Below are positions 1 through 64,000 of a stretch of 64,000 nucleotides of DNA, piece by piece. The position numbers and the translations under genes were made by a program. The DNA comes from a phage. Numbering within the stretch: the stretch's first letter is position 1; every line of letters begins with the position of its first letter. Location of the stretch: sequence record PZ379074.1, one strand, 5' to 3'. The notes beneath the pieces were generated by a model. It worked only from the letters and a program-made list of their open reading frames with translations. It searched no databases and was not told where the DNA came from.

Positions 1-1
1 T

Positions 2-553
2 AGCAGCCTTACGTTCTGCGATGGCTTTGCGACGTTCTTCAGCTTCTTTCTTACGCTGTTCTTTCTGCTGTTCTGCAGCTTCTTTCGCCGCAATCTTAGC
101 AGCTTCACGCTCTGCCTTGCGTTTCGCTTTAGCTTCTTCTTTGGCCTTCTCTTTTTCGGCCTTCGCTGCAGCACGGGCTTGATCACGCTCAGCTTTCTTG
201 GCCGCAGCCTGCTCAGCTTTCAGGCGCTTGGCTTCTTCTTTAGCCTTTGCCTTTTCGATTTCTTTTGCTGCTTTAGCGGCTTCACGCTCTGCCTTCTTAG
301 CAGCAGCCTTTTCTGCACGCTCTTTAGCTTTCTTAGCTGCTTCTTCAGCACGCTTCTGAGCCTTCTCATCAGCAGCTTGCTTGCGTTTCAGCGCAGCTTC
401 TTCACGCTTGGCTTGTTTTTCCTGCTCACGCTTCTGGCGTTTTTCTTCGGCTTCTTTCTTTTTAGCCAGGCGTTTTTCTTCAGCCACGCGACGACGTTCT
501 GCTGCAGCTGCTTGTTTTTCTTCTTTAGATAATACTTTGATTGCTTCGGCCAT
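2..553 (-). CDS. Partial CDS (N-terminal part in window, runs off the left edge): Lys/Ala/Glu-rich low-complexity coiled-coil protein
   Basis: Minus-strand ATG at 553 preceded by AAGGA; frame checked open codon by codon to position 2; translation begins MAEAIKVLSKEEKQAAAAERRRVAEEKRLAKKKEAEE; absent from ORF track because there is no stop in the window. Confidence 0.5.
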   Translation of the reverse strand, partial: MAEAIKVLSKEEKQAAAAERRRVAEEKRLAKKKEAEEKRQKREQEKQAKREEAALKRKQAADEKAQKRAEEAAKKAKERAEKAAAKKAEREAAKAAKEIEKAKAKEEAKRLKAEQAAAKKAERDQARAAAKAEKEKAKEEAKAKRKAEREAAKIAAKEAAEQQKEQRKKEAEERRKAIAERKAA

Positions 554-712
554 ATTCACAGTCCTTAAATAAATTAGTTTATTTTATATTCCCCGTTTGG
601 GATAACTTAATTATGCCTTCAGTTGCCGCCAGTAGCAACTAAAAACTATGGCGGCAATGCCACTTTAATTAAACTGATTTTCAGTTTTATTTTTCGTAAA
701 TTTACGTCAACA

Positions 713-1897
713 TTAACGCGCTTTCAAATCACGGTACACGGTCAGATTCTTCTTGGCACGGGTGATAGCGGTGTACATCATCTTGGAGTACGGAACGCCG
801 CGCAAGATTTCTTCCAGCACGCACACATTATCCCACTCGCTGCCTTGCGATTTGTGCACCGTGATTACATAGCCATAGTCCATGCCTCCAACAGCGCGTT
901 GGGCCTCTTTGCGCACTTCCTGATCAGTAGAGAAGGAAAGAGGATTAATCTTAACCTTTATATCTTTACCATCAGTCAATGAACGCAAGTTGACATACAT
1001 TATTTCATTCGACTCATCTTCATCCCTTTCAAAGTCCGGCACTGGCTCATAGCTAATAACAATCCCTTGCTCGCCATTACAGAATCCTGGCCCGTGTTGG
1101 TTGAAGGTGCAAATAACCTTCTCACCGATTCCTGGCATTGGCGTTATACGTCCGCTCACTTGCCGTAATAATGAATTCCATTTATCTTTGGTGCTATTAT
1201 AGGAGCAAATAATTTGATCATCTTCGCCCATGAATTTCTTTAACGCAGTAACGCGCGGCGATTCTGCCAATACTTTGACGTCATCGTATTCACGCGGAGG
1301 AAGTCGGTTGCCTTGGCGCACGAAGAAGGAGGCACGGATGATGTTGGACTCTTTCCCCTGCCGCATGATTTCTGTTAACAGAACGTCAACAGCTTCTTCA
1401 GTAAAGTAGGCGGCGGCTTTTACCGGAGGGACTTGTCCAATGTCGCCTAATGCCAGCACAGGGATGCGGTGATCAAGAAGACGCTCTGTGTCCCACTCGC
1501 CAACCATCGACGCTTCATCGAGTACAACAAGGTGCGGCCTTTCATCCAGCTTTGACTTTCTCGAAAAGATTGGCTTATTGTCGTCATTCACGCCGCGCAC
1601 GTTATAGATGAACTGGTGAAGGGTCTTAGCGCCACGACAGCCTTTTTGCTTTAATCGGCTTGCAGCCTTTCCGGTCGGCGCAATATAGATAGCGCCGTAC
1701 TCACCGACACATCGGCGCACAATCTCGCGAGCAATAGAGGTTTTACCAGTCCCTGCATAGCCAGCAATGAAAAACACGCGCTTCGTCGTTTTACCGTCCT
1801 GCAATCGCTTGTACCATGCAACGGCCTTCTCGATGGCATCGATTTGTTGCGCGTTAAACTGAATCACTGGCTCATCATTAAATTCTGGAATGTTCAT
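713..1897 (-). CDS. SF1 DNA helicase, Dda/RecD-like
   Basis: 394-aa ORF; Walker A GYAGTGKTS, Walker B VVLDEASMV, C-terminal SF1 helicase motifs (VHKSQGSEWD). Confidence 0.85.
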   Translation of the reverse strand: MNIPEFNDEPVIQFNAQQIDAIEKAVAWYKRLQDGKTTKRVFFIAGYAGTGKTSIAREIVRRCVGEYGAIYIAPTGKAASRLKQKGCRGAKTLHQFIYNVRGVNDDNKPIFSRKSKLDERPHLVVLDEASMVGEWDTERLLDHRIPVLALGDIGQVPPVKAAAYFTEEAVDVLLTEIMRQGKESNIIRASFFVRQGNRLPPREYDDVKVLAESPRVTALKKFMGEDDQIICSYNSTKDKWNSLLRQVSGRITPMPGIGEKVICTFNQHGPGFCNGEQGIVISYEPVPDFERDEDESNEIMYVNLRSLTDGKDIKVKINPLSFSTDQEVRKEAQRAVGGMDYGYVITVHKSQGSEWDNVCVLEEILRGVPYSKMMYTAITRAKKNLTVYRDLKAR

Positions 1898-2223
1898 TAT
1901 AACTCCACTACGCTGTCAAGGTCCAGATATACTGGAATAAAATGGCAATCTTCTTTTCGTTCAAACATCTCACCATCAACATGGCTGAAGAAAACAGTTG
2001 TGTTTGGTATCTTCCATCCTTTCTCGTCGCGCACTAAGTACGCCATGGATTCAACAGGGATGTACAGCGATACCGGATTTGCGGCAAAAATAAATTTGAT
2101 TCTGTCTGGTTGACCCAGGAATCGCATGATTGTTAGGCTTGAATTCAATCTTGTATTAAGGAAGGACTCAACGACTCCGACGTGTGTTGCACGTTCGCGT
2201 TGCTTCGTCTCTTTTTCGTTCAT
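1897..2223 (-). CDS. Hypothetical protein
   Basis: 108-aa ORF with 4-nt start/stop overlap to the downstream helicase gene. Confidence 0.45.
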   Translation of the reverse strand: MNEKETKQRERATHVGVVESFLNTRLNSSLTIMRFLGQPDRIKFIFAANPVSLYIPVESMAYLVRDEKGWKIPNTTVFFSHVDGEMFERKEDCHFIPVYLDLDSVVEL

Positions 2224-2326
2224 TTCAGGCGACCTTTGTTAGTGCGGAAATATTTTCTGATAGTATAATTGCAGATATAGTATAAAGCAAAGTAAATCGA
2301 AATTGTGAACTAAATGGTAAATATTG

Positions 2327-2355
2327 TTGACTTTGTATCACTCAATATTATACTG
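2327..2355 (+). promoter_or_regulatory. Sigma70-like promoter candidate (TTGACT, 16-nt spacer, TATACT)
   Basis: Hexamers read directly in the divergent intergenic region upstream of the 2384 gene. Confidence 0.35.
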
Positions 2356-2383
2356 CAGGTATTGATAACCGAAGGAAAGAAAG

Positions 2384-3466
2384 ATGGCTAGTTTAAGAGA
2401 AGAAGCAAAAATAATCGAAGAGTTTTTAACAGAACTCCAAAGAGGCATTCCAGAAGATGAGCGCGTCATGACGGTGTTTGCGCCTGAAGCAACGGTACAG
2501 ACTGACGAGCGCGGCAAGAAGATTAACAGCAGCTTCTGGCCTAAGCCTTGGAAGTTGGGAAAGCCGCTGATGCAACATCAGAACGGTTACGCCTGCATAA
2601 GTTCAATGCGTAAGTCTCCCAACCCAAAGACGGGTGAGATGCGATACTGGCGTACAGAGTCGGCCTTTGGTCACGGCATGGCGATGATGGTCGACGACAT
2701 CGGTCACGGTAAAGGGTCCAAAGGCGATTTAGATTTGGAATTCTTTTTTGAGCGACTGAAGCCGACTGTCATCGTCGAGACTTCACCGAACAACCACCAG
2801 CTTTGGTACTTCTTTAAAGAACCGATTGACCATCTTATTCAGTTCAAAGCGTTCCTTGGGTCTTTCGTTAACATGGTACTCAAGAAGGGCGGCGACAACA
2901 CGATTAAAGACGTAACGCGCGTGGGCCGTGTTCCTGGGTGCATCAACAACAAGCGTGTGACTCACGACGGCCCCTATAAATATGTCGATGAGAACGGCGA
3001 CCCGTTCCGCTGCCGACTTGTCCATGCGGACTACTCATTGCGCTACACCATCGAAGACATTTGTCAGGCATTTGGCTTTCACGTCGTCATGGCGCAAAAG
3101 CGTGAGATTCAAATTGACGTCGATGAATACAAGTATGATGCTGTTTGGTATAAAATAGCCCAGCAGATTCTATCGCGCAACAAAATGGGTGAAGGGTCTG
3201 ATGGCGACGTCATCGAGAACATGTCAGGCAAGTGCCGCATAATCTGTCCTTGGGGTGAAGAACACACCAACGGCGACCCGTATGGCGCTTACTTTCGCGG
3301 CCCTATTCCTGGTGCAGAACATGAGTTTGTGTTCGGTTGCGCCCACGACTGTCACCGGAAAGGGGAAGGCAAGAAAGGTTGGACTGCTTTTGTTGAAGCA
3401 ATCGTCATGCCTTATATTGAGAATCAACTTGACATGATAAATCGTCGTGCAGGTGGCATAAAATAG
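2384..3466 (+). CDS. Putative primase-polymerase-like replication protein with C-terminal Cys/His cluster
   Basis: 360-aa ORF, RBS AAGGAAAG; MMVDDIGHG (DxD-like) and TSPNNHQLWY motifs; C-terminal CPWGEEH...CAHDCH; function is inference only. Confidence 0.5.
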   Translation: MASLREEAKIIEEFLTELQRGIPEDERVMTVFAPEATVQTDERGKKINSSFWPKPWKLGKPLMQHQNGYACISSMRKSPNPKTGEMRYWRTESAFGHGMAMMVDDIGHGKGSKGDLDLEFFFERLKPTVIVETSPNNHQLWYFFKEPIDHLIQFKAFLGSFVNMVLKKGGDNTIKDVTRVGRVPGCINNKRVTHDGPYKYVDENGDPFRCRLVHADYSLRYTIEDICQAFGFHVVMAQKREIQIDVDEYKYDAVWYKIAQQILSRNKMGEGSDGDVIENMSGKCRIICPWGEEHTNGDPYGAYFRGPIPGAEHEFVFGCAHDCHRKGEGKKGWTAFVEAIVMPYIENQLDMINRRAGGIK

Positions 3467-3524
3467 TTTGCTTTTATTTTCATAGCAACTATAATCATTT
3501 TATGAACTGAAGCAGAGGTGATTC

Positions 3525-3671
3525 ATGCAAAGCGAAGAATTGAACATCGAGGTTGAATGTCTGTTAAAGTCGTTAGAACCTAAACCAGCAGAGCTTCCGA
3601 CCCTTCAAGGAGTCATGGCTCACCATCAAGCGGCTGCGGCCCAACACTACTCTGAATTTGTTAAGGAATAA
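3525..3671 (+). CDS. Small hypothetical protein (48 aa)
   Basis: ATG preceded by GAGGTG; packed between flanking genes; below ORF-track size cutoff. Confidence 0.35.
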   Translation: MQSEELNIEVECLLKSLEPKPAELPTLQGVMAHHQAAAAQHYSEFVKE

Positions 3672-3673
3672 AA

Positions 3674-3964
3674 ATGAACGAACCAAAAATGATGACCGTT
3701 GAAGAAGCACAAAATCTTCGTGTTGAAAACGAGCTTAAGCTTGTCAACCAGATTCTTCCTTTGTTTGCAGGCTACGCAGTGGAGGAAGTTGTTGGGGCAA
3801 TCCTTAACGTATCCACGCATGTCGCTATGAATCTTCAGGCCGAACGATTCAATACGCTGCTGACTATTAAAAACCTTACGGTCAGTGCAACGTTCACCGT
3901 TGAGCCAGTCAATTTTGACGAAGCTTCAGCCGCGATTCAACAGCAAAGAGATCAAGAGGTGTAG
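3674..3964 (+). CDS. Hypothetical protein
   Basis: 96-aa ORF, RBS AAGGAA. Confidence 0.5.
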   Translation: MNEPKMMTVEEAQNLRVENELKLVNQILPLFAGYAVEEVVGAILNVSTHVAMNLQAERFNTLLTIKNLTVSATFTVEPVNFDEASAAIQQQRDQEV

Positions 3965-3965
3965 C

Positions 3966-4229
3966 ATGGGTGCTTTCCGTAACGAGTTCACCTGGAACGT
4001 TACCAGCAATCTCTCGACTTGTCCTAACTGTGCAAGCGATGTTATCAAGGTGCGGCAGCATCGCAACGCGGAGGAAGGTGCCTGGGAAGATGGCGACCTT
4101 GTAGAGTGCCAGTGCTGCTCTCATGAAGGCGTTGTGGAGCTTTACGCTGGCGAAGGTTGCCCACCAGCAGAGCGCACAGCACGCGTTGAATGGGATGCAA
4201 CAGACTCCATTGGTGATCCTCAACAGTAA
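3966..4229 (+). CDS. Hypothetical Cys-rich (zinc-ribbon-like) protein
   Basis: ATG at 3966 after AGAGGTG; CPNC ... CQCCSHEG motifs. Confidence 0.5.
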   Translation: MGAFRNEFTWNVTSNLSTCPNCASDVIKVRQHRNAEEGAWEDGDLVECQCCSHEGVVELYAGEGCPPAERTARVEWDATDSIGDPQQ

Positions 4230-4247
4230 ATTTAGGTATAGATACTT

Positions 4248-4352
4248 ATGAAAGCCGTAAAGAAATACACATTAATCATTTCCCTTGTCATCATCCTGGG
4301 GCTATTATATGTATTGGATATGGCATATTATTTGGCAGGGGTGAGTGGATGA
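4248..4352 (+). CDS. Small hydrophobic peptide (34 aa)
   Basis: MKAVKKYTLIISLVIILGLLYVLD: single TM-like segment; ATGA overlap with next gene. Confidence 0.3.
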   Translation: MKAVKKYTLIISLVIILGLLYVLDMAYYLAGVSG

Positions 4353-4639
4353 ATATTGTAATTCTTTATGGTGAAAATATCAGCGATGACGACATCGAAG
4401 TTGCCGTTGATGTTTACGGTATCGATGAGGTGAAACGTGTTGAAGAAATTAGTGGCGCAAATCTCAATGAGATTGTCAAAGAAGCTGGCTGTCCTTCGGA
4501 AGAGATTCTGGTGGTTACTAACGATGACCTGTCTTCTATGGATCATTTGCGCCGCATCTTCACCGATTGCCAATACCTTCATGCTGTTCAATCAGTAAAC
4601 AAATTGAGAAAGGCATACGCCAACCAATTTCCTTGCTGA
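4349..4639 (+). CDS. Hypothetical acidic protein
   Basis: 96-aa ORF, translationally coupled. Confidence 0.5.
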   Translation: MNIVILYGENISDDDIEVAVDVYGIDEVKRVEEISGANLNEIVKEAGCPSEEILVVTNDDLSSMDHLRRIFTDCQYLHAVQSVNKLRKAYANQFPC

Positions 4640-4775
4640 TAGTTCACCAGTTATATTGCTTTAAATTGAGTTTTACTATATTAATATACAACGCCAGAAA
4701 TCTGGCGTTTATTTACCGCACCCTGAAAGGATATATCCATGCAACAATATAACAAAGCCGTATCAGGAGGATTAA

Positions 4776-6446
4776 ATGTCAATTGAACATGACAATCTTC
4801 CAGAGGATACAGGTGATGAATTTGGTGCAATCTTTGACGAAATTCAAGACGCTGGTGTTTCAGAAGAGATGCAAGCGGCAGAGCAGCAAGGCACCAGAGC
4901 TAAAATCAGCCTCCAGCATAAGGCTGTTGAGAAAGATGCAGAGCGCATGGAATGCTACGGTGAAGAAGACTTGGTTGAAAGAGCACGCTTGCTCGCCTCA
5001 CTTCAGGTAATCAAGTTCCCTCACTACAAGCCTACCAAAGATGACTTCGTTCTACAGGCAGACCGGACGAGTGACATGAACCGTTATGCGGTTTTCGACG
5101 CGTTGTTTGATAAGGGAAGTGGCATTGTTCCATTCCCTCACAAAGATACTTTTCGTGGGCGCTTAGTCGACCATCGCGGCGAAACATTCACTGACCGTAC
5201 CTTGGAAGTCACAGAGATAGTTGCCGCTGTCGACGCAGCAGGACTGTCTAACCCAAACTCACGTCAGGTCGCTCAATCCTATAAGGAATGGGCCATGCGT
5301 TATCAGCGCGACGACCTGATGGACTTCTTCTACAAGAAGCTTCCTGAATGGGACGGTACTGCGCGCATTGAAAAATACCTTATCGAGCTATTCCGACCGT
5401 TCGATACAGAGTTAAACCGACAAATCGGTGTGTATTTTTGGCTATCGCTCTACAACCGCCTGACAAACCCTGGATGTCAAGCGCCAATCTCCATCGCGCT
5501 CATCGGCGGCCAGAACGCAGGGAAGAGTTATTTTAGTAAGCTACTTTGCGAAGCTATTATGAACGACCGCCACGCAACACCGATTCCGTTGAACTTGGCC
5601 GCGCAGAACTTCAACCCGTTCTTGCGAGCTATTACGGGTCGCTCAATTATCGCGAACGTTGGCGAGATGACAGGCTTTAAAAAGGCTGACATCGAAAACA
5701 TGAAAGCATTCCTGACTAAGACGGAAGATGACCTGGACTTCAAATTTGAAGATACGCAGGTGAAACCACGCCAGTGGATTGCTATCATGGACGGCAACGA
5801 ATACGCAGGCATGCAGCGTGACGACACAGGCAACCGTCGTGTGTACCCTATCTTTGTTGGCCAACTCGCTGACAAGGACGGGCAACCGAACTGGTCCAAA
5901 GACTTCCAAGCTGACCTTTCCACTTTGAAAGAAGACGTTTGGCAGTTGATGGCTGAGTGTGCTGCGTGGATGGAGAAGCACGGTGAAGCAGGTTACAACG
6001 CGTTTGTTGGTGAAACATCTCGCATGCTTACTGAGTTCAGTAAAAACGAAATGGAACGCGCTCGCGGCGTTATCCGTGATGAGATGGTGGACAACGACCT
6101 TGTTGAAGTCGTCATCACCGCGCCTTATGACCGACATCACAGCGGACGCTGGCACATCACCAGTGGTGCTATTGCTATGGGATTCAGAGCGAAATGCGGC
6201 AAGTCGCCTTTCTCTCGTACCCTTGCGCCGCACATGTCAAAGCTTGGCTTTGAGCCTGCTACCTATCGCAACCAGCGCGGTTACTTTACGCCGCTGATTA
6301 AGAATGAAGCAGGGGAATACATTTCTGATTTGATGACTATCTTAGCGTATCTTATCCGCGACGAGTCTGACCCTGAAGATATTGAATTCTTGAAGAAGGT
6401 TATTGAACGCAAACGTTCTTTAGGAAGAGATAAGGATGAATTCTGA
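4776..6446 (+). CDS. P-loop NTPase, VirE/primase-associated helicase-like
   Basis: 556-aa ORF with strong RBS AGGAGG; Walker A GGQNAGKS; position downstream of the primase-polymerase-like gene. Confidence 0.7.
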   Translation: MSIEHDNLPEDTGDEFGAIFDEIQDAGVSEEMQAAEQQGTRAKISLQHKAVEKDAERMECYGEEDLVERARLLASLQVIKFPHYKPTKDDFVLQADRTSDMNRYAVFDALFDKGSGIVPFPHKDTFRGRLVDHRGETFTDRTLEVTEIVAAVDAAGLSNPNSRQVAQSYKEWAMRYQRDDLMDFFYKKLPEWDGTARIEKYLIELFRPFDTELNRQIGVYFWLSLYNRLTNPGCQAPISIALIGGQNAGKSYFSKLLCEAIMNDRHATPIPLNLAAQNFNPFLRAITGRSIIANVGEMTGFKKADIENMKAFLTKTEDDLDFKFEDTQVKPRQWIAIMDGNEYAGMQRDDTGNRRVYPIFVGQLADKDGQPNWSKDFQADLSTLKEDVWQLMAECAAWMEKHGEAGYNAFVGETSRMLTEFSKNEMERARGVIRDEMVDNDLVEVVITAPYDRHHSGRWHITSGAIAMGFRAKCGKSPFSRTLAPHMSKLGFEPATYRNQRGYFTPLIKNEAGEYISDLMTILAYLIRDESDPEDIEFLKKVIERKRSLGRDKDEF

Positions 6447-7093
6447 TGAATAAAGCAATCAACATCGCTAAATTCTTTCAACATCTCGGTGAACTGAACA
6501 AAGAGAGTGACGTTCACGGAGAAGAAATGAACCGGATGATTTCAACCGTGTTGCGTGGTTTTGGTTACGATAAGGACTCAATCACCTGTAAGCGCACGAA
6601 GCTTGTCGATGAGACATACCTTTACTACGTTGAATTGCGCGTAGGCAAAGATTTGATGATCATCGACCCTAAATTGGAAGGGGCGCACTGTTTTGGCGCT
6701 CACCCTCGTGCGAGTGAATTCAAGGGTCGCGGTCGCAACCGACTCCAGAAGCTTGATGATGCAGGCGACCTGAACATCTCGATGTTCCTCAAAGAGTTCC
6801 TTGCACTGCCGAAGGTTGCATCTTCAACGGGCCGTGATGACCTGTGCAAGATTGGATTCAGAACTAAAGATTTGCGCAATGCGCTACGCAAGAAGGGATT
6901 TGTGCCTTCTTATGATAACGTCGCCGCGCTGATGGCTTCCATGGAGGAAGCTGAAGCGATGGATAAAGTGCGCGGCTATTTCCTGAATACAGGCTACACA
7001 ATGTATGAGTGGCACACCAAAGGATTGACGGTCGCCGACTTCATCTATTCATTAGAGCAGAAGTATGTACGCAATATGCAGGCCACAGGATAA
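6446..7093 (+). CDS. Hypothetical protein
   Basis: 215-aa ORF, ATGA overlap with upstream gene. Confidence 0.55.
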   Translation: MNKAINIAKFFQHLGELNKESDVHGEEMNRMISTVLRGFGYDKDSITCKRTKLVDETYLYYVELRVGKDLMIIDPKLEGAHCFGAHPRASEFKGRGRNRLQKLDDAGDLNISMFLKEFLALPKVASSTGRDDLCKIGFRTKDLRNALRKKGFVPSYDNVAALMASMEEAEAMDKVRGYFLNTGYTMYEWHTKGLTVADFIYSLEQKYVRNMQATG

Positions 7094-7132
7094 TTATCAT
7101 CAAAATATTTGCTTTTCTGACGAGGTGATATT

Positions 7133-7357
7133 ATGATTAATTTAGACAGGATTGAGTTAGCACTTAGTACCTTAATCAAATATTACCAGTTTGCTTTTAA
7201 GGCTAGTTTATTTGGCTTGTTCAATCCTCATCAAGCAGCAAAGGCGCGAAGCAATGCCAACCGCCTGCGCTGCACTGGTATAGTCATCCACGACCGGATA
7301 TTGACAGAGGGTAGATTCAGCCATGAATACACAAGGGAGAATAACAAAGCAACGTAG
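7133..7357 (+). CDS. Hypothetical protein
   Basis: 74-aa ORF, RBS GAGGTGA. Confidence 0.4.
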   Translation: MINLDRIELALSTLIKYYQFAFKASLFGLFNPHQAAKARSNANRLRCTGIVIHDRILTEGRFSHEYTRENNKAT

Positions 7358-7528
7358 GGCTTTACAAGTCCTCATCCACTACCTGACACGCCTTTATCCT
7401 ACGGCGCACGAGCAGAATCCATCAACTGGTCACCTGTTTAAGCGCCGTAACCTTTCGTTGAAAACATTCGCTTTAATCCAATACGACCGATACCTGGACG
7501 GGCGCTACTGCGGCCCGAAGGACTCACT

Positions 7529-7807
7529 ATGATTTCTACATACAAAGTGTTCTTTGTCAAGTGCACGTCATCGATTGATGACCAGTTTACTGCTGGAAAG
7601 AATTATCCCGTGATTTCTGAGTCAAGACTAGATATAATCTTGAACGATCATGAAATCTATGAGCCGATGCCGGCAACTGCGTTTGATGTTATCGGTCACG
7701 TTCGGATTAAGACGAATGTTGAAACGATGCACGACCCGTTGTTCAAGAAGCAAATTAAGAATGCCATGCAAGACTTTTGCGCGGCTATGTTTAAATATTA
7801 TAAGTGA
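7529..7807 (+). CDS. Hypothetical protein
   Basis: 92-aa ORF in the early-gene array. Confidence 0.45.
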   Translation: MISTYKVFFVKCTSSIDDQFTAGKNYPVISESRLDIILNDHEIYEPMPATAFDVIGHVRIKTNVETMHDPLFKKQIKNAMQDFCAAMFKYYK

Positions 7808-7814
7808 GTTGAAG

Positions 7815-8036
7815 ATGAGCAAGAAAACTCTTAAGGCTGGGGACCGCATCCGTTGGATGTCAGGACAGAATATGCGCGCAGGCACCATCCTTGAGCTGGA
7901 TCAATACCTTACTGATTCGCGCGGTCGCAATCACTATCGCGTTCGAATCGATACGGTAAAAGAAGATGACAAGTCACTGGTTGGTGAAGTAGTCATCGTT
8001 ACTCCACGTCAAATTAAGGCGGCTTGTGAAGCATGA
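7815..8036 (+). CDS. Hypothetical protein
   Basis: 73-aa reading from internal ATG of track ORF 7650..8036 (MSKKTLKAGD...). Confidence 0.4.
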   Translation: MSKKTLKAGDRIRWMSGQNMRAGTILELDQYLTDSRGRNHYRVRIDTVKEDDKSLVGEVVIVTPRQIKAACEA

Positions 8037-8188
8037 ATAAATTTCAGTTTAACGATAACAAGATTAGTAAAGCGGACGCAATCAAGCAGCTTCGCCGCGT
8101 ACTTGAAGCCAGCGGCCATACAAAAGAGCGCGCACGCGTCTTAGCCAAAGAACATTATAAACGTTTTGTGTCACAAATCAGAGGTTAA
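8033..8188 (+). CDS. Small hypothetical protein (51 aa)
   Basis: ATGA overlap with upstream stop; fills the gap before 8191. Confidence 0.35.
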   Translation: MNKFQFNDNKISKADAIKQLRRVLEASGHTKERARVLAKEHYKRFVSQIRG

Positions 8189-8190
8189 TT

Positions 8191-8673
8191 ATGATCATCC
8201 ATCGCCCTTTAATGTTAAGTAAATCAGAAGCCGCAATTATTTTAGCGGCAGCAAGTCAATGCGACGTCCCAATGCCATTAAGGATGAAAATAAATACATT
8301 TATCGACAACGAGTTTGCAGGTGTTGAGTCATTCAATATCTTACCGCCAACAAAAAGGCATGTTGAAAGACTTGTCCATCATCAATCACGTTGCGTAAAA
8401 GTTCCTATTAAAACTTATGTTGATAAAAAGCCGCGCCTTAAACCTGTTCCGGCTGATAAAATAGAAGTCGGTGATGTTATCGTCTGCGTATATTACGGCA
8501 GTCAGATTTTCAATGCTGTTGTAGTAAGACGATACAGCATAAACGGCTGCCAATACATGGAAGTGACAAACGCAAAGAAAGAACCTGGCAGCTTGAACGT
8601 GGCTTATGCATTAAGGGAATTCAGCAGCCCTTCTTGCACTCTTTATAAGGTACTCGACCATGGCTCATGTTAA
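8191..8673 (+). CDS. Hypothetical protein
   Basis: 160-aa ORF, RBS AGAGG. Confidence 0.5.
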   Translation: MIIHRPLMLSKSEAAIILAAASQCDVPMPLRMKINTFIDNEFAGVESFNILPPTKRHVERLVHHQSRCVKVPIKTYVDKKPRLKPVPADKIEVGDVIVCVYYGSQIFNAVVVRRYSINGCQYMEVTNAKKEPGSLNVAYALREFSSPSCTLYKVLDHGSC

Positions 8674-9007
8674 AGATGAAACGCTGTATGGCGCAGAGAT
8701 CAAGAAGCGTGTGCGTGAGATGGCTGAAGGCGGAACATTGCTACCGCCGCGAGTCCGCTGCGACCACGTGATTGGCGTATCCGGCACGAAGGAGATTGGC
8801 GTGTTGGTGAAAGACATTCGCGTTGGGGATGTCATGGTCATCGACCGACAAGCGCGAGTCGTTATCCAGGTGCAACCGAACGATGATGAAGGCTGTGTCC
8901 TATTGAAGCTGAAGAAGCTTTCATCCAGCCCAGCAAAGGCCGTCATCAAGAAGGTCTGGCCCGAAGGATTACGCAAACTCATTCGTCGACCAGTGGAGAA
9001 TGTGTAA
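8660..9007 (+). CDS. Hypothetical protein
   Basis: 115-aa ORF. Confidence 0.5.
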   Translation: MAHVKDETLYGAEIKKRVREMAEGGTLLPPRVRCDHVIGVSGTKEIGVLVKDIRVGDVMVIDRQARVVIQVQPNDDEGCVLLKLKKLSSSPAKAVIKKVWPEGLRKLIRRPVENV

Positions 9008-9243
9008 TGGAAGATTATATCAACGCTATGTATATGGCATTCTATGTCGTGCAACTTCCCAATGGCGCGGTATTTTATGGCGAGTATACCTTTGACGTTC
9101 AATATGACGTTTCAGAGCGTACAGTGTTAACAAGGGAGTTGATTGCGGACCTTAAGGGCGACATCAAGCGCGTCGCGCGGCAGCAGTTCAATTTGGATGA
9201 CACCGTCATCGTTCGAATTACCGGAATAACAGAGGTGCAATAA
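9007..9243 (+). CDS. Hypothetical protein
   Basis: 78-aa ORF, start overlaps upstream stop. Confidence 0.5.
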   Translation: MEDYINAMYMAFYVVQLPNGAVFYGEYTFDVQYDVSERTVLTRELIADLKGDIKRVARQQFNLDDTVIVRITGITEVQ

Positions 9244-9572
9244 TGACCCGTGATCAGATACTCGCCGCGCATGAGCGTGGATTGATAAAGGAAGTTTGGA
9301 AGAAGGCCAATGCCTTTGCTGATTCTTATTACTTCTTAAAGAAGTGCATAAAAGAAAATGCAAGAATGGGCAACACGGTATTGACTTTCAATCTTCTATC
9401 TTATGGTGATAAGCTTAATGCAATATGCGCTTGTCGTCTCACCAGTATGAAATTTGAGAGATTGGGTGACGGAGAGTTGACCATCTATCGATTCTCCCAC
9501 AGGACGGGAGATACAAAGATAACAAGGACGCGTGACCAGATAGAGATTGACCTGCTCCACTATGTAAAATGA
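9243..9572 (+). CDS. Hypothetical protein
   Basis: 109-aa ORF, start overlaps upstream stop. Confidence 0.5.
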   Translation: MTRDQILAAHERGLIKEVWKKANAFADSYYFLKKCIKENARMGNTVLTFNLLSYGDKLNAICACRLTSMKFERLGDGELTIYRFSHRTGDTKITRTRDQIEIDLLHYVK

Positions 9573-9576
9573 ATAT

Positions 9577-9656
9577 CAAAAAGGTGAGCTGAATGCTTGC
9601 CTTTTCTTTTATCAATACTTATACTCTTTTCATCAAGACTAACAAGTGAGGTGAAT
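9577..9656 (+). repeat. Intergenic cassette copy 1: hairpin plus U-tract (terminator-like) followed by TATACT -10-like element
   Basis: AAAAAGGTGAGCTGAATGCTTGCCTTTTCTTTTATC...TTCATCAAG; near-identical to 10829-10904. Confidence 0.5.
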
Positions 9657-9657
9657 T

Positions 9658-9975
9658 ATGATTTACTTAGGAATGGACGAGGGTGCTTACAAAGACCTTT
9701 CAAGGGTGCCAAACGTTAAGTTAGACACAGCTGTACACATCAAGCCTTGGCCAATCGCCCACCCAGACGTAGTTGTACCAGTCGCTCCTGGCACGCGTTA
9801 CGTGGCCATTGATGACGACGGAGTCATTCACTGTTATTCGGAAAAACCAAAGTATATAGAGCAATATCACGGTTGGTTCTTGGACGAGCGTGCAATGGCG
9901 CGTTACTGCGGCGAAGTCGGTCTGGAAGGCTGGAGCTTCAAGGCTAGTGAATCGTGTGTCGAGGTGCAATTATGA
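9658..9975 (+). CDS. Hypothetical protein
   Basis: 105-aa ORF, RBS GAGGTG. Confidence 0.55.
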   Translation: MIYLGMDEGAYKDLSRVPNVKLDTAVHIKPWPIAHPDVVVPVAPGTRYVAIDDDGVIHCYSEKPKYIEQYHGWFLDERAMARYCGEVGLEGWSFKASESCVEVQL

Positions 9976-10190
9976 ATGCCGCGCTGGGTAAGTTGTCTTT
10001 CAATAAACGCAACGAGCTGCGCATGGTATCGCGCTTTCAACAAACGCATTTATCACTAATCAAGATTGCAAACAAGGCCTACTCTCTAAATTGTCCTGAA
10101 GAAGAATGGAAAGAATTGAATGAGCGTCGTAAACAATTACAAAAGGCTGCATTCAAGCTGCAGCAATATGCCATGGAGTATGCAAAATGA
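9972..10190 (+). CDS. Hypothetical protein
   Basis: ATG at 9972 after GAGGTG (track ORF begins at 9954). Confidence 0.45.
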   Translation: MNAALGKLSFNKRNELRMVSRFQQTHLSLIKIANKAYSLNCPEEEWKELNERRKQLQKAAFKLQQYAMEYAK

Positions 10191-10570
10191 GAATGAAGCG
10201 TTGCCCTTACTGCCACGATGTAATGCACCTTCCACACGAAGAGTTTGTGCAGCACATGACTAACTGTGATAAGAATCCTAATAGCGAAAGCCAACTTGAA
10301 GAAAGAATGTTCTTGGTGTCATTCAAAGCTTCTGCTTATGAAGTGCAACATTCTTACGGCGCACCAAGTACGATTTACTGTCCAACAACATTGAGAAGCG
10401 ACATCGACTCAATTCAGCTTGCGGCCTGGATTAACGTTAAGGAAGGAATCACGCCGCACTTTATTGCGCGCATCCAATCTCAGATTCTACAAATCAAGCG
10501 CGAATACAACCGTGACATAACTGAAGTGAAGGTGCTGTCTATCACTCCTATGAATAAGGAGTTGCCGTGA
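10187..10570 (+). CDS. Hypothetical protein with CxxC/His motif
   Basis: 127-aa ORF; CPYCHD ... HMTNC. Confidence 0.5.
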   Translation: MRMKRCPYCHDVMHLPHEEFVQHMTNCDKNPNSESQLEERMFLVSFKASAYEVQHSYGAPSTIYCPTTLRSDIDSIQLAAWINVKEGITPHFIARIQSQILQIKREYNRDITEVKVLSITPMNKELP

Positions 10571-10827
10571 ACAAGGGTCCGATGACTAAGTTGGCCGTTG
10601 CCGCGCGGAAGCTTCGACAAGCCGTTAATGGGTCGCGGCCCGTGGTGTTAACACTCGACGACGCAAAGGCACTGGTAGAGCTACTCGACGAGCACAACCG
10701 ACGCAAGAATCTGGAGAACACATTACGCTGGCGCGTTACTCCGAAAGGGCGGGAGAGCGAAAAGAAAGCTTACTTGCGGCGTAAACTAAGGTCGGTCGGC
10801 CTTCACGAAGAGGCGAAGAATATTTAA
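10567..10827 (+). CDS. Hypothetical basic protein
   Basis: 86-aa ORF, GTG start overlapping upstream stop; ATG at 10582 is an alternative. Confidence 0.45.
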   Translation: MNKGPMTKLAVAARKLRQAVNGSRPVVLTLDDAKALVELLDEHNRRKNLENTLRWRVTPKGRESEKKAYLRRKLRSVGLHEEAKNI

Positions 10828-10828
10828 T

Positions 10829-10904
10829 TCAAAAAGGTGAGCTATATGCTTGCCTTTTTATTTGCCTGTATTATACTTAGTTCATCAAGCAAAGGAGATT
10901 TGAT
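10829..10904 (+). repeat. Intergenic cassette copy 2 (terminator-like hairpin plus -10-like element)
   Basis: AAAAAGGTGAGCTATATGCTTGCCTTTTTATTTGCC...TTCATCAAG; paralog of 9577-9656. Confidence 0.5.
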
Positions 10905-10905
10905 T

Positions 10906-11202
10906 ATGAGTTACGACGAAAGGTTTGGCAGAAGTGGATTGTTCCACGACGCTGTACACAAAGACAGCAAAGATGTTGTCTGCGCATTCAAGGTTGATTC
11001 TTACGGTACGCTGAAACCTTTTAAGGTCGGCGAAACATACAAGCTGTTTCACGGCTGGTTGACGCGTCGCAACAACTTGCCTGATATGGAAGTCTGGTGG
11101 ATAGAATATAAGGGCCAGGCCCATCGCTGCAAGGTTGTAGAGGTGCGCGGCGTCAAATACTATCAATCGATTATCAGCGGTTTTGTGTTTAAGGGGATTT
11201 AA
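10906..11202 (+). CDS. Hypothetical protein
   Basis: ATG at 10906 with AAGGAG 7 nt upstream; track start 10837 would lie inside the hairpin. Confidence 0.55.
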   Translation: MSYDERFGRSGLFHDAVHKDSKDVVCAFKVDSYGTLKPFKVGETYKLFHGWLTRRNNLPDMEVWWIEYKGQAHRCKVVEVRGVKYYQSIISGFVFKGI

Positions 11203-11204
11203 TT

Positions 11205-11510
11205 ATGAGTACCGAAGCGATGAAGAAAAAGATTTTGAACGCTTTGCAAGAAGCTGTGAACTGTGGTGCCATTAAAACCTTTACTGAAAGGCAAGTCGGT
11301 GAGGTGACGGTGCACGGATTCAATAATAACAAAAACGGAATTGCTGCCATAATGCTGTTGAAGAACAGCGATGACACATTCATCCTTTACGTCGGCGGAT
11401 ATGAGCTTATCGTTGATGATTTGTTCATCACTTGCGCTGACGGCCTTAACCCAATGTTAACGTTCGAGCGGCGCGGCATCCGTGTTGCAACGTTTGGAGG
11501 GAAGCTATGA
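11205..11510 (+). CDS. Hypothetical protein (paralog family, GAIK motif)
   Basis: 101-aa ORF; N-terminal AVNCGAIKTF resembles 12017 ORF. Confidence 0.5.
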   Translation: MSTEAMKKKILNALQEAVNCGAIKTFTERQVGEVTVHGFNNNKNGIAAIMLLKNSDDTFILYVGGYELIVDDLFITCADGLNPMLTFERRGIRVATFGGKL

Positions 11511-11800
11511 GACTAAGTCTAGCGCAAATTCAAACATTGTACCGGATGGAAGACGGAACGCCATACATGCTGCGCGGCGACCGCAAGAAGGCTTATGAAA
11601 AGCGGCCATCACTGTTTCACGACATCAATGCGCCATCAATCCCTGTCTTATTCCGGTTGGGCCTTGTTGATTGGGCGGTGCCAGGGGAGAAAGACCCGAC
11701 GCGCTATTCATCCGTGGTGATGACAAAAGCAGGTCGCGCGGCATTAAAAGAGATTAAAGAAAATATGGCTGGAGGTAAATATTATGACATCCAATCTTAA
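11507..11800 (+). CDS. Hypothetical protein
   Basis: 97-aa ORF, ATGA overlap. Confidence 0.5.
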   Translation: MRLSLAQIQTLYRMEDGTPYMLRGDRKKAYEKRPSLFHDINAPSIPVLFRLGLVDWAVPGEKDPTRYSSVVMTKAGRAALKEIKENMAGGKYYDIQS

Positions 11801-12020
11801 AGCCCGTTTATTATTCATCAAGCCGCATGTGCCGTATAAGATTAGTAAGCGCACCTGGCTTAACATCTACAACCGCAGCGGCGACCGTTGTTTGTACAAG
11901 GCAAAGCGGCGCAAGAAGGTATATTTAAAGGCGGTGATGTCGCAACCCGTCGATGCATTCAACATCGGCGAAAATGAATTGTCAATCGGCTATCAAATTG
12001 AACTCGGAGCAAAGAAATGA
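11784..12020 (+). CDS. Hypothetical basic protein
   Basis: 78-aa ORF, RBS GGAGGT. Confidence 0.5.
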   Translation: MTSNLKARLLFIKPHVPYKISKRTWLNIYNRSGDRCLYKAKRRKKVYLKAVMSQPVDAFNIGENELSIGYQIELGAKK

Positions 12021-12526
12021 AAATCGAACAACTCGAAGCAGTATTGGAAATGGCTGTAAAGGCAGGCGCAATCAAAAGCTATCGTCGCGAGAAGTCAGAT
12101 AGCGATAAGGTGTTTTGTCGCAACTTCTATATCGTTGGCAACCTTAATGACCACTACACCATAGAGTGGTATATCAATATCATGACCCTTAAGTCGCGCA
12201 CCATGGAGCTTTGGTGTGATGACATTTGTCTTTCTCATAGTCATCCGTGCTATGACGTTGCGCTTGGATTCTTTTATAAAAGCAACCAACCAATCGCACA
12301 CATCGGTGAGAGGCATGAGCACTTGAAGGAGAAGCCAATGGCGAGTGACGGCTGGATTGATTGGGATGGTGGAGACTTGAATCCAGTCCCAGGTAAGAAG
12401 GTGCTTTACGTGCTGCGCGACGGCGCTACAGCAACAAAGCCGATTGCATCAGATGAATTGCGCTGGGAGAAGATTGACGATGCTTATGCAGCCGACATCA
12501 TCGCTTATCGGGTCGTGGAGGAATAA
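12017..12526 (+). CDS. Hypothetical protein (paralog family; shared C-terminal domain)
   Basis: 169-aa ORF; C-terminal NPVPGK...IIAYRVV domain shared with 13411 ORF. Confidence 0.55.
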   Translation: MKIEQLEAVLEMAVKAGAIKSYRREKSDSDKVFCRNFYIVGNLNDHYTIEWYINIMTLKSRTMELWCDDICLSHSHPCYDVALGFFYKSNQPIAHIGERHEHLKEKPMASDGWIDWDGGDLNPVPGKKVLYVLRDGATATKPIASDELRWEKIDDAYAADIIAYRVVEE

Positions 12527-12867
12527 TGGAAGAGCAAGAAGGCCGTGAGCTAACGTTCGACGAGCAAATGCAAGAGCTTCAGCGCACATCGCCGCTGCGC
12601 GGTAAGGTTGTTGACATCGAAGCGAGCGAATCCAACCTCACCCAGTGGCGGCTTAAGTGCACCAGCACAAGCAAGGATATGTTAAGCTTCAAAGTCGGTC
12701 AGACTTATTTGCTTTATGAGGCAAAAGGACTTATTATTGATGGAAAGCAAATTGTCTTTACTTTTGTCAACGGCATGAGATGGTTTGTGAAGCGTGATGT
12801 CGAGGGCCGTGACATGTTTGTCGCAGGCTTTCCAGAAACAAGATTCCAATTGGAGAAGGTTAAATGA
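12526..12867 (+). CDS. Hypothetical protein
   Basis: 113-aa ORF, RBS GGAGG. Confidence 0.55.
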   Translation: MEEQEGRELTFDEQMQELQRTSPLRGKVVDIEASESNLTQWRLKCTSTSKDMLSFKVGQTYLLYEAKGLIIDGKQIVFTFVNGMRWFVKRDVEGRDMFVAGFPETRFQLEKVK

Positions 12868-13196
12868 AATTGAAATGGTACGTGGACCCTGAGCCGACAG
12901 GCCAATACAGGTCATTCCAACGTCGCGGCTGGCCGACTTGTTACAGCGGCAATCCCGATAAAGAAGATTGCGAGCTTCTTGCCGCGATAGTAAGTCTTAA
13001 CCATGACGGCTATGAAGGCCACTACGCGAGAGCAACCAACCTTCGGCTCAAGGTGCGCATCCATTTCAAGGTCGCAGGCGAGGACCGCACCGGACTCTCC
13101 AAGGAAGAGTTCAGCAGCATCGCTGAAGCAAAGGCATGGCTAAAAGCATTCTACAAGGCAAATCCTAAATTTTATCCAACTAAGGATGCATCATGA
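12864..13196 (+). CDS. Hypothetical protein
   Basis: 110-aa ORF, ATGA overlap. Confidence 0.55.
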   Translation: MKLKWYVDPEPTGQYRSFQRRGWPTCYSGNPDKEDCELLAAIVSLNHDGYEGHYARATNLRLKVRIHFKVAGEDRTGLSKEEFSSIAEAKAWLKAFYKANPKFYPTKDAS

Positions 13197-13414
13197 CCGA
13201 TAAACAATACGCAGTCGGGCAACGTGACATCGAACAACTCGACGAGGGCGGCTATTATACGCGCCACATCTATGCCATGACTCATGAAGGACTTTACAGC
13301 AAGTCGGACATCGCCGCTGAATTGGCCCATCGTGACTTGCAGATTGACATGTTGCGTCTCGCGCTTGAGAAGCAAACGCAGATTGCCATTGAAATTTTGG
13401 AGAAGTTAGAATGA
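13193..13414 (+). CDS. Hypothetical protein
   Basis: 73-aa ORF, ATGA overlap. Confidence 0.5.
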   Translation: MTDKQYAVGQRDIEQLDEGGYYTRHIYAMTHEGLYSKSDIAAELAHRDLQIDMLRLALEKQTQIAIEILEKLE

Positions 13415-13830
13415 TACAACGTTACGATGTTGATTATTGCACGCAGCACGCTTGCACTTGCGAAGTTGTAAAGGATAATGAAGGCGGCTACGTTGAATAT
13501 GAGGACTATGCCGCGCTGGAAGCGAAATATAATGAAGCGCAACGCGAGTTGGCTGCATTACGCTCACAGGTCCGTGATGCATCGGCGCTCGTTAAGCAGT
13601 TGCACGACGTTGTTGCTACTATAGGCGTGGATGATGATGCGCCGAAGGAGGAAGCGTGGACCGTGTGGTTTGGTGGCGCGAATCCGGTGCCTGGGAAGAT
13701 GGTTGAGTTTGAATTACTCAACGGTTATAAATCAAAAGAAGCCGTGCCAGCAGACAACTTGAACTGGGGCGAGGTAACAAGTCCGACTGGGGCAAAGATT
13801 ATTGCTTATCGGGTCGTTAAGGAGGGGTGA
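13411..13830 (+). CDS. Hypothetical protein (paralog of the 12017 ORF C-terminal domain)
   Basis: 139-aa ORF; WTVWFGGANPVPGK ... IIAYRVV. Confidence 0.55.
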   Translation: MIQRYDVDYCTQHACTCEVVKDNEGGYVEYEDYAALEAKYNEAQRELAALRSQVRDASALVKQLHDVVATIGVDDDAPKEEAWTVWFGGANPVPGKMVEFELLNGYKSKEAVPADNLNWGEVTSPTGAKIIAYRVVKEG

Positions 13831-14363
13831 TGGGCGGCTTTTGGCGTAAAGCTAAATACTCTAAAGACTTGCATTACTTCTTGGATAATGAAGGCATAAG
13901 TATATGTGGCAGGTACAGAAGGGATAATGAATCAGCGTCGCAAAGTAATAAGGCTGAATGGTTACTCAAGGAAGAGTGCAAAGTTTGCCGCAAACGTTTT
14001 TGTGACAAAACCAGCATGACTGATTACATAAAGGAGCTTAGAAAAAGATGCAAAAGCCCGCAAGAGTTTGCCATAACTCTTTGGGATGATCACCCTGAGT
14101 TGAGAAGTGAATGGTTAAAGACTGATGCAATCAATTACATCTTCAAATCGAAATACAGGACGACAGCAAGATATAAAATGGATGAAGCAGTAATTCAAAA
14201 GGTATTTTCTTATTGGAGGGATACAGTCGATATTGTGAAAATAAAGAAATACCAAAACGAAGTGCTGCTGGAATTGGAGAGGATTGGCTATAAAGTCACC
14301 AATAAAATGATAAAAGAAGAAATAAAAAGGAGAACGGAAAAGGGGTTGATGCCTAAGATATAG
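13827..14363 (+). CDS. Hypothetical Cys-rich basic protein
   Basis: 178-aa ORF, RBS AAGGAGG; CGRY ... CKVCRKRFC. Confidence 0.55.
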   Translation: MMGGFWRKAKYSKDLHYFLDNEGISICGRYRRDNESASQSNKAEWLLKEECKVCRKRFCDKTSMTDYIKELRKRCKSPQEFAITLWDDHPELRSEWLKTDAINYIFKSKYRTTARYKMDEAVIQKVFSYWRDTVDIVKIKKYQNEVLLELERIGYKVTNKMIKEEIKRRTEKGLMPKI

Positions 14364-14599
14364 TGAATAAACGAACACCGTTTACGTGTTTTGAAGAATG
14401 GAATGTGTACAATGGGTCGCTTTATGCGGCCTTTTGTTGTTTGGGTCGTGTTTTGCGATGGAATAATTATGAGGTTGTGTTTTATTTATTAATTGTGCGG
14501 AAATATTTAGAAATATATTTCATAGGTCGTGTCTATTGGTCCGTGGTGTTTGTTAGGACTTATCTATGGATTGAAATTTTAGTGTCGTGAAACGTGGTG

Positions 14600-15060
14600 T
14601 TTGAACACATTTGATACGCGTAAAATACGGCTAAAAATTAAGCGTATCATGGCTGCAGGCCGCGCCGTTACTGAGTTCCTATTTTCAAAAGTGGTACACC
14701 CTTACGGATGATACGTCATGGTTTTTTATCCGTATCAGTGTACAGCCCTTGCCGCGCCTGGCCTGTACATTAATCTTACGGATGATACGGATAAAACTGG
14801 GCACCATTATATATATAATTTGAAAAATTAATTAACTCCATTTTAAAAACATTTAAATTATTTTTTTCATATCCTCATACTTATGTTAATTTATATATTT
14901 AACGTATCATCCGTAAGATATAAGTAAAAACAAAGACTTGCGGCAATACGGATGATACGTTATGATACGCTTCGACCAGCCAGCAGCGGCTAAGTCATTG
15001 ATTTGCATAACAAGCAGCGAAAGGGATGGATTTCTTTTATCCGTATCAAACAGTACACCA
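14600..15060. repeat. Iteron-like locus A: inverted and direct copies of CGGATGATACG around an AT-rich core
   Basis: CTTACGGATGATACG at 14701 and 14775; TTATCCGTATCA at 14727 and 15037; inverse copy at 14902; ACGGATGATACGTTATGATACG at 14948; AT-rich core 14808-14900; TACGCGTA at 14614. Confidence 0.6.
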
Positions 15061-15198
15061 CGCACCACGGTCCGTTATCCATTCAGCACTATGATTTGTG
15101 TACGTTTATAGCCATAATGAACATCAATCTGCACTTGAATATAATGTCCATCCATTGTATAATTCACACTATTAATTTGCACTATGGGATTTTGCACT

Positions 15199-15672
15199 AT
15201 GAGTCAAGATTATGTAGCGATGCCTGAAGACTTTGAAGACCCGCGATTTGCAGAGCACAATCAGGCTTTATTCGATGAGTTCATTGACCTTGTTATTCAG
15301 GGCCATGACATGCGCGCAGCTTTTGCACTAGTATTTGGAATGGAAGTTGCAACGGATAACTACACTGGCCAGCGAATCCTTTGCGCGCAACGCAATCCAT
15401 ACTACAAGATGCGCTTCAAAAAGCGTATGGAAGAGATGCCACTCAAGGATTTGTGGAGCGTAAAAGGTGCAATTCACAATTTGGTCAAGCTTGTGCGTGA
15501 TCCAGAAGTCGCGGCGTCAGCCAAACTTAATGCTATTCGTGAACTGAATATCATCTACGGCATCACGATGATTGATGAAAACGGCAATAGTAAAATGGGC
15601 CGTTCCATGGACGATTTCTACAAGGATTTTGGAGAGGCGGCCAAAGAAGGTGAGCAATTCTCCCGCCACTAG
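15199..15672 (+). CDS. Hypothetical protein (157 aa); ATG embedded in an 11-mer copy
   Basis: ORF MSQDYVAMPEDFEDPRF...; no obvious SD; start codon is the ATG of TTTGCACTATG. Confidence 0.45.
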   Translation: MSQDYVAMPEDFEDPRFAEHNQALFDEFIDLVIQGHDMRAAFALVFGMEVATDNYTGQRILCAQRNPYYKMRFKKRMEEMPLKDLWSVKGAIHNLVKLVRDPEVAASAKLNAIRELNIIYGITMIDENGNSKMGRSMDDFYKDFGEAAKEGEQFSRH

Positions 15673-15691
15673 CCAATTTGCACTATAAAAC

Positions 15692-15725
15692 GGCCCTAGA
15701 ACACATTTTCTCCACTTCTAGGGCC
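15692..15725. other. Perfect 10-bp inverted repeat (GGCCCTAGAA / TTCTAGGGCC) with 14-nt loop
   Basis: Read directly; immediately after the 15199..15672 stop and an 11-mer copy; no clear U-tract on plus strand. Confidence 0.4.
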
Positions 15726-16100
15726 ATCGGTAATACGACGGGGAAGGTTACAACCATAAACGCGTTATAAAGTGTATTATTATAAGTCATCTTTTAGTCA
15801 CTTTCCGTAACAATTTACGACCTTCAACCGTCCAATCGAACGACTCCACCAGCAGATTTGCACTATAACCTAAGACTACCCGACCTTTCTCGTTATCGAC
15901 CCGCCAGCAAGTCTCGAATAGCATCTTATTTGCACTATTAACTATCGCCGCAACTCGCGTAGGATAAGCGCAATTTGCACTATGGTCATAAAGGGATAAG
16001 GTGCGACCACTTCCGATGGACAACGTAGCGATGAGAATGAGCGTATTCATAAGCCACCAATTTGCACTATGAAAAGCGACCCCGAAGGGCCGCCATTCTA

Positions 16101-16727
16101 TTAGATAATCTGGAAGGTGTAGGACTTGTTGCCGAACTCAAAGTTCAAGCGCCCAGCTTCCTTAAGCTTCATGCGGAAGCGAATGTGTTTGCTATCCGGC
16201 AAGCCCAGCGCGGCGAACGCTACGCGGACCGATTTGAACTCGCCTACACCCTCGACCATGACACCGTTACGGGTGAGACGCTTTTGCGCCACTTCCTTAT
16301 TATCCCAGCTTTTTGCAATACCTTCGCTATTCGAACGGCGATGGGAAGGAGTTCCATTTTGCACTACGCAATTTGCACTATCGTTTAAACCGCTCTTAAC
16401 GAAGGCTTCATATTCTTCGTCGGTCATCGCGTCGAGTTCTTCCTGGGTCGGCTCAGCCTTTTTAACGACCGCACGCGCCTTATGCGTTTTTACATCGCTG
16501 GACACTTCCTCGCGCGGCTTCGCGTCGGGAATGGGCGATTCGTTGGACGGCTCATCGAGCGCGTTTAAGGACTCGATTAACGCGATTACGCGAGTCTCGG
16601 CGGTCCGGCGGTCCGCGAATTTCTTAATCGGCTTCGAACCGGAATTTGCATTATAAAATGCAACGAGGTCGGCGGTCTTAGTTGCGATAACGTCGCCGCT
16701 AGTAGAAAAGCGATTTAAGCTAACCAT
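16101..16727 (-). CDS. Hypothetical protein; 5-prime half CpG-rich, 3-prime half of ordinary composition
   Basis: 208-aa ORF with minus-strand RBS AGGAG in context CTAGGAGTTTATTATG; contains two 11-mer copies at the composition change. Confidence 0.55.
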   Translation of the reverse strand: MVSLNRFSTSGDVIATKTADLVAFYNANSGSKPIKKFADRRTAETRVIALIESLNALDEPSNESPIPDAKPREEVSSDVKTHKARAVVKKAEPTQEELDAMTDEEYEAFVKSGLNDSANCVVQNGTPSHRRSNSEGIAKSWDNKEVAQKRLTRNGVMVEGVGEFKSVRVAFAALGLPDSKHIRFRMKLKEAGRLNFEFGNKSYTFQII

Positions 16728-16807
16728 AATAAACTCCTATTTGTTAGGGCGCTAGGCGCGAAAGAATTTTATTAAAGCGCCGCGCACGACGCTCTAAAAA
16801 TCCTCTC

Positions 16808-17122
16808 TTACTCTTCGTCGTCTTCGATTAATTCGAGGGCGAAGGCGTAAGCTTTGCTATCGTAATTAACTAAAACGGCGAGTTCGAACTCGTTAATAAA
16901 CGCCGTTTTACCGCATAAATTTAATTCCGCATCGACTTCGAAGAATCCGTTTTCGTCGCGCTCTAAGCGAGAAGCAGCGAGTTGCTCGATTACCGTCGCG
17001 TCGTTAATTTCTTCGCCTAAGCGAACGCCGGAGAATTTAGCGAGAATTTCGCCGTAAGTAAGCGTAACGCCCTGGACTTCGGCGGTTGCGTTTTCGAGGG
17101 TAAAGCGGGTAACGATAGCCAT
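16808..17122 (-). CDS. Small acidic hypothetical protein (104 aa, C-terminus ELIEDDEE)
   Basis: RBS context CTAGGAGTTTATTATG; CpG-rich codon usage. Confidence 0.55.
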   Translation of the reverse strand: MAIVTRFTLENATAEVQGVTLTYGEILAKFSGVRLGEEINDATVIEQLAASRLERDENGFFEVDAELNLCGKTAFINEFELAVLVNYDSKAYAFALELIEDDEE

Positions 17123-17346
17123 AATAAACTCCTAGTTGGGAGAGGCGTTAACGACCTATTCGTTAACTCATCCCGTCCCGATATGAGTACATTATAATAT
17201 AGTGTAGAAAAAAGTAAAGCACTTTTTCGATAAAAATGCGATAAATTATTTTATCTTTTTTCTTTACTTCTTCGTACACTCGCGTATACTTGTTTATATC
17301 GAGACGGGCGATGTCCCTTTCTTCTACTAGCATCGGGAGCTTTATT
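17123..17346. promoter_or_regulatory. Divergent intergenic control region with repeated TTTATATCGAGA(C/G)GGG elements and TATAAT-like hexamer
   Basis: CTTTACTTCTTCGTACACT plus TTTATATCGAGA repeated at 17255-17300 and 17660-17700; inverted copies of AAAGTAAAGCACTTTTTCG at 17212 and 17648. Confidence 0.4.
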
Positions 17347-17649
17347 ATGACTACTTTAATCTCTTCCATCCTTACTTACGACGAAGACCGCTTAACCGTT
17401 CGCTCTCTTATCGCCGCCGTTAACGCGGAACTAGAATCTAGCGCCATTAAGGTCCGCGCGGTCGCCTTCATCGGCCTTTCCTTCGACGATATGAAGTATG
17501 CCGAACGTAGCGCTATCCGCTTCGCGAAGACCGACGACGAAGCCGTTACCCTTATCGAGACGGTTACGCCGCGCGACGAAGCGTTAATTATCGTCGAGTA
17601 TATCGACGTAGAAGGCGATAAGGCTTATAAATATTTTATCGCAGAATAA
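17347..17649 (+). CDS. Small acidic hypothetical protein (100 aa)
   Basis: ATG at 17347 after GGGAGCTTTATT; CpG-rich. Confidence 0.55.
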   Translation: MTTLISSILTYDEDRLTVRSLIAAVNAELESSAIKVRAVAFIGLSFDDMKYAERSAIRFAKTDDEAVTLIETVTPRDEALIIVEYIDVEGDKAYKYFIAE

Positions 17650-17756
17650 CGAAAAAGTGCTTTACTTCTTCGTACACTAAGACTATAATGTTTTATATCG
17701 AGAGGGGATGAGGTAGCGAATAGGTCGCTACCCTCCCGACCAACTAGGAGATTATT

Positions 17757-18047
17757 ATGATTACTTTAGCCGCTATCCGTAACGCTCGCGCCGAAACTTC
17801 CGAAAACTCTAACGTATTTGGCGAAAAACTTAAAAACGTTTATCTCTTTAACGTAGATGCGACTATCGAGGAGCTTCATAGTCCTATCGATTTTAGCGAA
17901 TTTACGGAACTCGAAGAGGAAGATATTTCTACTTTCCGCGTTACTATCGAAGGCAAGGTTTATTTTGCTACGGAGTTCGGCGGCGAATATCTCGCGGTAT
18001 CCGAAGGCGAAGGCCGTTACTCTTTCTTTAAAATCGTCTCCTTATAA
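17757..18047 (+). CDS. Small acidic hypothetical protein (96 aa)
   Basis: RBS context CTAGGAGATTATTATG preceded by hairpin GTAGCGAATAGGTCGCTAC. Confidence 0.55.
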   Translation: MITLAAIRNARAETSENSNVFGEKLKNVYLFNVDATIEELHSPIDFSEFTELEEEDISTFRVTIEGKVYFATEFGGEYLAVSEGEGRYSFFKIVSL

Positions 18048-18049
18048 TA

Positions 18050-18758
18050 CCCTTCCGTTACTAATAGGCCGCGCTTAGTCGCGGCTTTTCTTCGTCCCTA
18101 TCCCGATGCGCGTCTACGCGAAAACTCCTTTATCCTTCCCTTCGTCGTCGCATAATCTTCTTCGAGATGCTCCTTAGTTCGCATAACAGGTATTACGTTA
18201 AATGGAGAACATCGCGTAAGTCCTTGTTTTATATAGACACCTATATCGGACCGTTAGGGCGGGTCGCGTAAGTCGTTGTTTTATAAAGGCGCAAAACTTT
18301 CCCTTCGTTCCGAACTAAAACGAGGAATATGCCGACCCTTCGTCCGAAAATAGTATGCATGCGAAATTACATGCATCTAGAATAATCCCCACCGATATTA
18401 TCCTACACGCAATCATTCGCTTTCGAATCATTATGCTTCATATTATTATGCATCGAATCATTCTCTTTCGAATTGTAACGCTGGAAACTGTAACGGCGAT
18501 TGATTATTGCGTTCGTGTGGTTTTTAGGGCATGGGTCTTTTGGTGCGTTTTGCTACTTGATGAAATTTGCGGTACACTAATCAAAATACGACACATTTGG
18601 TCCACTAACTTTTCAAAGAAAAAGTCCTAGACAGTACCGTACTATTTTGCACCCACAGGAAATTTGCAGTACACTCCTGCGCGGCAGGCAAAATAAAGGG
18701 CCGCACTAAGCGACCCACTAAGCGACCCACGATTCACGGTTAAAGCAACATCCACCCA
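18050..18758. repeat. About 700 bp without a convincing ORF, rich in short direct repeats
   Basis: CGCGTAAGTCNTTGTTTTATA x2 (18216, 18267); CGAATCATT x3 (18420-18470); TGTAACG x2; ATTTGC(A/G)GTACACT x2 (18563, 18662); ACTAAGCGACCC x2 (18705-18730). Confidence 0.4.
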
Positions 18759-19139
18759 CTATTCACTCTTATGGGCATCACCAAAGCCATCCGCAATCTG
18801 GCTGATCAATGATTCAATGGACACAGTTTTACCAATTGATCGAGCGGTAATAGCAAGCATATTATCAATCAAACCACGATTGACTGCATATGTTCCAGGT
18901 TTTGACTCATCTTCAGAACAACCAAAAAGCTGGTCGCGCAGACTTTCAAGAGAACGCTCAATATTTTCCAACTTCTCTTCTAAATCGGATTGGCGACGTA
19001 AAACCCATGTCAAGTCACGGTTGCCAACTTCCAATCCATCAGAATAGCAAGGTGGAGCGTCAATTTTGATGCTGGAACCAAAAGCAATGCCGCTGCCTTT
19101 AGTATGTGTGTGGCTCATAGAATCATTTTTATTTGACAT
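18759..19139 (-). CDS. Hypothetical protein
   Basis: Start taken at internal ATG 19139 (MSNKND...) with AAAGGTAA upstream; track ORF extends to 19205. Confidence 0.5.
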   Translation of the reverse strand: MSNKNDSMSHTHTKGSGIAFGSSIKIDAPPCYSDGLEVGNRDLTWVLRRQSDLEEKLENIERSLESLRDQLFGCSEDESKPGTYAVNRGLIDNMLAITARSIGKTVSIESLISQIADGFGDAHKSE

Positions 19140-19236
19140 ATCATTACCTTTAATATTTGGGTGATTAATAATAACTATAATAAAGCCGCATGGCGCGCCA
19201 TTCAAATCGGTTTATTAATTGTAACGATTGGATTCA

Positions 19237-19431
19237 TCAATCGATACCAACTGAGCCGATGTGCTGAAAGAATTCTGAATAAACTTCCTTCCAGTACTTG
19301 CGCGCAGCTTTCTGGGCTTGCCCTTTGCGCTTGTAGCTTTTACCTTGGAAAATGAAACGGTCGTTTGCTGCGTTATACTCCACCACACCTTCCAGCCATT
19401 GTAAGAATGCTACTGATTCATTTTTATTCAT
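19237..19431 (-). CDS. Hypothetical basic protein
   Basis: 64-aa ORF, RBS GAGGT. Confidence 0.5.
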   Translation of the reverse strand: MNKNESVAFLQWLEGVVEYNAANDRFIFQGKSYKRKGQAQKAARKYWKEVYSEFFQHIGSVGID

Positions 19432-19438
19432 GTTAACC

Positions 19439-19834
19439 TCAATATTTTAATAAGAAAGTACCCAACCAACTTTCCTCAATCTCGCGGCCAGTAGCCACAC
19501 GGTCGGTCTTGGCTATGGGTCTGGATTCGCCGCAGGGCAATCCGTCTTGTAGTTGTGTACTATTGCCAATTCTCACCAGAACCTTTCCATCAGGGTCGAT
19601 ATAAGCGCGACAACCCATGATTTCGAGTCGTTGTAGACACTGGCGAATCGTTTTCAGCTTCTCACCGGACCGGATAGAGCGCGGTCGCGACCGCTGACCG
19701 TTTTTATTCACTGTACGCTTGAAAACCGGAATATCATTGGTGCGTTGCGGCTTGGGTCGGTAATAAGCCTCTTCGCCAGGAGTTGCACCTGGTGTCAGTT
19801 CGCGCTTAAGCGCCTTTTCAATATCAATGATCAT
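19439..19834 (-). CDS. Hypothetical basic protein
   Basis: Start uncertain (19834 or 19906); Arg/Lys-rich. Confidence 0.4.
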   Translation of the reverse strand: MIIDIEKALKRELTPGATPGEEAYYRPKPQRTNDIPVFKRTVNKNGQRSRPRSIRSGEKLKTIRQCLQRLEIMGCRAYIDPDGKVLVRIGNSTQLQDGLPCGESRPIAKTDRVATGREIEESWLGTFLLKY

Positions 19835-19927
19835 AATTATGCTGCAGCAGCGTGAATGATTGCATAAACAATTCCTAACATGGCGACAACACAAACCGTG
19901 CCCCAAAATGCAAAACGTCGTGATTCT

Positions 19928-20215
19928 TTATCCATTGGACCCTTCTCCACTGTTGATATTATCCGAAATCAAAGTCGGAATTTCATCTTGAGTCCTTACC
20001 TTGTAGTGCGAAGGCATCTTACTTTCCAACAATGCCTGTTCAGCTTCGCCTTTTGTTTCAAACAAAGGAATGCACCAATCAACTGCATTTCCTTGCTCGT
20101 CGCCATTAACAGCTTTCAAGAATACAAGACGCTTGTCTGCAGGGTCGATGCCGCAAATTAAGTATTTAGGCAGCGCCTTTGCTTTTTGGGCCTTATCAAT
20201 ATCTTCAAATTTCAT
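19928..20215 (-). CDS. Hypothetical protein
   Basis: 95-aa ORF, RBS GTGAGGTG. Confidence 0.45.
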   Translation of the reverse strand: MKFEDIDKAQKAKALPKYLICGIDPADKRLVFLKAVNGDEQGNAVDWCIPLFETKGEAEQALLESKMPSHYKVRTQDEIPTLISDNINSGEGSNG

Positions 20216-20296
20216 AAATCACCTCACTTGTTAACGTATAATGAGTATAACTTAATATCGCATAAAGTAAAGGCGCTTTTCAGCGCCTTGAGTGAA

Positions 20297-22660
20297 TTAT
20301 TTCGCTGCTTTTAGCGCGGCTATTTCTGCCTCTAGTGACTCGACCTTTTTCATCAACTCCTGCACCACGTGCATCGTATCCAAAAGCATAGGTGTGGTGT
20401 CAAGTTGCTTTTGCTCAACTTCGACACCTTCACTTGGATAGAATTTAATCGTTTTGACATACAACGGGTCAATAGTCTCTGCCTGTTGAGCAATAATCCC
20501 TCTTCTCACCCTTTCCTTTTCATCATTGTTGTAGATGAAAGTTACATACTCCAGCAATGAAAGGTTGCTCCATGCTTTTTCTACCGTTCCTGGTTGTATG
20601 TCATGCTTCAAATTCTCATCAGAGATGGCATTCTTCTGAAGAGTGAAGAAACTGTCAGAGCCTGGAACGGATACTGAAAAGAATACGTCCTCTACGTTAG
20701 GCTGGATTTGCATCTTTGTTTGATACTTTGCATCATCATCACCAGAAGCAATCCACGTAGCTTGCGCAAAACTTCCATTGTTGTTGTGAATCATGCCATG
20801 GTGAACAGTAGTTGCGTATCCTGTATTAACAGATTGACTACCACTGATAAGGCTGTTGAAGCCATAGTTCTGACCAAGACCCTGACGAACCATCGAGAAG
20901 GTGCCTGACTTTGATCCTGTTTCAGCCCACGACATTAACGTTCCGTACCGTGCCGCAAATCGGTCAGACCATAATAGACCGTCATCAGTCAAGCTGATGT
21001 CTTTTTCTTTACCTGCAGTGACGTTTTTTACTGATAACTGGGTGGAATATGACCCACCCATCGTTGCTGATGTGTAAACCGTTCCTTGCGCTTCGATGGC
21101 AGTTCCAATCTTGTATTCAACGCTTACTTTCCCTGATTCAACTCTCGTTCCGTCTATCGGTCTGGTGGCGTCACCGTTGATAACACTCCAAGACGTTTTC
21201 GCGGCAACAAATCCGCCCGATGCACGAATCACCCAAACGCCGATGAAGTTGCGCGGCAAAATGTTATCCGAAACGCCATATCTGCCATAAGTGCCATTCG
21301 AATAACTTGCCCTAAAGTTCAAGGTGTTTAAACGGCCTGGTGTTGCACCAGTACCGCCTGGTATCGTTTCACCAGCCCCTTGAGGGTATAAGTCATTGTT
21401 TGTGTAAAATGCGCCTCTTACGGCTGTACCGAAAATTTGCGCGTAAGTCCCTTGAGACACGCCTGCCGCAGAACCTGCAATGTCTGGCGCAGCCGCTTCA
21501 TAAATTGTCCCGTCATTGGAAGATGTTCCGCCATCACCTCGCCCAAAAAGCTCCTTGATTGATCCTGTCTGAACACCGTTTCTGTCCGGCACACGGAATG
21601 TAGTTGTGCCATTACCCAAAGAATATTTACCACGCTTTTGGGCGTCAGCAAGCCAGTCAGCATCCGCAATAGGTGATAACATTTGCGCGTATGCCCAAAG
21701 TTCAGGCCAGTCAGCGCGATTCAGCAATTGTCCGTCTGCAACGACTTCATACGGTTGAATATATGCACGACTGTCTCGCAAGTGGAAGTCGCCGACGCCA
21801 TAGTTCATAACACCGTTCATGCTTGGGCCAACGGTGCCTGTGTTCACTAAGTTCTCAACCCAACGCTTGGTTGCAGCATCATAATCGTTTACCGGATCAC
21901 CAGCAAGCGGAGTCGACCCTTGTGGACGAATATTCAACCAAGCTTGAGCATTGTCTGCTGATCCTGTGCCGCCCATGGAAGTTGGGACGATGCTTTGATC
22001 AGCAACAGGGCCAAATCCAAATGCATCTTTCATTCCTTGAATGGTTGTCTGCCCCGTTCCGCCATTTACAATTGGAATCGTGCTTTGCGTACTATACATC
22101 TGCACCCAATCCGACCAGGATGATGAGCCAGCATTGTATAGCCTTTGGTATATGGCGTTGATCCAATAAGGCGTATATCTTTGGACGCAACTTTCTCCTG
22201 CGACGCCAGTCTTGTAGACTTCAAGAATGCCAGCTTGTGAAACTGGATAGTTCAAAGCCGATGATGCGCCAGCATTTGCTGATTGATGATATTGGCCAAA
22301 CCATGAACCAGTCAAAGCATTGAGATTTATTCCGTTAGGAATCTCCCCAAAGTTTCGGACGGTGCCCGTCAAAGTCGCGGCAGTAGTTCGAATGGAAAGC
22401 ATATCGCCAGCCGCCCATGCACGCGCTGCAGTTCCTTCTTGTGCACGCTGCACGGTCAGAACGTTTCCAACCACGGCTGTTACTGTGACGATTTCGAATT
22501 GGAGGCCTGTTGCAGCGTCGACGATTGTCGCCACTACACGCTCGTTTGCGCCCAAGGTCGGAAAGCCCGACCCTGAGCGAATTGTGATGGTGGTGTCTGA
22601 AGTCGTGGTTGGCTGAGCCAGTGCGACCTCAAAGTTGTTTTTGAATATTAGCCTTGGCAT
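20297..22660 (-). CDS. Tail fiber/tailspike protein with C-terminal intramolecular-chaperone-like (peptidase S74-type) domain
   Basis: 787-aa ORF; Gly/Thr/Ser-rich body; C-terminus ...HDIQPG...YVTFIYNNDE...RRGIIAQQ... ending in coiled-coil VESLEAEIAALKAAK. Confidence 0.8.
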   Translation of the reverse strand: MPRLIFKNNFEVALAQPTTTSDTTITIRSGSGFPTLGANERVVATIVDAATGLQFEIVTVTAVVGNVLTVQRAQEGTAARAWAAGDMLSIRTTAATLTGTVRNFGEIPNGINLNALTGSWFGQYHQSANAGASSALNYPVSQAGILEVYKTGVAGESCVQRYTPYWINAIYQRLYNAGSSSWSDWVQMYSTQSTIPIVNGGTGQTTIQGMKDAFGFGPVADQSIVPTSMGGTGSADNAQAWLNIRPQGSTPLAGDPVNDYDAATKRWVENLVNTGTVGPSMNGVMNYGVGDFHLRDSRAYIQPYEVVADGQLLNRADWPELWAYAQMLSPIADADWLADAQKRGKYSLGNGTTTFRVPDRNGVQTGSIKELFGRGDGGTSSNDGTIYEAAAPDIAGSAAGVSQGTYAQIFGTAVRGAFYTNNDLYPQGAGETIPGGTGATPGRLNTLNFRASYSNGTYGRYGVSDNILPRNFIGVWVIRASGGFVAAKTSWSVINGDATRPIDGTRVESGKVSVEYKIGTAIEAQGTVYTSATMGGSYSTQLSVKNVTAGKEKDISLTDDGLLWSDRFAARYGTLMSWAETGSKSGTFSMVRQGLGQNYGFNSLISGSQSVNTGYATTVHHGMIHNNNGSFAQATWIASGDDDAKYQTKMQIQPNVEDVFFSVSVPGSDSFFTLQKNAISDENLKHDIQPGTVEKAWSNLSLLEYVTFIYNNDEKERVRRGIIAQQAETIDPLYVKTIKFYPSEGVEVEQKQLDTTPMLLDTMHVVQELMKKVESLEAEIAALKAAK

Positions 22661-22698
22661 TTTACGGTCCTCGTTTTGTCGACAACCGTATTATAACC

Positions 22699-23040
22699 TT
22701 AATTTCTTTTGAGAGGAATATGACGGTTGCTGTCATTATTTGGTTTAATAATGAGCATAAAAACGATTAGAAAGATGATGGCTGATATACTTAATTCAAT
22801 CAGCGCGGCTTGAGATATGGATTGATCTTCATGATACTGCTTTTGCATTTCTGCTTTCTTCTGAGCGCAAACTTCAGGTGATATATAATCGCCTTTTGAG
22901 TTTCCATAATAAATCTCGCCATTCTCAGAAATAAGTCTGCCGCAAATATCAGTATCGGCCTTTGCGCTTGACATCATAATAACGGTGCCGATGATAGCAG
23001 CGATAGTCCAGATTAACAGTTGTGATAAAGTGTTGTTCAT
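22699..23040 (-). CDS. Small secreted or membrane-anchored protein (signal peptide plus C-terminal TM)
   Basis: Start at 23040 with AAAGAGG RBS; MNNTLSQLLIWTIAAIIGTVIMMSSAKA, C-terminal AIIFLIVFMLII. Confidence 0.5.
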   Translation of the reverse strand: MNNTLSQLLIWTIAAIIGTVIMMSSAKADTDICGRLISENGEIYYGNSKGDYISPEVCAQKKAEMQKQYHEDQSISQAALIELSISAIIFLIVFMLIIKPNNDSNRHIPLKRN

Positions 23041-23236
23041 GATAACCTCTTTAAATTCCCTTCCCATTTCGGGAAGGGCGATAATTATTTTACGCGAAAG
23101 AATAGGCGCGTGCCACACAGCGAGTCCCAACGGCCTTCGCCATCCCATACCGACCCAACGCCAGCGGTGATGACACCAGCAGAATTGGCGGCATTGGCCC
23201 AGGCAAGACGTTTCAACTTCCAACTGCACCAACGAT

Positions 23237-23488
23237 TCACAGTTCGTCTCCAGATTGCAAAATCAGACCTGTATAGAGGATTGCCAGAGCTAAAGGCGCA
23301 CCGCTGCCAGCCTCTCTATTCTCTTTAATTTGAAGCGTGTCCTTAAGGAATTGCAATTGAACGTTAAATTCATTTTCAATCCCAAGCACCACGGCCAATT
23401 CTTTTACAGAATCTGCATATGCCTTATCTAGCACTTCTTTTGGTACTTTTAAAGTTAATTCACTTCCCATTTTCTTTCCACTCCACAA
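23237..23488 (-). CDS. Hypothetical protein
   Basis: 83-aa ORF; start uncertain. Confidence 0.35.
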   Translation of the reverse strand: MWSGKKMGSELTLKVPKEVLDKAYADSVKELAVVLGIENEFNVQLQFLKDTLQIKENREAGSGAPLALAILYTGLILQSGDEL

Positions 23489-23681
23489 ATGTGCTGCCGC
23501 TTGTTTCTCTGTTTAGCAGGTATCTGCCGCGCATTCCATGAAGGCTGAATTCAACCGTCGATGGATTAGATTTTGAAAGCCACATCGCTTGACCGTCGAA
23601 TGGACCGCCTACGCATGTATATTTCGCTTTTGGCTCACTCCTTTTGGGACGTTTTGCCCGCTCTTTGATTGATAGTCTCAT
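23460..23681 (-). CDS. Hypothetical basic protein
   Basis: 73-aa ORF. Confidence 0.35.
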   Translation of the reverse strand: MRLSIKERAKRPKRSEPKAKYTCVGGPFDGQAMWLSKSNPSTVEFSLHGMRGRYLLNRETSGSTFVEWKENGK

Positions 23682-23896
23682 CAGTCTTCACCTTGAGATT
23701 CCAGACAAGTAAGGACAAGCCACGTCATCGGAAGAATCAAAACCAGAGAAATGAGGGACCAGATAGACCAGCACAAGATGACAGACTTGAATGTGTGAAC
23801 GTCGCCAAACGCAGCAGTAAAACAGAATCCCATTACAAATGCAATAGCCGTGGAATGGTTGTCTATGGCTTTGATGGCGCGGTCGATGAGTTTCAT
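23681..23896 (-). CDS. Small two-TM membrane protein (holin-like topology)
   Basis: 71 aa, RBS GGAGGTAAT; TM-like segments AIAFVMGFCFTAAF and VILCWSIWSLISLVLILPMTWLVL. Confidence 0.5.
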   Translation of the reverse strand: MKLIDRAIKAIDNHSTAIAFVMGFCFTAAFGDVHTFKSVILCWSIWSLISLVLILPMTWLVLTCLESQGED

Positions 23897-23978
23897 ATTA
23901 CCTCCGGTTTTGAGTTAATATGATTATAACGCAGACTTTCAGAAAGGCAAACTTTTTGTGAATTTTAATCAAAAAAAT

Positions 23979-23997
23979 GGCCAGAAAAAATCTGGCC
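23979..23997 (-). terminator. Rho-independent terminator-like hairpin (GGCCAG / CTGGCC) with T-run on the minus strand
   Basis: Read directly; A-run 23971-23977 becomes U-tract on the minus strand. Confidence 0.35.
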
Positions 23998-24074
23998 GAA
24001 AAGATCACCCTTTATCCACTACTAAGCTGGAATCATAATTTTACTTGATATAGCTGTCGCAAGCAAACTATAAT

Positions 24075-25535
24075 ATGAATAAAATATTAACACATAATTG
24101 GAAAGTCATGTACCAGTTGAATCCTGCTTTAAGAGAAGTCTGGAAGACGAAGGCGCGATACAAAGTTATATACGGCGGTCGTGCATCTTCCAAATCGCAT
24201 GATGCCGCTGGTTTTGCTATTTATTTGGCGGCAAACTTTAAATTAAAATTCCTTTGCGTTCGACAATTCCAGAACAAGATTTCTGAATCAGTATATACGC
24301 TATTAAAAGACAAAATAGAAATTTCTGATTTCAAAGACGAGTTCAACTTATTAAAGAACTCTATTGAACACAAAAGAACAAAATCTGAATTTTTATTTTA
24401 CGGTATCGCACGCAACGTTGACGAAATCAAATCAACAGAAGGTGTTGATGTTCTTTGGCTTGAAGAAGCGCATGCACTGACTGAAGAGCAATGGGACATT
24501 ATTGAGCCGACAATTCGTAAGGAAGGGTCCGAAATATGGATCATATTTAACCCTGATGAAGAGGCTGATTTCGTCTACCAGAACTTTGTCATGCGACCGC
24601 CGAAAAATGCCATCGTTAAGAAGATTAACTGGCAGGACAATCCATTCTTGTCGCAAACAATGCTGGATGTTATCGCTGGCATGTATGAGCGCGACCCGAA
24701 AAAGGCAGAACACGTTTATGGCGGAGTGCCGAAGACAGGCGGCGATAAGTCGGTCATCAACCGTGCATTCGTCAAAGCCGCGCTAAACCTCCACAAACAC
24801 CCTACGCTGGGATGGAGCTTGTCAGGGTCTAACCGTATAGGCTTCGACGTGGCGGACGACGGCGACGACTTAAACGCCACAGCATTTGTCACAGGCAACG
24901 TATTACGTGGCATCAAGACATGGGAAGGTCTGGAAGATGAATTGCTTAAGTCCGCAAGCGGAGTTTGGAAAGACGCATTGACATTCGGCGCGTCAATTAC
25001 CTATGACGCCATCGGTGTCGGTGCATTTGCTGGTTCAAAATTTGATGAGCTCAATGAGTATGCAATACATGAAAATCCAACATTCCCAAGAATCGAATTT
25101 AATGCGTTCAACGCGCAAGGTGCTGTTGATGATCCTGATGACGTTTTCCTTGAGTTACCACACGTTGAAATACTCAATAAAGACCATTTCGCAAACATAA
25201 AAGCGCAAAAATGGACTGAGATTGCCGAACGATTCAGAAAGACATATGAGTATGCGACAGGGCAAGCCGCATATCCGACCGATGAGTTGATTTCCATCGA
25301 CACAGACGGCATTCCAGAACTTGGGATTCCTGCTTGGTCTGCGGAAGAAATTGAGACGTTTCTTTTTGAGATGTCAGCGCCGCGCAAAGACACGTCTGTT
25401 CTTGGTAAGTTCAAAGTTGAATCGAAAAAGGATATGGCAAAGCGTGGAGTTAAATCGCCTAACAAAGCGGACGCCGCAATCATGGCATTGATGAAACCAA
25501 TTGTTGCAGCATCCGGCTTCTTCTCTAACCTTTAA
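24075..25535 (+). CDS. terL: Terminase large subunit
   Basis: 486-aa ORF; Walker A-like GGRASSKS near N-terminus, acidic nuclease-type C-terminal half; first in the morphogenesis module. Confidence 0.8.
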   Translation: MNKILTHNWKVMYQLNPALREVWKTKARYKVIYGGRASSKSHDAAGFAIYLAANFKLKFLCVRQFQNKISESVYTLLKDKIEISDFKDEFNLLKNSIEHKRTKSEFLFYGIARNVDEIKSTEGVDVLWLEEAHALTEEQWDIIEPTIRKEGSEIWIIFNPDEEADFVYQNFVMRPPKNAIVKKINWQDNPFLSQTMLDVIAGMYERDPKKAEHVYGGVPKTGGDKSVINRAFVKAALNLHKHPTLGWSLSGSNRIGFDVADDGDDLNATAFVTGNVLRGIKTWEGLEDELLKSASGVWKDALTFGASITYDAIGVGAFAGSKFDELNEYAIHENPTFPRIEFNAFNAQGAVDDPDDVFLELPHVEILNKDHFANIKAQKWTEIAERFRKTYEYATGQAAYPTDELISIDTDGIPELGIPAWSAEEIETFLFEMSAPRKDTSVLGKFKVESKKDMAKRGVKSPNKADAAIMALMKPIVAASGFFSNL

Positions 25536-25538
25536 CAA

Positions 25539-25778
25539 CTAAAGCATTCCGTGCTGAAGGTCGAGTTTTCTTGCGGCAAACGACCTGGCACGGAATCGCT
25601 TACCCGCCCTTACTGCCTGTCGAATCTTCTTTTGCAAACACTTACGATCAAAATCGTTGCGGTCGACGGCTTCGAGTAAATCACGACGCAGTGCACCCAG
25701 TGTCGACTTTTCGGAGACTTCAACACCCAGCGCGGCTGCAACATCTTTCAAAACATCGAGTTCGGTTAAAGTTCTCAT
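25539..25778 (-). CDS. Hypothetical basic protein (moron-like, opposite strand between terminase and portal)
   Basis: 79-aa ORF, RBS AAGGGA; 4-nt overlap with upstream gene. Confidence 0.5.
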   Translation of the reverse strand: MRTLTELDVLKDVAAALGVEVSEKSTLGALRRDLLEAVDRNDFDRKCLQKKIRQAVRAGKRFRARSFAARKLDLQHGML

Positions 25779-26191
25779 TTGATAATCCCTTTGATGTCTG
25801 ATTCTGCCATAAATATTGGAGTGCCGCCGCCAGGAACAATCGAGCGAGTAACTTTGTCAAACATATCGTTTTCTTCAACTTGAATACGATAAAATTTATT
25901 TTTGGATGAAGATGGGCACAATCCCATAAATTTGCCGATTCCGCGAACGCATTCATCTTCAAAGTATACTGTTTCACCTTGAATGGAGTCGATATTGTCT
26001 ACTGGATAGACTTTGCGACCCAACAACCACTCATCCAAAGTCGCCTGCAAGACATTTCGCGCATCTAAAATCCACGGGTCAATAGTCGCACCTTCGTATC
26101 GCGCAGCAGTGGCCTTTGCCAGTTCTTCATATTCGCATACGTTAACGACTTCGCCGTTGTGTAGGACGACAAATACAATTGTTGTGCTCAT
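25775..26191 (-). CDS. Hypothetical protein (moron-like)
   Basis: 138-aa ORF, strong RBS AAAGGAG. Confidence 0.55.
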   Translation of the reverse strand: MSTTIVFVVLHNGEVVNVCEYEELAKATAARYEGATIDPWILDARNVLQATLDEWLLGRKVYPVDNIDSIQGETVYFEDECVRGIGKFMGLCPSSSKNKFYRIQVEENDMFDKVTRSIVPGGGTPIFMAESDIKGIIK

Positions 26192-26353
26192 TTCAATCTC
26201 CTTTCGTTTGGTTAACTAAAATATAACTCAAAATGATACAAAAGCAAAATATTTTATGAACTATTTATGATCACCATACATATCATTTGCTTACAAACAC
26301 ATGAATATTTATAATATAGATTGATTCCCTTTCACTGTCAGGTGGCGTTAACA

Positions 26354-28729
26354 ATGAAAATTCTTGGCATAAAACTCTGGGAGAAGACGCAACCAGAAGC
26401 CGAACCAGCGGAGATGCCGCCAGGCGACCCATTGGCACCGTTTGAACGCCTTGAAAGGCGCGGCAGCGGTCAACGCTGGGAAAAGACTGAAAGCAATCGA
26501 CCGACCTTTAAAACGGTTGATGACTTCCCTTTATATGAGCCTGATATTAATGGCGATGGTGTTGCAATCATAAAAGGTCGTTCAGTCGATTCCGCAACAG
26601 TATCCAAAAAGGTTATGGATAATGCCTTAAAGAACATCAGTTCAGAAGGGCAAGTCAACCCATACACAGTACCTATTCAACTTCAAAACTGGTATTTGTC
26701 ACAGTCATTCATCGGCTATCAAGCTTGTGCCATCATCGCACAGCATTGGCTGGTGAACAAGGCGTGTTCCATGGTAGGTCGCGATGCGGTCCGTAAAGGT
26801 TGGGAAGTCAAATCCAGTTCTGAGTCAGAATTGTCAGTACAGGCAAGCGAACGCCTAAAGCAAATTGATAAAGAATTTAATATCAAAGAGCACTTAGTTG
26901 AAGCCGAACGATTCAAAAATATTTTTGGTATCCGCGTCATCATATTTGATGTGCGTAGCGATGACCCAGAATATTACAGCAAGCCTTTTAACATTGATGG
27001 TGTGACAAAGGGGTCTTATAAGGGAATCATTCAGGTTGACCCTTATTGGATGATGCCGTTTCTGACGTCTGAAAACACAGCAGACCCTGCATCACAGCAC
27101 TTCTATGACCCAGAATATTGGGTAATCAGCGGACAACGTTATCATCGCAGCCACCTCATAATCTTGCGCAACGATGAGCCAGCTGATATTCTCAAGCCGA
27201 CTTATATTTACGGCGGCATTCCTCTGACTCAGCAGATTTATGAACGCATCTATGCCGCTGAACGTACCGCTAACGAAGCGCCATTGCTGGCGATGTCCAA
27301 GCGTACAACCACGCTGCGGACCGACGTTGACAAGGCGATTGCCAATGAGCGGTCTTTTGCAGAACGTCTGATGATGTGGATCAAGTACCGCGACAACTAT
27401 GCAGTTAAAGTGCTTGGCCAAAAAGAAGAGATGGACCAGTTTGACATCAACTTGTCAGACTTCGACAGCATCATCATGAACCAGTACCAGCTTGTGGCCG
27501 CAATCGCAAAAGTTCCGTCGACCAAACTGCTTGGGACTTCGCCAAAAGGCTTTAACGCCACTGGTGAATTCGAGATGGTCAGCTATCACGAAGAGTTGGA
27601 AACGTGCCAGCAGCATGACCTGACAAAAATTCTCGACCGCCATTACAAAATCCTTCTCAAATCAGAAGGGGTGGATGTCGATGTTAAGGTTGCATGGGAA
27701 CCAGTTGGCTCACTTACTGCTACTCAACTTGCAGAAATCAATGATAAGCGAGCCAACACTGGCAAAACTCTTATTGATGCTGGCGTCATTTCTCCTGATG
27801 AAGAGCGCGACCGCATCAAAGACGACAAAAACAGCGGCTACAACCGTCTGCCGGAAGACGCAGCAGAAGAAACCCCAGGGATGTCTCCAGAGAATATGGC
27901 ATTGCTTGGCAAGTCTGCTGGTGAAGTCCTGCAAGGTAAGGCCGATATTGAACAGGCGAAAGCTGATGTCGTTAAGATGGGCGGCCAGTTCTACAGTGAA
28001 ACAGGCATTATGCCAGAGGGTGCCGCGCGTGGTGAGTTGGCGGAAAACCCTGACAAAGCGCCTGTCGAAATCAACATGGACGATACCGATGATGAATCAA
28101 GCCATCAGGTTGGTGTCCTAACGCAGTTGAAAGAAGGGCTGGAGGGTATTGCGGATTACTACCTGAAAGAAGGTCAGGATGTGGATTTTGACCCTCAAAA
28201 AGATTCACGGTCGGTGCAACCGTCTACCCTTCCAAGCGTTAAAGGACACGTCGTCAACTTACGCCACAACGTGGGTAAAATGGACGCAGCATCATTACCT
28301 AAGATGAAGTTGCACGGAATGATTCTTGGCATTGAGAATCCGCGAAACAGCATTCGTAGAGGAAACAGCCTTGACGGTGAATGGGCCGTGAAGATGCCGC
28401 ACCACTACGGATTCATCAAGGGCACCAAGGGCGCAGACGGTGATGAAGTCGACTGCTTTGTGGGTCCAAATCTGAAGTCGCCGAAAGTCTTTATCGTGAA
28501 CCAAAACGATAACTACTCTGGCGAGTTTGATGAACACAAGTGTATGCTTGGATTCGATTCAGCAGAAGAAGCGAAAGAAGCTTATCAAGCATCATTTGGT
28601 AACGGTTGGAACGGATTCGACTCAATCCACGAATTAGATGTGAACTCATTCAAGGAGTGGTTGAAGGGTGATTGCTCTCAAGCATACGGAGCACTCAATA
28701 ATCCTACTAATTCACCGAAGCAAGGTTGA
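26354..28729 (+). CDS. Portal protein with C-terminal inorganic-pyrophosphatase-like domain
   Basis: ATG at 26354 after AGGTGG (track uses TTG at 26321); large ORF directly after terminase; C-terminal HHYGFI...DGDEVDCFV and SAEEAKEAYQASF resemble family I PPase. Confidence 0.75.
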   Translation: MKILGIKLWEKTQPEAEPAEMPPGDPLAPFERLERRGSGQRWEKTESNRPTFKTVDDFPLYEPDINGDGVAIIKGRSVDSATVSKKVMDNALKNISSEGQVNPYTVPIQLQNWYLSQSFIGYQACAIIAQHWLVNKACSMVGRDAVRKGWEVKSSSESELSVQASERLKQIDKEFNIKEHLVEAERFKNIFGIRVIIFDVRSDDPEYYSKPFNIDGVTKGSYKGIIQVDPYWMMPFLTSENTADPASQHFYDPEYWVISGQRYHRSHLIILRNDEPADILKPTYIYGGIPLTQQIYERIYAAERTANEAPLLAMSKRTTTLRTDVDKAIANERSFAERLMMWIKYRDNYAVKVLGQKEEMDQFDINLSDFDSIIMNQYQLVAAIAKVPSTKLLGTSPKGFNATGEFEMVSYHEELETCQQHDLTKILDRHYKILLKSEGVDVDVKVAWEPVGSLTATQLAEINDKRANTGKTLIDAGVISPDEERDRIKDDKNSGYNRLPEDAAEETPGMSPENMALLGKSAGEVLQGKADIEQAKADVVKMGGQFYSETGIMPEGAARGELAENPDKAPVEINMDDTDDESSHQVGVLTQLKEGLEGIADYYLKEGQDVDFDPQKDSRSVQPSTLPSVKGHVVNLRHNVGKMDAASLPKMKLHGMILGIENPRNSIRRGNSLDGEWAVKMPHHYGFIKGTKGADGDEVDCFVGPNLKSPKVFIVNQNDNYSGEFDEHKCMLGFDSAEEAKEAYQASFGNGWNGFDSIHELDVNSFKEWLKGDCSQAYGALNNPTNSPKQG

Positions 28730-28730
28730 T

Positions 28731-29582
28731 ATGGCTTTTAAAGCTTCGAAAAAACGTGAACGCCGCTCGCCCGATAGAGTCGGGCGCGGCAGTCCGATAA
28801 TCCCATCAAACGCTATTGCAATGGCCTACCGTCGTGAGATGAAAGGTCTTTGCTATGCGATGATTGATGACTATCAGGCAGGAATTTCAGAGTGGCTTGA
28901 AAAGAAGCAGGTGCAGAAGTTCTTTGCGCAAGACTCTGCTGATTCAACATTCCAAACTCTTATGAAACGTCTGCAGCTGAAATGGGCAAAGGCGTTTGCT
29001 CGTGTTGGGTCGAAGATTGCCGCTGATTTTATCAAGTCGGTTGAAAAGGGTGCTACTTCTGCTACATTCGCCAGCCTTAAGTCCGCAGGCATAGAAGCGC
29101 CAAAGGCCACATACAACAAATTCGTTGAGAACACTCTTAGAACAAGCGAGACGTTTAACACGACTCTAGTGACTAAGGTCGGCGAGGATATTCACAACAG
29201 AGTGTACGAAGCAGTCATGCTTTCGCTGACTTCGCCCGACCCAGCCCAGCAAGGCACGTCAGGCATTCAGGCGGCGCTGCGAAACGTAAAACACTTCTCT
29301 GCAAAGAGAGTCGACTTAATCGCTAAAGACCAGACAAGCAAATTGTATTGCGTTCTAAGCGATGAAAGGATGCGCCAGAATGGAGTTGAAGAATTTGAAT
29401 GGGCGCACTCAGGAGCAGGAAAGGAGCCGCGAATCTCTCATGAACATGTCGACGGAATGAGATTCAAACTTGATGACAAGCGTCTATGGGAAGTGGGCGG
29501 AGAGTTGAAGTTCAAAAAGGGTGACATCGGTCCTCCTGGATGGGCGATACACTGCAAGTGCAGAAAAATACCAATCATTTGA
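28731..29582 (+). CDS. Head morphogenesis protein, MuF-like
   Basis: ATG at 28731; C-terminal GPPGWAIHCKCR resembles MuF/SPP1 gp7 C-terminus; position after portal. Confidence 0.65.
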   Translation: MAFKASKKRERRSPDRVGRGSPIIPSNAIAMAYRREMKGLCYAMIDDYQAGISEWLEKKQVQKFFAQDSADSTFQTLMKRLQLKWAKAFARVGSKIAADFIKSVEKGATSATFASLKSAGIEAPKATYNKFVENTLRTSETFNTTLVTKVGEDIHNRVYEAVMLSLTSPDPAQQGTSGIQAALRNVKHFSAKRVDLIAKDQTSKLYCVLSDERMRQNGVEEFEWAHSGAGKEPRISHEHVDGMRFKLDDKRLWEVGGELKFKKGDIGPPGWAIHCKCRKIPII

Positions 29583-29589
29583 GGTCATT

Positions 29590-30510
29590 ATGACGATACC
29601 AATCAGCACGTTTCCTCTATCTGGACAAACGCCAGTATTGCCTGCTGTATATGCTAACGGTTTGGCGATTGTTTCGGAATTCACATCCGATAAAAACCTG
29701 ATTGTTCCATTGAGTCCGCCATTGGCGTCTGGATACAATTCAGTTGGCCAGTTCTTTATGATCGGTAATGATGGCGATTCTACCAGCAAGCCGAATCTGA
29801 CACTTTCAGTTCCCAAAATGAACATAACAGACGTGCAGACTGGTTTAACTGCATCTACGATCACCATCGCTTTTGGAGAAGCAGTGATTATAGGCATGGA
29901 GTCTGGAGGGTCCAAGAATGCTGTCGCCGTTAAGGTAGTCAAATCCAGCAGCAACCAATACACACTACCAGCGGCAACGGCTTCTGTTCTTGGCGGCGTC
30001 AAAATAGGAAGTGGCATAAGCGTTGCAGGTGACGGTACAATTAGTGTGACTCAATACTCATTACCGATTGCATCAGCATCAACCTTGGGTGGCATAAAGG
30101 TAGGAACGACACTATCAATTGATGGTTCTGGCGTCCTTAATGCTGCTGCAAGCACTGTGCAGAACGCAAGCAACAGCGTAAGCAATCCTCCGACAACTCT
30201 GGTGAATCTGGCAGCCTTAAACCTGCCTGCAGGGAAATGGCTTGTGACAGCAAGTCAGTTGACTGTCGCGACAGCAGGAGTTCAAGCGAATACCGGAATT
30301 ACAGTCAAACTGTCAACAAGTAATTCAGATATTACGGATGATGCATTTACAATGTCAGCTGGCATTCGGGCTGCAGGTCGTTTCGGCGGCAATATCCCAA
30401 CAAAGATAATTACTCTTGCCGCGCCTGGCAACGTGTATCTAAACTATCAATGCACAGACGCATTGACATCTACCGTTTACGGACAGATCACCGCAATTAA
30501 GTTGAACTAA
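29590..30510 (+). CDS. Structural protein with fiber-like Gly-rich repeats
   Basis: ATG at 29590 after GAGGT; repeats VLGGVKIGSGISVAGDGTISV and TLGGIKVGTTLSIDGSGVL. Confidence 0.6.
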   Translation: MTIPISTFPLSGQTPVLPAVYANGLAIVSEFTSDKNLIVPLSPPLASGYNSVGQFFMIGNDGDSTSKPNLTLSVPKMNITDVQTGLTASTITIAFGEAVIIGMESGGSKNAVAVKVVKSSSNQYTLPAATASVLGGVKIGSGISVAGDGTISVTQYSLPIASASTLGGIKVGTTLSIDGSGVLNAAASTVQNASNSVSNPPTTLVNLAALNLPAGKWLVTASQLTVATAGVQANTGITVKLSTSNSDITDDAFTMSAGIRAAGRFGGNIPTKIITLAAPGNVYLNYQCTDALTSTVYGQITAIKLN

Positions 30511-30520
30511 AGAGGAAGTT

Positions 30521-30658
30521 ATGCAAAAGATTATTCAGTCACGTTACGTTAAAGTGCGAAATATTAATTGCAACTCTTTGCTTTCTTGGAAATGGGCTGT
30601 TTACGACTCGATGCTGATTGGCGTTTTAGTTGCTGGAGTGCTTTTTAATATTCACTGA
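30521..30658 (+). CDS. Small hydrophobic peptide (45 aa)
   Basis: RBS AGAGGAAG; C-terminal MLIGVLVAGVLF; below ORF-track cutoff. Confidence 0.35.
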   Translation: MQKIIQSRYVKVRNINCNSLLSWKWAVYDSMLIGVLVAGVLFNIH

Positions 30659-30689
30659 ATCGCCTGGCAATGGATTGCCGCAGGATTTT

Positions 30690-30975
30690 ACGCGTATAAT
30701 GACGTATCATCCGTATCAAGTAAGTAGTTGTTTTCAAAAGAATCTTACGGATGATACGGATGATACGCGTTGCCGCGATACTTTATAAGAGTTTATAAAA
30801 AAATAAAATTATATATCTAATTTAATTTTATTTTTTTATAAACTCTTATATATGAAAAGTATCCGTATCATCCGTATCATCCGTAGCACACCAGTGATAG
30901 CGCGGCTTATACACCGATACGGATAAAAATACACCTCATTTTATCCGTATCATCCGTATCACACTAATTAAGGCG
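30690..30975. repeat. Iteron-like locus B: tandem and inverted CGGATGATACG copies flanking a 60-bp AT-rich palindrome
   Basis: CTTACGGATGATACGGATGATACG at 30744; ATCCGTATCATCCGTATCATCCG at 30861; TTATCCGTATCATCCGTATCA at 30951; AT palindrome 30783-30850; TACGCGTA at 30689. Confidence 0.6.
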
Positions 30976-31070
30976 CGGCTATATCGGTTGTTATACATAT
31001 TCAAACCATAATTATTGTTTGCCTAAGTTTTTTTCATTAGATATAATACACAATACTTATTTGAGGGTGG

Positions 31071-32489
31071 ATGCGAATGCAAACGGCACGCGAAATTGAC
31101 AAAAATGGATTCTTGACGATTGTGGGTTGTCCCATTTCGTCATTTGGCATTTTTGATTATTCTGCAGGTCAGGTTGGACTTGATGGTGATCCGAATCGCA
31201 TCGTAAAAGTTTATCGCCCAGAGTCAGCGGTGAAAGACCCCGAAGCGATAGATTCATTCAAAAATATCCCTTTCATCGACAATCACGAAATGCTTTCTGG
31301 ATTCGAAGGTGATGAGGATAACACAGCACCCGAAGAGTATGGCGTTGATGGCGTTCTAACTGGCAATGTTTATTATGACAAGCCATGGATGCGCGGCGAC
31401 CTTAAAGTTTTTAGCCGTCGTCTGAAGAAAGCCATCGATTCTGGAAAGGTTGACTTGTCTTTGGGCTATGACTGTGAATTCATCATACAGTCTGGAGAGT
31501 TTGACGGGCAGCCGTATGAAGTGGTACAGACAACTCTTCGCGGCAACCACATTGCTCTCGTGGACGTTGGTCGAGTACCAGGTGCACGGGTGCTGGATGG
31601 TCGTTGCTTTGACCATCTTTGTTTGACGACTGTAACACCATCCAACGAGGATTTAGACATGCCAAAACCGTTAAAAGGTAAAGCGCGTGATAATGCTGTT
31701 GAACAGCTGAAATCACTGATCCCTGCGCTCGAACAATTTCTGAATGAAGAGAGCACCGAAGCTGCTCATCAGGACGAAGTTGAAGTGAAAGCAGAAGAGA
31801 AGGATTCAACCGAAGAACGTGAAGAAGTGATGGTTGATCCAGAAGTTAAAGCAGAAGCTGAAGAGACTCCAGAAGGTGAAGAGAAGTTTGAAGTTGAAAC
31901 TGAATCTCACGCTGGCGGCGAGCTTCCGCAACTGATCAGCCAAATCGAAGCACTTATTGCAAAACTGAAAGGTGGCGCGGTAGGTGATGAAGAAGAAGTT
32001 GAAGCCGAAGTCAAAGACGAAGAAGTTGAAGTCAAGGCTGAAGATGTATCACCTTGCGACAAAGCTGAAGATGTGGTTAGCGGCCTGCAAAACAGCAACG
32101 TAAAGGGGGCTTCGGTCGAAAAAGATGACAAACCGACAAAAGCGGCGAAAGCGTCGCCAGGTCCAGCAAAAGGGGAACACTCAATGGCATCTGATTCAGC
32201 AGTTGCTGCTTTCTACGCTGATTCTGCTCGTAAGAATAGCCTCTACCAGCGCCTGTCTAAAGTTGTTGGTGCCTTTGATCATGCAACTATGGACTCCAAG
32301 TCCGTAGCGAAATATGGCGCTAAAAAGTTAGGCTTGAAGTGCGTTGATGGTGCTGAGTTTGACGTGGTGGATAATTATCTGCGCGGCGTTGAACACGGTC
32401 AAAAACAGCGTGTAGTCGCAAAACAAAAGGCCGCTGCGGATTCTGCAGCAACTGACGAAGCATTTGAAGCTTGGTTGAAAGGGGAATAA
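31071..32489 (+). CDS. Putative prohead protease/scaffolding protein with acidic EVxVKAE repeats
   Basis: 472-aa ORF upstream of the capsid gene; central Glu-rich repeats (EVEVKAEEK, EVKAEAEE, EVEAEVKDEEVEVKAED). Confidence 0.65.
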   Translation: MRMQTAREIDKNGFLTIVGCPISSFGIFDYSAGQVGLDGDPNRIVKVYRPESAVKDPEAIDSFKNIPFIDNHEMLSGFEGDEDNTAPEEYGVDGVLTGNVYYDKPWMRGDLKVFSRRLKKAIDSGKVDLSLGYDCEFIIQSGEFDGQPYEVVQTTLRGNHIALVDVGRVPGARVLDGRCFDHLCLTTVTPSNEDLDMPKPLKGKARDNAVEQLKSLIPALEQFLNEESTEAAHQDEVEVKAEEKDSTEEREEVMVDPEVKAEAEETPEGEEKFEVETESHAGGELPQLISQIEALIAKLKGGAVGDEEEVEAEVKDEEVEVKAEDVSPCDKAEDVVSGLQNSNVKGASVEKDDKPTKAAKASPGPAKGEHSMASDSAVAAFYADSARKNSLYQRLSKVVGAFDHATMDSKSVAKYGAKKLGLKCVDGAEFDVVDNYLRGVEHGQKQRVVAKQKAAADSAATDEAFEAWLKGE

Positions 32490-32491
32490 AT

Positions 32492-33109
32492 ATGACTTTC
32501 CAAACTAGTGTAGGCCGTCAATATACAACTGGCTTTCCTGGCGACATCGTTCGCGACGGCCCACAGCGTGGGAAGCCAGGCCGAATTGCCAACGCCAACG
32601 AAGGCGCAAACGTAAACGCCATCAGCCGTGTGTTTGGTTTTAAAGCTGACGTATCTTTAATGGGTACTGGCCAAACCAAAACCTTGGGAGCGCAGGACTT
32701 TGAAGTTGAACTGGGCGGCACCAATTACTACGGCATCCTTGGCAACAGCAAGCGTTACGCGCTGTATGGCAACTCTACTGGTCCTTTGGGTGCCAGCATG
32801 GTTCTGCCTCAATATAGCGAAGGCGAGTTTTACGATATGTGCACAGGCCTCGTAGTTGAAGTATTCAACCCTGGCACCAGTCCGCAGACGCTGAACTACG
32901 GCGACCTGCTTGCTTATGTACCTAAAGGCATTTCCGGCGCGAACAACCCGAATAACTTGCCTATCGGTGCAATTATCGCCTATACTGGCTCACTGCCAAC
33001 TGGCATGGTTGCCATCCCAGGCGGTATTGTGATTGACCCGACTGCTATTGCCCTTTCCGGCCCAAGCGTCCAGTCTTCCACTTATACCATTGTACAATTG
33101 ACTCGTTAA
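32492..33109 (+). CDS. Hypothetical head protein
   Basis: ATG at 32492 after AAAGGGGA; between scaffold and capsid genes. Confidence 0.55.
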   Translation: MTFQTSVGRQYTTGFPGDIVRDGPQRGKPGRIANANEGANVNAISRVFGFKADVSLMGTGQTKTLGAQDFEVELGGTNYYGILGNSKRYALYGNSTGPLGASMVLPQYSEGEFYDMCTGLVVEVFNPGTSPQTLNYGDLLAYVPKGISGANNPNNLPIGAIIAYTGSLPTGMVAIPGGIVIDPTAIALSGPSVQSSTYTIVQLTR

Positions 33110-33123
33110 TAGGCAGGTGAATA

Positions 33124-34263
33124 ATGACTCGCATTAGCCAAACACACTCTCGCCTCCCAGCGAGCAAGGTGCGCCCTTTTGATATGCAATCCGTGACCGA
33201 CGCGGCTGTTTCCCAGCTTGCTCGTATCGGTATTGTGTTTGATTCCGCGATTGTGCGTGATCAGATTGAGCACTTAAACCGTGCAGGCGCTTTCCGCGTA
33301 GGTGACGCCGCGTTTACTGCACCGCAGACCACGCCATCAATCCCGACTCCGCTGCAGTTCCTGCAACAGTGGTTGCCTGGCTTCGTCAAAATCATGACCG
33401 CTGCTCGTAAAATTGACGAGCTGGTTGGTATTGACACCGTTGGTCAGTGGGAAGATGCAGAAATCGTTCAGGGCATCGTTGAACCAGCTGGCACCGCAGT
33501 TGAATATGGTGATTTCACCGCTATTCCTCTGGCAAGCTGGAACGTAAACTTTGAGCGACGCTCCATCGTTCGCGGTGAAATGGGCATGGCAGTCGGCATG
33601 CTGGAAGAAGGTCGCGCGTCTGCGATGCGTCTGAACTCCGCAGAGACCAAGCGCCAGCAGGCTGCTGTATCTCTGGAAATCATGCGTAACGCAATCGGCT
33701 TCTATGGCTGGTACAACGGGAACAACCGCACGTTCGGCTTCCTGAATGATCCAAACCTGCCAGCGGCGATGACTTCAAACACCACTTCCGGCTGGGCTAC
33801 TGCGACCTTCCAACAGGTGACTGCAGACATCCGTTTGATGGTTCGTCAAATCCGTGTCAACTCTCAGGACCAGATTGATCCAGAGAAGGTTGATATGACT
33901 CTGGCGCTGCCGACCAACTCTATTGATTGGCTGTCAAACACCACCGACTTCGGTATTTCTGTACGTGACTGGATCACCCAAACTTATCCGAAGATGAAGA
34001 TCAAATCTGCACCGGAACTCAACGGCGCACTTGGCAGTGACCCGACTTTCCTGAACGTGGCATATCTGTACGCTGATCACATCGATTCTTCAATTGATGG
34101 CTCAAGCGACGATGGTTCCGTATTCAGCCAGCTGGTTCAGACTAAGTTCATGACTCTGGGCGTTGAGAAACGCGCTAAGAGCTACGTTGAAGACTACGCA
34201 AACGCAACAGCAGGCGTTCTGCTCAAGCGTCCTTTCGCAGTCGTCCGTATGACTGGAATCTAA
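33124..34263 (+). CDS. Major capsid protein (candidate)
   Basis: 379-aa ORF, RBS CAGGTGA; followed by stable hairpin; position in head module. Confidence 0.7.
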
Positions 34264-34288
34264 TTGCTGTGATTACACAGTAAAACAC

Positions 34289-34318
34289 ATGGGGCGTGGT
34301 CGAAAGGCTTCGCCCCAT
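34289..34318 (+). terminator. Hairpin after capsid gene (ATGGGGCG / CGCCCCAT), weak U-tract
   Basis: 8-bp stem read directly; no strong T-run. Confidence 0.3.
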
Positions 34319-34378
34319 ATCAATAGACCTCAAGGGCTGTAGGGGCTTATCTGAGGCTTATATAAATAGGACTACAAA

Positions 34379-34843
34379 ATGCCAAAATACATCGTTTCAA
34401 CTATGTCTATGTCAGTCAACTACACTTTCTATACGGAAGTGAAAGAAAACCCGAATGCAAAAGCTGGTTCAGGCGCTCTTCCAAATATTCGCAAACAGAT
34501 TCTGATCAAGGGCGGTGCTGGTCTTACTTCGGCAACTTCCGGCTTTGGTGAAATGGCAAAAGGCGCTGATGGTGCACCTTTGTGGACTCCTGAAGGAATC
34601 GTCACCGTTGTAAGCGATGCTGATTTTGAACATTTAAAAGATCATCACGTATTCAAGCAGCACCTTGAAAAAGGTCTGGTTAAAGTGGTTAACCACGACA
34701 TCGTTGGCAATCATAAAGCTGTCGCTAAAGAAGTGCGCGGCATGTCAGATGACCCGTTCGCACCTATGACGCGTGAGACGGCTGACAAGCGCATCAAGGT
34801 TAAATTGAGCGGCGAACAAGAAGATGATTTGTTCCGCGTTTAA
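34379..34843 (+). CDS. Hypothetical structural protein
   Basis: 154-aa ORF. Confidence 0.55.
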   Translation: MPKYIVSTMSMSVNYTFYTEVKENPNAKAGSGALPNIRKQILIKGGAGLTSATSGFGEMAKGADGAPLWTPEGIVTVVSDADFEHLKDHHVFKQHLEKGLVKVVNHDIVGNHKAVAKEVRGMSDDPFAPMTRETADKRIKVKLSGEQEDDLFRV

Positions 34844-34857
34844 ATAAGGTGAATGCC

Positions 34858-35313
34858 ATGCCATTAGATTACGAAAAGTTCAGAATAAAATTTCCACAGT
34901 TTGCTGATCAGGTAAAATTCCCTGACACAACGCTTCAAGTATTCTATGACATGGCATGTGAATTTATTGAATCACAAGACAGTCCTTGTCGTGTTTTAAA
35001 TGGCAGTAAATTGGAGCTGGCATTGGAATATATGACGGCTCATCTTTTATGCATAGCCACAGACCAACAGGTGTCTGTGTCTTCTGGAGACGGAGTTGAA
35101 CAAGGCGGCTTCGTGACTGGCGCAACAATCGGTGACATCACCGTGAATAAGGTAGCGCCGCCTGCGAGTGATGGTTGGGAATACTGGCTTTCAAGCACTC
35201 CTTATGGCATGGCGCTTTGGGCGCTTCTGCAAGCACTAGCTGTCGGCGGCTTGTCGTTTGGCGGTCTTCCAGAGCGCGAAGGATTCCGTAAAATTGGTGG
35301 GGTATTCTGGTGA
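34858..35313 (+). CDS. Hypothetical head-tail joining protein
   Basis: ATG at 34858 after AAGGTG. Confidence 0.5.
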   Translation: MPLDYEKFRIKFPQFADQVKFPDTTLQVFYDMACEFIESQDSPCRVLNGSKLELALEYMTAHLLCIATDQQVSVSSGDGVEQGGFVTGATIGDITVNKVAPPASDGWEYWLSSTPYGMALWALLQALAVGGLSFGGLPEREGFRKIGGVFW

Positions 35314-35696
35314 GGATTCCTGGCGTAAACTTATATCGAGTTGCGACAAAGGTCATCGGTCGACAACCGATTCAATATTACATGTACAAGGGGCGCGCTC
35401 TTGATAAAATGCGCAACTACGTTACCACTTATGAAGAACCAATCACCCTGCTTGCTTCGGTGCAGGCGGTACTTCGAAATCAATACGTTGAGCTTGGATT
35501 AGAGCTTCAAAAGAACTATGTCAAAATCTGGGTAGACAAAGACATTGTTGACCTCGACCGCGACGCTTCCGGCGACTATTTTGTGTTTGGTGGGAAAACG
35601 TATAAGATGGAAGATGAAACGACATGGTTTGACCAAGATGGTTGGACGTCTTGCCTTGCCGTGGAAGTAAAACAAAGCTTTCCAGTGTCTACTTGA
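35310..35696 (+). CDS. Hypothetical head-tail joining protein
   Basis: GTG start overlapping upstream stop. Confidence 0.45.
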   Translation: MRIPGVNLYRVATKVIGRQPIQYYMYKGRALDKMRNYVTTYEEPITLLASVQAVLRNQYVELGLELQKNYVKIWVDKDIVDLDRDASGDYFVFGGKTYKMEDETTWFDQDGWTSCLAVEVKQSFPVST

Positions 35697-35703
35697 GGTG
35701 TAT

Positions 35704-36279
35704 ATGACAGATGTCGACCTGATTGACATGCTGGCAACGCGAATTGAAGAAGGTCTGGCGGCGTATAGTCGTGCAGACCTTTCTGCTGTTCCGGTCCAGA
35801 AAAAGTATCAACCGACTCAACAGGGTATTCCGACTGGTGACCAAATTTGGTTTAACCTTTTATTCTCAGTTCCGTTTGGATGGTCCATGAGGAAAAGTGA
35901 ATTTGTCAATGATGAGTCTCAATTTGTAAACGGAAAATTTAAAGATATTGAAGATCAGATATACGCAACACGTTTTCAAATCAGCGGCTTATTCCCAGAA
36001 GTTCCTGGCAATCCAGAAAAGCCTACTGCTAATGACGTGTTGACTTATTTGGCAAGATTCATAACTCATAAAGCTAATCTGAGAGATTGGTTTAAAAAGC
36101 ACCAAGCTTCAGTATATCGAATCGACATGAATAATAATGAAAAGTTTTATGATGACATGTCTCAATTCGAATCATTCCCTTCTTTTGATTTGGTAATACT
36201 TCACAGAAACGCAATTTCAATTGATACTCCTGCAGTGGCAAGAGCTGTTAATAATGATTTGGGTGACGTTCCGGTGTAA
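35704..36279 (+). CDS. Hypothetical structural protein
   Basis: ATG at 35704 after GAGGTG. Confidence 0.5.
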   Translation: MTDVDLIDMLATRIEEGLAAYSRADLSAVPVQKKYQPTQQGIPTGDQIWFNLLFSVPFGWSMRKSEFVNDESQFVNGKFKDIEDQIYATRFQISGLFPEVPGNPEKPTANDVLTYLARFITHKANLRDWFKKHQASVYRIDMNNNEKFYDDMSQFESFPSFDLVILHRNAISIDTPAVARAVNNDLGDVPV

Positions 36280-36280
36280 T

Positions 36281-36766
36281 ATGACAAAATCAAAAATGAT
36301 AGAAAAACAAATTAAGGCGCTTCAATCTATGAAGGGTCTTACTGTTGAAGCAGGATGGTTTGATTCCACCAGATACCCTTCAGAAACTGGTGGAGAAGGC
36401 ATACTGGTGTCAGAAGTCGCGCGACTTAACGAATTTGGTCACATAGCCGTTTTGAACTTTGGACAAGGCCCAGTCAGGGTGGAAGTGCCACCCAGACCAT
36501 TCATGAGATATGCCTATGAATTATTCGTTAGTGAGCGCAGTGAAATAGAGAATAAAATTGCTAAAAAGATTTTTTCCGGTAAAATAGACGCTAGACAGGC
36601 ATTGGGTCAAATTGGGCTTGCGATGGAAGCAAAGATTGTCGAATCAATTAAAAACGGACCGTGGCAACCAAACGCCAGATATACTGTACGTGTGAAGGGA
36701 TTCGACAAGCCTTTGATTCACACCAGCCTCATGTGGCAATCTGTCAGCAGCCAAGTCATTAAATAA
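36281..36766 (+). CDS. Hypothetical structural protein
   Basis: ATG at 36281; start uncertain. Confidence 0.45.
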   Translation: MTKSKMIEKQIKALQSMKGLTVEAGWFDSTRYPSETGGEGILVSEVARLNEFGHIAVLNFGQGPVRVEVPPRPFMRYAYELFVSERSEIENKIAKKIFSGKIDARQALGQIGLAMEAKIVESIKNGPWQPNARYTVRVKGFDKPLIHTSLMWQSVSSQVIK

Positions 36767-36778
36767 GAGGACACCGAC

Positions 36779-38317
36779 GTGATCAGTCAATCTCGTTATA
36801 TTAAAATTGTATCAGGGGTCGGAGCAGGCGCGGCTGTTGCAGTTCGCAAACTGTCTCTTCGCGTCATGACTTCTAATACAGTTCTGCCGCCTGGCATTGT
36901 AGCAGAATTTTCAACGGCTGATGCTGTTGGATCATATTTCGGTTATTCTTCCGAAGAATATAAGCGCGCAGCATTATATTTTGGATTCATCAGCAAGCAA
37001 ATTAACTCACCTGATTCAATCAGCTTCTCGCGTATTGTTTCAACTGCGATTCCAGCAATGGTCATCGGTGATACTGAGCCTAAAGTGCTTGCCACGTTTC
37101 AAGCATTCACTGGCGCTATCTTAAGCATCACTTATGATGGCACAGACTACCTGACTGACGCAATTAACCTTTCAGCGGCAACAAGCCTGGCAAATGTGGC
37201 TGAACTTCTGGAAACGGCAATCAATACTAAATTCGCAGCAGAAGGTGGCACGTCGGTGCCTGCACTTGCTGATGCAGAAGTGTATTGGAACGCTAATACT
37301 CAGCAGTTCACGCTGGAAGCAGCGCCGTCGACCGCTGGTGCAGGCAATCTGTCTATCAACGTCACAGGCCAGCCGACCGACCCGTCTCAGGCATTGGGTT
37401 GGACCACCACTGGCACCGTAACCGTTGCAGGCCAGGGCGTTTCAAGTCCGGTAGAAGCCATCGCGGCATCTGTGGAAATCTCCAACAACTTTGGCTCATT
37501 CCTTTTTGCTGGGGCTGACCGAACTCTGGAAGAAATTACCGCTGTGGCAGCGTGGACTCATTCGCAGAATAACATGTACATGTATTTATTCTCGACTTCG
37601 TTCGCTAATATCGGGTCATACTACACCGCTCTGAAAGGGTACTCAGGCGTTGGCATGATGATTCGCGCAACTAACCTTGCCAACGATTACATCGACCAAG
37701 CACCTGCTGAAATCCTCGCGGCAACAAACTATAATACTGTGAATGCGACTCAAAACTACATGTATTATCAGTTTGATACTCGCAACGTGACTGTTTCAAC
37801 TGACTCTCGCGCAGATACTGCTGATCAAAACCGTGCGAACTACATCGGTGCTACTCAGCAGGCCGGACAAACCTTGGCATTCTTCCAGCGCGGCGTATTG
37901 ATGGGCGGGTCAACAGCAGCAGTTGATATGAACACTTATGCCAACGAAATGTGGCTCAAGTCTGCTATCACATCCCAGCTTTTCAGTATGTTCTTGAATC
38001 TGGGCCGTGTCCCTGCTAACGAAGAAGGGAAGGCGACTGTACAAGCCATGATTCAGGTTGCTGTGGATAACGCGAAGGTTAACGGCACCATCTCTGTTGG
38101 CAAGGCGCTGACTGAGATTCAGAAACAATACATCACGCAAACTTCCGGTGACAACACTGCTTGGCGGCAGGTTGAAACTATCGGTTACTGGCTGACTGTA
38201 GATTTTGATACTGAAACCACTTCCGATGGGCGCACCGAATACTATGCAACATACACGCTAATCTACTCTAAAGATGATGCTGTGCGTCGCGTTGAAGGTC
38301 GTGACGTTCTTATCTAA
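36779..38317 (+). CDS. Tail sheath protein
   Basis: 512-aa ORF, GTG start after AAGAGGA; size and position before tube gene. Confidence 0.75.
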   Translation: MISQSRYIKIVSGVGAGAAVAVRKLSLRVMTSNTVLPPGIVAEFSTADAVGSYFGYSSEEYKRAALYFGFISKQINSPDSISFSRIVSTAIPAMVIGDTEPKVLATFQAFTGAILSITYDGTDYLTDAINLSAATSLANVAELLETAINTKFAAEGGTSVPALADAEVYWNANTQQFTLEAAPSTAGAGNLSINVTGQPTDPSQALGWTTTGTVTVAGQGVSSPVEAIAASVEISNNFGSFLFAGADRTLEEITAVAAWTHSQNNMYMYLFSTSFANIGSYYTALKGYSGVGMMIRATNLANDYIDQAPAEILAATNYNTVNATQNYMYYQFDTRNVTVSTDSRADTADQNRANYIGATQQAGQTLAFFQRGVLMGGSTAAVDMNTYANEMWLKSAITSQLFSMFLNLGRVPANEEGKATVQAMIQVAVDNAKVNGTISVGKALTEIQKQYITQTSGDNTAWRQVETIGYWLTVDFDTETTSDGRTEYYATYTLIYSKDDAVRRVEGRDVLI

Positions 38318-38364
38318 ATAATTGCCGCCGTAACTGGCGGCCATCTCTCTGAGAGGAATCTGTA

Positions 38365-38832
38365 ATGATTAACGTTTCCGGTTTTGGCGCTTCGATTCGT
38401 TTAGTGGCATCAAACACTTTTCCAAATGGTGTAACTCTTTCTGATTTCGCAGATGATGCTGATCCGATTGACGCGCCTGATCTTCAAATCTCTGAAGCCG
38501 CAATGGGGCTTAACGGTGACCTGGTAGTCTGGAACCGTGCCAACCCTCTTGAAGTAGGCGTCAACATCATCCCTACTTCTGAAAGCGATGTAAACTTAGA
38601 TGTTCTGGCAGCGGCTAACCGTGTAGGCAAGCGCAAGAACTCTGCGAAAGACGTGATCACCCTTATTCTGACCTACCCTTCTGGCATGGTCATCACACTG
38701 AACAAGGGAACTTTGACGACTGGTTCAGTGATTCCTGGCATCCAGTCTCAGGGTCGTGTAAAAACACGTCAATATCGCTTTAAGTTTGAGAACGTAGTCA
38801 AAACTGGCGTGAGCAACCAAGAGATTTTATAA
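38365..38832 (+). CDS. Tail tube protein
   Basis: 155-aa ORF after sheath; paralogous to 39783 ORF. Confidence 0.65.
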   Translation: MINVSGFGASIRLVASNTFPNGVTLSDFADDADPIDAPDLQISEAAMGLNGDLVVWNRANPLEVGVNIIPTSESDVNLDVLAAANRVGKRKNSAKDVITLILTYPSGMVITLNKGTLTTGSVIPGIQSQGRVKTRQYRFKFENVVKTGVSNQEIL

Positions 38833-39161
38833 TGTATCAAATACCACTTGACAGCGTACCTAACCAGAATATCAGCTTTAACGTTGACGGTGCTTATTGG
38901 CAGCTGCACATATTCGCCGCAATTGAGCACATGTGCGCAGATGTTTACCGCAATGGCGAATTGTTGATTCAGGGGGTACGTTGTTTTGGTGGTATACCAA
39001 TGGTGCCTTATAAATATCTCATGATTGGGTACGGCAATTTTATTTTTGACAGCACACCCGATTATGAGAATTTTAACTCTGGCAGCTGTAATTTATATTA
39101 CATGTCAGAATCTGAGTTGGCTGAATTCCAGAAAACTGCTGAAGCGGAGTTTGCAATTTGA
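38832..39161 (+). CDS. Hypothetical tail protein
   Basis: 109-aa ORF. Confidence 0.5.
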   Translation: MYQIPLDSVPNQNISFNVDGAYWQLHIFAAIEHMCADVYRNGELLIQGVRCFGGIPMVPYKYLMIGYGNFIFDSTPDYENFNSGSCNLYYMSESELAEFQKTAEAEFAI

Positions 39162-39514
39162 CAACTCTAACGATTGAAGTTAATGATAACAACGACCTGT
39201 TTCTGCCTGATGGAAGAAATTTGAATATTCTGTCAGGAGAAAAGGCCATCGTACAAGTTATCAAGGCAGCGCATCAAATGCGACTTGGTGAAGACTTGTA
39301 CGATGTTGAAAACGGAGTCGATTATTTAGGCACTGTTTTCAAATCGCCCGTTGATGAAGACGGTGCGAGAAAGTCGATTGCAGATGCTATTCTGAAGAAA
39401 GCAGACGTTGCCGGAATCGACTCATTGACTGTCACCATCCAAAACGGTATTCTTGGATTCACCGCTGAAGTGGTGACTATTTATGGCGAACGTATAAAGG
39501 TGAGTAATCAATAA
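39158..39514 (+). CDS. Hypothetical tail protein
   Basis: TTG start overlapping upstream stop. Confidence 0.4.
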   Translation: MTTLTIEVNDNNDLFLPDGRNLNILSGEKAIVQVIKAAHQMRLGEDLYDVENGVDYLGTVFKSPVDEDGARKSIADAILKKADVAGIDSLTVTIQNGILGFTAEVVTIYGERIKVSNQ

Positions 39515-39780
39515 TGGCACAAGTAATTCATTTTGCTAATGGCGTCATGAAATTTGGCGAAAAATTTGAAGACGCATCGGAATTATTCAAAAAGACTTCA
39601 AACCATGTTGCGGAGAAGAAAGCACAGGTTGAAGAGAAGGCAGTGGAATCGAAAGTTGATTTTGATTCAATGAGCGTCTCTGAATTGAAGGCTTATGCAA
39701 AGGAACATGAGATTGACATCAAAGGTCTTTCTTATAAGGATGAAATTCTTGCAGCAGTTAAATCTGCATCTGCGGAGTAA
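39514..39780 (+). CDS. Hypothetical protein
   Basis: 88-aa ORF. Confidence 0.5.
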   Translation: MAQVIHFANGVMKFGEKFEDASELFKKTSNHVAEKKAQVEEKAVESKVDFDSMSVSELKAYAKEHEIDIKGLSYKDEILAAVKSASAE

Positions 39781-39782
39781 AC

Positions 39783-40280
39783 ATGGTCAATATTAGTGGA
39801 TTTGGCACAAGCATTAGAATTGTCGCTCTCCAATCTTTTCCTGTTGGGCTGAATATCAGTTCTTTGTCTGATGACCAGGATTCGCTAATTATTGAGGAAG
39901 TTGAATCAGTAGGCTATCAACTTACTTATGACGGCGGCATTTGTATTTATGACAAGGCCGCCGTCGTTCGCGTATCCATTGCAGTGATCCCAAACACTGA
40001 AGACGACATAAATCTAAAGCTTTTGCTTTCCGCTCGTAAAGGCGGATTCAAGTGGCTTCCTATCCAGGATGTCACATCAATGCTTATTACATATCCTGAT
40101 GGCGGCAGAGTAGCATTTTCGAACGGGACCATCATCAGCGGTCCGCTTGGCGACTCCATTGAGCAATCAGGTCGTCGCAAGACAAACAGATACACATTCG
40201 TGTTTGCCAGCTACGGCGGCGCACAGAGCACATCGCAAATTGCAAAAGGCGTGGTGCAGAGCATATTGGGGTCAATTTAA
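39783..40280 (+). CDS. Tail tube-like protein (paralog of 38365..38832)
   Basis: N-terminus MVNISGFGTSIRIVALQSFPVGLNISSLSDDQD aligns with MINVSGFGASIRLVASNTFPNGVTLSDFADDAD. Confidence 0.6.
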   Translation: MVNISGFGTSIRIVALQSFPVGLNISSLSDDQDSLIIEEVESVGYQLTYDGGICIYDKAAVVRVSIAVIPNTEDDINLKLLLSARKGGFKWLPIQDVTSMLITYPDGGRVAFSNGTIISGPLGDSIEQSGRRKTNRYTFVFASYGGAQSTSQIAKGVVQSILGSI

Positions 40281-40813
40281 TGGCTATCGATTTATTGTCA
40301 TATAGTCTTTCAAACAGAAGCTTCAAAATAAGAAGCTTCAACCTTGGGGAAGTGTCAACGCTTGGTTGGGCTATTGTTAACGTAAAAATAAGACTCCAAG
40401 CAAAGATATTCAAAAACCAAAGGGAAGACGGAAGCTATATCGTCGATGGCAGAGTCAAAATGCCTAGAATATTGACTGTGACTGTAATAGCACAGACAAA
40501 AAGCGCGTCCGACGCAATCACAAAGATGTTGCAGAATAGGTCCACGATATACACAATAAATTCTCGTGGGCTAATCTTTGAACGTATGGTGCTGCAAAAT
40601 AACAATTTCAGCCAAGATGCTGACAATATAACCTCACAACCCATACAACTGGTCTTCCATGAGATATTAACACAGCAGGATGTGTCTATTCAAACAGCGC
40701 AAGCAGCCGACTCCACTGTCATTGAGCGCGGCATCGCTTATATAAAAGAGACTACTGCCAGCGTCACTGGCGTTGCAACAAAGGTGATGAATGGCATCAA
40801 GGGGATGTTCTGA
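40280..40813 (+). CDS. Hypothetical tail protein
   Basis: 177-aa ORF. Confidence 0.5.
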   Translation: MAIDLLSYSLSNRSFKIRSFNLGEVSTLGWAIVNVKIRLQAKIFKNQREDGSYIVDGRVKMPRILTVTVIAQTKSASDAITKMLQNRSTIYTINSRGLIFERMVLQNNNFSQDADNITSQPIQLVFHEILTQQDVSIQTAQAADSTVIERGIAYIKETTASVTGVATKVMNGIKGMF

Positions 40814-41373
40814 TGGACTTTGTTTCGATTCTGCTCTCTGGTCAATCTCTGACCATAACGAATGAGTCAACAGGGATTCCTGTATGGACAAAGCTTTCTC
40901 CAGTGTCTGCAGAAATAACATCACCAGCAGAAACTACTCAATTTCCACTTGCTGGAACGGCGATGCAGGTGGTGGAAGTATCAAGCACATCCTCAGTAAG
41001 CAATTTACAGGCGGCAAAAGTAATAATGCCAGCGCACATGGCGCTAAACGTAATTTGCAATGACCAATCGACTATTGAAAACATAATTAATACATTCGAC
41101 AATGATGAAGTTACATTTTCAATAACTTCTCGAAGCATAATTGCAAGCAAAATGTCGATGTCTGATGTCGAAATAACTCAGTCAGAAGAAAACCTGAATG
41201 GAGTCTCAATTGTAATAACATTTGAACAGACGTCATTTAGTATTCAGGGAAGCTTTGACCCTAAACAGTCCGCAGATGAATCGTCAAATGGCGTGGCTAT
41301 TAAAGAGCCAGTCAGTTTGACTACAACTGTGAGTTCGTTATATAATAAAATAAAATCAACAGTAGGAATATAA
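40813..41373 (+). CDS. Hypothetical tail protein
   Basis: 186-aa ORF. Confidence 0.5.
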   Translation: MDFVSILLSGQSLTITNESTGIPVWTKLSPVSAEITSPAETTQFPLAGTAMQVVEVSSTSSVSNLQAAKVIMPAHMALNVICNDQSTIENIINTFDNDEVTFSITSRSIIASKMSMSDVEITQSEENLNGVSIVITFEQTSFSIQGSFDPKQSADESSNGVAIKEPVSLTTTVSSLYNKIKSTVGI

Positions 41374-41374
41374 A

Positions 41375-41791
41375 ATGAAGATCACCAATAAACAAACTGG
41401 TCGCAAAGTAGAAATTAAAATCAGCAAAATGACTGCGATGGAAGGTTGGAACATACAGCGCCGATTCATCGAATTTGCAATGTCAAAAGACCCCGCCTTT
41501 CGTTCAGAATACACAATGGAAGTATTAAGCTTTGCGAAGGTTGAACTTGATGTCGGGCAAGAAATTCCTCTGAGCACTGGCGCACTTATTGACAACCATC
41601 TTGGCGACTGGGAAAACTTAAAATTGGTTTTCGAAGCGGTGTTGATGGAAAACGGAATCAACCCAGAGACTCACGCTGAACGTGAAGGATACTGGGAACA
41701 AGCTGGCGGCGAAATGGCTGCAGCATTTATTGGCGAATCGATGCGATTAATCGCGCCATTCCTCAGCGGCGAGACTCCAAACAAGGGGTAA
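41375..41791 (+). CDS. Putative tail assembly chaperone
   Basis: 138-aa ORF immediately upstream of tape measure gene. Confidence 0.45.
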   Translation: MKITNKQTGRKVEIKISKMTAMEGWNIQRRFIEFAMSKDPAFRSEYTMEVLSFAKVELDVGQEIPLSTGALIDNHLGDWENLKLVFEAVLMENGINPETHAEREGYWEQAGGEMAAAFIGESMRLIAPFLSGETPNKG

Positions 41792-41794
41792 ACT

Positions 41795-43975
41795 GTGTCT
41801 GACTCATTAGAAAAATTTGTTCTTCAATATACGGTGGACTTGAAAGAGTCCATCAATCGTCTTGAGCAATTGCAAGATAAGGTTGATCAGACAAACAAAA
41901 AGGCAAAGTCCGCTGGTAAAGACTTCACCGGAGCATTCAAAGATGTGTTTGGTGAGCTGAAGCCTCTCACAGCTGAACTGGGGTCTATTGACGGAATCCT
42001 TGCGCGGCTTACTTATCGTTTTGCCGCGCTTGTTCCTGTTGTCGCAGGATTGGCTGTCGTCGTCAAATCCATTGTTGATGTTCGAAAAGAATATGAAGCG
42101 CAAAGGAAGCTGGGATTTGAAGCAGGTCTTTCACCAATCGGAGTGGAACAGCTACAGCGACAATTGAATGAAAGTTCAGGTGGCATTCTTGGTGCGCAGG
42201 GGTCAAGGGATTTGATCAGCAAGGCTTCTAATCTCGCATTCAACGCGTACACCAACCCCGATGTGATGAACAAGGACAACTTGCTGCTGAACAAGATGGG
42301 GACCAGTCCTTTCAACAGTAACGGCGGCATCAAAGACACAAACCAGCTGCTTGATGAAATTGGCACAAAGCTGAGAAGTGTGAATGAGCAGACCGCTCGT
42401 GCTATTGGTGCTCTGGCAGGTTTTACCGCCGATGAAGTCCGTGCGCTTCGTGAGCGAAATCAATCAGTCAAAGAAAGCACCCGTATAAGCGACGAAGAAA
42501 CGGCGAAGCTGCAAAGACAGCAGGCTGCGCTTGAAACGATACGAAACAGCATGGGCCAAATTCAAGAAGACTGGCGACGCATTGAACTGGTAATCGGCGA
42601 GAACGTGATGCCAGCATTCTCGACGCTTGTCAGCAAGACTGCCGATACAGTCGAAGGATTCCAGATGATGTTCCAAAGAATGTCTGATGGATGGTCTGAA
42701 TTTGTCGACAATTTCATCGCTGACTTGAAGCACCCGTTTGATAAACAGGCGGCTGTCAACGAGCGCCACGAGCGTGCCGTTGATAGATGGATCACTCAGA
42801 TGGCCGACGGCGATGTGAAACGCCAGAGGAACCAGGAGCAAAACGCGGCTGAACAACGTTCTGCGCAAGCACTTTTCACTCGCGACATCAACCTGTTTTC
42901 AAGCGCCGTTTCAACCTTTGCTGGTGTTATTGATGAGCGACAAGCGTGGGCTGCATGGGCTGGTGAGATAGGACGAAGCGCAGGCCAATCCGCAATGCCT
43001 GGCACACCAGCACTAAGCACTGGTGCGACCGTAGGCAACAACTTGGGGTCAGGAAATCCGACTGCATATGACTCAATCTATGAGGAAGCTTCCAAGCGTT
43101 ATGGAATCCCTGTTGCGATGATGAAGGCTGTCACAGAAGTCGAATCTGGATTCAACCCTAATGCCGTAAGCGGAGCAGGCGCGACCGGATTGATGCAAAT
43201 AATGCCTTCCAACTTCAAGGGACTTGGCATCACAGACGGTAACGACCCAAGACAAAACATTATGGGCGGCGCTCAACTTCTCAAGGAATATTTAACCGCT
43301 GCCAATGGCGATTGGAATCTTGCTCTGACGATGTATCACGGCGGATACGACCGCAGCGGATGGGGAAAGAACACCCGTGCGTATCCTGGAAAGGTGATGG
43401 CTGCTCTCGACCGACAGGCGAATGGAGAATACGCCACAGGAGCGCCGCAAGGTGCACCAGTGACTCCAGTCCTTAGCGGTAGCGGAGCAGAAGCACCAAA
43501 AGGCAGCTACGCCCCAGTACAGGGCCAATCCCGCCAAACGGTGCAATACAGACAATTGCAAGAAGCCATTGCAGGATACCTAAACGTGCCAGTTGAGCAG
43601 TTGATGCAAGGGCAAGTTAACAAAGGTGATATTGACTTTGCTCAAACTTACCTTAAACTTGGAACGCAAAGGGATTATATTAAAAACATGCAGCTGGCTT
43701 CAACTCCAGGTGTAAGACCGAACATTCAGGCCGAAGCGATGAAGAATGCGCGTCTTGCGGCATTTCAGCTTGAGGCATTCCAGAAATACGGTGGCGACCT
43801 TTCCGCGAATAGTCGACCTGGTGGGCGTGATATTACTATGGGTCAGAAAAACGTTGTCATCAACGTTAACGGCGCTCAAGACCCACGAAGCACGGCATTT
43901 GAAACAAAACGAGTGCTTGAACAAGATGATATCAACGACATAAACAACCTTACTGCTACACCTTTGAAGTGGTGA
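41795..43975 (+). CDS. Tail tape measure protein with lytic transglycosylase (SLT) domain
   Basis: 726-aa ORF, GTG start; coiled-coil N-terminal half; ES...GATGLMQIMPSNF...TMYHGG motifs. Confidence 0.8.
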   Translation: MSDSLEKFVLQYTVDLKESINRLEQLQDKVDQTNKKAKSAGKDFTGAFKDVFGELKPLTAELGSIDGILARLTYRFAALVPVVAGLAVVVKSIVDVRKEYEAQRKLGFEAGLSPIGVEQLQRQLNESSGGILGAQGSRDLISKASNLAFNAYTNPDVMNKDNLLLNKMGTSPFNSNGGIKDTNQLLDEIGTKLRSVNEQTARAIGALAGFTADEVRALRERNQSVKESTRISDEETAKLQRQQAALETIRNSMGQIQEDWRRIELVIGENVMPAFSTLVSKTADTVEGFQMMFQRMSDGWSEFVDNFIADLKHPFDKQAAVNERHERAVDRWITQMADGDVKRQRNQEQNAAEQRSAQALFTRDINLFSSAVSTFAGVIDERQAWAAWAGEIGRSAGQSAMPGTPALSTGATVGNNLGSGNPTAYDSIYEEASKRYGIPVAMMKAVTEVESGFNPNAVSGAGATGLMQIMPSNFKGLGITDGNDPRQNIMGGAQLLKEYLTAANGDWNLALTMYHGGYDRSGWGKNTRAYPGKVMAALDRQANGEYATGAPQGAPVTPVLSGSGAEAPKGSYAPVQGQSRQTVQYRQLQEAIAGYLNVPVEQLMQGQVNKGDIDFAQTYLKLGTQRDYIKNMQLASTPGVRPNIQAEAMKNARLAAFQLEAFQKYGGDLSANSRPGGRDITMGQKNVVINVNGAQDPRSTAFETKRVLEQDDINDINNLTATPLKW

Positions 43976-43979
43976 TAAT

Positions 43980-44852
43980 TTGAAAAAGAGAATCCTTAAA
44001 GTCACCTTATCTATGCCGGATGGCACAAGCCAAGTTCTTGATGAAGGATTGATGCTTAGATGTCGAATCAAAAAGGCAGCACTTTCCGTTCAGAATAAGG
44101 CTACGATTGAAGTCGCAGGATTGACAGGGTACTTGAGAGAGTACCTGCTTTCCAACTTCACGGCATTCAACAAACGCCTGCGTGATCAAGGTCAGTTGGC
44201 GGCGAACTACGTTAACGTGACTATTGAAGCTGGATACAGAGAAGGGAGCGTAATCAGCAGCAACTTGGTATACAAGGGACAGGTGACGACAGTTGAGATC
44301 ACAGCACCGCCGCCGAATATTGTAATCAGAATCACTTGCTACACCAACCAAATAAACAGAACGAAGTTCATAACTCAAGCCGCGCCATCCAACCCGACTT
44401 TCAAAGAGTTTGTGGAATGGTCTGCAAAACAAATGGACATCGATACTGTTATTTGTGATACGTCGATTAACAATCAGCGCCTTGTGAACCCAGGAAGAAC
44501 GACATATGTTGCTGCTGCGCTGCTGCTTGAGATCCAGAACTATCAACGCAACTCAATCGCAGCATACATTGATGACGATACGTTAATTGTTAAGGATAAA
44601 GACAAAATTCTAAATCCAGACCAGATTACAGTCATTGAGGAATTTGTCGGAATACCGATGTGGAACGAGTGGGGTGCAGACTTCACTTGTATGTATAACG
44701 CAGATTTGAAGCTTGCACAAGGTGTTAAATTCAAATCAGTCTTAAACCCAAGCTTGAACGACACCACATTCGTCATCATGCAACTTGAATATGATTTAGC
44801 AAGTCGTGATGACATATTTACGGTGACGGGCGGCGTTGCACCATCGGCCTAA
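43980..44852 (+). CDS. Tail/baseplate protein
   Basis: 290-aa ORF, TTG start. Confidence 0.5.
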   Translation: MKKRILKVTLSMPDGTSQVLDEGLMLRCRIKKAALSVQNKATIEVAGLTGYLREYLLSNFTAFNKRLRDQGQLAANYVNVTIEAGYREGSVISSNLVYKGQVTTVEITAPPPNIVIRITCYTNQINRTKFITQAAPSNPTFKEFVEWSAKQMDIDTVICDTSINNQRLVNPGRTTYVAAALLLEIQNYQRNSIAAYIDDDTLIVKDKDKILNPDQITVIEEFVGIPMWNEWGADFTCMYNADLKLAQGVKFKSVLNPSLNDTTFVIMQLEYDLASRDDIFTVTGGVAPSA

Positions 44853-44854
44853 AT

Positions 44855-45376
44855 ATGAGAAAGAATAAAGTAATTGAGTTGTTTGGAGTTACTTATGAAA
44901 TACATCAATTCAGCGCAATAGATGCGTTTGAAATGGTTGATGCGATAAGCATATTAACTCCACTTGAATTATTAAGTGAATGTCATGTTATTAAATATGA
45001 CGGAACTAAAGTCAGGTTGAATTCTGAGAAGGCCATCAGTGAAGAAGTGAAAAGTGTGCCAAATCACTTGCCGCCCAACCTTGTATTGAAAGTTCTAATG
45101 GAAGCGGTAAAGAAGCACAATTTTGGATTCCTCAGTGATTGGAAAGGCACTAAGATTCCAAATAGATTCTTGGCTGATGTTCCGACCGTAGAGCCTAATT
45201 ATCTTGAGCCGATGGTTGCAAGCCTAATAAACAATGGTCTTGCTTCGTTAAAAGAATTGGAAGAATATTATTCATTGCGTGATGCATTCGCTATGTTTGA
45301 TGGACTAATAGCAAAATCACTTAATGAAGCCTACTCAAACGAAGCTGCCATTAAAGAATCAAAGTCAAATCGCTAA
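44855..45376 (+). CDS. Hypothetical baseplate-region protein
   Basis: 173-aa ORF. Confidence 0.5.
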   Translation: MRKNKVIELFGVTYEIHQFSAIDAFEMVDAISILTPLELLSECHVIKYDGTKVRLNSEKAISEEVKSVPNHLPPNLVLKVLMEAVKKHNFGFLSDWKGTKIPNRFLADVPTVEPNYLEPMVASLINNGLASLKELEEYYSLRDAFAMFDGLIAKSLNEAYSNEAAIKESKSNR

Positions 45377-45433
45377 AATATTGCTTATAGACTCCTTATA
45401 GATTATAATTTGTTGATCAGATATAAGGAGTCT

Positions 45434-46162
45434 ATGATGGCAGAAAAGTTAACCCAACTTACAAGCCCCAACCAAACTGACAAATCAAGTATGTTTGCCG
45501 CGCTGCAGGGAATGCTGGACCGTGGCAAGTATACCACTGACGGCATGATTCCTGCACAAGTAATATCTTATGACCGCAAACAGAATTTAGCAGTCATAAA
45601 GCCTGTTATTCATTTCGTAAGTCTTGATGATAAACCAGTGGAGCGTCAACCACTGGTGTCAATTCCTGTATTGGCAATCGGCGGCGGCGGCTTCGTAATC
45701 AACTTTCCTCTGAAAGAGGGTGATTTGGGCTGGATATTCGCTGGCGACCGCGAGTTGTCGACATTCCTTGAAGAATTGAAGCCGACCGCGCCTACCAATG
45801 GCCGCGTGAAAACTTTCGCTGATGGACTGTTCATACCGGATGTATTTCGAAAATACACTATAAGCGGAGAGGATGCAGGCTCAATGGTAATCCAGTCACT
45901 CAGCGGCGCTGTCCGCATTGCATTAAGTGATGACTCGATAAACATAACTGCATCGGCTGGAGTAAATGTGAAAACACCAATAACCACTATCGACCAACAA
46001 TTGATAGTTAATGGAAAGGCAACGTTCAATGGTGGTATAGAAGGGAAAGAAGGAACGACGGCAACGCTTCCGACTGGCACAACAATCGGCGGCACAAATG
46101 TATCCACTCACGGTCACATAGGTAACGGACCTGGAAACAGAACTGGGGATATGATAGAATGA
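45434..46162 (+). CDS. Baseplate spike/hub protein (gpV-like)
   Basis: ATG at 45434 after AAGGAG; Gly-rich central segment. Confidence 0.55.
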   Translation: MMAEKLTQLTSPNQTDKSSMFAALQGMLDRGKYTTDGMIPAQVISYDRKQNLAVIKPVIHFVSLDDKPVERQPLVSIPVLAIGGGGFVINFPLKEGDLGWIFAGDRELSTFLEELKPTAPTNGRVKTFADGLFIPDVFRKYTISGEDAGSMVIQSLSGAVRIALSDDSINITASAGVNVKTPITTIDQQLIVNGKATFNGGIEGKEGTTATLPTGTTIGGTNVSTHGHIGNGPGNRTGDMIE

Positions 46163-47430
46163 GTGCACAATATTCTTACATAGTAAGCACTGGTGTAATA
46201 ACCATCGACACAGCCGATTTGCTGGCTGACGTTCAAAGTGAATGGATTGAGTCATTAGGGGTCGGGCTTGACGTTGATGCCTCGACACCGCAAGGCACCC
46301 TAATCGCAACGGAGACTTTGGCAAGAACTTCAGTGATGAAGAACAACGCCGAGCTGGGAAGTCTCATCAACCCAAATTATTCGTATGGCGTATACCTTGA
46401 TGCCATCGCGGCATTGCTTGGGATTGAGCGAACTAAAAACATCAGCACGATGCTAAAAGGAATTACCGCAGAAGGAACGCCGCTGTTGGAAATTCCTGCT
46501 GGAAGTTTGCTGACGGATTCAAATGGTACATACTGGTATGTTCTGGAAGACGTTCAAATCGCTTCGACTGGCAAGACAAGCAACATGACTCTTGCATCAA
46601 AAGAGTATGGCTCATTTACTGTTGCGCCTGATGAAGAGTTTACCGTGGTGCAAGGCTATGACGTCATCGGATGGTCAAGAACGTATTCAACATCAGCAAC
46701 GACAACCGTGCCAGGTACGCAATACATGGGCGACGGAGCGTTAAAGGCCGCTCGCGTTAAGCGCCTTTACCAGCAGGGAATTGCATCGCTTGGTGCCATT
46801 CGCGCTCGTGCCATGTCGGTCGACGGCGTGGAATCGGTGATGGTCGTGGAGAATGACACGGGATTGCCTGGAACGGTGCGCGGCATCACCTTTTCAACGC
46901 CTAACGGTGTCTGGGTGTGCGCAAGCGGAACGTTCGATAAGCAAGTTTTTGCTGAGACTATTTTCAAGGCAAAGATGGGTGGCCAGCCGTGGGACTTTGG
47001 TGCTACCAACCAGGGTGATCCAGTCAACTCGCCTGATGGAATAGAAGTTGTCGACGAAGAATCGCAACTGTCTTATTTCGTAAAGTTCAACACTGCTGTC
47101 ATATATGACTTGTATGTCGACATTACTGTTGTAAGAGGCACCGCAACCGCCGATGCCGAATCTATTATTGCCGCTGTGTTGAATTACGGTAATGGAAATT
47201 TTAACGGCGAGCAAGGATATGCAGTGGGTCAATCTCAATCTTCTTTTGAGATTGCTTCAGCAGTGTCTTGCGAGTATCCAGGTCTGTACATTAAAGATTG
47301 CAAAATTGCAGCAGTTCAAAGCGGACAGGCAGCGCCAAATTATCCATCCGATTACGGCAGCGAGTGGATTGCCAATCCTTGGGATAAGGCTAATACTATG
47401 CGCGGCTTCATCAACGTTAAATTTGTGTGA
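46159..47430 (+). CDS. Baseplate J-like protein
   Basis: 423-aa ORF; size and position between spike and fiber genes. Confidence 0.65.
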   Translation: MSAQYSYIVSTGVITIDTADLLADVQSEWIESLGVGLDVDASTPQGTLIATETLARTSVMKNNAELGSLINPNYSYGVYLDAIAALLGIERTKNISTMLKGITAEGTPLLEIPAGSLLTDSNGTYWYVLEDVQIASTGKTSNMTLASKEYGSFTVAPDEEFTVVQGYDVIGWSRTYSTSATTTVPGTQYMGDGALKAARVKRLYQQGIASLGAIRARAMSVDGVESVMVVENDTGLPGTVRGITFSTPNGVWVCASGTFDKQVFAETIFKAKMGGQPWDFGATNQGDPVNSPDGIEVVDEESQLSYFVKFNTAVIYDLYVDITVVRGTATADAESIIAAVLNYGNGNFNGEQGYAVGQSQSSFEIASAVSCEYPGLYIKDCKIAAVQSGQAAPNYPSDYGSEWIANPWDKANTMRGFINVKFV

Positions 47431-47436
47431 GGAACT

Positions 47437-50175
47437 ATGCAAAAGTTTGACACAAACCTGTTGCAAAACCTTAAGTGGATGCAGAACAATGCGCCAAACA
47501 TCACATCTTTGGTGCAAAAGAAAAGTGACTGGTATGAAAGATACCAAGATCAGTTTTGGACTGACTGGTACAATAACATTTTTAACATTGACACTTGTGA
47601 TGCAATGGGCATCTATATTTGGTGTGACATCCTATGCATACCAAGGGATTTTGTTGACTTAAGCAACTATGAGCACAACTGGGCGTTTGGACCCACACGC
47701 GACAACTTCGAAGGGCCGGAAAATATCGGCGGCAACTTCTTTGGTGCTGGCGGAAAGGTTGTGAAAAACATCGAAGAAGCCCGCATCCTTCTGAAGCTTC
47801 GTTATCTGACGCTTACAAGTGATGGTCGCATAGAAAGCATCAACCGTATGCTTAAGTGGATTTTCAACCGTGGAGAAGATTGGGATTACTCTTCATCGCG
47901 CTACGCATATGTTACAGATAATACTCAAGGCGCGGTGTCTTCTTCTGAAGCAACAAACGGCTCATTCCTTCTGTACGACTGGCAGGGGTCAACTGAGATT
48001 CAGCACGATTATAAGCAGATACTTTTAAGCCATGGCAACAATGCCGGACTGACCATCAGCGGAGTATCAGGCACCGTGTCACGGATGGCGCATCCAGATT
48101 GGTACTCATGGGGGAATGGTTCCGGCACAGGCCTTGTCGGTGGCGACACCAGACAGTACGGCGGCCCTGATTACTATGGACAGTTGTGTGGCGATTACCC
48201 AGGTGAGGCAATAGAGAATTTTGCCAACGCAGTAAGGGTCGTCAAGACGGCTTCAAGCGGTGAGCCTGTGTATTCTTTGGCTAATAATCCAAGCGCACAG
48301 TCAATTGCCCTTCCTTCGCAGGCTGGCGTTAACGTTTGCTATAGCTTCTACATAAAGGTGCTTTCTGAAAACGTCGCTTCTGTTTCTGTTACAGAGAATA
48401 GTGATGCATCGAGCAATGGAAAGCTGTTTGACCCCGTCACTGGCCAGTTCAACTTGGACCCGTCATTGAGCTATTTCATCAAAGGCAAATTCGATGGAGT
48501 AAGAAGGGAATCAAACCGTGGTGGCATAAAAGCAATTGGCGGCGATTGGTATCGAATCTGGATTGTAGAACAAACTGCGAACGCGACAGCTGGGGTAAAC
48601 ACAAGCTTTTCAATAGAGTTGAAGGCGACTGCCGCTGGATCAACTCAGACTCGTGAATTGCCTGAAGGGTCTGATGCACTTCTTTTTGGATACTCGATTT
48701 GCGTCTGCGACCCTGTTCAGAATCCAAATGGACCTGAGCCTTATTTCTATGGGACTCAAAATCCTCCTGCAGATGGAACGGCAATCCTGTCTGTTACGGC
48801 AGGAACGCTCAACAACATATCTTGCGCAAACGGTCCGTTGACCACAAGGGATGGCGTGGTAGGTGAATCATTCATGCAGCCTGGTTCATCGCTTGCATAC
48901 TCTGGTTCAATCGGCGGCTACCCGTACCCAGGAAACGCAACATTGATTGCAGAGACAGATGGAATCAGACGCTCATGGAACGTTAGCAGGCTTGATGGAG
49001 TACCGCCGCCGCCGACCGCTGACTATTACATGGAATATGTCATCGGGCCTTATTTCGCCAACAACTTATCCGACAACTTTAAGACGCTAGTTGGCGACAG
49101 GAATGAAGGATTCTTGCCAGCAAATGCCGGAATACGTTGGCAGCTTTACCAAGAAGTCGCAGACTTATCTGATATTGATTTGACCGTCAGCAACATAACA
49201 GACACGCGAGTAGGATTCGAAACGGAAGGTGTCGCATGGATTAACACTGACGGCATCATCAGAGTTGGCGGCATAAACGAGTGGCCGTTGAACAACTTCA
49301 AAGGTGTTATACGACAGCTTGAATCTTTGAAAGGTGTGAACCAAGTTATCGACGGCGCACTTGTCAACGACTATTCAATCTCAAAAGCATCAAGAGATGA
49401 TTTTGGTCGTGAAATCCCACGTGCCGCGATCACAAACTACTGGCGATACACACAGCCCAATGACGGCACATCTTTTGGAAATATCGTCAAGGACGGAGAT
49501 AACACGGTAACGGCGACGCCAATCAGCGGTGTGCCCAACCAGTTCCCATCATTCAAGCTTTCCGCTACAATAGGGACTGTGCCAGCGTCCGGCTATGCAC
49601 GTGCTGTACTTGCTACTAAATACACTGGCAACCTGACTGGTCCTTTGTCATTTATCGCAATAGTTAAAAACAACACGGTAAACGGTCAAAAACTTTTCGT
49701 AACCGTACCGGATGGTATGGGCGGCTATATCCCTAAATTCTACAGCATAGGCGCAGGTGATTTGCAACGTATCGAAATTGACCTTGCCGCTGAGATTGTT
49801 GCAGGAACGACTTGGGATGGTTCGACAGGTGGAATCAGCATTGGTTTGATATCAGGGAAGGATTTGCCGACCGAAGTTGGTACGACTCTTGAACTTGATA
49901 TTTTAAGCTTGATGCTTGTTTCTGGTAATACGATGAATGCGCTTGCGATTTCAACAAGCGAAGACTTTGCAAAGAAAACTGCAACTTCTATATACATCAA
50001 AAACCCAGGGTCACTGGCGACTGGAGTTCAATTGATAGCTTCGAATGGGGATGTTGTAGCGACAGTAAACTTTCCAAGAAGTGCTGCTGGCGGTTATGTT
50101 TCAAGCATGAATATAACTGACTTAACTGGTGATTGGGCATCAACCCTTTTATCAAAAATTAAATACATCGTGTAG
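47437..50175 (+). CDS. Large baseplate wedge / tail fiber structural protein
   Basis: 912-aa ORF, RBS TGAGGA. Confidence 0.65.
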   Translation: MQKFDTNLLQNLKWMQNNAPNITSLVQKKSDWYERYQDQFWTDWYNNIFNIDTCDAMGIYIWCDILCIPRDFVDLSNYEHNWAFGPTRDNFEGPENIGGNFFGAGGKVVKNIEEARILLKLRYLTLTSDGRIESINRMLKWIFNRGEDWDYSSSRYAYVTDNTQGAVSSSEATNGSFLLYDWQGSTEIQHDYKQILLSHGNNAGLTISGVSGTVSRMAHPDWYSWGNGSGTGLVGGDTRQYGGPDYYGQLCGDYPGEAIENFANAVRVVKTASSGEPVYSLANNPSAQSIALPSQAGVNVCYSFYIKVLSENVASVSVTENSDASSNGKLFDPVTGQFNLDPSLSYFIKGKFDGVRRESNRGGIKAIGGDWYRIWIVEQTANATAGVNTSFSIELKATAAGSTQTRELPEGSDALLFGYSICVCDPVQNPNGPEPYFYGTQNPPADGTAILSVTAGTLNNISCANGPLTTRDGVVGESFMQPGSSLAYSGSIGGYPYPGNATLIAETDGIRRSWNVSRLDGVPPPPTADYYMEYVIGPYFANNLSDNFKTLVGDRNEGFLPANAGIRWQLYQEVADLSDIDLTVSNITDTRVGFETEGVAWINTDGIIRVGGINEWPLNNFKGVIRQLESLKGVNQVIDGALVNDYSISKASRDDFGREIPRAAITNYWRYTQPNDGTSFGNIVKDGDNTVTATPISGVPNQFPSFKLSATIGTVPASGYARAVLATKYTGNLTGPLSFIAIVKNNTVNGQKLFVTVPDGMGGYIPKFYSIGAGDLQRIEIDLAAEIVAGTTWDGSTGGISIGLISGKDLPTEVGTTLELDILSLMLVSGNTMNALAISTSEDFAKKTATSIYIKNPGSLATGVQLIASNGDVVATVNFPRSAAGGYVSSMNITDLTGDWASTLLSKIKYIV

Positions 50176-50185
50176 AGGAACGGCA

Positions 50186-51973
50186 ATGCCAACACTTATT
50201 AACAGACCTTTCGCGCAAAGCGGTGATGTATCCGTGGTGCCGGATGCAAGCCCAAGCGGTTATGTAAACTTCCAGCGCGGCTACACCCCTGACTATGCGC
50301 TTGCTCTGGAGGCTGGAAACGTCGCCGCGAAAGCTGTTGAGCGCGAATCGATGAACTGGTTGCTGAATTTGATCACAGACAACCTTATGTTTATTCAAGA
50401 TCATGGCGCTCAACAATATTTCTCTTCTGACTTGAAGCCTGATGGATACCCGAAAAATGCCATCGTTGTCAGCAACTCTGGAACGCCTTCAGCACCTGAG
50501 TGGCGCATCTTTCAGAGCGTGGTCGACGGCAACACAAGCGCCGTACCAGCTAACGGAGAAACGGAATCTTGGCAGGAATTAACACTGCCCAGCGAAGCGC
50601 GAAAATACATTCCGATGCCTGCTGGCGGCGATGCGCAAAACCCGTACTTTGTTCGCGGATTGATTTCAAGTTTTGTGGACTTCGATAACATCACGACATC
50701 CACAACTATCGTCATTCAATCCGATGCCGTCGCCGCTCTGTGCTCTAACATCCCGAATGCGGTTGGCGCAACGAAGGTTGCAGGTCGACTGCAGGCCTGC
50801 GCTTGGCAGGTCGATGCGCAAACCTTTGCCTTGCAGCAATATACATCAATGAATGGCTATTTGTTTACTCGCTCTTATACTTCTGGTGCTTGGAGTGCTT
50901 GGATTCAAAATGCCACTGTTCAAGATGTGCAAATTGGAACGCCGAATCTTGCATCAGGTAAAGGTGCGCAAGATATAATTCTCACCGTTCCAGCAGGGTA
51001 TTCATGGCCTCCGTCAGCAGGTAGTCGCCTGACAATCGTCAATGATGTAACGACTACCGGACCTGTCACCGTGACCATTGGTGTAAACAAAGTTGCCGTT
51101 CTTGGATTCGACGGCGGCGAGTTGCCAGCTGGCGCTATCGTAGGATTGCTGCCATTCACCATCATTTATGACGGAACTGTTTGGCGTCTCCTTCAGGCGT
51201 TTGGCGCGGCGCAAATCGGCGTTGATGCTACTGAGCCGCAACAGTTTGTTACAAAGCGCCAACTCGATGCTTTGGCTGCGAAGTTGATCACTATGGGTGA
51301 TGTGTTCGAAGTCGGTGAGACTCGATTCCTCACCAACGGGACCAACCCGAATACTAAACTGGGCGCTTACGGCCAGGTATGGACACGACTGCCTGATAAC
51401 ATGGTGATTCGCACGTCCGGCGCTGCACGAAACGGTCTTGATACAGGCGGAGCAGACTCTGTTACCCTTACCGCCGCCATGCTTCCTCTCCACAATCACA
51501 GCGTGAACATTACCACGCGACAAAGTGGTCCATGGTCCAATACCACTGGAGACGCAGGCAACCACAACCACACAGGCGATACCAGTCAAAACGGCGCTCA
51601 CGTGCACGGAATGGACACGGCAGGCAACCACCACCATGACAGTAGCTGGGGTGAAGCCAATACTAGCGATGCGCGGTACGGCGTTTATGATGGGACACAC
51701 AACAACTTCGGAAGTCGCAAAGGCGGCGACTGGGATAACTACAAATACAATACGTCAACTAATGGCAACCACGTTCATAATATTCAATCTTCTGGATCAC
51801 ACACCCATGGGTTGAATATAAATTACGCTGGCAATCACAGCCACAGCTATACCCTTCCCGCTCACACTCACGATGTGGTCGGTAACACTGGCAATGCAGG
51901 GCAGTCGGTGCCAACGGCTGTTGCGACTTTGCCGCGATACGTTGTTTTGAATGGCTGGTACAGAAGCGCATAA
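50186..51973 (+). CDS. Tail fiber protein with C-terminal HxH repeat (metal-binding-like) tip
   Basis: ATG at 50186 after AGAGGA; C-terminal NHNHTGD, AHVHGMD, NHHHDSS, HVHNIQSSGSHTHGLN, NHSHSYTLPAHTHDV. Confidence 0.7.
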   Translation: MPTLINRPFAQSGDVSVVPDASPSGYVNFQRGYTPDYALALEAGNVAAKAVERESMNWLLNLITDNLMFIQDHGAQQYFSSDLKPDGYPKNAIVVSNSGTPSAPEWRIFQSVVDGNTSAVPANGETESWQELTLPSEARKYIPMPAGGDAQNPYFVRGLISSFVDFDNITTSTTIVIQSDAVAALCSNIPNAVGATKVAGRLQACAWQVDAQTFALQQYTSMNGYLFTRSYTSGAWSAWIQNATVQDVQIGTPNLASGKGAQDIILTVPAGYSWPPSAGSRLTIVNDVTTTGPVTVTIGVNKVAVLGFDGGELPAGAIVGLLPFTIIYDGTVWRLLQAFGAAQIGVDATEPQQFVTKRQLDALAAKLITMGDVFEVGETRFLTNGTNPNTKLGAYGQVWTRLPDNMVIRTSGAARNGLDTGGADSVTLTAAMLPLHNHSVNITTRQSGPWSNTTGDAGNHNHTGDTSQNGAHVHGMDTAGNHHHDSSWGEANTSDARYGVYDGTHNNFGSRKGGDWDNYKYNTSTNGNHVHNIQSSGSHTHGLNINYAGNHSHSYTLPAHTHDVVGNTGNAGQSVPTAVATLPRYVVLNGWYRSA

Positions 51974-51981
51974 GGTGATTT

Positions 51982-52626
51982 ATGATTAATGCAAACGTAA
52001 TATCTAAAGGGACAGGATGCAGCACGGATATTGCAGAAAATTGGGTGGACCCTTTCAAGCAGGCTTGTGAGCACTACGGAATAAAAAGCAAGAATGCCAT
52101 TGCAGCATTCCTTGCAAACGTAGGAGTAGAGACGGGCGGCTTGAAGACCTTTGTGGAAAATCTCAACTACTCTGCACAGGGACTTGCCAATACATGGCCT
52201 AGTCGTTACAGCGTCAACGGTCGTGCTGGAAGCGCCCCGAACTCATTGGCCCTGTCGATTGCCCGTAAACCTGTGGAAATCGCCAATAATACATATGCAA
52301 ACCGCATGGGCAACGGTTCAGTAGCATCTGGCGACGGTTGGAAGTACCGTGGCCGTGGTGCCATTCAGCTGACTGGAAAGGCCAACTATGCGGAATATAC
52401 GCGTCAATCAGGCTATGATGCATTGAACAATCCTGATATTCTGACTGAACCAAAATACATTGCTGACAGCGCGGCATGGTTCTTTAAGAATAGCGGCTGT
52501 ATTCCTCTTGCGGATGCAGGAAATTTTGATTCAACCGTTAAGCGGATTAACGGGGCCGCGCCGAACGCGGCAAACCACGGTGAGTTGCGAAGAAAGCGTT
52601 ACAAAGATGCACTAGCAGTTATGTAA
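51982..52626 (+). CDS. Endolysin, glycoside hydrolase family 19 (chitinase-like lysozyme)
   Basis: YRGRGAIQLTGKANY matches GH19 signature; ETGGL motif. Confidence 0.85.
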   Translation: MINANVISKGTGCSTDIAENWVDPFKQACEHYGIKSKNAIAAFLANVGVETGGLKTFVENLNYSAQGLANTWPSRYSVNGRAGSAPNSLALSIARKPVEIANNTYANRMGNGSVASGDGWKYRGRGAIQLTGKANYAEYTRQSGYDALNNPDILTEPKYIADSAAWFFKNSGCIPLADAGNFDSTVKRINGAAPNAANHGELRRKRYKDALAVM

Positions 52627-52659
52627 GAAAAAGGCCCATATGGGCCTTTGTTTATTTTA
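52627..52659. terminator. Bidirectional rho-independent terminator (GGCCCATATGGGCC flanked by A-run and T-run)
   Basis: Perfect palindromic stem followed by TTTGTTTATTTT; between convergent genes. Confidence 0.7.
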
Positions 52660-52882
52660 CGGCTTCAACCTGGACGGGCGGAGCGGAACTTGTATCAATG
52701 TCTGGTAAGTCGAAATAATACCCCGCCATACCAATTGCACCCACAATCGCGGCCCGTGCCACCTTGTTGCTAATTGACTCCCCAATAAGCTTTACCAACA
52801 GGGACAAGATTTGAGACGTCAAAGCCTTTTTCAGCCTTTTGTTTTCTTCCAAATCTTTCTGCATAACTACCACCCATGTCAA
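52652..52882 (-). CDS. Hypothetical small protein
   Basis: 76-aa ORF, ATGA-coupled to upstream gene. Confidence 0.45.
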   Translation of the reverse strand: MTWVVVMQKDLEENKRLKKALTSQILSLLVKLIGESISNKVARAAIVGAIGMAGYYFDLPDIDTSSAPPVQVEAVK

Positions 52883-53421
52883 CGCACTTCCTGTGTCTTA
52901 ACATTACCTGAAGCATCTCTCAAGGGCAGTGGATAGTAGGCCATTTGGTAGTCTGATACGCCTTCAATGTGATAAAACACGATTACGTCTTTGCTGTTGA
53001 TGAGCATGTTAACGACATCTGATTTATCTTCTGGAGTGAGTATTAGTGCGCCGCCTGTCCTGCTGTCTACTGCAACAGGGTATGTCTTGTCGACAAGGCC
53101 GCTGTCCAATGTATTATACCTGACAACGATTTCAGGGGCATCAACTTTTACCATTGACATTCCGAACACAAACGACACGACTTGGCGACCGCGATCATTC
53201 ATTACGCACATCTTTTCCTTGTCAAACCTTTCCTTTATCACATCATATTTATTCCAGCAAAATTCGAACGATTGTCCGTTGTTAAAATATCTCGTTAACA
53301 CTTTGGCATTACTATTTGGCGGCGTAAACATACTTTCAGCCGCTGCACTTTTGGTGAAGAACAAGACTGTCAGCATAGCCATGATGGTGATCAAAACAAT
53401 CTTTAAAGTCTTCGATTTCAT
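52879..53421 (-). CDS. Secreted protein with N-terminal signal peptide
   Basis: RBS AAAGGTGA; MKSKTLKIVLITIMAMLTVLFFTKSAAAES. Confidence 0.5.
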   Translation of the reverse strand: MKSKTLKIVLITIMAMLTVLFFTKSAAAESMFTPPNSNAKVLTRYFNNGQSFEFCWNKYDVIKERFDKEKMCVMNDRGRQVVSFVFGMSMVKVDAPEIVVRYNTLDSGLVDKTYPVAVDSRTGGALILTPEDKSDVVNMLINSKDVIVFYHIEGVSDYQMAYYPLPLRDASGNVKTQEVR

Positions 53422-53496
53422 TATAATTCACCTTTTGATTACGAATATTAATAGTATAGGCCGAAGGTTTTGAAAGTAAATAAGGCGAAAGGTAAA

Positions 53497-53524
53497 TAAA
53501 AGAAAAGCCGGAGATTTCCGGCTT
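53497..53524 (-). terminator. Rho-independent terminator for the minus-strand ligase operon
   Basis: Hairpin AGCCGGA / TCCGGCT followed on the minus strand by TTTCTTTTATTT. Confidence 0.5.
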
Positions 53525-53597
53525 TATGTATACACTGTATATTAAATTCTATAAAACGACGCGATAGATTATCCGCACCAATTATTTATCTAGTGTC

Positions 53598-54560
53598 TTA
53601 AAAATACTCCATATCGGTAATATCACGGAAGCATTTATACAAAGCAGAGCGCGGCACATCAACAATGCCAAAGTTAAAGAATTTATACGTTAGATATTTA
53701 TCGCGATAGTTCTCGCGATTCTCCCAAAGCATTTTTCTCTCTGCCATAGGCATTGAACCAGCGGATACGCGGAAAGGAATCATTTCACCTTGCTCATCCA
53801 CATATTTTGGATTGACGACTACGAATGAGCCAAGGTATCCTTTCGCAACTAAACCTTCAGCCTCTTTTGAACGCTTGGTGCGACCCAATTCGTCAATGAA
53901 TGCTTCGTTGTTGTTCTCCATCATCTCAACGAAGTCTATGATCAGTCCTTCTTCATCGGTCCACGGCTTGTCCTTCCACACATCACGTGACTTTGGCGTC
54001 GCGCGGCCATGCTTGTATTTGCCCGTCCAAGACTTGCCATACAAGCCTTCATAGCCAAGCTGGTCTGCTTCGATTTGCATCGCCGCGTACTGTTCCATAT
54101 TTTCGATGTTTCGATATTCGAGAGCGCGAAGGAATGGGCGTCGACCATGGTTGATGAGGTGCTGATTGACTTCAGCAACTCTAGCGCGATATTTTGCATA
54201 ACGCTTTTCAAAAGGCAAATCAGGGTTGCTGAAGTCATCAAACACCCACCATGTAAAGTTAGTGATTGCATCAGTGTTCATGCATGCAGTATAGGCCTGT
54301 TGCATGACGTTCTTGTCGTTCGGATTACCGTCAATTAGCTCTCCATCAAGTCCGTGAATTAGTTCACCCAAAAAGAGGAACTCTTTTTTGATTTGAACGT
54401 TGCGCAACGGCATGCCGGAAGTGCCCATTGGCAAGTTGTCATACGCCATTGCGCGTATGCCATCGACCTTGAATGACAGTCCGCAAGGCAGCGGAACGTC
54501 CTCGCCGCGCTCGATAATCTGCTTACGTTGGCAACCCTTCATTGGTTTTAATGCTGTCAT
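53598..54560 (-). CDS. ATP-dependent DNA ligase
   Basis: 320-aa ORF; adenylation motif KVDGIR (KxDG), LDGELI and EGLVAK nucleotidyltransferase motifs. Confidence 0.8.
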   Translation of the reverse strand: MTALKPMKGCQRKQIIERGEDVPLPCGLSFKVDGIRAMAYDNLPMGTSGMPLRNVQIKKEFLFLGELIHGLDGELIDGNPNDKNVMQQAYTACMNTDAITNFTWWVFDDFSNPDLPFEKRYAKYRARVAEVNQHLINHGRRPFLRALEYRNIENMEQYAAMQIEADQLGYEGLYGKSWTGKYKHGRATPKSRDVWKDKPWTDEEGLIIDFVEMMENNNEAFIDELGRTKRSKEAEGLVAKGYLGSFVVVNPKYVDEQGEMIPFRVSAGSMPMAERKMLWENRENYRDKYLTYKFFNFGIVDVPRSALYKCFRDITDMEYF

Positions 54561-54562
54561 AA

Positions 54563-55186
54563 TTATTGTCCTGTAACTTCTCTGATCACACGGTCTTCAA
54601 GTTCCAGCTTCTTTACCATTTTGCAGGAGTGCTCATAAGCTGGATCAGTAGATTTGATGAACGTTCCGTTGTACATGACACCTTTGCGGTCCTTGATGTC
54701 TTCGTAGGCCGCTTGCGCACAGTCGGATAAGCGAAGGCCATAATCATGAGCTACGCCGGAAAGGTAATCGACTGCGGCCATGATGGTGACGTCAATATCC
54801 ATGGTCTGATTCTTAGCAATAGCATCACCAAGCCGTCCAAGGGTCTTTGCCAGGCGAAGGATGAATGAATGAGGGTGAGCGCCTTTATCAGCACAACCGC
54901 CGCCATTAATGTTTTCGATTTCAGTACCGTTTTGCGCCGCCAGGATGGTCAACACAACAAGACAATCGCCAATGTCGTCCTTGATTGCAGCTTGCAAGTC
55001 ACAGATGGCCTGCTCTGTATATCCAATTTCAGGGTCGAAGAACACAAGGTCATGGAGTTGATCAACGTGGTCGGTTAACTCCCCAAACTCGCTGATAAGT
55101 TTCGGGTATTGGTCCTTAAGGTCGCAACCTTGGATGATGTTACGGTCAGAAGCCCACTGGCGAATGTTTGCATAAATCTGTTTCAT
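54563..55186 (-). CDS. MazG-like nucleoside triphosphate pyrophosphohydrolase (candidate)
   Basis: 207-aa ORF; LISEFGELTDHV resembles MazG EExxE-type motif; weak. Confidence 0.45.
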   Translation of the reverse strand: MKQIYANIRQWASDRNIIQGCDLKDQYPKLISEFGELTDHVDQLHDLVFFDPEIGYTEQAICDLQAAIKDDIGDCLVVLTILAAQNGTEIENINGGGCADKGAHPHSFILRLAKTLGRLGDAIAKNQTMDIDVTIMAAVDYLSGVAHDYGLRLSDCAQAAYEDIKDRKGVMYNGTFIKSTDPAYEHSCKMVKKLELEDRVIREVTGQ

Positions 55187-55702
55187 TTATTTTTCCTTTG
55201 ATGCATTGAATTGATCGATTTTTATTTTAGCCTGATTATAAGTATCAATCAAGCTATTAACTTTCTCTTTTAATCGATTTGTTTCTGCGGCGAACTGAAC
55301 AAGAAATCTGACATCCTCTTCTGATAGTCCACAGTTTCCTTCTGGGATAGAGAGGCGTCCAGTGGTCGCAGAGTCGGGCACACTCCTGAGTAACTCACGG
55401 GAGCAGCTGAGTTGCTCGCGCAACTTGACATTCCCAGACTTGTAACGAGCAATAGTGTCATCAGCAACCAGTTGCGCTTCCTGGCGACCCTTCTCATATG
55501 CCGATGCCGATTCAACCTGTAAAGTTGCAATTTGCTCTTCGAGTGCATTTATCTTGTCCTTACGCTCATTAAGCGATGTCAGATATTGATTATCCTTGGC
55601 CAGTGATGCGTTGGTTTGCTGCAGGTCTTCAACGTATGATCCAGCGGCAAACGCGCCAACAAGGGCCAGAATCTTCAGGAGCGGTACAATTCTTTCTATC
55701 AT
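55187..55702 (-). CDS. Membrane-anchored coiled-coil protein (i-spanin-like candidate)
   Basis: N-terminal TM IVPLLKILALVGAFAAGSYV followed by coiled-coil; contains an embedded alternate-frame ORF. Confidence 0.45.
   Translation of the reverse strand: MIERIVPLLKILALVGAFAAGSYVEDLQQTNASLAKDNQYLTSLNERKDKINALEEQIATLQVESASAYEKGRQEAQLVADDTIARYKSGNVKLREQLSCSRELLRSVPDSATTGRLSIPEGNCGLSEEDVRFLVQFAAETNRLKEKVNSLIDTYNQAKIKIDQFNASKEK
55270..55497 (-). CDS. Embedded ORF inside the i-spanin-like gene: lipoprotein-like (o-spanin candidate)
   Basis: MRRVARKRNWLLMTLLLVTSLGMSSCAS: basic n-region, hydrophobic core, Cys; Pro-containing short mature part; speculative. Confidence 0.25.
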   Translation of the reverse strand: MRRVARKRNWLLMTLLLVTSLGMSSCASNSAAPVSYSGVCPTLRPLDASLSQKETVDYQKRMSDFLFSSPQKQID

Positions 55703-55759
55703 GATGCACCAGATAAATAAAAGGCCGCCAATCGGCAGCCTTGTTGATTTGATTGTCGA

Positions 55760-56620
55760 TTAAAACTCTTCTGCGTCGGTCGGAGTTTCGTTTACAGGAC
55801 CAGCGGCACCGCTTGCTTCTTCCTGCTTGCTGCGGTCGATGTTGACGTTGCCGCCAACTACGTCGTTGTGGAATGCTTTGGCGACTTCGTACAGACCTTT
55901 GCCCTGCACCAGACCTTCCAGCTCAAACTTCAGAACGGACCAGGTGTTGCCGTCTTTGGACTGGGATGCAGTACCCATGCGAACGATGTTCATAAAGGTC
56001 GGCGGCGTTTTCAGACCTTGCGGAGTCTGAACTTTCTTCTGCTGCAGAGCGGTCATCAGCATGCGAGACGGCTTGATCATGGAAGAAGTCAAAGACAGCA
56101 TTGCGCTACCAAATTCACCCGTTTCTTCGTTCAACAGAATTACGAAGTGGTTACGTGTATCTGCGTAGTAAGGAGACTTCTTCTCGTGCACCTTTCCGTT
56201 TTCGTCCGGCACGAATACCTTACCGTTGATCTCAACAGCGCGGCCTGCCGCGACTTCTGCATCAACGTGCTCTTTGGTGAATTCACCTTTAAAGCCTTTA
56301 TCGTCGGACTCGCGACCGCCCCAAAGGATGAAGGTGCGTTTGAATGCGCAAGGGATGATCTGCACGCCTTTCTTGCCGTCATACAACTCACCAGTGACAG
56401 TGTTGTACAGCATGCCAGCTTTTGCGCCAGGAACGTGTTTCGGATCATCTTCGTCGACCATAGGTGACATCTTCTGCAGGACGACGATAAAAGGAATGGC
56501 ATACGCATCGGCATCGGCACCTTCAAAACCAGCGCCAAAATCGGTCATGTCGACAAAATCAGCCATAGCGGACATCTGGGTGTTTTTCACTGCAACTTCG
56601 GTGGTTTCTTTCTTAGACAT
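55760..56620 (-). CDS. Single-stranded DNA-binding protein-like (acidic C-terminal tail ending in Phe)
   Basis: 286-aa ORF ending ...ETPTDAEEF, as in T7 gp2.5 and bacterial SSB tails. Confidence 0.5.
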   Translation of the reverse strand: MSKKETTEVAVKNTQMSAMADFVDMTDFGAGFEGADADAYAIPFIVVLQKMSPMVDEDDPKHVPGAKAGMLYNTVTGELYDGKKGVQIIPCAFKRTFILWGGRESDDKGFKGEFTKEHVDAEVAAGRAVEINGKVFVPDENGKVHEKKSPYYADTRNHFVILLNEETGEFGSAMLSLTSSMIKPSRMLMTALQQKKVQTPQGLKTPPTFMNIVRMGTASQSKDGNTWSVLKFELEGLVQGKGLYEVAKAFHNDVVGGNVNIDRSKQEEASGAAGPVNETPTDAEEF

Positions 56621-56679
56621 TTGATATTTTCCTATAGTATCAAGTTTCGTGGCAACCTGATTTCAAGATAAAGGTTAAA

Positions 56680-57237
56680 TTACTTTTTGCTTTTAGGCAA
56701 GGTTATTTTAGCTTCTTTGTATTCAAAAACGCTAATATCTTCACTAACTGGATTGCCCGCTTCCAGCTGTTCTTTTACAAACGACTTCAGTGTAGCAGAA
56801 TGAACGCCTTGTTTCAACGTGGCTTCAACACCATCTTCACGCAGCGCGGAAACAATCTCTTGCGCCTGTTCGATTTCTTCGCGACCGAACTCAGCCGTGA
56901 CGCTGGACTTGATCAAGCCGCCGTAACCGTTGTTGACAAGCCAATCGAAAACTTTTAATTCGTTTTCTTTCTTGATTGAAGCGTTCACCTTGGACTCGAC
57001 CTTGATTTTGGTCTTGTCCTCAAGCTTGATTTCGGACACGCCAAGCTCATCCATAACGCCAGGAAGCAGAACAGTTTTGATTTCACTGATTCGCTGCTTT
57101 TGCATATCAGCTTCATCTTCAAGCTCTGTCAAAGCTTCTTGGCGTTCTGCCAGTTCAGATACTAAGCGCGCAAGGCGCTCTTGAATGCTCTCAGGAGCGA
57201 CCTGCGGCAAATCATCTTCCCAATTAATATTGCTCAT
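56680..57237 (-). CDS. Hypothetical acidic coiled-coil protein
   Basis: 185-aa ORF. Confidence 0.5.
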   Translation of the reverse strand: MSNINWEDDLPQVAPESIQERLARLVSELAERQEALTELEDEADMQKQRISEIKTVLLPGVMDELGVSEIKLEDKTKIKVESKVNASIKKENELKVFDWLVNNGYGGLIKSSVTAEFGREEIEQAQEIVSALREDGVEATLKQGVHSATLKSFVKEQLEAGNPVSEDISVFEYKEAKITLPKSKK

Positions 57238-57497
57238 ATTTTACCTTCTTGCATTAGCCCTTCAACACGGGTCATTTGATAACGTTCAGGCTTCCAAGCC
57301 GCCAAAGCCTTCTCAGCGCCTTTCAAGGTTTTATATGCCTTGATGCCAGGCATAATAACGGTATTCACCCCAGCACCGTTGCCATAATCAAACTCTTTAA
57401 CAACGCGGAACATCCCGTCAATTTCTTTGACCAAAAGACGTTTGAAAGCGATTGCACCAGTAGCTTCATTTTTGTAACGTTCAAGGATGCGTACCAT
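57234..57497 (-). CDS. Hypothetical protein
   Basis: 87-aa ORF, ATGA-coupled. Confidence 0.45.
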   Translation of the reverse strand: MVRILERYKNEATGAIAFKRLLVKEIDGMFRVVKEFDYGNGAGVNTVIMPGIKAYKTLKGAEKALAAWKPERYQMTRVEGLMQEGKI

Positions 57498-57571
57498 TTT
57501 GTATTCCTCTGTTTCGTTTCGATGAAGTAATTATGACTCATCTTCCGTGACAAGTCAAATTATTTTTGATA

Positions 57572-59095
57572 TTAATTCATCTTTTTGCCGTCGAGGATGT
57601 GATCAGCAAGCATAGACTTCATACTTAATGAACGCTGAATTTCTTCATCGATGGTATCAACACCAATAAAATCAACATACAGCACACTTGATTTGGTGCC
57701 GATGCGGTGATTTCGGTCTTCGGATTGTTTGCGCAACTCGTTGTCATAGTTGCAAGAATAATAGATTGCCAAGTCGGCGGCGGTAAGCGTGATACCGATT
57801 CCTGCCGCTGCAGCGTGACAAACAAGCACTTGCGTCCCACCGTTCTCGACTGTGTTCTTCTGGAAGTCATCAATCAAGAACTCACGCTGCTCTTTTGACG
57901 TCTCACCGTTATATACACCAGTGACCACGCCTTCAGACTCAAGCCAATCCTTAATCTGGTTCATCTCTTCCTTAAAGATGGCCCAAACAATGAATTTGCG
58001 CTCTGGGTCGTCTTCCAGCACCCCTTCCACATAGTCCTTAAAGGCCGTGAATCGTGGGTTGTCTTCCATGTAGACCATCTCATCATACACCTTAACAAAG
58101 CCTGATGTCACCTGCTTCATCTTAGTGCGAGATGCGATCATCTCAAACTTAACGTTTTCTTCTTCGCCTTTGTACTCCATAAGATAGTTGTACTCATTCT
58201 TGAGTTCATCGTAGACATCGCGCTGCTTAGGCGACAACTCGAAGTCGATAAACTTGTACACCTTCTCTGGAAGGTCCGGCAAGTATTCCGCTTTTGTGGC
58301 GCGGAAATAGTGCGGTTCCATCAACCGGATAAGCTTGTCAAGGTTTTTGTACATCGGTCGGCCAAACTGGTCCTTGCGCGGCACTTGCGGAATACCATAA
58401 CCATTGCCGCCAATTTTCTTGAGAATGGCCTGCATCTCTGGGTCGTGCGCTTCAAGAAGCACTGTAAATTCAGAGTTGAATGCACGGAATGATTTGGTGC
58501 CGAGCAAGCCAGCTTCAAGGAAGTGATACTGCATGTAAATATCAGCAGGCGAGCGCGGCAGCGGAGTGCCAGAAAGGATTCGACGGGCCTTTGCCAGCCG
58601 ACCCAATTCCACGACCTTGATGGAGCGTTTTGCTGTGTTATTTTTGATGCGAGTCGATTCATCAATGATCATCAGGCAGCGGTATTTCTTCAAGACCGAC
58701 TCGATGTGTTGATAACCTACTGGTGTGTTGACGGTATCGATGTTGAATGAGAAGATGCGCGCAGGCACTTCGCCTTCAGGGTAGTGATCAGCAAACATCT
58801 TCTCCCAAAGCGCTTTGCCCTTTTTAGTCTTCATCTTGTCATTGCCGCGCCAGTAATGCCCAATCCATTTAATGGAAAGGTGTTCTGGTGCTTCACGACG
58901 AATCCAGTTCGAGTGGACACCGTTAGGAGCGATGACAACCATGGCATCAAATGCGCCAGCGGCGAAGTGTTTTTCAAACTCTGCCAAAGCAGTCCAGGTT
59001 TTACCAAGACCCTGTTCCATAAAATAAGCAAAGTATTTTCTGCGGCCTGCTTTATCAAGCGCCAATAATTGGTGGCGCATTCCTTGTGTTTTCAT
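57572..59095 (-). CDS. SNF2-family (SF2) DNA helicase
   Basis: 507-aa ORF; motif I GLGKT, motif II IIDEST, C-terminal helicase domain. Confidence 0.85.
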   Translation of the reverse strand: MKTQGMRHQLLALDKAGRRKYFAYFMEQGLGKTWTALAEFEKHFAAGAFDAMVVIAPNGVHSNWIRREAPEHLSIKWIGHYWRGNDKMKTKKGKALWEKMFADHYPEGEVPARIFSFNIDTVNTPVGYQHIESVLKKYRCLMIIDESTRIKNNTAKRSIKVVELGRLAKARRILSGTPLPRSPADIYMQYHFLEAGLLGTKSFRAFNSEFTVLLEAHDPEMQAILKKIGGNGYGIPQVPRKDQFGRPMYKNLDKLIRLMEPHYFRATKAEYLPDLPEKVYKFIDFELSPKQRDVYDELKNEYNYLMEYKGEEENVKFEMIASRTKMKQVTSGFVKVYDEMVYMEDNPRFTAFKDYVEGVLEDDPERKFIVWAIFKEEMNQIKDWLESEGVVTGVYNGETSKEQREFLIDDFQKNTVENGGTQVLVCHAAAAGIGITLTAADLAIYYSCNYDNELRKQSEDRNHRIGTKSSVLYVDFIGVDTIDEEIQRSLSMKSMLADHILDGKKMN

Positions 59096-59514
59096 GACAA
59101 TTCCTCTAAATACTTGATGATGTGATGAATAGTTCCCTTCACGATTATCTCACGTTGAACGTCTGCAGTATTATAACGCTTTAATTCAATAGAAGGGTGG
59201 ACTAAATAAAACATCTTCTCAGAATCAACTTTAAGTAAAACGAATGATGGGTATCGCCAATCATTCCAAGACGAAAGAAAGCTGCATTGGCCTTTCTCAA
59301 ATGCATTTCTGAAAGGTGCAGTGGTGGCCCTTGCAGGCCACGATTCAAAGAACTTCATTTCAAGCCAAAAGCCGCGCCCTTTCCGGTTGGTGCCGATTAC
59401 GTCCGGCACACCATCACCCGTCATTGATTCGATTCTTTGAAGCTTCAAGATTGATTCTGAATGCTTCTTCAAAGGCACGAATATGTATTTCTGTTCACGG
59501 TTATTTGTTGCCAT
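59092..59514 (-). CDS. VRR-NUC (PD-(D/E)xK) nuclease
   Basis: Start at 59514 after AGGTG; GVPDVIG ... WLEMKF; coupled to SNF2 helicase. Confidence 0.6.
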   Translation of the reverse strand: MATNNREQKYIFVPLKKHSESILKLQRIESMTGDGVPDVIGTNRKGRGFWLEMKFFESWPARATTAPFRNAFEKGQCSFLSSWNDWRYPSFVLLKVDSEKMFYLVHPSIELKRYNTADVQREIIVKGTIHHIIKYLEELS

Positions 59515-62398
59515 TTGGATACACCTGTTTGATAACGTCGACGATGAACATGTCAATGCCTTCAAGTTTGCGGCCTTTCATCAGAAAGAATGCGCCGTTC
59601 CCGACGTTCTCTGCAATGTATTTCCCGTATTTCTGGAACTTCTCTGGACGAATCCTGAAGCGCATTGGCGAGTCGGTCGAATCGTCCTTGCACATAAGGT
59701 CAATGAACTGAGTCTCAAGCTTGTTTCCATACTGGTCAAACTCTGCGTAGCGGCCATCAGCTTGAAGACCCTTTTTAAGTTTGCCGTGCTTTGTATAAAT
59801 GCCGCGCTCAAGACGTTTACGGATGCGTGTCGCTTCGTTCTCGTCAGCCAGCACTTTCTTGGTCAACTTGCCGATCACTATTGCACGCTCGTCATCTCCG
59901 ACTTCCTTCATCTGGCGTATTGAAGCACCGGAAGTAACGCCAATCAGATAGGGGTCATTATATGCCCAGCCGAACTTTGTGTGCATTTCGGTAAGGTCGC
60001 CGTATTTAACTTCAGCATTGGCCAATGCGTCCTTCTGTTTTTGCGTTAAGGTTCCGGCTTCACGCGCTTCGATGTACTTCATCGCCTTCACCATGCCATA
60101 TCCTTTTGCGTTCATGATGCCGCCGATTAGCTTTCCGTTAGCGATGGTCCAGTTCATTGAAGAGTGATCAGGGTCGATTGGCACATAATCCACGCCTTCC
60201 TTCGCAAGTTCACGTAATATAGCAATCGTCTGGTCTTCGTCCTTAGCAGCGCGTAAGCAAGCAGCGGCAAATTCCAACGGGTAGTGTCGCTTAAGCCACA
60301 AGGTCCAGTAGGTCACGACCGCGTATGATACGGAGTGTGACTTGTTAAAGCCCCATGACCCGAACGTCGCCATCGCTTGCCAAAGCTTTCTTGCATCCGC
60401 TTCCGGTACGCCGTTATTTATTGCGCCTGCAACGAAGTCTTCGCCAAGCTTGTTAAAGTATTCCTCACCCTTACGACCTGACATCGCCTTACGTACAGCG
60501 GATGTTTTCGCCCAGTCAAATGAACCAATCTCTTTAACCACGGCCATGATTTGCTCTTGGTAAAGAAACACGCCGTAAGTCTCTTTTAAGTACGGCTCAA
60601 GCTGCGGCACGTCGTACTCAATCGGCGCACGTCCTGCCGCGCGTTCAATGTATTTCTGGGCCATACCGGACGACAACGGGCCAGGTCGGCCAAGTGCTGT
60701 CAGGTTATCGATTTTGTTAAAGTTATCAACGTGCACAAAGTTGGTCACTGAGCGTACAGCGTCGCCTTCAAACTGGAAGATGCCTGACATCTTGTTTTCG
60801 TTAAGGATGTCAAGGACGCTTTGGTCATCAAGCTTGATTCCGTACAGCGTTTCAGCATCTATCACGCCAGTATCAGAAATGATTCCGAGGGTACGAAGAC
60901 CCAATGCATCAAGCTTCAAAAGGTTAAGGTATTCGCTGTCAGGCTTATCAATTTGCGCAATCCCTTCCGCCGTCACCGTACAGTAATCAGAGATTGGGTC
61001 ATTACACACAATGATTCCCGCTGCGTGAACGCCAGTGTGGGAAGGGTGAATCTCAAGGTCACCCATGCAACGCGCGGCGTCAGGATATTTCGCCACGAAC
61101 TCTTGACCCGTAGTCGTTGTTGCAAAGGTATCCTCCAGGCCGTGACCATAACGGGCGTCACCGGATGAGTATTCAAGCAGTGCGTTTTTAATGTTGGCCG
61201 TTTCGTGATATCCAATGTTGAACTTCTTACCAACCTGCGCCATTACTGAGTTGGCCTTAAGCGTGTTTATGTTGCCAAGCTTTGCAACGTTCATTTCGCC
61301 GTATTTCTCTTTAAGATAATCAAACACCATATAGCGTTTGGTATCTTCAAAGTCGATGTCGATGTCAGGAAGGTCGGCGCGGCTTACGTCGATGAATCGG
61401 GCAAACAGCAGCTTATACGGGATTGGGTCCACTTCCGTGATGCCGAGACAATAGCAAACAAGTGAACCAGCCGATGAGCCGCGAGCAGGCCCGACTAGCA
61501 TTTTTGTTTTTGCGAATCGTACAAGGTCCGCTACCACCAGAAAGTATGAGTCGAAATCTTTCAGCTGAATCTGGTGAATTTCTTCGTTGAAGCGGTCCTC
61601 ATATTCCTGAGTCCATTCTTTGATGTGACCTGCTTTTAGACGGTACTCCATCCCCTCGCGAGCAAGCTTTACCATGTCACCAGCAAGGTGGATAATCGGT
61701 GCCTTTCGCAGCTTCAGGTCAAGCCCAACGATTCCGTTTGCAATATCAATCGCATTGACCGTTGCCTGATCAAGCTCATCTTCAGTCAAGATTCCTTTAA
61801 GCTGTTTGCGCAAGTCTTCAACGTCAACGATGCAATGCGGCTTAACCGTGTCGCGCACTTCCCACGCATAAGCGAAGTCAACGTGCTCAGGAGAAGGCAT
61901 GTGATTGTATCCGGTTAAAACCAGCGGCCTTCCACTGCTACGATGAGCCAACGCCTGGCGCTTTGCCAAAAGGAACGACGATGGGTTGACGTCTATATAG
62001 TCGTAGTCCTCTGGCCGCAGCAGTTCCACGGCACCGCCACAGAATTTAACGACGCCATCGAGCGCCCCGAACTCTGCACGGGTAAGACCACCACGCTGCG
62101 TTGCAAGTGTTGTAGCGTTGTAAAAAGATTTTAAGTCAAGGGCCAATATCCAAGCCTTCGGTTTGAATCCCTTTTTCGGGTCCGCATCAGGGTCGATGAT
62201 TGGAATCTCCATTCCAAACATAGGCTTAATATCATTTTTCTGGCATTCCTTTTCCCAGCGAACGTGACCCCATGTGTTGTTATCAACTAATGCCGCGACT
62301 TCGCAGCCCAACTCTTTGAGCCGTGCTATAATTTCAGGATGCCGTCCATAAACTTCTTTGAACGTGTAACCGCTGCGAACTCTCAATTGTGGAAACAT
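59501..62398 (-). CDS. DNA polymerase III alpha-like (DnaE-type, family C) replicative polymerase
   Basis: 965-aa ORF; N-terminal PHP-like segment and central GPARGSSAGSLVCYCLGITEVDP motif. Confidence 0.85.
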   Translation of the reverse strand: MFPQLRVRSGYTFKEVYGRHPEIIARLKELGCEVAALVDNNTWGHVRWEKECQKNDIKPMFGMEIPIIDPDADPKKGFKPKAWILALDLKSFYNATTLATQRGGLTRAEFGALDGVVKFCGGAVELLRPEDYDYIDVNPSSFLLAKRQALAHRSSGRPLVLTGYNHMPSPEHVDFAYAWEVRDTVKPHCIVDVEDLRKQLKGILTEDELDQATVNAIDIANGIVGLDLKLRKAPIIHLAGDMVKLAREGMEYRLKAGHIKEWTQEYEDRFNEEIHQIQLKDFDSYFLVVADLVRFAKTKMLVGPARGSSAGSLVCYCLGITEVDPIPYKLLFARFIDVSRADLPDIDIDFEDTKRYMVFDYLKEKYGEMNVAKLGNINTLKANSVMAQVGKKFNIGYHETANIKNALLEYSSGDARYGHGLEDTFATTTTGQEFVAKYPDAARCMGDLEIHPSHTGVHAAGIIVCNDPISDYCTVTAEGIAQIDKPDSEYLNLLKLDALGLRTLGIISDTGVIDAETLYGIKLDDQSVLDILNENKMSGIFQFEGDAVRSVTNFVHVDNFNKIDNLTALGRPGPLSSGMAQKYIERAAGRAPIEYDVPQLEPYLKETYGVFLYQEQIMAVVKEIGSFDWAKTSAVRKAMSGRKGEEYFNKLGEDFVAGAINNGVPEADARKLWQAMATFGSWGFNKSHSVSYAVVTYWTLWLKRHYPLEFAAACLRAAKDEDQTIAILRELAKEGVDYVPIDPDHSSMNWTIANGKLIGGIMNAKGYGMVKAMKYIEAREAGTLTQKQKDALANAEVKYGDLTEMHTKFGWAYNDPYLIGVTSGASIRQMKEVGDDERAIVIGKLTKKVLADENEATRIRKRLERGIYTKHGKLKKGLQADGRYAEFDQYGNKLETQFIDLMCKDDSTDSPMRFRIRPEKFQKYGKYIAENVGNGAFFLMKGRKLEGIDMFIVDVIKQVYPNGNK

Positions 62399-62940
62399 TA
62401 TTTACTCCAGATGTCATATACGCCAATTTGTTGGCAGACTTTGTGCAGTAATATTACGTCGTCTAATGCACGGTGTTTCTGTTCATATTTTCCGAAATAT
62501 AATTCATACAGCTCTTGAAGCTTAACTCTTCGGCCAAAAATAGGCAAGGTTTGCTCAACTGTACAAATGTTTATTTCTGGAAAATTAACATCATCAAGCG
62601 TAAGTCCTTCGCGCTGTAGTGCATAATCAAGAATGTTTTTATCGAACGCATGGTTGTGCGCGATAGTGGCATCCGTCTTCTTGAAGATTTCTTTTAGCTG
62701 CGGGACAAAATTGATGAATGGTGGATTGCACTCAAGGTCTTCATTTGTTAATCCGGTAATCTTTGTGATAATTTCTTCAATCACGATTTCAGGATTAATT
62801 ATGAATTCAAACGTTTCAAGAATCTCTTTGCCGTCTGTCAACAGGCCTGCAAATTCAATAGGGCGCGGCTGCATCCCAAGCGGCGCTTTCGGGTGCACGG
62901 TCAATCCGGTTGTTTCGAAGTCATAAGGGAGAAATAACAC
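62398..62940 (-). CDS. DnaQ-like 3-prime to 5-prime exonuclease (DEDDh)
   Basis: Exo I FDFETTGL, Exo II HNHAFD, Exo III HRALDDV; coupled to polymerase gene. Confidence 0.85.
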   Translation of the reverse strand: MLFLPYDFETTGLTVHPKAPLGMQPRPIEFAGLLTDGKEILETFEFIINPEIVIEEIITKITGLTNEDLECNPPFINFVPQLKEIFKKTDATIAHNHAFDKNILDYALQREGLTLDDVNFPEINICTVEQTLPIFGRRVKLQELYELYFGKYEQKHRALDDVILLHKVCQQIGVYDIWSK

Positions 62941-62994
62941 ATTAGCCTCCTACAAAAAGGCCGCCCATTAGGACGGCCACAGATTCACGATTCA

Positions 62995-63546
62995 TTATAC
63001 AGTGTACGGAGTACCGTCTTGATTCAACCGCACGATGAACTTAAGGTCGACACCAATGATTTCACGCGTATCAAAGATAACATAGTTGTAACGACGCTGA
63101 CCAGCAATGTTTGGGTTGGTGTGAGAGTCGGTCACAACTTCCTGCGCAACCTGAATGCCTTCTTCTTTAAAGAACTTGCGCCATTCAGCAAGTTCAGCGG
63201 CAGTCACGTGCATACCAAGATGGCTAACCTGATTGTCGTGCGCATCGATGTATTCGATGTTTTCGTGAATCCAGTTGCAACCTTTTGTATAGTCAAGAAT
63301 TTCAAGCTCAAGAGGCTTACCAGCGTCGCCATCGGTGCCGTTGCCAGCCTGATAGTTGAAGCGCAAGTCAGCTTCGTTGGTGCAATCGCCGCGCTGACCC
63401 TTAAAGACATCAGCTTCAAATACGCGACCAGTAGCAACAACGTGATCATGGAACCATTCTGTCAGGCCGATTTTAGCCAGGAAATTCTGTGCGCGCTGAG
63501 CACCTGGAATTGACAGGGCGATTTGTTCAATTTTAAAATGTGGCAT
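62995..63546 (-). CDS. Hypothetical protein
   Basis: 183-aa ORF. Confidence 0.5.
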   Translation of the reverse strand: MPHFKIEQIALSIPGAQRAQNFLAKIGLTEWFHDHVVATGRVFEADVFKGQRGDCTNEADLRFNYQAGNGTDGDAGKPLELEILDYTKGCNWIHENIEYIDAHDNQVSHLGMHVTAAELAEWRKFFKEEGIQVAQEVVTDSHTNPNIAGQRRYNYVIFDTREIIGVDLKFIVRLNQDGTPYTV

Positions 63547-63562
63547 TTTGTTTCCTTAATTA

Positions 63563-63739
63563 AATATTATTGATTAATTACTGTGTTGCCTTCGATGGAA
63601 TAAGTCTCAATGGAACCGACGCGCTCGTGGTTAATCTTTGCGTTTTCGATTCTTATTACTTCAAATCCAACACCTTCTTGATCAATCTTCACTTCTGCTA
63701 CGTCGCCAATCACTTCTACAACAACTTTGATAGTCATGA
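63563..63739 (-). CDS. Small hypothetical protein (58 aa)
   Basis: Manual translation MTIKVVVEVIGDVAEVKIDQEGVGFE...; below ORF-track cutoff. Confidence 0.3.
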
Positions 63740-63740
63740 T

Positions 63741-63935
63741 TTATTTCCCAAATGGAATATCAGTACCAGACATAAAGCGCCATGCGCCCGTAATTAAGAT
63801 ATGGCGAATGAAGTCAGCAATTACTTGCGGCTCAGTCTCCAATCCATTCATCAGCGCCTTTTTCTGGTATTCAGCAGCATACTCAGGAGTCCAGCCGCGA
63901 GTCGCACAAACAGCATCTTCAATCTGTTTGGACAT
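63741..63935 (-). CDS. Hypothetical protein
   Basis: 64-aa ORF. Confidence 0.4.
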   Translation of the reverse strand: MSKQIEDAVCATRGWTPEYAAEYQKKALMNGLETEPQVIADFIRHILITGAWRFMSGTDIPFGK

Positions 63936-64000
63936 GCCAGTACCACGTAACTTATTAGGACTAATAGAAAATACCGTGATCCCGTATTTAGGCGTAAGCT

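Follow-up and report, generated by a model that had tools for sequence, protein, structure and literature searches.

The window, by which we mean the whole stretch of 64,000 nucleotides analyzed here, derives from a Wifcevirus, an E. coli myophage related to Pbunavirus. When positions 13000 to 17000 were compared with phage records, 29 matches at 88 to 96% identity were obtained, all of them from the genus Wifcevirus and comprising E. coli and Shigella myophages of 67 to 72 kb (including WFC, WFH, ECML-117, FEC19, vB_Eco4M-7, and Mansfield). Wifcevirus phages are distant relatives of Pbunavirus (PMC11990801), and their terminal repeat is about 3.7 kb long (PMC6563267, PMC6753283). Replication genes lie toward the left of the window: an RepB'-type primase (2384 to 3466, +; Pfam RepB_primase, E=4e-36; phrog_4861 DNA primase) is located upstream of the gene for Rep, a Pfam VapE-like NTPase (4776 to 6446, +), giving a pri-rep order like that of SaPIs, and Pol III alpha is encoded on the minus strand at 59501 to 62398. 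The locus under study, locus A (14600 to 15060), is 8 kb downstream of rep and is followed by the gene for the small terminase, TerS (15184 to 15672, +), identified by a phmmer match (E=6e-34) to PDB 7UXE and by the TerS annotation in phage Mansfield; 7UXE is the TerS decamer of the Pbunavirus E217 (PMC9611059). TerL (24075 to 25535) and the portal (26321 to 28729) follow. A second copy of the element, locus B, is 24 kb from rep, directly before the gene for a DUF2213 head protease (31071 to 32489).

The elementary box of these loci is the 7-bp word TGATACG, often arranged in tandem with a spacing of 9 to 10 bp, as in GATGATACGGATGATACG. Nine boxes are present in locus A, starting at 14612 (+), 14643 (-), 14709 (+), 14731 (-), 14783 (+), 14903 (-), 14953 (+), 14963 (+), and 15042 (-), and together with the eight in locus B they account for 17 of the 22 copies in the whole window. 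The outermost left boxes (14612 to 14649; TGATACG at 14612, +, and CGTATCA at 14643, -) form a 12-nt inverted pair and are found in the WFC-type subgroup only, this flank being replaced in the WFH/ECML-117 subgroup. Next comes a pair of boxes at 14701 to 14743, with CTTACGGATGATACG on the plus strand (14701 to 14715) and TTTTATCCGTATCA on the minus strand (14724 to 14737). The left inner iteron block (14775 to 14797, +; CTTACGGATGATACGGATAAAAC) borders the AT-rich core and is the exact start of homology between the two Wifcevirus subgroups; its CTTACGGATGATACGGAT is unchanged in all nine aligned Wifcevirus loci. On the other side of the core, the right inner iteron (14903 to 14917, -; CGTATCATCCGTAAG) is the inverse of 14775 to 14789 and tolerates one C/T polymorphism among relatives. 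It is followed by a double box at 14947 to 14969 (+; TACGGATGATACGTTATGATACG), in which two boxes are 10 bp apart and which is constant in nine of nine relatives save for one position (T/C at 14961), and by an outer right box at 15035 to 15048 (-; TTTTATCCGTATCA). The double box also forms a perfect 16-nt inverted repeat with 14900 to 14915.

Between the inner iterons lies a core of 113 bp (14790 to 14902) that is 83% AT, compared with 54% for the window, and is a candidate DNA-unwinding element. An inverted pair bracketing an AT-rich core had been proposed in the preliminary description, and the arms are now defined as 14766 to 14789 and 14903 to 14926, 24 nt long, 88% complementary, and 113 nt apart. 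Within the core there is a weak internal palindrome (14823 to 14866). The cores of loci A and B contain the two most AT-rich 80-mers in the 64 kb (0.875 for A and 0.912 for B).

The repeats are confined to the two loci to a degree that excludes a chance or genome-wide common word, as judged by shuffled sequences and a census of 9-mers. Exact copies of the 11-mer CGGATGATACG occur 10 times on either strand of the 64 kb, four in locus A (14705+, 14779+, 14903-, and 14949+), six in locus B (30703-, 30748+, 30757+, 30864-, 30873-, and 30946-), and none elsewhere, so that the suspicion of 11-mers common throughout the genome is not borne out. With one mismatch allowed, a single extra match appears outside the loci, at 60322; the resulting 11 matches compare with 0.79 expected, and 11 was reached in none of 100 shuffles. 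The longer 15-mer CTTACGGATGATACG is located at 14701+, 14775+, 14903-, and 30744+, and the census of 9-mers places the motif family, which is essentially restricted to the two loci, among the words repeated most often in the 64 kb (tied for the highest count). The earlier count of at least six copies within 460 bp thus holds for TGATACG, with nine, and does not hold for CGGATGATACG, with four. DnaA boxes were considered as an identity for the repeats and rejected, as two core positions distinguish TTATCCGTA from TTATCCACA and most copies are even less similar. Rfam covariance models gave no match at the gathering score anywhere in the window, and plasmid origins and E. coli chromosomes gave no match to the loci.

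Locus B shows the same anatomy. An outer left double box (30703 to 30718, -; CGTATCATCCGTATCA), with its two boxes 9 bp apart, is followed by a left inner double iteron (30744 to 30767, +; CTTACGGATGATACGGATGATACG), an AT-rich core of 96 bp that is 82% AT (30768 to 30863), a right inner iteron run (30861 to 30885, -; ATCCGTATCATCCGTATCATCCGTA) that is constant in six of six relatives, and nearly invariant outer right boxes (30916 to 30961), consisting of GATACGGATAAAA (+) and then TTTTATCCGTATCATCCGTATCA (-). The inverted arms around the core are 22 nt long and 100% complementary. Across six phages the right half of locus B is almost constant and the locus as a whole differs by 2 to 7%; in Bas101, exactly one 9-bp unit is missing. 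Core B contains a further pair of inner arms (30784 to 30814 and 30820 to 30850; 31 nt) that are 97% complementary in this phage only, the left arm being absent from five other Wifceviruses; because this 31-nt palindrome is unique to the phage, a functional cruciform was rejected as a general feature of the locus. A paralogous locus at 30690 to 30975 had already been suspected, and alignment substantiates it: locus A scores 78 against the reverse complement of B and 50 against B itself, and shuffled sequences reached no more than 34. The left halves of A and B resemble each other in the WFH subgroup, which is evidence that the two copies have exchanged sequence.

The preliminary description did not include what is most concrete about locus A: judged by homology to five Wifcevirus records with resolved direct terminal repeats (DTRs), the packaged genome has its left physical end inside this AT-rich core. 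The end-resolved WFC record begins at a base that corresponds to window position 14840, and all five records (WFC, WFH, SP13, Ro157lw, and Mansfield) open at ...TTAACTCC|ATTTT, equivalent to 14839|14840. Of these, Mansfield was opened at the boundary predicted by PhageTerm (PMC6753283). The position is 6 bp from the symmetry centre (14846) of the inverted pair, placing the left boundary of the DTR of about 3.7 kb within the AT core. The sequence flanking the cut, AATTAACTCC/ATTTT, is constant in nine of nine aligned loci, bar one inserted A at the SP13 junction, and because of this invariance the left end of the present phage can be assigned by homology to 14839|14840 (...TTAACTCC|ATTTTAAAAAC...). 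From the relatives, the DTR would extend over 3701 bp (14840 to 18540), with its right boundary at 18540|18541 (GGGTCTTT|TGGTGCG). This right end corresponds to the homologue of 18540 in four of the five records and lies 81 bp further, at 18621, in WFC. The gene terS, which starts 345 bp from the left cut, is the first gene within the repeat. The right boundary was also searched for TGATACG boxes, which would be expected there if the boxes marked both cuts, and none was found. Similarly, no record has its physical end at locus B, where the sole break is the end of a metagenome contig. With the left genome end in its core and terS close downstream, locus A has evidence for a packaging role that is at least as direct as that for a replication role.

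Additional insight is gained when the loci are placed in the context of related genera. The A/B pair is also present in Kylevirus, Pbunavirus, and Bcepfunavirus, again located between rep and terS and upstream of the head protease gene, in each case with its own box sequence: TGATACG in Wifcevirus, GGTTATT in Kyle, GTAATTTGG in E217, and TAACTAAG in the Burkholderia phage BcepF1, which has the same pair. The boxes of the metagenomic phage L050 are TTATCCGCAAGA. In Pantoea phage Kyle (Kylevirus; DTR of 3603 bp), the record starts in the AT-rich core, 356 bp before terS and 5 bp from the centre of the inverted arms. Its boxes comprise GGTTATT plus ATATCCGAA/AATATCCGAA, with 17 of the 24 copies of GGTTATT falling either in the terS-side locus or in the second locus just upstream of the DUF2213 protease gene, and the sequence at its cut site is nearly identical in A and B. 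In E217, GTAATTTGG occurs solely upstream of terS and upstream of the protease gene, and the start of Pbunavirus records that follow the PB1 convention (Ab27) coincides with the border of the AT core in the copy on the terS side. Within genomes, local alignment of A with B gives scores of 78, 125, 133, and 90 by genus, with shuffle maxima of 29 to 34. The box sequences thus covary between the two copies, which are alike within a lineage and divergent between lineages, as expected if one lineage-specific trans factor reads both.

The position of the element relative to rep and terS differs among these phages. It lies directly 3' of rep, or of rep and one or two small open reading frames, in E217, BcepF1, TropicalSun, XcP1, and L050, and terS is the next gene in Wifcevirus, Kyle, E217, BcepF1, TropicalSun, and L050. 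The XcP1 element adjoins rep and is 3.2 kb away from terS, with small genes in between, and GC-rich DNA with no evident features precedes terS in this phage. The element is accordingly linked with terS in Wifcevirus and Kyle and with rep in XcP1, and it adjoins both in the other genera examined. The boxes of XcP1 and TropicalSun are vaguely defined, so these two phages are used as evidence solely that an AT-rich element follows rep. When IMG/VR was scanned with an alignment of TerS, the only genera recovered were three already known.

The Rep protein provides a candidate for such a trans factor. By phmmer it matches 7PDS (E=4e-11), the complex of SaPI1 Rep1 with double-stranded DNA (PMC9371898). 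An AlphaFold model (pLDDT 87, 46 homologues) shows a canonical C-terminal winged helix at amino acids 436 to 505, and in a Foldseek search of this model against the PDB the best hits were six 7PDS chains (E=1e-16) over about 479 columns, almost the whole chain, with the next family nine orders of magnitude worse (9e-8). On the basis of the model, Rep is structurally homologous to SaPI1 Rep over its full length, and its C-terminal winged helix evolves fast: in a comparison of 45 homologues, this is the least conserved domain (23% identity, versus 59% for the ATPase), which fits the genus-specific boxes. SaPI Reps are self-loading initiator-helicases whose C-terminal winged helix binds short iterons (PMC9371898). 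Their origins have 6 to 12 short iterons and an AT-rich centre, with at least two iterons per side in opposite orientation, and two iterons lie within 19 bp in the Rep1-DNA structure; in gene order, pri is upstream of rep and the origin immediately downstream of rep (PMC9371898).

Combining box anatomy, phylogenetic distribution, and protein structure, we give about an even chance to the interpretation that A and B are two putative SaPI-type iteron origins and that the genome end is cut within the unwinding element of A. The suggestion that iterons around a DNA-unwinding element mark a replication origin is the best-supported one after testing, and we infer it from the Rep homologue, the SaPI-like layout, and the location of the element after rep in relatives. 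The phage encodes a Rep-family initiator-helicase with a C-terminal winged helix, and the number of iterons (9 and 8 boxes), their opposed directions with at least two per side, the inverted inner blocks, the tandem spacing of 9 to 10 bp, and the cores of 83% and 82% AT match the SaPI layout, with boxes of 7 to 9 bp being longer than those of SaPIs. We count in favor of paired origins this match of layout, the fold of Rep with its winged helix and the upstream primase gene, the element being 3' of rep in relatives (the SaPI pri-rep-ori order) and staying with rep in XcP1, the pairing of genus-specific boxes with a fast-evolving winged helix, and the presence of two like copies per genome. Also counted are the availability of a separate oriented repeat array as a terminase signal (TTTGCACTA, 10 copies; CCACCAGC in three genera; see below) and the location of the left DTR end within about 6 bp of the element centre in five end-resolved relatives and Kyle.

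It can be hypothesized that boxes in opposite orientation flanking an AT-rich unwinding element of about 100 bp would be bound by the C-terminal winged helix of Rep, that Rep helicases loaded to either side would melt the core, and that the RepB'-type primase (2384 to 3466) would prime synthesis. The unwinding element of A, immediately upstream of terS, would also serve as the left-end cut site (14839|14840), with the terminase probably recruited by the separate oriented array in and behind terS. What the analysis establishes is the anatomy of the loci, the confinement of the boxes to them, their conservation and covariation across genera, the terminus position in relatives, and the fold of Rep; binding of the boxes by Rep and firing of either locus as an origin are inferences, as is any means by which the cut would be directed to A and not to B.

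Several observations weigh against paired origins. Here the element is 8 kb from rep, and in both Wifcevirus and Kylevirus it accompanies terS and not rep. Copy B would be left uncut, despite the near-identity of the Kyle cut-site sequence in A and B. We know of no established precedent for a precise genome end at the centre of an origin, and a genome end in this position is explained more simply if the boxes are terminase sites. Finally, GC-skew analysis of Pbunavirus has placed putative origins elsewhere, among the replication genes (PMC12390725), although skew in the window follows gene orientation only, and we rejected it as an indicator of an origin.

Among known replicons, SaPI origins share the opposed short iterons flanking an AT-rich centre, the tandems of about 9 to 10 bp, the Rep-family helicase, and the upstream primase. 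They differ in that SaPIs are satellites and the present phage a virulent myophage of about 68 kb, in that their iterons are penta- or hexanucleotides (5 to 6 bp) and the candidate boxes here 7 to 9 bp, in that here there are two copies per genome, the second in the head-gene cluster and with rep 8 kb off, and in that the genome terminus falls within the AT core of copy A. A likeness is also apparent with ori and crr of satellite phage P4, which are two separated cis loci with the same short repeats. In P4, the repeats of both are bound by the C-terminal domain of the primase-helicase initiator. Its alpha protein is, however, a fused primase-helicase of a different family from Rep, and ori and crr, separated by 4.5 kb, lack an organization as inverted arrays flanking an AT core. 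RSF1010 oriV resembles the system described here in its RepB'-type primase and in inverted elements on opposite strands beside an AT-rich segment, and differs in its 20-bp direct iterons bound by RepC and its ssiA/ssiB hairpins; neither an RepC homologue nor an ssi-like conserved hairpin was identified in this phage.

The main rival to paired origins, which we consider possible with a clearly lower probability, is that the boxes are terminase recognition sites and that locus A is a pac- or cos-like site of packaging initiation that generates the terminus. TerS oligomers would then bind both inverted arrays, TerL would cut the deformable AT-rich centre, and locus B would likewise bind terminase but remain uncut, acting for instance as a partner in synapsis or in regulation. 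Such a role aligns well with the left end being no more than 6 bp from the centre of the inverted arrays in Wifcevirus and Kylevirus, with Pbunavirus records of the PB1 convention opening at the border of the same AT core, and with terS being the next gene in the six cases listed above; a location in or next to the small-terminase gene is usual for pac and cos, and terS here is 345 bp from the cut. The homologous TerS of E217 is a decameric ring with helix-turn-helix (HTH) motifs, which speaks for this role, yet the protein reportedly showed no appreciable DNA binding in vitro (PMC9611059), which speaks against it. A pac or cos site would also be expected to be the single cut site of its genome, whereas a conserved paralogue is present in locus B, where no terminus is known and which in Kyle carries nearly the same cut-site sequence. 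Further points against terminase sites are that the XcP1 element adjoins rep and not terS, that the right DTR boundary is without boxes, and that the boxes are wholly different between genera, whereas an array of CCACCAGC is common to three.

This last array may itself be of consequence for packaging. In the window, 10 copies of TTTGCACTA in one orientation (+) extend from 15176 to 16380, over terS and the minus-strand genes behind it, and arrays of CCACCAGC occupy the same place in the orientation of terS in Kyle (nine copies), L050 (six), and TropicalSun (five). An array in and after terS is a more conventional location for pac than that of the boxes, and the TTTGCACTA array is a candidate for a separate terminase-recognition (pac) array.

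The layout of the boxes is like that of P1 pac, SPP1 pacL-pacC-pacR, and the R sites of lambda cosB. In P1 pac, repeated hexamers lie on both sides of the cleavage region, and these boxes are Dam-methylated at TGATCA/G. The P1 and SPP1 pac sites and lambda cosB-cosN share with locus A short boxes flanking a cut region and a position by the small-terminase gene. They differ in being unique in their genomes, where locus A has a conserved uncut paralogue, and in serving headful packaging or cohesive ends, where this phage has direct terminal repeats of 3.7 kb; moreover, TGATACG and CGGATGATACG are without GATC, unlike the P1 boxes.

It could also be speculated, as an unlikely further possibility, that origin and genome end are mechanistically one, with melting or firing of A by Rep creating the substrate for terminase. 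With a fork moving rightward from origin A, the 3.7-kb terminal repeat would be doubled, and two complete ends could then be obtained from every concatemer junction. B would be a partner site recognized by the same protein yet protected from cutting, serving either as another origin or for synapsis. If so, this would form a replication-coupled route to long direct terminal repeats, whose formation in most phages that have them still lacks an explanation.

A role in transcription control, in which a phage regulator on the box arrays would time late expression of terS and the head protease operon, is improbable. Both loci are followed by near-consensus sigma70-type promoters, predicted from consensus matches: TTGAAT-17-TATAAT into terS (15135 to 15163, +), which is unchanged in relatives, and TTGCCT-17-TATAAT into the head protease gene (31019 to 31047, +). 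An equivalent TTG...-17-TATAAT is visible at A and B of Kyle, and many sigma70-like promoters are used by Pbunavirus 14-1 (PMC10914365). The boxes, however, do not overlie these promoters as operators would: the last ones end at 15048 and 30961, and the -35 hexamers start at 15135 and 31019, so that the boxes are at least 58 to 87 bp upstream. Other predicted late units, such as that upstream of TerL at 24075, are without boxes, the XcP1 element is followed by small genes and not by terS, and a core of about 100 bp and 82 to 83% AT between inverted arrays is unlike an operator layout. As a search among the genes of the phage also yielded no candidate regulator, the alternative offered in the preliminary description, a multi-operator control hub, is unsupported. 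Least probable is a small non-autonomous mobile or selfish (MITE-like) repeat, or structural or insulating DNA without a sequence-specific partner, since the two paralogous copies of about 280 bp with inverted ends and signs of sequence exchange, which might suggest it, are found at two conserved syntenic positions in at least four genera, in each with a sequence of its own, are very highly conserved for non-coding DNA (the right half of B being almost constant in six phages), and have no further copies in the window, in plasmids, or in E. coli genomes.

An iteron origin is, as a kind, already known. What is new here is that throughout a phage lineage it is present twice, at two fixed positions, that the copies evolve in concert, and that one of them has a genome terminus at its centre. 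Wifcevirus and, above all, their Pbunavirus relatives are among the phages most used in therapy, and to our knowledge their replication origins and packaging signals are undescribed. Our literature search found no paper linking Pbunavirus with iterons, and the description of vB_Eco4M-7 makes no mention of an origin or repeats; the nature of Pbunavirus genome ends is disputed (PMC3008698, PMC12390725). The analysis offers precise and testable cis elements, in the form of a pair of loci in each genome, boxes specific to the genus, and a cut site at a defined position, and it names Rep (via its winged helix) and TerS as candidate trans factors, all of which are of direct use in rebooting and engineering genomes and in studies of host range. 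Should cutting and origin activity prove to be functionally coupled, the loci would also be relevant to the old problem of how phages make long direct terminal repeats.

Between positions 15176 and 16380, the window contains an array of TTTGCACTA(T) with ten copies, each in plus orientation. The first lies just 5' of the start codon of the small terminase gene (terS), and the array, contained as a whole in the terminal repeat, spans both terS and the minus-strand genes beyond it. At 15846-15866, a copy is fused with CCACCAGC, and CCACCAGC forms arrays of its own in phages of three further genera, with nine copies in Kyle (L018, 255-1972), six in the metagenomic phage L050 (13236-14439), and five in TropicalSun (L047, 4987-5492). 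Every copy in these arrays follows the orientation of terS, and the arrays are located within and directly after this gene. Whereas the origin boxes are genus-specific, CCACCAGC is common to several genera, and it can be considered a candidate for a conserved terminase signal.

The right boundary of the direct terminal repeat (DTR) falls between GGGTCTTT and TGGTGCG, in the 18540-18680 region of the window. Beyond it, AAATTTGC(G/A)GTACACT occurs twice, at about 18553 and about 18658, and in Kyle, AATTTCACAGTACACTA is located approximately 25 bp past that phage's own right DTR boundary. Relative to the four other records, that of WFC extends 81 bp further. Inspection of the sequence by eye also identified more direct repeats within the terminal repeat, on its right-hand side (18190-18480), with TCGCGTAAGTC(C/G)TTGTTTTATA present twice, together with several units resembling TCGAATCATT.

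Variation among Wifceviruses is detectable at both paralogous iteron-like loci. In the subgroup of ECML-117, FEC19, and WFH, the flank that borders the inner iteron of locus A on the left shows no relationship to its counterpart in the window's subgroup. As this flank is instead similar to locus B in its left half, with a doubled iteron and CGCGT(C/T)GCCGC...ACTTTATA, gene conversion between loci A and B is suggested. The inner palindrome of locus B, near perfect over 31 nt (30784-30850), is found only in the window's phage; since its left arm is unrelated in five other Wifceviruses, the palindrome seems to have arisen by copying of one arm onto the other. In Bas101, the left inner block of locus B is shorter by precisely one iteron unit of 9 bp (TACGGATGA), which is a copy-number change by one repeat register. 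The sole break seen at locus B is the end of a 68.5-kb metagenomic Wifcevirus contig (L027; IMGVR_UViG_3300045988_152943), which lies approximately 334 bp before the protease gene and maps to the edge of the locus at about 30737; this is probably an assembly break at inverted repeats.

Open reading frames annotated as hypothetical proteins overlie the non-coding repeat element between rep, the initiator-helicase gene, and terS in E217 (gp77; L022, 1675-2295) and TropicalSun (gp87; L047, 3700-4110), and these are probably not genes. Between this element and terS, E217 carries a perfect 39-bp tandem duplication (2185-2262), consisting of two copies of CCACCATCGTCGCCCACCAACCGCCGACTCGATCCTCAC. Separately, the portal gene of the window (26321-28729) encodes a Phage_portal_3 domain at amino acids 133-479 and, at the C terminus (amino acids 660-782), a domain of the inorganic pyrophosphatase family of Pfam (InPase, E=3e-46).

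Follow-up and report, generated by a model that had tools for sequence, protein, structure and literature searches.

A polar array of short repeats around the small terminase gene of a Wifcevirus, and its possible recognition by TerS

What reads a short repeat that is found in a single orientation close to one end of a phage genome? The question is raised by the 11-mer ATTTGCACTAT in the window, the whole 64-kb stretch of DNA that was analyzed, whose source phage is a Wifcevirus, an E. coli myovirus. Within 15175-16654 this box is present in seven exact copies, two copies with one mismatch, and one copy with two mismatches, all on the plus strand. Neither exact nor one-mismatch copies are found on the minus strand or elsewhere in the 64 kb. 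One hundred dinucleotide-preserving shuffles gave a mean of 1.9 copies and a maximum of six, and none reached the nine exact and one-mismatch copies observed. The GCACTA hexamer core occurs 11 times on the plus strand and not at all on the minus strand of a 2.2-kb stretch, compared with 13 times, both strands summed, in the other 61.8 kb. The first-pass annotation had described a same-orientation array of this word, and these counts bear it out. The irregular spacing that it reported is also seen, with successive core copies 14 to 355 bp apart. Its rejection of a CRISPR holds, since the conserved word is only 10-11 bp long and the spacings vary, whereas CRISPRs have repeats of 23-50 bp at near-constant spacing.

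The array lies in the direct terminal repeat (DTR) at the left end of the genome. By homology the DTR spans 14840..18622, with a right limit that is uncertain between about 18540 and 18622. In phage WFC the CDS at 361-834 is repeated as the CDS at 69049-69522, which gives a repeat of 3784 bp. Positions 1-3673 of phage Mansfield are annotated as a "direct terminal repeat predicted by PhageTerm," and the start of that record corresponds to position 14840 of the window. A terminal repeat of about 3.7 kb has also been reported (Korf 2019, PMC6563267). When Logan contigs of about 3.8 kb were compared with these limits, one end of one contig coincided with 14840 and the rest gave no match. Judged from WFC and Mansfield, about 335 bp separate the first full box from the left end of the genome, and the box is within the repeat of about 3.7 kb. 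Positions 14000-19500 gave no match in Rfam at E <= 1, indicating that no known RNA element is present there.

The gene at the center of the array probably encodes the small terminase subunit. The 157-aa plus-strand ORF at 15199..15672 matches the small terminase 7uxe_A by phmmer (E = 7.3e-34, residues 3-147), and its ortholog in Mansfield is annotated as terS. An AlphaFold2 (AF2) model of the protein has a pLDDT of 86.8, and its best PDB match by Foldseek is again 7uxe_A, the TerS of phage E217 (PDB 7UXE; probability 1.00, TM 0.70 on the target), followed by the TerS proteins of PaP3 and NV1. The protein is thus assigned to the E217 type. The large terminase belongs to Terminase_3 and matches Sf6 gp2 at E = 1.6e-64. 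Phages of the P22-like pac class, to which Sf6 belongs, have their recognition site in or next to terS. A predicted sigma-70-like promoter, TTGAAT-17-TATAAT (15135..15163, plus strand), agrees with the consensus at 10 of 12 positions and is directly upstream of terS and the first two full copies of the box.

Relative to the terS start codon the array spans -113 to +1455, all of it on the plus strand. Two degenerate copies are on its left side: TTCAGCACTAT (15082..15092) has an intact GCACTA core, and ATTCACACTAT (15162..15172) is invariant in 11 Wifcevirus genomes. An exact copy at 15175..15185 occupies about +5 to +15 from the predicted transcription start of terS. It is followed by the one-mismatch copy TTTTGCACTAT at 15190..15200, first placed at 15189, which ends with the AT of the terS start codon. 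The two-mismatch copy TTTTGCACTAG (15321..15331) is within terS, where it falls on the codons for A-F-A-L-V; its counterparts are at +126 in lineage L173 and +120 in phage Kyle. Four bp past the terS stop codon is an exact copy (15676..15686) that abuts a hairpin read from the sequence, GGCCCTAGAA...TTCTAGGGCC (15692..15725), which is followed by GTTTTATAGTGCAAAT on the minus strand. This hairpin is the terminator of the convergent minus-strand genes, and WFC carries an annotated terminator at this place.

The remaining copies overlap or adjoin these two minus-strand genes. The first is an 87-aa ORF (15787..16050) with a signal-peptide-like N-terminus. It has a homolog in Kylevirus (Kyle gp2; BLASTP, 29% identity, E = 2e-11), and tblastn finds matches in Kyle and PA1. 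Three exact copies are inside it and encode its S-A-N motifs: 15856..15866, which is fused to a reverse-complement Chi site at 15846; 15928..15938, which encodes N-S-A-N and corresponds in position, by homology, to Kyle +723 and PA1 +740; and 15973..15983. Another exact copy (16060..16070) is between the start of this ORF and the stop of the second gene, and abuts a terminator hairpin at 16076-16093. The second gene (16101..16727) encodes a 208-aa protein and is found beside terS throughout the Pbunavirus-Wifcevirus supergroup. The protein has no PDB match in a profile search and no Pfam family, and its single-sequence AF2 model is unusable (pLDDT 39). Its gene contains three copies instead of the two counted at first: the two-mismatch copy TTTTGCACTAC (16357..16367, originally reported as a copy starting at 16355 with a single mismatch), an exact copy at 16371..16381, and the one-mismatch copy ATTTGCATTAT (16644..16654), which is variable among Wifcevirus genomes. 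The first two share a variable linker and are missing in the subclade of ECML-117, RCIP0319, and Ro157lw, in which a patch of the gene has been replaced exactly at their site. Similarly, TTTGCACTATG is read by four copies (15176, 15191, 15974, and 16061), where three had been listed.

The boxes are maintained as DNA. They are placed in non-coding DNA, in plus-strand coding sequence, and in different frames of minus-strand genes, and the array persists in lineage L175, where no small ORF is called; the constraint therefore acts on the DNA. Within Wifcevirus the boxes are 99.2% conserved compared with 94.7% for their flanks, a difference that is not decisive by itself because divergence in the genus is too low. 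More distant relatives show the same array. From 7 to 14 copies are found around terS and on its strand in Kyle, PA1, L173, L174, L175, L179, and L180, and three copies are found in the truncated contig L181. TerS identity between these lineages and the window is only 41-68%, and the flanking DNA does not align with the window. Across lineages the box reads aATT(T/c)GCACTA(T/c), with 10-11 conserved bp, and neighboring copies can be as close as 12-15 bp. T(T/C)GCACTA is confined to the DTR copies in the whole Kyle genome. Thus the search in related phages that had been proposed shows the core recurring on one strand around terS in further lineages. No relevant mention of the motif turned up in a search of full-text literature. 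Among the matches listed, viral contigs with two spaced TTGCACTA words contained unrelated coding repeats, a CRISPR-like array, and tandem repeats.

The distribution of the array follows the phylogeny of TerS. In a neighbor-joining tree all array-bearing TerS proteins form a single clade, and the array is present in nine of nine sampled lineages of this clade and in none of eight lineages outside it. No comparable array was found in Pbunavirus, Myosmarvirus, XcP1, Maja, Gekk3-15, or L176-L178, all of which have homologous TerS proteins. An apparent GGTCTT array in Pbunavirus proved to be lysine-threonine codon bias inside the homolog of the 208-aa protein. The array-bearing TerS proteins share the signature (Q/K/R)-R-N-P-Y-Y, while all eight array-less relatives have an acidic and a variable residue there (E-x-N-P, or D-A-D-P in Gekk3-15). 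The AF2 model places the signature pair, Q64-R65, at the C-terminal end of a helix formed by residues 56-65, which comes after a helix at 38-46. The link between clade and array is weak evidence for recognition, because it has a single evolutionary origin and any clade-specific protein would correlate equally well.

Our leading interpretation, which we hold tentatively, is that the boxes are a pac-like recognition array for TerS that would double as an operator for the promoter and 5' UTR of terS. The array, its polarity, its conservation as DNA, its place with respect to terS and the end of the genome, and its restriction to one TerS clade are observed; we infer that TerS is the binder and that binding serves both packaging and autoregulation. 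In the left part of the terminal repeat the boxes together would form a dispersed, polar recognition region that corresponds to a pac site or to cosB of lambda. The gene that the array surrounds would supply TerS rings, which would bind the boxes on concatemeric DNA and mark the terminal repeat as viral. Bound TerS would then direct the Sf6-like large terminase to the limits of the repeat, where it would cut. Copies stand between a consensus-like TATAAT -10 element and the terS ATG in the window (two) and in L173 (three, in tandem); from these positions TerS may repress its own synthesis and keep a dose-sensitive protein at a low level. In accord with dose sensitivity, overexpression of TerS reduces the infectivity of E217 (PMC9611059). 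Among the functions first suggested for the repeats, terminase recognition is best supported, by the predicted TerS ORF, the distance of about 335 bp from the left end within the DTR, and the restriction to one TerS clade. An operator is also plausible. A promoter for a phage polymerase is not supported, and the only positive sign of module-boundary recombination is the lineage-specific patch in the 208-aa gene.

Known terminase sites provide a partial precedent. R1-R3 of lambda cosB, the pacL and pacR boxes of SPP1, and the hexamer repeats of P1 pac are all terminase recognition repeats, and those of SPP1 extend across the terS promoter and the 5' coding region. Like these, the boxes are short words in and next to terS, close to the mapped end where packaging would cut, and unique in the genome. 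Unlike them, the boxes number 10-14 copies over 1-1.5 kb, with one orientation and no phasing, and they are inside a 3.7-kb terminal repeat of a phage with fixed ends; moreover, their binding by TerS is a prediction. The SPP1 and P22 sites are summarized in a review (PMC9611059).

Several observations count against recognition by TerS. E217 TerS shows no appreciable DNA binding in vitro, and sequence-specific binding is weak or absent for most of the TerS proteins with solved structures (PMC9611059). Eight lineages with homologous TerS have no comparable array, and the span of 1-1.5 kb is much larger than that of classical pac or cosB sites. Genus-specific inverted repeats are found right at the genome terminus and could be the true terminase site. 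No helical phasing was detected among 66 spacings from seven lineages (Rayleigh p 0.5-0.9, and 0.47-0.76 for periods of 10-11 bp), which speaks against a decameric ring with DNA wound around it in register. Positions turn over between lineages, and together with the lack of phasing this suggests that the number and density of sites outweigh their exact position.

A different sequence-specific protein is a somewhat unlikely alternative reader of the boxes. It could be an early phage protein, such as the 208-aa neighbor, or a host factor, and would coat the first 1.8 kb or so of the repeat, with the effect of shutting off the left-end early promoter, forming a roadblock where transcription converges, or shielding the entering end. 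Copies at +5 to +30 of a strong sigma-70-like promoter fit this proposal, as do the several strong sigma-70-like promoters of the DTR, which are typical of early regions, and the concentration of the array in the convergent zone of terS and the minus-strand genes, beside two terminator hairpins. The 208-aa gene always adjoins terS, but its product is conserved in all of the array-less relatives. Phylogenetic profiling also gives no candidate, since the ORFs common only to Wifcevirus and Kyle include no recognizable DNA-binding protein. Compared by eye, the box matches none of the consensus sequences for the E. coli sites considered (marbox, DnaA box, NtrC half-site, IHF, and sigma-54), nor the T4 MotA box or EcoKI.

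Two further proposals have a low probability. According to the first, the boxes would be origin iterons for the primase-helicase or another initiator. The type I octamers of phage P4 ori and crr are dispersed iterons of this kind, and they resemble the boxes in being short, asymmetric, numerous, and irregularly spaced direct repeats. An AT-rich segment (14800-14900) is about 300 bp to the left of the array, and in distant relatives terS comes immediately downstream of the primase/helicase gene, past a non-coding gap of about 0.7-0.9 kb. However, these relatives lack boxes and have homologous primases. The primase/helicase gene of the window (4776-6446) is 8.7 kb from the array, with no initiator gene adjacent. 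In every array-bearing lineage the array is centered on terS rather than on the gap between primase and terS. Regular or helically phased spacing is absent, and unlike the P4 iterons most copies are within transcribed coding DNA.

According to the second, which we consider equally improbable, the boxes would be a polar, Chi-like signal for an enzyme that translocates along DNA near the left end. The enzyme could be a host or phage helicase-nuclease involved in end processing and in the formation of concatemers by recombination, or the packaging motor, for which the boxes would announce an approaching end as cosQ does; many copies would raise the chance of capture. The strict polarity, the lack of phasing, and the turnover of positions with numbers maintained agree with this, and so does the presence of true Chi sites. 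Kyle, PA1, L174, L175, L179, L180, and L181 have two to nine Chi sites (CCACCAGC, plus strand) interleaved with their boxes, and array-less Myosmarvirus has four to five at the equivalent place. All of the Chi clusters of relatives are oriented to be active for RecBCD entering from the left end, following the orientation rule in PMC12315714. The same source describes terminally clustered Chi sites in P1 and the lambdoid phage LLS. Like the boxes, such clusters are polar, multi-copy, near one genome end, and free in position, and clusters of true Chi occupy the same 2 kb as the boxes, with the same polarity, in Kylevirus and several metagenomic relatives. The box itself is not a Chi site: its reverse complement, ATAGTGCAAAT, is neither Chi (5'-GCTGGTGG-3') nor a known Chi variant. 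We know of no enzyme that reads it. The two kinds of array are separable, since L173 has boxes and no Chi and the window has a single exact Chi in its DTR (CCACCAGC, 15846..15853, plus strand). Also, the GCACTA box is tied to one TerS clade, whereas Chi is tied to the host, and tandem copies over the terS promoter and ATG resemble operators more than signals for a translocase.

A role as phage-specific promoters, read by a modified host polymerase or by an RNA polymerase of the phage, is highly improbable. As had been pointed out at first, the CACTAT core is loosely similar to part of the promoters of the T7 group; it also has some likeness to a weak -10 element, and several copies are followed by TATAAA or TATAAC. 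However, promoters for a single-subunit polymerase would be expected to have about 20 conserved bp instead of 10-11, and copies only 12-15 bp apart or overlapping the terS ATG are poorly suited to this role. The motif is confined to 1.5 kb and absent from all other transcription units, and most copies would direct rightward transcripts that run antisense to the local genes. No phage RNA polymerase was found when the 64 kb were surveyed by ORF and PHROG, in agreement with the first-pass annotation. Nor does the box show the -35 and -10 hexamers, 16-18 bp apart, of a sigma-70 promoter: a promoter scan places sites beside the boxes and not inside them, and by inspection the TG does not have the register that an extended -10 element requires. 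Equally implausible are junctions for module exchange or a by-product of repeated peptide coding, for although copies flank gene ends at 15676 and 16060, the lineage-specific patch in the 208-aa gene lies exactly at two copies, and S-A-N recurs in the 87-aa ORF, the copies use several frames, both coding strands, and non-coding DNA, the array is kept in L175 without a called ORF, and the other copies are not at mosaic breakpoints.

Short repeats near terminal repeats are found in other phages as well. The SRL and SRR of T7 and T3, attributed to Dunn and Studier, are reportedly arrays of short direct repeats beside the terminal repeat with a poorly defined function. They resemble the boxes in being irregular, same-orientation repeats near the ends of a phage with terminal repeats, kept as a feature between relatives. 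The T7 arrays have a 7-bp word and are outside a 160-bp repeat, whereas the boxes have a 10-11 bp word and are inside a 3.7-kb repeat around terS.

To return to recognition by TerS, a stronger form of it can be stated, although we regard it as doubtful. The boxes may be the first identified DNA target of a decameric, E217-type TerS, acting as a polar, density-dependent signal instead of a nucleoprotein scaffold with a fixed form. While moving through the terminal repeat, the packaging machinery would read many unphased, same-orientation sites in the way that RecBCD reads the Chi sites interleaved with them, and the array would be a cosQ- or pac-like mark of the genome end. To our knowledge, no DNA target is yet known for this structurally solved family. 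The clade described here combines a close homolog of solved structure with a defined candidate target of 10-11 bp, aATTTGCACTAT, in 7-14 copies. The array-less relatives provide a natural comparison set in which two residues differ (E-x compared with K/Q/R-R) on a predicted helix of the N-terminal region. Together these make specific recognition directly testable. If it is confirmed, it would be relevant to the definition of ends in phages whose terminal repeats are kilobases long. The question also has a practical side, since Wifcevirus and its Pbunavirus relatives are candidates for phage therapy.

The position, orientation and conservation of a repeated 11-mer, ATTTGCACTAT, tentatively suggest that it forms a recognition array for the small terminase (TerS) and doubles as an operator on terS, which is the best-supported reading. 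The window belongs to a Wifcevirus, an E. coli myovirus with 92-97% identity to WFC, Mansfield, ECML-117 and the BASEL phages Bas98-101. Seven exact copies (boxes) and two with one mismatch are present, all on the plus strand and inside 15175-16654. No others are found in the 64 kb, and shuffled sequence averages 1.9 copies and never exceeds 6. Weaker plus-strand boxes occur at 15082, 15162 and 15321. Within 2.2 kb the plus strand has 11 copies of the core GCACTA and the minus strand none, against 13 in total on the two strands of the other 61.8 kb. The copy list of the first-pass annotation is correct overall, with small offsets (15190, not 15189), but its plus-strand copy at 16357 carries two mismatches. 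ATG ends four copies, not three, and the minus-strand CDS contains three, not two.

The array has at its centre a gene for a protein that recognizes DNA, and this is one reason for the TerS reading. The 157-aa ORF at 15199-15672 is the small terminase: it matches TerS of Pseudomonas phage E217 (PDB 7UXE, E = 7.3e-34), and its Mansfield ortholog is annotated terS. Its AlphaFold model (pLDDT 86.8) has E217 TerS as the sole significant structural match, followed by PaP3 and NV1 TerS. The large terminase is a Terminase_3 protein that matches Sf6 gp2 (E = 1.6e-64). A consensus-like sigma-70 promoter, TTGAAT-17-TATAAT, lies just 5' of terS at 15135-15163, placing boxes 15175 and 15190 at about +5 to +30 of the transcript; box 15190 overlaps the terS ATG. 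In the metagenomic lineage L173, three tandem boxes follow TATAAT, so that here too the terS promoter and 5' UTR are covered, which also supports a TerS array and operator. TerS dosage is critical, and excess TerS reduces E217 infectivity (review PMC9611059).

The array is unique in the genome and confined to one TerS clade, and both facts favor TerS recognition. In 11 Wifcevirus genomes the intergenic boxes are 99.2% conserved versus 94.7% for their flanks. The subclade of ECML-117, RCIP0319 and Ro157lw lacks the three boxes of the 208-aa gene (16101-16727, minus strand), showing that sites turn over. Other genera provide stronger evidence of conservation than Wifcevirus alone. Pantoea phage Kyle (Kylevirus; TerS 43% identical to that of the window) has almost no DNA similarity to the window, a 3603-bp repeat and a terS start at 357. 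It carries 14 plus-strand GCACTA cores at 477-1478, and T(T/C)GCACTA is absent from its whole 73-kb genome outside the two repeat copies. PA1 (TerS 41%) has 13 plus-strand cores, and the metagenomic lineages L173 (68%), L174 (52%), L175 (51%), L179 (47%), L180 (54%) and L181 (47%, a partial contig) have 10, 9, 9, 7, 11 and 3. None of these phages and lineages has a minus-strand core in the array region. The pooled consensus of 73 sites is a-A-T-T/c-T/c-G-C-A-C-T-A-T/c. A comparable array is absent near the homologous TerS genes of Pbunavirus, Myosmarvirus (Hera, TropicalSun), XcP1, Maja, Gekk3-15 and three metagenomic lineages (L176-L178). Every array-bearing TerS falls in one clade of a neighbor-joining tree; the correlation reflects a single evolutionary origin. 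In this clade (Q/K/R)-R directly precedes a conserved NPYY, and array-less TerS proteins have an acidic and then a variable residue at the same pair (E-x; D-A in Gekk3-15). In the AlphaFold model the pair is Q64-R65 and closes helix 56-65, which comes after helix 38-46; we infer that helix 56-65 reads DNA.

The closeness of the array to a mapped terminus also argues for TerS recognition. WFC has a 3784-bp direct terminal repeat, since its CDS 361-834 recurs at 69049-69522, and Korf et al. (PMC6563267) give about 3.7 kb. The Mansfield annotation has a PhageTerm-predicted repeat at 1-3673, and that record begins at window position 14840. By homology, the window's repeat would span about 14840 to 18540-18622, with the array in about its first 240-1815 bp. 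Plus-strand primases (2384-6446) and small plus-strand ORFs (up to 14363) come before it; minus-strand small genes, a tail fibre, the large terminase (24075-25535), structural genes and minus-strand replication genes follow. The L181 contig begins 359 bp 5' of terS, and the 3755-bp Logan contig of P0128, which is of terminal-repeat size, has terS at 351-833. Both assemblies, which are independent, break some 350-360 bp before terS, in agreement with a physical end conserved at that distance in other members of the clade.

The right end and interior of the repeat have further elements. Around the right boundary (18395-18482, 18548-18675) there are two 43-nt repeats with core GAATCATT, and the inferred boundary is flanked by a 31-nt direct repeat. 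At the equivalent place (L004 3419-3650) Kyle carries GAATGATT/TAATCATT repeats; CAGTACACTAATCA is common to window 18571-18584 and Kyle 3634-3647, in otherwise unalignable DNA. The elements AAATTTGC(G/A)GTACACT resemble a box split by 4 bp. Just past the boundary Mansfield has tandem CGACCCA(C) units (L003 ~3890-3935), and the window, at 18712-18737, has no more than two or three units, all degenerate. Inside the repeat, 65-nt inverted arms (17120-17184 and 17695-17759, 82% complementary) carry a region with a promoter and a ribosome-binding site twice, once in each orientation. The result is strong, divergent sigma-70-like promoters at 17191-17218 (minus), 17263-17290 (plus) and 17661-17689 (plus), as expected for an early region with two copies per genome.

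Several points count against TerS recognition. E217 TerS did not bind DNA in vitro (review PMC9611059). Compared with classical pac or cosB sites, the array is much more spread out, and it is unphased (10-11 bp phasing is absent, p 0.47-0.76). It is possible, if unlikely, that another DNA-binding protein coats or silences the left end. Genus-specific inverted repeats also lie right at the left terminus, and it may be these that signal the true cut site. The left boundary (about 14840; region 14701-14962) is inside an AT-rich quasi-palindrome at 14823-14866, with inverted copies of CTTACGGATGATACG and TTTTATCCGTATCA on either side, and each related genus has an inverted repeat of its own at the corresponding position (Kyle L012 5451-5693; Hera L007 3441-3517; Maja L009 3499-3786). 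Such repeats could be a terminase cut-site signal or an origin; that the boxes themselves are origin iterons is improbable. In an unrelated viral contig (L142 421-640, GC 0.52), TTTCTTGCACTAC occurs five times on one strand, irregularly spaced within 220 bp; this iteron-like array shares the word TTGCACTA, probably by coincidence.

Chi sites share the region with the boxes. CCACCAGC, the reverse complement of Chi (GCTGGTGG), is clustered on the plus strand in the same 2 kb, and all clusters share the strand of terS and lie no more than about 2 kb from the left end of the genome. According to the rule as given in PMC12315714, sites oriented in this way are active when RecBCD enters from the left end, and terminal Chi clusters are already known in P1 and lambdoid phages (PMC12315714). 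Kyle has nine copies in its left cluster (L004 255-1972) and four more on the plus strand of the ~66 kb of unique sequence that remains; a further nine plus-strand matches belong to the second repeat copy. There are seven copies in PA1 (L011 2465-4037), 7, 6 and 5 in L174, L175 and L180, and four to five in the array-less Myosmarvirus (L007 3737-4833, L008 4487-4992). In Kyle, PA1, L174, L175 and L180, the terS promoter spacer contains one Chi (about -53 to -62). The window has a single exact Chi, 15846-15853, fused to a box, and near-Chi words including CCACTAGC (15666) and CCGCCAGC (15901). That boxes and Chi sites share this location marks the left 2 kb as a zone of polar cis signals and keeps alive the idea, itself rather improbable, that the boxes are a polar signal for a translocating enzyme. 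L173, with boxes but no Chi, nevertheless shows that the two arrays can be separated.

Some boxes are non-coding, some fall within terS codons and others are read in two or more frames of minus-strand genes (S-A-N, V-V-Q, L-V-Q); in Kyle one supplies a stop codon, and L175 keeps the array where no small ORF is called. The constraint thus acts on DNA rather than on a peptide. Codon periodicity in the spacing is weak (p 0.016), and it is very improbable that the boxes are a coding by-product or the recombination junctions suggested in the first-pass annotation. The proposed phage promoter is just as improbable; no RNA polymerase gene was seen in the window's gene layout. Boxes 15676 and 16060 adjoin two hairpins that terminate convergent minus-strand genes (sequence; WFC annotation). 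The 87-aa ORF (15787-16050, minus) has a signal-peptide-like N-terminus and is conserved only in array-bearing phages among those sampled (Kyle gp2, 29% identity; PA1); the ORF probably encodes a genuine protein, small and either secreted or membrane-bound. The 208-aa protein has a conserved N-terminal KKFADRxTAExR, a variable linker, which contains two boxes in Wifcevirus, and a C-terminal domain that is conserved (SKHIRFRMxLK). The protein has no relative in Pfam or the PDB, and its gene adjoins terS throughout Pbunavirus, Myosmarvirus, Wifcevirus, Kylevirus, XcP1 and Gekk3-15. A literature search found no mention of the motif, and the Wifcevirus papers examined do not describe it. The array may be kin to known repeat arrays associated with terminases or genome termini, with a putative function of this kind.

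Follow-up and report, generated by a model that had tools for sequence, protein, structure and literature searches.

What keeps some 2 kb of a phage genome, coding and non-coding DNA alike, poor in the dinucleotides CA and TG? The question is raised by positions 16390–18350 of the stretch analysed here (the window: the whole 64,000 nucleotides of record PZ379074.1), which is Wifcevirus DNA (E. coli myophage). Wifcevirus is a genus of therapeutic interest with a very fast reported life cycle, development being complete in ~10 min by one-step growth. An initial annotation had singled out the segment as a CpG-rich island, and its CpG observed/expected ratio is indeed about twice that of the rest of the window [2.11 versus 1.09; in sliding 500-nt windows, 1.8–2.3 in the block against a mean of 1.12]. 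CA/TG depletion is nevertheless the primary signal and CpG richness a secondary one: CA and TG are ~4-fold depleted (rho 0.28 versus 1.18), and the CpG and TpA excess is mostly an arithmetic by-product of this depletion. GC content is not lowered, CA/TG being replaced by both CG and TA. The composition of the block is unique within the window; a low CA/TG count at 53401–53650 proved to be merely that of an AT-rich intergenic region.

The depletion is equal on both strands and in coding and non-coding DNA, and covers promoters, spacers and DNA beyond the terminator. All genes, on either strand, have sense sequences in which CA is as depleted as TG, and every NCAN context is depleted (0.10–0.51 of background density). 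A milder depletion (rho ~0.75) extends leftward from the core to ~15640. The genes of the block contain no TTG, CTG, TCA, CCA or ACA codon, and their proteins are nearly devoid of five amino acids, His, Gln, Cys, Trp and internal Met. Codon resampling of the same proteins with background codon usage gives an expectation of 30–45 CA/TG per gene and a minimum, over 500 samples, of 20–28; the actual counts are 6–8 per gene in the block and 1 in each of two genes of L015, a genome with an equivalent block. Codon preference and even amino-acid usage give way to the CA/TG depletion. The codon choice resembles that of highly expressed genes, with no AGA, AGG, ATA, CGA or GGG.

The block lies in the right half of a 3.8-kb direct terminal repeat (DTR), ~270 bp short of its right boundary (Table 1). 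The DTR was placed by alignment with the terminal copies of phage WFC, which are identical over 3784 bp and show 97% identity to the window; the DTR of Mansfield, a PhageTerm prediction, measures 3673 bp. On this sequence evidence the physical left end of the phage genome would lie at about 14840. The left 1.5 kb of the DTR is of normal composition, as is the terminase-small-subunit-like gene (CA/TG rho 1.27), and a search of 14500–19500 found no Rfam family. Two ATTTGCACTAT copies, at first taken to mark a junction inside g208, turned out to belong to an array, found only in the DTR, of at least 11 copies that all lie on the same strand. Copies of (A/T)TTTGCACTA with 0–1 mismatch all lie inside the DTR, bar one 1-mismatch copy on the - strand at 11520, and variants occur at 16644, 18565 and 18662. 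The motif is also found in L015, Kyle and PA1, with 7 copies directly upstream of the PA1 island. The array is probably bound by a protein and may possibly have a role in packaging.

Table 1. Features of the direct terminal repeat and of the CA/TG-depleted block (window coordinates).
Feature	Coordinates	Strand	Basis or detail
DTR	14840..18621	.	WFC terminal copies and Mansfield PhageTerm DTR
Array of 11 (A/T)TTTGCACTA motifs	15175..16380	all +	Motif search
Terminase-small-subunit-like gene, 162 aa	15184..15672	+	Mansfield homologue annotated TerS by HHpred; phrog_4783 match
Intrinsic terminator, end of leftward early operon	16075..16096	-	GC-rich hairpin then T-run; WFC terminator annotated at equivalent position
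g208, conserved early gene	16101..16727	-	phrog_4730
CA/TG-depleted, CpG-/TpA-rich core	16390..18350	.	Dinucleotide rho
g104, small acidic protein, net -15, C-terminus ELIEDDEE	16808..17122	-	ORF list; CA/TG rho 0.2
g104 5'-UTR hairpin (predicted), stem GTTAACGA/TCGTTAAC, loop AUAGG	17147..17167	-	Loop same as g96 and Serratia copies; compensatory stem changes
Leftward operon promoter (predicted), TTTACT-16-TATAAT	17191..17218	-	Box conserved across genera
g100 promoter (predicted), TTTACT-16-TATACT	17263..17290	+	Identical 19-nt box in L015
g100, small acidic protein, net -8	17347..17649	+	29/29 block-bearing records, 85–97% aa identity
g96 promoter (predicted), TTTACT-17-TATAAT	17661..17689	+	Inverted repeats I1 and I2 shared with g104 cassette
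g96 5'-UTR hairpin (predicted), stem GGTAGCGA/TCGCTACC, loop AUAGG	17712..17732	+	-16 kcal/mol
g96, small acidic protein, net -10	17757..18047	+	Hypervariable between isolates
Intrinsic terminator, end of rightward early genes	18066..18087	+	WFC and Mansfield terminators annotated at same position
Non-coding tail, still CA/TG-poor (~40/kb)	18088..18350	.	Two 25-nt direct repeats, 18212–18236 and 18264–18288

Three conserved sigma-70-type promoters of the near-consensus form GCTTTACT-N16/17-TATAAT are predicted in the block; they match 9–10 of 12 consensus positions, are conserved in sequence across genera and, as predicted, drive two divergent units. The repeats CTTTACTTCTTCGTACACT and TTTATATCGAGA(C/G)GGG (repeat families D13 and D11), described earlier as intergenic elements, are present and are in fact the -35 region and 5' leader of these promoters. 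The exact promoter box occurs in IMG/VR only in Wifcevirus contigs. A start context CTAGGAG with a GAATAGGTCG hairpin had been ascribed to three genes; g104 and g96 have it, and g208 has ATAGGAG and another upstream sequence. The stem of the g96 hairpin covaries with the g104 and Spe5P4 copies. The position of the block, inside the DTR and behind strong host-type promoters, supports its being a place where early host-takeover or anti-defence genes are expected. The view of the block as a cassette for small acidic proteins, with its own regulation and a composition seen nowhere else in the window, stands.

The four ORFs lie exactly where the initial annotation put them, and the three products of ~100 amino acids are acidic as it stated. 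The composition of the first gene, g208, does shift half-way, from a CA/TG-poor 5' half to a near-normal 3' half, in a gradient. The gene is not the chimera that had been suggested: conservation spans the entire gene in Pbunavirus, Kylevirus, Myosmarvirus and metagenomic relatives, with 36–54% identity to PB1 ORF77, Kyle gp4, L015 and Spe5P4. In its AlphaFold model (pLDDT 82) a disordered linker joins a helical domain at the N-terminus to a winged-helix-like one at the C-terminus. No PDB fold match has an E-value below 0.2, and those listed include Zalpha, ArsR/CadC and CodY-C, which are winged-helix proteins; BFVD contains three matches with E ≤ 0.001, the best two of them uncharacterised homologues, together with weak DNA-binding and NUMOD-like matches. 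The model lends weak support to a DNA-binding-like fold. The Zalpha match, a weak fold match, was not taken as a sign of Z-DNA binding.

The acidic orphans (96–104 aa) fall into two families, g96/g104 and g100, with two to four members per module. g96 is a paralogue of g104 and of a 94-aa Mansfield protein, and a homologue of the 103-aa L015 protein P0137; it varies from 57 to 98% amino-acid identity across 29 records, the flanking DNA being >90% identical throughout. g104 is present in only 11 phage records, its slot being occupied in others by a 94-aa g96 paralogue or empty, and g100 has a 35% identical homologue in L015. Against Pfam the island proteins gave nothing below E = 0.1 and the small acidic proteins, at E up to 1, one chance-level DUF match only; PHROG matches of the island proteins are to unnamed families. 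The small proteins have no Pfam, PHROG or PDB sequence match, with no PDB chain below E = 0.04. Their only model, that of g96 (AlphaFold, pLDDT 55), is not interpretable. A g96/g104 profile search of 1.84 billion representative proteins added P0137 as the single genuine new homologue; two repetitive proteins were dismissed as spurious matches. Beyond this phage clade the small genes have no homologues, and a scan of early genes, ten further early ORFs included, detected no nuclease or methylase domain. An anti-defence function is plausible for the small acidic proteins, which are candidates in this respect.

The segment had also been proposed to be a horizontally acquired accessory island. This is not supported: syntenic presence in relatives had been named beforehand as an outcome that would refute it, and the block is in syntenic position in 29 of 33 related phage records, only the g104 slot varying. 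The same families and composition recur in three other lineages. In 10 aligned relatives CA+TG per kb is 33–50 at up to 14% divergence, and alternative alleles and an extra ORF are as depleted as the block itself. Equivalent CA/TG-poor blocks are found in Pantoea (Kylevirus) phages, Serratia (Myosmarvirus) phages and metagenomic relatives; the genomes concerned are L015 (rho 0.02–0.07), Kyle, PA1, Spe5P4, L033 and the metagenomic lineages L045, L046, L050 and L052. PB1 and more distant g208 carriers have no such block, nor do T7, N4 and SP6, whose leading ends show no similar signal. Paralogues at 25–35% identity are all still CA/TG-depleted. The depletion is thus shown to outlast gene replacement, paralogue divergence to 25% identity and genus-level divergence. 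Within the 10 aligned relatives CA/TG-creating variants include more singletons, and CA/TG-creating changes are mildly under-represented (35% of observed versus 41% of possible transitions), so that selection on each site is weak in Wifcevirus, unless most of these variants are short-lived. Because this polymorphism signal is weak, the case for selection rests mainly on persistence over deep divergence.

Wifcevirus resists EcoKI, EcoCFT_I, EcoRI, EcoRV and EcoCFT_II and is very sensitive to EcoP1_I (PMC11990801). The EcoP1_I site, AGACC, contains no CA/TG, and the island carries copies of it in either orientation (2+/1- in Bas98); for none of the resisted systems are the sites in the DTR arranged so that they could be cleaved. 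The island contains no CAGCAG, CATG, PstI, PvuII, EcoBI or Chi site and has CACAG once, CACAG being taken as the EcoCFT_II site from its count of 93. In the E. coli EC958 methylome two of four RM motifs contain CA/TG (PMC4659465); in this one small sample CA/TG is not enriched, the fraction being that predicted by chance.

Our leading explanation, tentative and in our judgement slightly more apt to be wrong than right, is that the block serves as an immediate-early leader module from which DNA-level selection, still at work, keeps CA and TG out, the probable benefit being escape from an enzyme that recognises a very short target. This selection would be purifying, and the exclusion would not derive from a donor. 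The module would be the first DNA to act in the cell and, should packaging finish and ejection begin at the right end, probably also the first to enter; it would have to work before any phage protection exists. Free of CA/TG, it would be unseen by a DNA-acting enzyme whose very short target always contains CA/TG and which could be either host-encoded or the activity by which the phage itself destroys host DNA. The broad restriction resistance measured for the genus would then come from the acidic proteins. Neither for E. coli nor for this phage do we know of an enzyme with CA/TG-level specificity. Elsewhere in the genome CA/TG density is normal, so the model depends on the module being set apart in time or space, for instance by a hypothetical stepwise entry of the DNA.

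Generic restriction-site avoidance is an unlikely alternative, but one to be taken seriously. Purging CA/TG would delete many type I and type III sites at once, so that the module survives until anti-restriction proteins are made. The strand-symmetric, DNA-level nature of the depletion agrees with this, as do the sites missing from the island, the single CACAG and the CA/TG-free site, in both orientations, of the sole RM system that restricts these phages. By our own estimate, however, CA/TG occurs in only ~25% of palindromic hexamers and ~40–50% of 5–7-bp asymmetric sites, and as CA/TG-free sites become commoner the net gain from CA/TG removal is small. We know of no RM enzyme with a CA/TG dinucleotide as its site. 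The EC958 motifs contain CA/TG only as often as by chance, specific sites can be avoided without a near-total loss as in L015, and the leading ends of T7, SP6 and N4 carry no similar signal. Selection acting on RNA or translation is much less probable; it would be directed against internal starts (AUG, GUG and UUG contain UG), RNA polymerase pause sites (Y-G) or the targets of mRNA-cleaving toxins. Every bacterial start codon includes TG, and the very strong promoters and the codon choice of highly expressed genes would suit such selection. It predicts an asymmetric signal limited to transcribed DNA, whereas sense-strand CA and TG are equally depleted in all genes on either strand and the depletion reaches promoters, spacers and post-terminator DNA.

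A context-specific mutational process on the DTR, with a deamination or repair bias at CA/TG, deserves just as little credence. Its analogue would be repeat-induced point mutation in fungi: every virion genome carries the region twice, and low CA/TG with high TA resembles the index of that process as given in the abstract of PMC2621366. Against it, GC content is not lowered, two transitions in opposite directions would be required to turn CA/TG into both CG and TA, and the left 1.5 kb of the same DTR is compositionally normal. CA/TG-creating variants are near their neutral proportion and therefore arise freely and are later removed. To our knowledge no bacterial mutational process of this kind has been described. 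The broad RM resistance, which lacks a known mechanism, would fit a base modified genome-wide in CA/TG context, the early module staying unmodified for the host machinery; we hold this to be very improbable. EcoRI and EcoRV sites contain no CA/TG, so that resistance to both would be left unexplained. PB1, moreover, has the same enzymes but no island, and no gene for base modification was recognised: thymidylate synthase is of the ordinary ThyX type, the 'kinase' matches the PNKP phosphatase domain only, and an SDR reductase likewise gave no sign of base modification. Least probable of all is a composition brought in from a foreign donor. The uniqueness of the composition within the window, small genes with no homologues beyond this phage clade and the variable g104 slot would accord with acquisition, but synteny in 29 of 33 records and the recurrence of the same families and composition in at least four diverged lineages do not, and g208 is a vertically inherited core gene depleted, as a gradient, only in its 5' half. 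Neutral drift would have erased the depletion that the 25–35%-identity paralogues keep. A repeat search found none bracketing the island, and no integrase or tRNA gene was noticed in the DTR ORF lists and record annotations.

Within the framework of a leader module kept CA/TG-free by selection, the exclusion might serve as a mark of self-immunity, a reading that we consider doubtful though worth stating. An early DNA-cleaving or -trapping activity at TG/CA steps would hit all DNA in the first minute and would spare the CA/TG-free module, at that point the only phage DNA to be in the cell or exposed. The activity could be the phage's own means of destroying the host chromosome, or it could belong to a host enzyme that the acidic early proteins have subverted, such as a poisoned type II topoisomerase. 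If true, this would be a new self/non-self DNA discrimination for a virus without modified bases and could bear on the survival of first-entering phage DNA amid host DNA degradation, as in T5, for which we know of no explanation.

A constraint that removes five amino acids from conserved proteins, held in at least four phage lineages (Escherichia, Pantoea, Serratia and unassigned metagenomic relatives), implies that in enterobacteria the earliest phage DNA is exposed to a powerful selective agent. Finding this agent could expose a new defence or take-over mechanism and could account for both the broad restriction resistance of Wifcevirus and its EcoP1_I sensitivity. Local dinucleotide exclusion offers a simple signature for leader or pre-early modules in other phages, and g96, g100, g104 and g208 are priority candidates for anti-defence screening.

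The block differs from known site avoidance and from the T5 pre-early region, and we found no published description of this composition in the literature. Like the block, the first-step-transfer (pre-early) region of T5 lies in a long direct terminal repeat, has host-promoter-driven genes, which in T5 act before the rest of the genome, and departs from that genome in oligonucleotide composition [CG rho 1.34 versus 0.76; AGAG 0.18-fold; GCGC 7.5-fold]. Its annotated roles are host DNA degradation (A1), host shut-off and DNA transfer, and it also provides protection from restriction. The T5 signature is milder and affects other words, CA/TG being normal, unlike in the block; the region spans 8–10 kb against 2 kb. 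The block proteins have no homology to A1, A2 or dmp in Pfam and PHROG searches, and two-step DNA transfer is not known for Wifcevirus. The T7 early region with Ocr (gene 0.3) resembles the block in having a small, strongly acidic protein and strong E. coli promoters near the genome end, which in T7 are the first to be used, and Wifcevirus resists type I restriction, a whole-phage phenotype. Unlike Ocr and ArdA, the block proteins match no Pfam family or PDB chain, and Ocr does not cover type II or the type III system that Wifceviruses also resist (PMC8594841). The left ends of T7 and SP6, in contrast to the block, have no dinucleotide anomaly.

Fungal repeat-induced point mutation likewise affects duplicated DNA and leaves low CpA/TpG and high TpA, as set out in the abstract of PMC2621366. 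It is a eukaryote-specific mutational process that lowers GC and inactivates genes, whereas the block keeps its GC content, its CpG rises and its genes are intact and conserved. With restriction-site avoidance (for phages, reviewed by Rusinov et al. 2018, as cited in PMC8594841) the block has in common that a DNA word is under-represented equally on both strands, in the block probably through selection. Known avoidance concerns 4–8-bp sites and is usually genome-wide, whereas here it is a dinucleotide pair that is excluded, from a 2-kb cassette only and with the loss of five amino acids.

The CpG richness that the initial annotation reported for positions 16390-18350 is confirmed, with an observed/expected ratio (rho) of 2.11 compared with 1.09 elsewhere, and can be sharpened, as the main anomaly is a near-exclusion of CA and TG. 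Rho is 0.29 for CA and 0.28 for TG, compared with 1.18 in the remaining window; the 1961-nt segment (hereafter the island) has only 69 CA + TG, compared with ~146 per kb elsewhere, and TpA rises from 0.67 to 1.22. A Markov chain derived from the remaining genome, in which C before A and T before G are forbidden, already gives a CG value of 1.67 and a TA value of 1.01, so most of the CpG richness is a by-product of CA/TG exclusion. Every NCAN context is depleted, CAG/CTG to 0.10 and TCA/TGA to 0.14 of the background density; CAT/ATG is the least depleted context (0.51), presumably owing to the need for start codons. The CA/TG exclusion, of which a literature search found no published account, is the segment's most interesting feature.

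The depletion is strand-symmetric and acts at the level of DNA. CA and TG are equally rare on the sense strand of both minus-strand genes (g208 and g104) and both plus-strand genes (g100 and g96). Promoters, spacers and the DNA downstream of the terminator are depleted ~3-fold and coding DNA ~6-fold. This pattern counts against translation, transcriptional pausing and mRNA cleavage as causes. The codons TTG, TCA, CCA, ACA and CTG (the leucine codon favoured by E. coli) are absent from the island genes, GTG occurs once, and CpG is very frequent at codon junctions. Synonymous resampling with the phage's own codon usage gives 30-45 CA/TG per gene (minimum 20 in 500 trials), compared with the 6-8 observed. 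The exclusion extends to amino acid composition, each small protein having 2-4 His, Gln, Cys, Trp and Met residues in total where ~10 are expected.

The window belongs to Wifcevirus, a genus of ~68 kb myophages that infect E. coli and Shigella and are kin of Pseudomonas phage PB1; positions 14000-22000 match 33 phage records at 90-96% identity. In vitro assembly has been achieved for one member of the genus, vB_Eco4M-7 (PMC11074155). The proposal that the island is a horizontally acquired accessory element does not hold, since 29 of these 33 records carry it, 24 of them with at least 80% coverage. Nor is the first gene, g208, chimeric: it is 93-100% identical among the Wifcevirus records listed and conserved end to end, with relatives in Pbunavirus, Kylevirus, Myosmarvirus and metagenomic phages matching over the full length at 36-54% identity, and the two motif copies taken to mark a junction are members of the (A/T)TTTGCACTA array described below. 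What stands of the original interpretation is an early, possibly anti-defence cassette. Both g100 (85-97% identity) and g96 occur in all 29 carriers; g96 is only 57-98% identical although the adjoining DNA exceeds 90%, and is hypervariable in its central and C-terminal segments (residues ~39-62 and ~82-90), a pattern typical of an arms-race interface. The g104 gene is present in 11 records, the slot being empty or occupied by a 94-aa g96 paralogue in the others. All alternative alleles, and an extra 50-aa ORF in RCIP0363, are as poor in CA/TG as the island of the window. Across 10 aligned relatives (divergence up to 14%) the CA + TG density is 33-50 per kb; variants creating CA/TG make up 35% of the transitions seen, compared with 41% of those possible, and lean to singletons, so per-site selection within Wifcevirus is modest.

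Equivalent islands occur beyond the genus, in the Pantoea phages Kyle and PA1 (rho 0.2-0.5), Serratia phage Spe5P4 (0.16-0.29), one ENA contig (L033, 0.41-0.64) and four metagenomic lineages with a g208 relative at 45-48% identity. A profile search identified a single distant g96 homologue (P0137), on contig L015, which also has g208 and g100 homologues and an identical 19-nt promoter box. The L015 island is more extreme, with rho of 0.02-0.07 across ~1 kb. Two of its genes have no TG apart from the start codon, and their proteins lack His, Gln, Cys, Trp and internal Met. No island is present in PB1 (61.5 of 65.8 kb scanned), in ~60 more distant, higher-GC loci with a g208 relative, or at the leading ends of T7, N4 and SP6. 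Paralogues and orthologues at 25-35% identity are long saturated at silent sites; that every one has kept the exclusion implies continuing selection, not ancestry.

Phage WFC has two identical terminal copies of 3784 bp that align to 14840-18621 at 97% identity, and PhageTerm predicts a direct terminal repeat of 3673 bp in Mansfield. This places the island in the right half of the repeat, its right edge ~270 bp short of the boundary. Three sigma-70-type promoters have TTTACT as -35 and TATAAT or TATACT as -10 element, with (A/G)TGC and an A-rich stretch upstream; TTGACA, the -35 consensus, would bring in both TG and CA. Promoter and leader are duplicated in inverted orientation between the g104 and g96 cassettes (inverted repeats I1 and I2), and the leftward and rightward units each end in a terminator. 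Both leaders form a predicted hairpin whose top, CGA-AUAGG-UCG, is invariant and whose stem carries compensatory changes. A Serratia phage gene is preceded by this hairpin too, there with a third stem; all three stems are fully compensated. No Rfam family matches the hairpin, a structured element conserved between E. coli and Serratia phages. The (A/T)TTTGCACTA array is restricted to the terminal repeat and adjoins a TerS-like gene, the sole outside copy (11520) having one mismatch and the opposite orientation. The motif is conserved in L015 and the Pantoea phages, PA1 having 7 copies, and may represent binding sites for packaging or other proteins.

Positions of features in the window and of the Serratia hairpin copy
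Feature	Position	Strand	Remarks
g208	16101-16727	-	
g104	16808-17122	-	
g100	17347-17649	+	
g96	17757-18047	+	
Leader hairpin	17712-17732	+	
Leader hairpin	17147-17167	-	
Leader hairpin, Serratia copy	~574-594 of locus L030		
(A/T)TTTGCACTA array	15175-16380, plus 16644, 18565, 18662	+	11 exact or 1-mismatch copies
AAATTTGC(G/A)GTACACT box	18562-18577		in repeat
AAATTTGC(G/A)GTACACT box	18659-18674		just beyond repeat
ATGCATGCGAAATTACATGCAT palindrome and ~45-nt repeats	18355-18482 region		
TACGGATGA clusters	14703-14955, 30333-30958		AT-rich

Other sequence features were observed in and around the repeat. GATC occurs once in its 3.8 kb and not at all in the island, compared with 1.48 per kb in the window; it is ~2.6-fold under-represented genome-wide as well. 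Directly right of the island lies the 22-nt palindrome ATGCATGCGAAATTACATGCAT; next come two copies of a ~45-nt repeat with 15-nt periodicity and then two AAATTTGC(G/A)GTACACT boxes, one on either side of the repeat boundary at 18621. TACGGATGA has 11 exact copies (0.24 expected) in two clusters that may be operator or origin-like sites; one spans position 14840, the physical left end of the genome, and the other has tandem and inverted copies. At 1-420 of the window, AG/CT rho is 1.82 and GC rho 2.31, because a minus-strand ORF there is built of GCNGCNAAG-type codons; it apparently encodes an Ala/Lys/Glu-rich, coiled-coil-like protein.

For the small proteins, Pfam yielded no significant match, PHROG none, and PDB sequence comparison nothing below E = 0.04. 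The predicted model of g96 is unusable (pLDDT 55). That of g208 (pLDDT 82) comprises a helical domain at the N-terminus and a helix/hairpin domain at the C-terminus, with a disordered linker between them; its fold matches are all to winged-helix or other DNA-binding modules and are weak, so g208 is only tentatively read as DNA-binding.

Our leading explanation, held at slightly less than an even chance, is that selection at the DNA level acts on an immediate-early leader module, allowing it to evade an enzyme whose target is very short and contains CA/TG. The leader DNA alone would be exposed first and would be spared because its CA/TG sites are nearly gone; island-encoded protection would act afterwards. 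As CA/TG density is normal in the remaining genome, any such model needs temporal separation. No candidate nuclease or methylase was found among the early genes scanned, and no base-modification pathway was recognised. Plain avoidance of restriction-modification sites, a weaker form of the same idea, seems unlikely: according to our calculation, CA/TG is part of only a quarter to a half of typical recognition sequences, and the motifs in a small E. coli methylome sample are not enriched for CA/TG.

Restriction phenotypes bear on the leader-escape model. The wifceviruses tested resist EcoKI, EcoCFT_I, EcoRI, EcoRV and EcoCFT_II and are very sensitive to EcoP1_I (PMC11990801), the sole system effective on them. 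The Bas98 genome has 18 EcoRI, 3 EcoRV, 93 EcoCFT_II and 82 AGACC sites, and five 5-mers, CACAG among them, occur in it exactly 93 times, the EcoCFT_II number in the BASEL supplement. AGACC, the EcoP1_I site, contains neither CA nor TG and is present in both orientations in the Bas98 island (2+/1-) and repeat (3+/2-); among the short-site systems tested, only EcoP1_I has a site that can be present in CA/TG-free DNA. Of the five 5-mers, CACAG is probably the EcoCFT_II site. The repeat has one CACAG and no EcoRI, EcoRV or EcoCFT_I sites. This site pattern fits a model in which leader DNA alone is exposed until island-encoded protection acts, and is suggestive, not decisive.

The two-step DNA entry of phage T5 is a model for the temporal separation needed. 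The first-step-transfer repeat of T5 is compositionally distinct too, but its signature is different and milder: compared with the remaining T5 sequence (L013/L032, 1-64000), CG rho is 1.34 versus 0.76 and GC rho 1.58 versus 1.10, with AGAG at 0.18-fold and GCGC at 7.5-fold. Repeats that enter first may in general bear oligonucleotide constraints of their own.

Follow-up and report, generated by a model that had tools for sequence, protein, structure and literature searches.

The gene-free stretch at 18050-18758 probably serves in cis as the right-hand junction of a long direct terminal repeat (DTR), where terminase would define the chromosome end, cut it and package the DNA, and it very likely contains the end of that repeat. 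Coordinates throughout are those of the window, the whole 64,000-nt stretch of DNA that was analysed, whose source is a Wifcevirus-type Escherichia coli myophage that proved, on comparison of the window with related records, 94-95% identical to phages WFH, WFC and CWP003. DNA matches to the window comprised only 29 records, all of them Wifcevirus, and a sensitive blastn search added none more distant. The evidence counted for the packaging reading consists of the identity of the phage, the DTRs published for its relatives, the mapped ends of related records, the conservation of the stretch, the terminase genes and the failure of coding and RNA alternatives.

The DTR itself and its length are already published and annotated for close relatives: terminal repeats of ~3.7 kb were reported for WFC and WFH (PMC6563267), and a 3,673-bp DTR was predicted by PhageTerm for Mansfield (PMC6753283), whose record MK903282 carries the annotation repeat_region 1..3673. 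Judged by alignment, the locus in Mansfield, WFC and WFH is homologous to the one described here, with the boundary at the same nucleotide in Mansfield and WFH, and the records and papers for these phages give the repeat length only. The conserved elements of the junction, and a conserved gene-free stretch that extends down to ~50% TerS identity, appear to be undescribed in the literature found.

Right end of the direct terminal repeat

The first base of all five records compared (WFC, WFH, SP13, Ro157lw and Mansfield) maps to position 14840. At the other end, the WFH, SP13 and Ro157lw records close on one identical nucleotide, 18540, to which the Mansfield DTR end (3673) also maps. Both repeat copies are present in the WFC, WFH, SP13 and Ro157lw records, and the Mansfield end is the one determined by PhageTerm. 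WFC is the outlier among the five, its record ending at 18621, 81 nt further on. With four records at 18540 and one at 18621, these positions point to a fixed, reproducible end inside the stretch and, by homology only, to a virion DNA with the same sequence at either physical end, as in the DTR class of phages (for the DTR phage classes, see PMC5557969). The sequence at the right end was also read as ...GGGCATGGGTCTTT / TGGTGCG..., the slash marking the boundary. The DTR end splits the stretch, leaving 490 nt within the repeat and 218 nt beyond it. Because the record ends map to 14840 and 18540, the GC-richer "island" noticed in the first-pass annotation is the DTR, and the proposal that the stretch closes this island agrees with a right DTR end at 18540/18541, inside the stretch.

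Gene content and flanking terminators

The gene-free gap, 18048-18758, is delimited by the stop codons of two convergent genes, one of 96 aa on the plus strand (17757-18047) and one of 126 aa on the minus strand (19139-18759). As had been remarked from the sequence at the outset, this is an unusual amount of noncoding DNA: only three large gene-free stretches exist in the 64 kb, the other two at 14364-15183 and 30511-31070. The accompanying remark that no credible gene is present was confirmed by comparison with 18 relatives, among which no ORF is conserved. Nonsynonymous differences far exceed synonymous ones in all ORFs of at least 20 aa within 18048-18758, not one of the 18 preserves the sole long ORF (18355-18630, 91 aa) intact, and searches of the small ORFs of the gap against Pfam and PHROGs gave no match. 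The small hypothetical ORFs annotated inside the stretch in the Mansfield and kaset records, which this comparison does not support, are probably not genes.

The gap is bounded by two convergent intrinsic terminators (Table 1). The plus-strand terminator is annotated independently in the WFC, WFH and Mansfield records, positions 18057-18086 are invariant in 19 genomes, and the terminator is 0.88 identical in the distant relative L032. The minus-strand terminator is annotated in WFC and WFH and ends a leftward operon that includes the 126-aa gene and a tail-fibre gene (22660-20297). Between the two lie only weak (9/12) promoter matches, and a promoter scan found nothing on the plus strand of 18480-18700; the DTR, by the same kind of scan, carries strong sigma-70-type (host-type) promoters. 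Both terminase genes are recognisable. That for TerL occupies 24075-25535. The TerS gene, at 15199-15672, falls within the DTR, and its product is a homologue of the solved small terminase of E217 (7UXE; E = 7e-34). Apart from TerS, no DTR protein matched an annotated function.

Repeats and sequence elements

The stretch is rich in short repeats. Measured as bases covered by recurring k-mers, its repeat coverage is, among 1266 genome windows, the 11th highest for k=9 and the 9th highest for k=10 (top ~1%), and exceeds that of all 300 shuffles. The several families of short direct repeats seen in the first pass are thus present, as families D1-D7, a 15-nt periodic tract and a 12-mer tandem. D1 consists of 43 nt present twice, 45 nt apart, in an AT-rich tract; D2 of 31 nt present twice, 97 nt apart; and D3 of 25 nt present twice with 92% identity. 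D4 to D7 are shorter. The 45-nt unit with its 15-nt period matches nowhere else in the 64 kb, and exactly one such unit is missing from Bas100. The palindrome at 18355-18376 is probably incidental, because it is not conserved. At the site of the 12-mer tandem, Mansfield instead has a heptamer repeated ~6 times.

The two copies of a 14-mer reported earlier are both there: ATTTGCRGTACACT occurs exactly at 18565-18578 and at 18662-18675 and nowhere else in the 64 kb, each copy forming the 3' part of a D2 repeat. Its supposed resemblance to an 11-mer array is weak. That array, TTTGCACTAT, comprises eight exact copies and three with one mismatch, all on the plus strand between 15176 and 16654; the two motifs share only ATTTGC and ACT, and no match to TTTGCACTAT with at most one mismatch is found inside the stretch. 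We also considered ATTTGCRGTACACT as a genome-wide promoter or operator and rejected it, there being two exact copies only and relaxed matches at chance level, and we rejected D2 as a sigma-70 promoter as unsupported, since the promoter scan does not detect it.

Table 1. Features of the DTR and of the gene-free stretch at its right end (window coordinates; a slash marks the DTR boundary).
Feature	Position	Strand	Description
Direct terminal repeat (DTR)	14840-18540		3701 nt, by homology to five records
Intrinsic terminator, end of rightward DTR operon (17347-18047)	18066-18092	+	8-bp stem, 6 GC pairs, then T tract
Short direct-repeat families	18136-18352	+	TTCCCTTCGT at 18136 and 18299; related CCCTTCGTCC at 18336
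D3 pair TCGCGTAAGTCnTTGTTTTATAnAG	18212-18236 and 18264-18288	+	Also recognisable in L032
Palindrome ATGCATGCGAAATTACATGCAT	18355-18376		Broken in many relatives, which read ...CGCATGCGAAATTACCGACATC...
45-nt duplicated unit, 15-nt period	18395-18482	+	Two GAATCATTnnCTTTCGAAT units, 18410-18428 and 18455-18473
Deeply conserved core ending at the right genome end	18474-18540	+	TGTAACG twice, then AAACTGTAACGGCGATTGATTATTGCGTTCGTGTGGTTTTTAGGGCATGGGTCTTT
Inferred right physical end of virion DNA, DTR right boundary	18540-18541		...GGGTCTTT / TGGTGCG...
D2 copy 1, TTTTGCTACTTGATGAAATTTGCGGTACACT	18548-18578	+	Starts 8 nt outside the DTR end; holds the first ATTTGCRGTACACT
Conserved block with near-palindrome AGTACCGTACT (18632-18642)	18609-18657	+	0.96-0.98 identity, 19 genomes
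D2 copy 2, TTTTGCACCCACAGGAAATTTGCAGTACACT	18645-18675	+	Holds the second ATTTGCRGTACACT
Intrinsic terminator, end of leftward operon	18698-18716	-	7-bp stem, 6 GC pairs, then TTTATTTT
Short tandem repeat CACTAAGCGACC x2.2, perfect 12-mer	18704-18730	+	Copy number varies; overlaps the minus-strand terminator

Conservation within and beyond Wifcevirus

Across 19 genomes the mean pairwise identity of the stretch is 0.928, against 0.864 and 0.889 for the two flanking genes, whose third codon positions stand at 0.79 and 0.84. Identity reaches 0.96-0.99 around the right end (18477-18686) and 0.95-0.99 in 18177-18356, and the individual elements follow the same pattern: 0.95-0.99 for the short-repeat segment 18136-18352 and 0.98-0.99 for the core that ends at 18540. 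The variable parts are the 45-nt repeat and the tandem-repeat tail, the latter (18704-18730) being the least conserved part of the stretch at 0.66-0.79. In an alignment of the whole DTR from six genomes, the part of the stretch inside the DTR stands at 0.951 and the best-conserved DTR genes at 0.945-0.957, with the immediate neighbours well below. Identity thus equals that of the best DTR genes and exceeds that of the neighbours, so the stretch is conserved like an essential gene and not like a spacer. The first-pass annotation had named ordinary intergenic conservation in relatives as the outcome that would speak against a special role; the stretch surpasses the neighbouring genes in identity.

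Searching at the protein level with the TerS encoded in the DTR, combined with contig look-ups, identified three distant relatives (L032, L033 and L034) whose TerS proteins are 68%, 51% and 47% identical in amino acids; in IMG/VR, neither TerS nor the neighbouring protein retrieved anything but close relatives. All three contigs share one layout, namely terS, two minus-strand genes, two plus-strand genes, the gene-free stretch and further minus-strand genes, and in each of them the same position is occupied by 508-656 nt in which no gene was called. Specific islands survive in the alignment of these distant relatives. They comprise the plus-strand terminator; the core, which reads ...GTTAGTGTGG...TTT; the GAATCATT.GCTTTCGAAT units, which are kept in L032, L033 and L034, the last of these having five GAATCATT copies; and, just outside the end and likewise kept in all three, TTTTGGTACT..GAAAT..ACAC..CAAAA (that is, TTTTGsTACT..GAAAT..ACAC..CAAAA).

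The 106-nt boundary block (18455-18560) is 0.83 identical in L032 and includes a 46-nt run matching at 45 of 46 positions, whereas the terS gene of L032 is 0.68 identical and its neighbouring gene 0.53. The block at 18609-18657 is ~0.77-0.85 identical in this relative. D2 copy 2 is found in 19 of 19 Wifcevirus genomes and is absent from L032, and is thus confined to Wifcevirus proper. L032 also keeps the left junction, AACTCC/ATTTT, which implies a repeat of 3,295 nt, at 9679-12973 of L032.

A packaging model for the junction

The features described above can be assembled into a model in which the two convergent terminators would shield ~600 nt from read-through transcription, and the space between them would form a conserved, non-coding module of duplex DNA that holds the exact right chromosome end. 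Replicating concatemers would carry one DTR copy between adjacent genomes. The terminase, presumably composed of TerL and of the TerS made from inside the DTR, would cut once at the left edge (14839/14840) and once at the right edge, and the repeat would be regenerated by synthesis, as for other DTR phages, in which terminase acts at fixed concatemer positions and the repeat is regenerated via extension synthesis (PMC5557969). Putative protein-binding sites that may position the right-end cut are the core that runs to 18540, the GAATCATT..CTTTCGAAT units, which lie 70-130 nt inside the DTR end, and the TTTTGsTACT..GTACAC element, which lies just outside it. These islands may be bound by terminase or by an accessory protein, and they may direct cutting or duplication of the repeat.

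Several observations weigh against this model. No motif is common to the surroundings of the left and right cuts beyond chance level (the best local score is 19 and the shuffle mean 20.6), and a single recognition sequence for both cuts is therefore not evident. With the TerS of E217, in vitro assays detected no appreciable binding to DNA (PMC9611059). Conservation is also high at 18090-18360, far from the end, which a cut-site function does not obviously explain, and other genes of the DTR are, in the same six genomes, about as conserved as the stretch. Finally, the position of the right end is transferred by homology, and one of the five records, that of WFC, deviates from it.

Alternative explanations

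The first-pass annotation had suggested that the stretch may encode one or more small non-coding RNAs, and a long, conserved, non-coding stretch would suit such genes; by inspection, moreover, a weak -35/-10 pair (TTTGCn, 18 nt, TACACT) can be made out in the D2 units. The proposal now looks very unlikely. An Rfam scan gave no match at gathering thresholds over the whole window and no usable match at permissive thresholds over 17900-18900, the best sub-threshold match (NsiR4, 17.4 bits where the gathering score is 40) simply overlapping the terminator; a tRNA and tmRNA scan likewise found none. The folding energies of 18088-18697 are unremarkable, the two strands giving z-scores of -0.66 and -0.25, and the scan of 18480-18700 that found no plus-strand promoter also counts against RNA genes there. 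RNAalifold applied to four blocks on both strands in 19 genomes gave seven of eight folds without a compensatory pair and one with 2/33, and each of the eight consensus folds contains 5-20 broken pairs, the power of this covariation test being low because there are few substitutions. A second suggestion from the same source, that the stretch is the remnant of a decayed gene, is extremely improbable. The RBS-like sequence on which it was based does exist on the minus strand (AACTAAGGAG...ATTATG, the reverse complement of 18150-18178), with an SD-like AAGGAG and an ATG, yet its reading as a decayed start probably reflects chance: GGAG and ATG are 17 nt apart, the ORF runs for six codons after the ATG, and AAGGAG occurs in only 6 of 19 genomes. 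Decay would predict the opposite of the conservation found, which is above that of the intact neighbours, and the stretch contains no frame-consistent remnant, no ORF with protein-level constraint and no family match. Some relatives do have one more gene nearby, a 69-aa gene (PHROG 10377, "transcriptional regulator") that in F13, SP13, FEC19, Ro157lw and ECML-117 follows the 96-aa gene as an insertion ahead of the plus-strand terminator; these carriers keep the whole ~700-nt stretch downstream, and the stretch is therefore not the remnant of that gene. The comparison with relatives that had been proposed to reveal an intact gene at this position yielded no collinear one, the site being gene-free even in L032-L034, the contigs with TerS 47-68% identical.

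Two further alternatives accept the stretch as an array of cis-acting DNA sites, in which broad sense the earlier term "regulatory array" holds; in any narrower sense it does not. The stretch could be a replication origin or another protein-binding array (initiator iterons or operators) that lies at the DTR edge by chance, and several direct-repeat families with regular spacings of 15, 45, 52 and 97 nt, the AT-rich D1 tract and sites conserved as DNA would fit this. An iteron origin would be expected to have at least three 17-22-bp iterons in one orientation, accompanied by DnaA boxes or an AT-rich unwinding element and adjoining an initiator gene. Repeats and an AT-rich tract are present here, whereas DnaA boxes in the stretch, an adjacent replication gene and an inflection of the GC skew are all absent, the extremes of the cumulative skew lying elsewhere (2044 and 52709). 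Operators would have little to control in a space between convergent terminators without a promoter beyond the weak matches noted above, and the motifs occur only in this stretch, so they do not constitute a genome-wide operator. We regard an origin or array of this kind as improbable. Equally improbable, in our assessment, is a signal that halts or pauses the DNA during injection in two steps. Entry would begin with the DTR and its early promoters, and the repeats at the inner end of the DTR would then arrest the DNA pending synthesis of early proteins. The appeal of this reading is anatomical, since T5 Repeat Region 3, the presumed site of the injection stop signal (iss) of that phage (bioRxiv 10.1101/866236), matches the stretch in being untranslated, repeat-rich and mostly inside the DTR, with an overrun into unique DNA that measures 270 bp in T5 and 218 nt in the present phage, and since the DTR here has strong sigma-70-type promoters. 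However, DnaA boxes (TTWTNCACA) are absent from 18050-18758, the whole window having 4 against 8 expected, and the paired DnaA boxes in conserved inverted repeats that belong to the T5 type are accordingly absent from 18050-18758 as well; two-step injection is not reported for Wifcevirus in the literature found; and the strongest conservation lies exactly at the DTR end, not upstream of it. No A1/A2-like function is seen, because the DTR proteins other than TerS have no annotated match.

Implications

A more ambitious form of the packaging reading would make the junction a dedicated end-defining device, an array of sites for TerS or a partner that turns a terminase lineage into an exact-end packager of long DTRs, or else a T5-like entry gate. 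Taken as a whole this is unlikely. If either role were true, Wifcevirus would offer a tractable E. coli model for how a long repeat is measured and duplicated; the marking and cutting of long terminal repeat ends is poorly understood, even for T5. The distantly related sister genus Pbunavirus is reported to package by a headful mechanism and to have circularly permuted DNA (PMC12390725) and, if that report is right, the exact-end elements described here would be a lineage-specific addition. An exact end in a gene-free stretch, together with conserved DNA elements and a terS gene within the repeat, makes the problem testable, and the DNA elements that were kept while the proteins of the relatives diverged to ~50% identity are targets for mutagenesis and binding assays. 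The E. coli phage group now has laboratory hosts (BASEL Bas98-101). For annotation, assemblies of these phages should open at 14840.

Comparison with known packaging junctions

The concatemer junction of T7 and T3 consists of a terminal repeat flanked by arrays of short repeats and carries pac signals for terminase, its details reportedly coming from Dunn and Studier in 1983 and from work by Fujisawa and Hinkle. The junction described here resembles it in that exact, sequence-defined ends would make a DTR from concatemers, short direct repeats adjoin the boundary, and the two ends are unlike in sequence. The DTR of the present phage is, however, ~20 times longer and carries genes, including terS, its terminase is unrelated in detail, and no phage RNA-polymerase promoter is known here. 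Unlike in T7 and T3, the right end has no hairpin potential as DNA and is less structured than shuffled sequence (z = +1.41). In lambda, cos is built as cosQ-cosN-cosB, a cut site flanked by R sites that bind TerS, and the ends are cohesive over 12 nt. A fixed cut flanked by short repeated sites in a gene-free stretch is common to both systems, the binding sites being putative in the present case. They differ in that the phage studied here has a 3.7-kb terminal redundancy with cuts 3.7 kb apart, whereas lambda has its 12-nt cohesive ends, and the two show no sequence resemblance.

By analogy of layout only, the closest described analogue is T5 Repeat Region 3, of which the stretch is not a member. 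The two differ in size (0.7 kb for the stretch against 1.2-1.66 kb in T5, and 3.7 kb for the DTR against ~10 kb), they have no detectable sequence similarity, A1/A2-type genes are not recognised in the present DTR, and the phage is a myovirus of the Lindbergviridae and not a Tequintavirus. Repeat Region 3 lies mostly inside the left terminal repeat of T5, overruns it by 270 bp, abounds in direct and inverted repeats, and surpasses the ORFs of the repeat in conservation (bioRxiv 10.1101/866236). The corresponding values here are the 490/218-nt split at the DTR end, a repeat coverage in the top ~1% of genome windows and an identity of 0.93 against 0.86 and 0.89 for the adjoining genes. Both regions are therefore alike in being untranslated, in lying mostly within a long DTR with an overrun into unique DNA and in being more conserved than the adjoining ORFs of the repeat, and in both phages the DTR carries early genes with host-type promoters.

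Signals around the left end of the terminal repeat

The small-terminase gene (terS) lies near the start of an array of TTTGCACTAT copies, whose number was matched by none of 100 shuffles. Because the array begins just upstream of terS and then continues across two minus-strand genes, it is a signal at the DNA level rather than a coding feature. Copies occupy identical positions in the related Wifcevirus records Mansfield, WFC, WFH, SP13 and Ro157lw, and the array is retained in the form TGCACTA in two contigs of more distant relatives (L032 and L033). The array is a candidate terminase-recognition (pac-like) array.

The left junction of the direct terminal repeat (DTR) resembles the right one in being long, conserved and without genes. 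A second motif, ACGGATGATACG, recurs around the left end on both strands and forms a second cluster immediately upstream of the gene for the head maturation protease.

Features of the terminal repeat, its left junction and other repeat-bearing regions
Feature	Position	Strand	Remarks
Left DTR junction	14364-15198		~830 nt, gene-free, conserved; end at 14839/14840
ACGGATGATACG sites around left DTR end	14704, 14778, 14948	+	
ACGGATGATACG site near left DTR end	14903	-	
Second ACGGATGATACG cluster	30703-30957		inside third large gene-free stretch, 30511-31070
TTTGCACTAT array	15176-16654	+ (all copies)	8 exact and 3 one-mismatch copies
Strong sigma-70-type promoters in DTR (n=3)	17263-17290	+	
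	17661-17689	+	
	17218-17191	-	
69-aa extra gene (PHROG 10377)	L006 660-869		corresponding window site ~18036-18047
15-nt tandem repeat	135-164		within repeat-rich 1-250

Genes and promoters within the terminal repeat

The three promoters have in common a nearly identical 19-nt sequence, CTTTACTTCTTCGTACACT, spanning the -35 element and spacer, and this near-identity suggests either a common operator or a duplicated early-gene promoter cassette. Among six genomes that are otherwise ~95% identical, the 104-aa DTR gene at 16808-17122 (-) has a mean pairwise identity of 0.48 and its adjoining spacer 0.71; the locus looks like a replaceable gene slot. The 69-aa extra gene, annotated 'transcriptional regulator', sits after the 96-aa gene and before the plus-strand terminator in F13, SP13, FEC19, Ro157lw and ECML-117, and is absent from the window and 13 other genomes.

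The right end and possible genome ends in metagenome contigs

The WFC record (MK373777.1) ends at window position 18621, 81 nt past the end common to WFH, SP13, Ro157lw and Mansfield, which may reflect ragged assembly or a genuine second end. Further right, a short tandem repeat at 18700-18735 overlaps the minus-strand terminator, and its unit and copy number differ among genomes: the window carries 2.2 copies of the 12-mer CACTAAGCGACC, Mansfield about six of a heptamer, and most others a single copy. Elsewhere, a k-mer scan placed the highest short-repeat content of the entire window at 1-250.

Four short Logan metagenome contigs bearing TerS homologues (L033, L034, L035 and the P0006 contig) all start 350-520 nt upstream of terS, and one of them, at 3,755 nt, is about one DTR long. 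Their breaks may follow genome ends, the starts being similar to the arrangement in Wifcevirus, where terS lies 360 nt from the left physical end.
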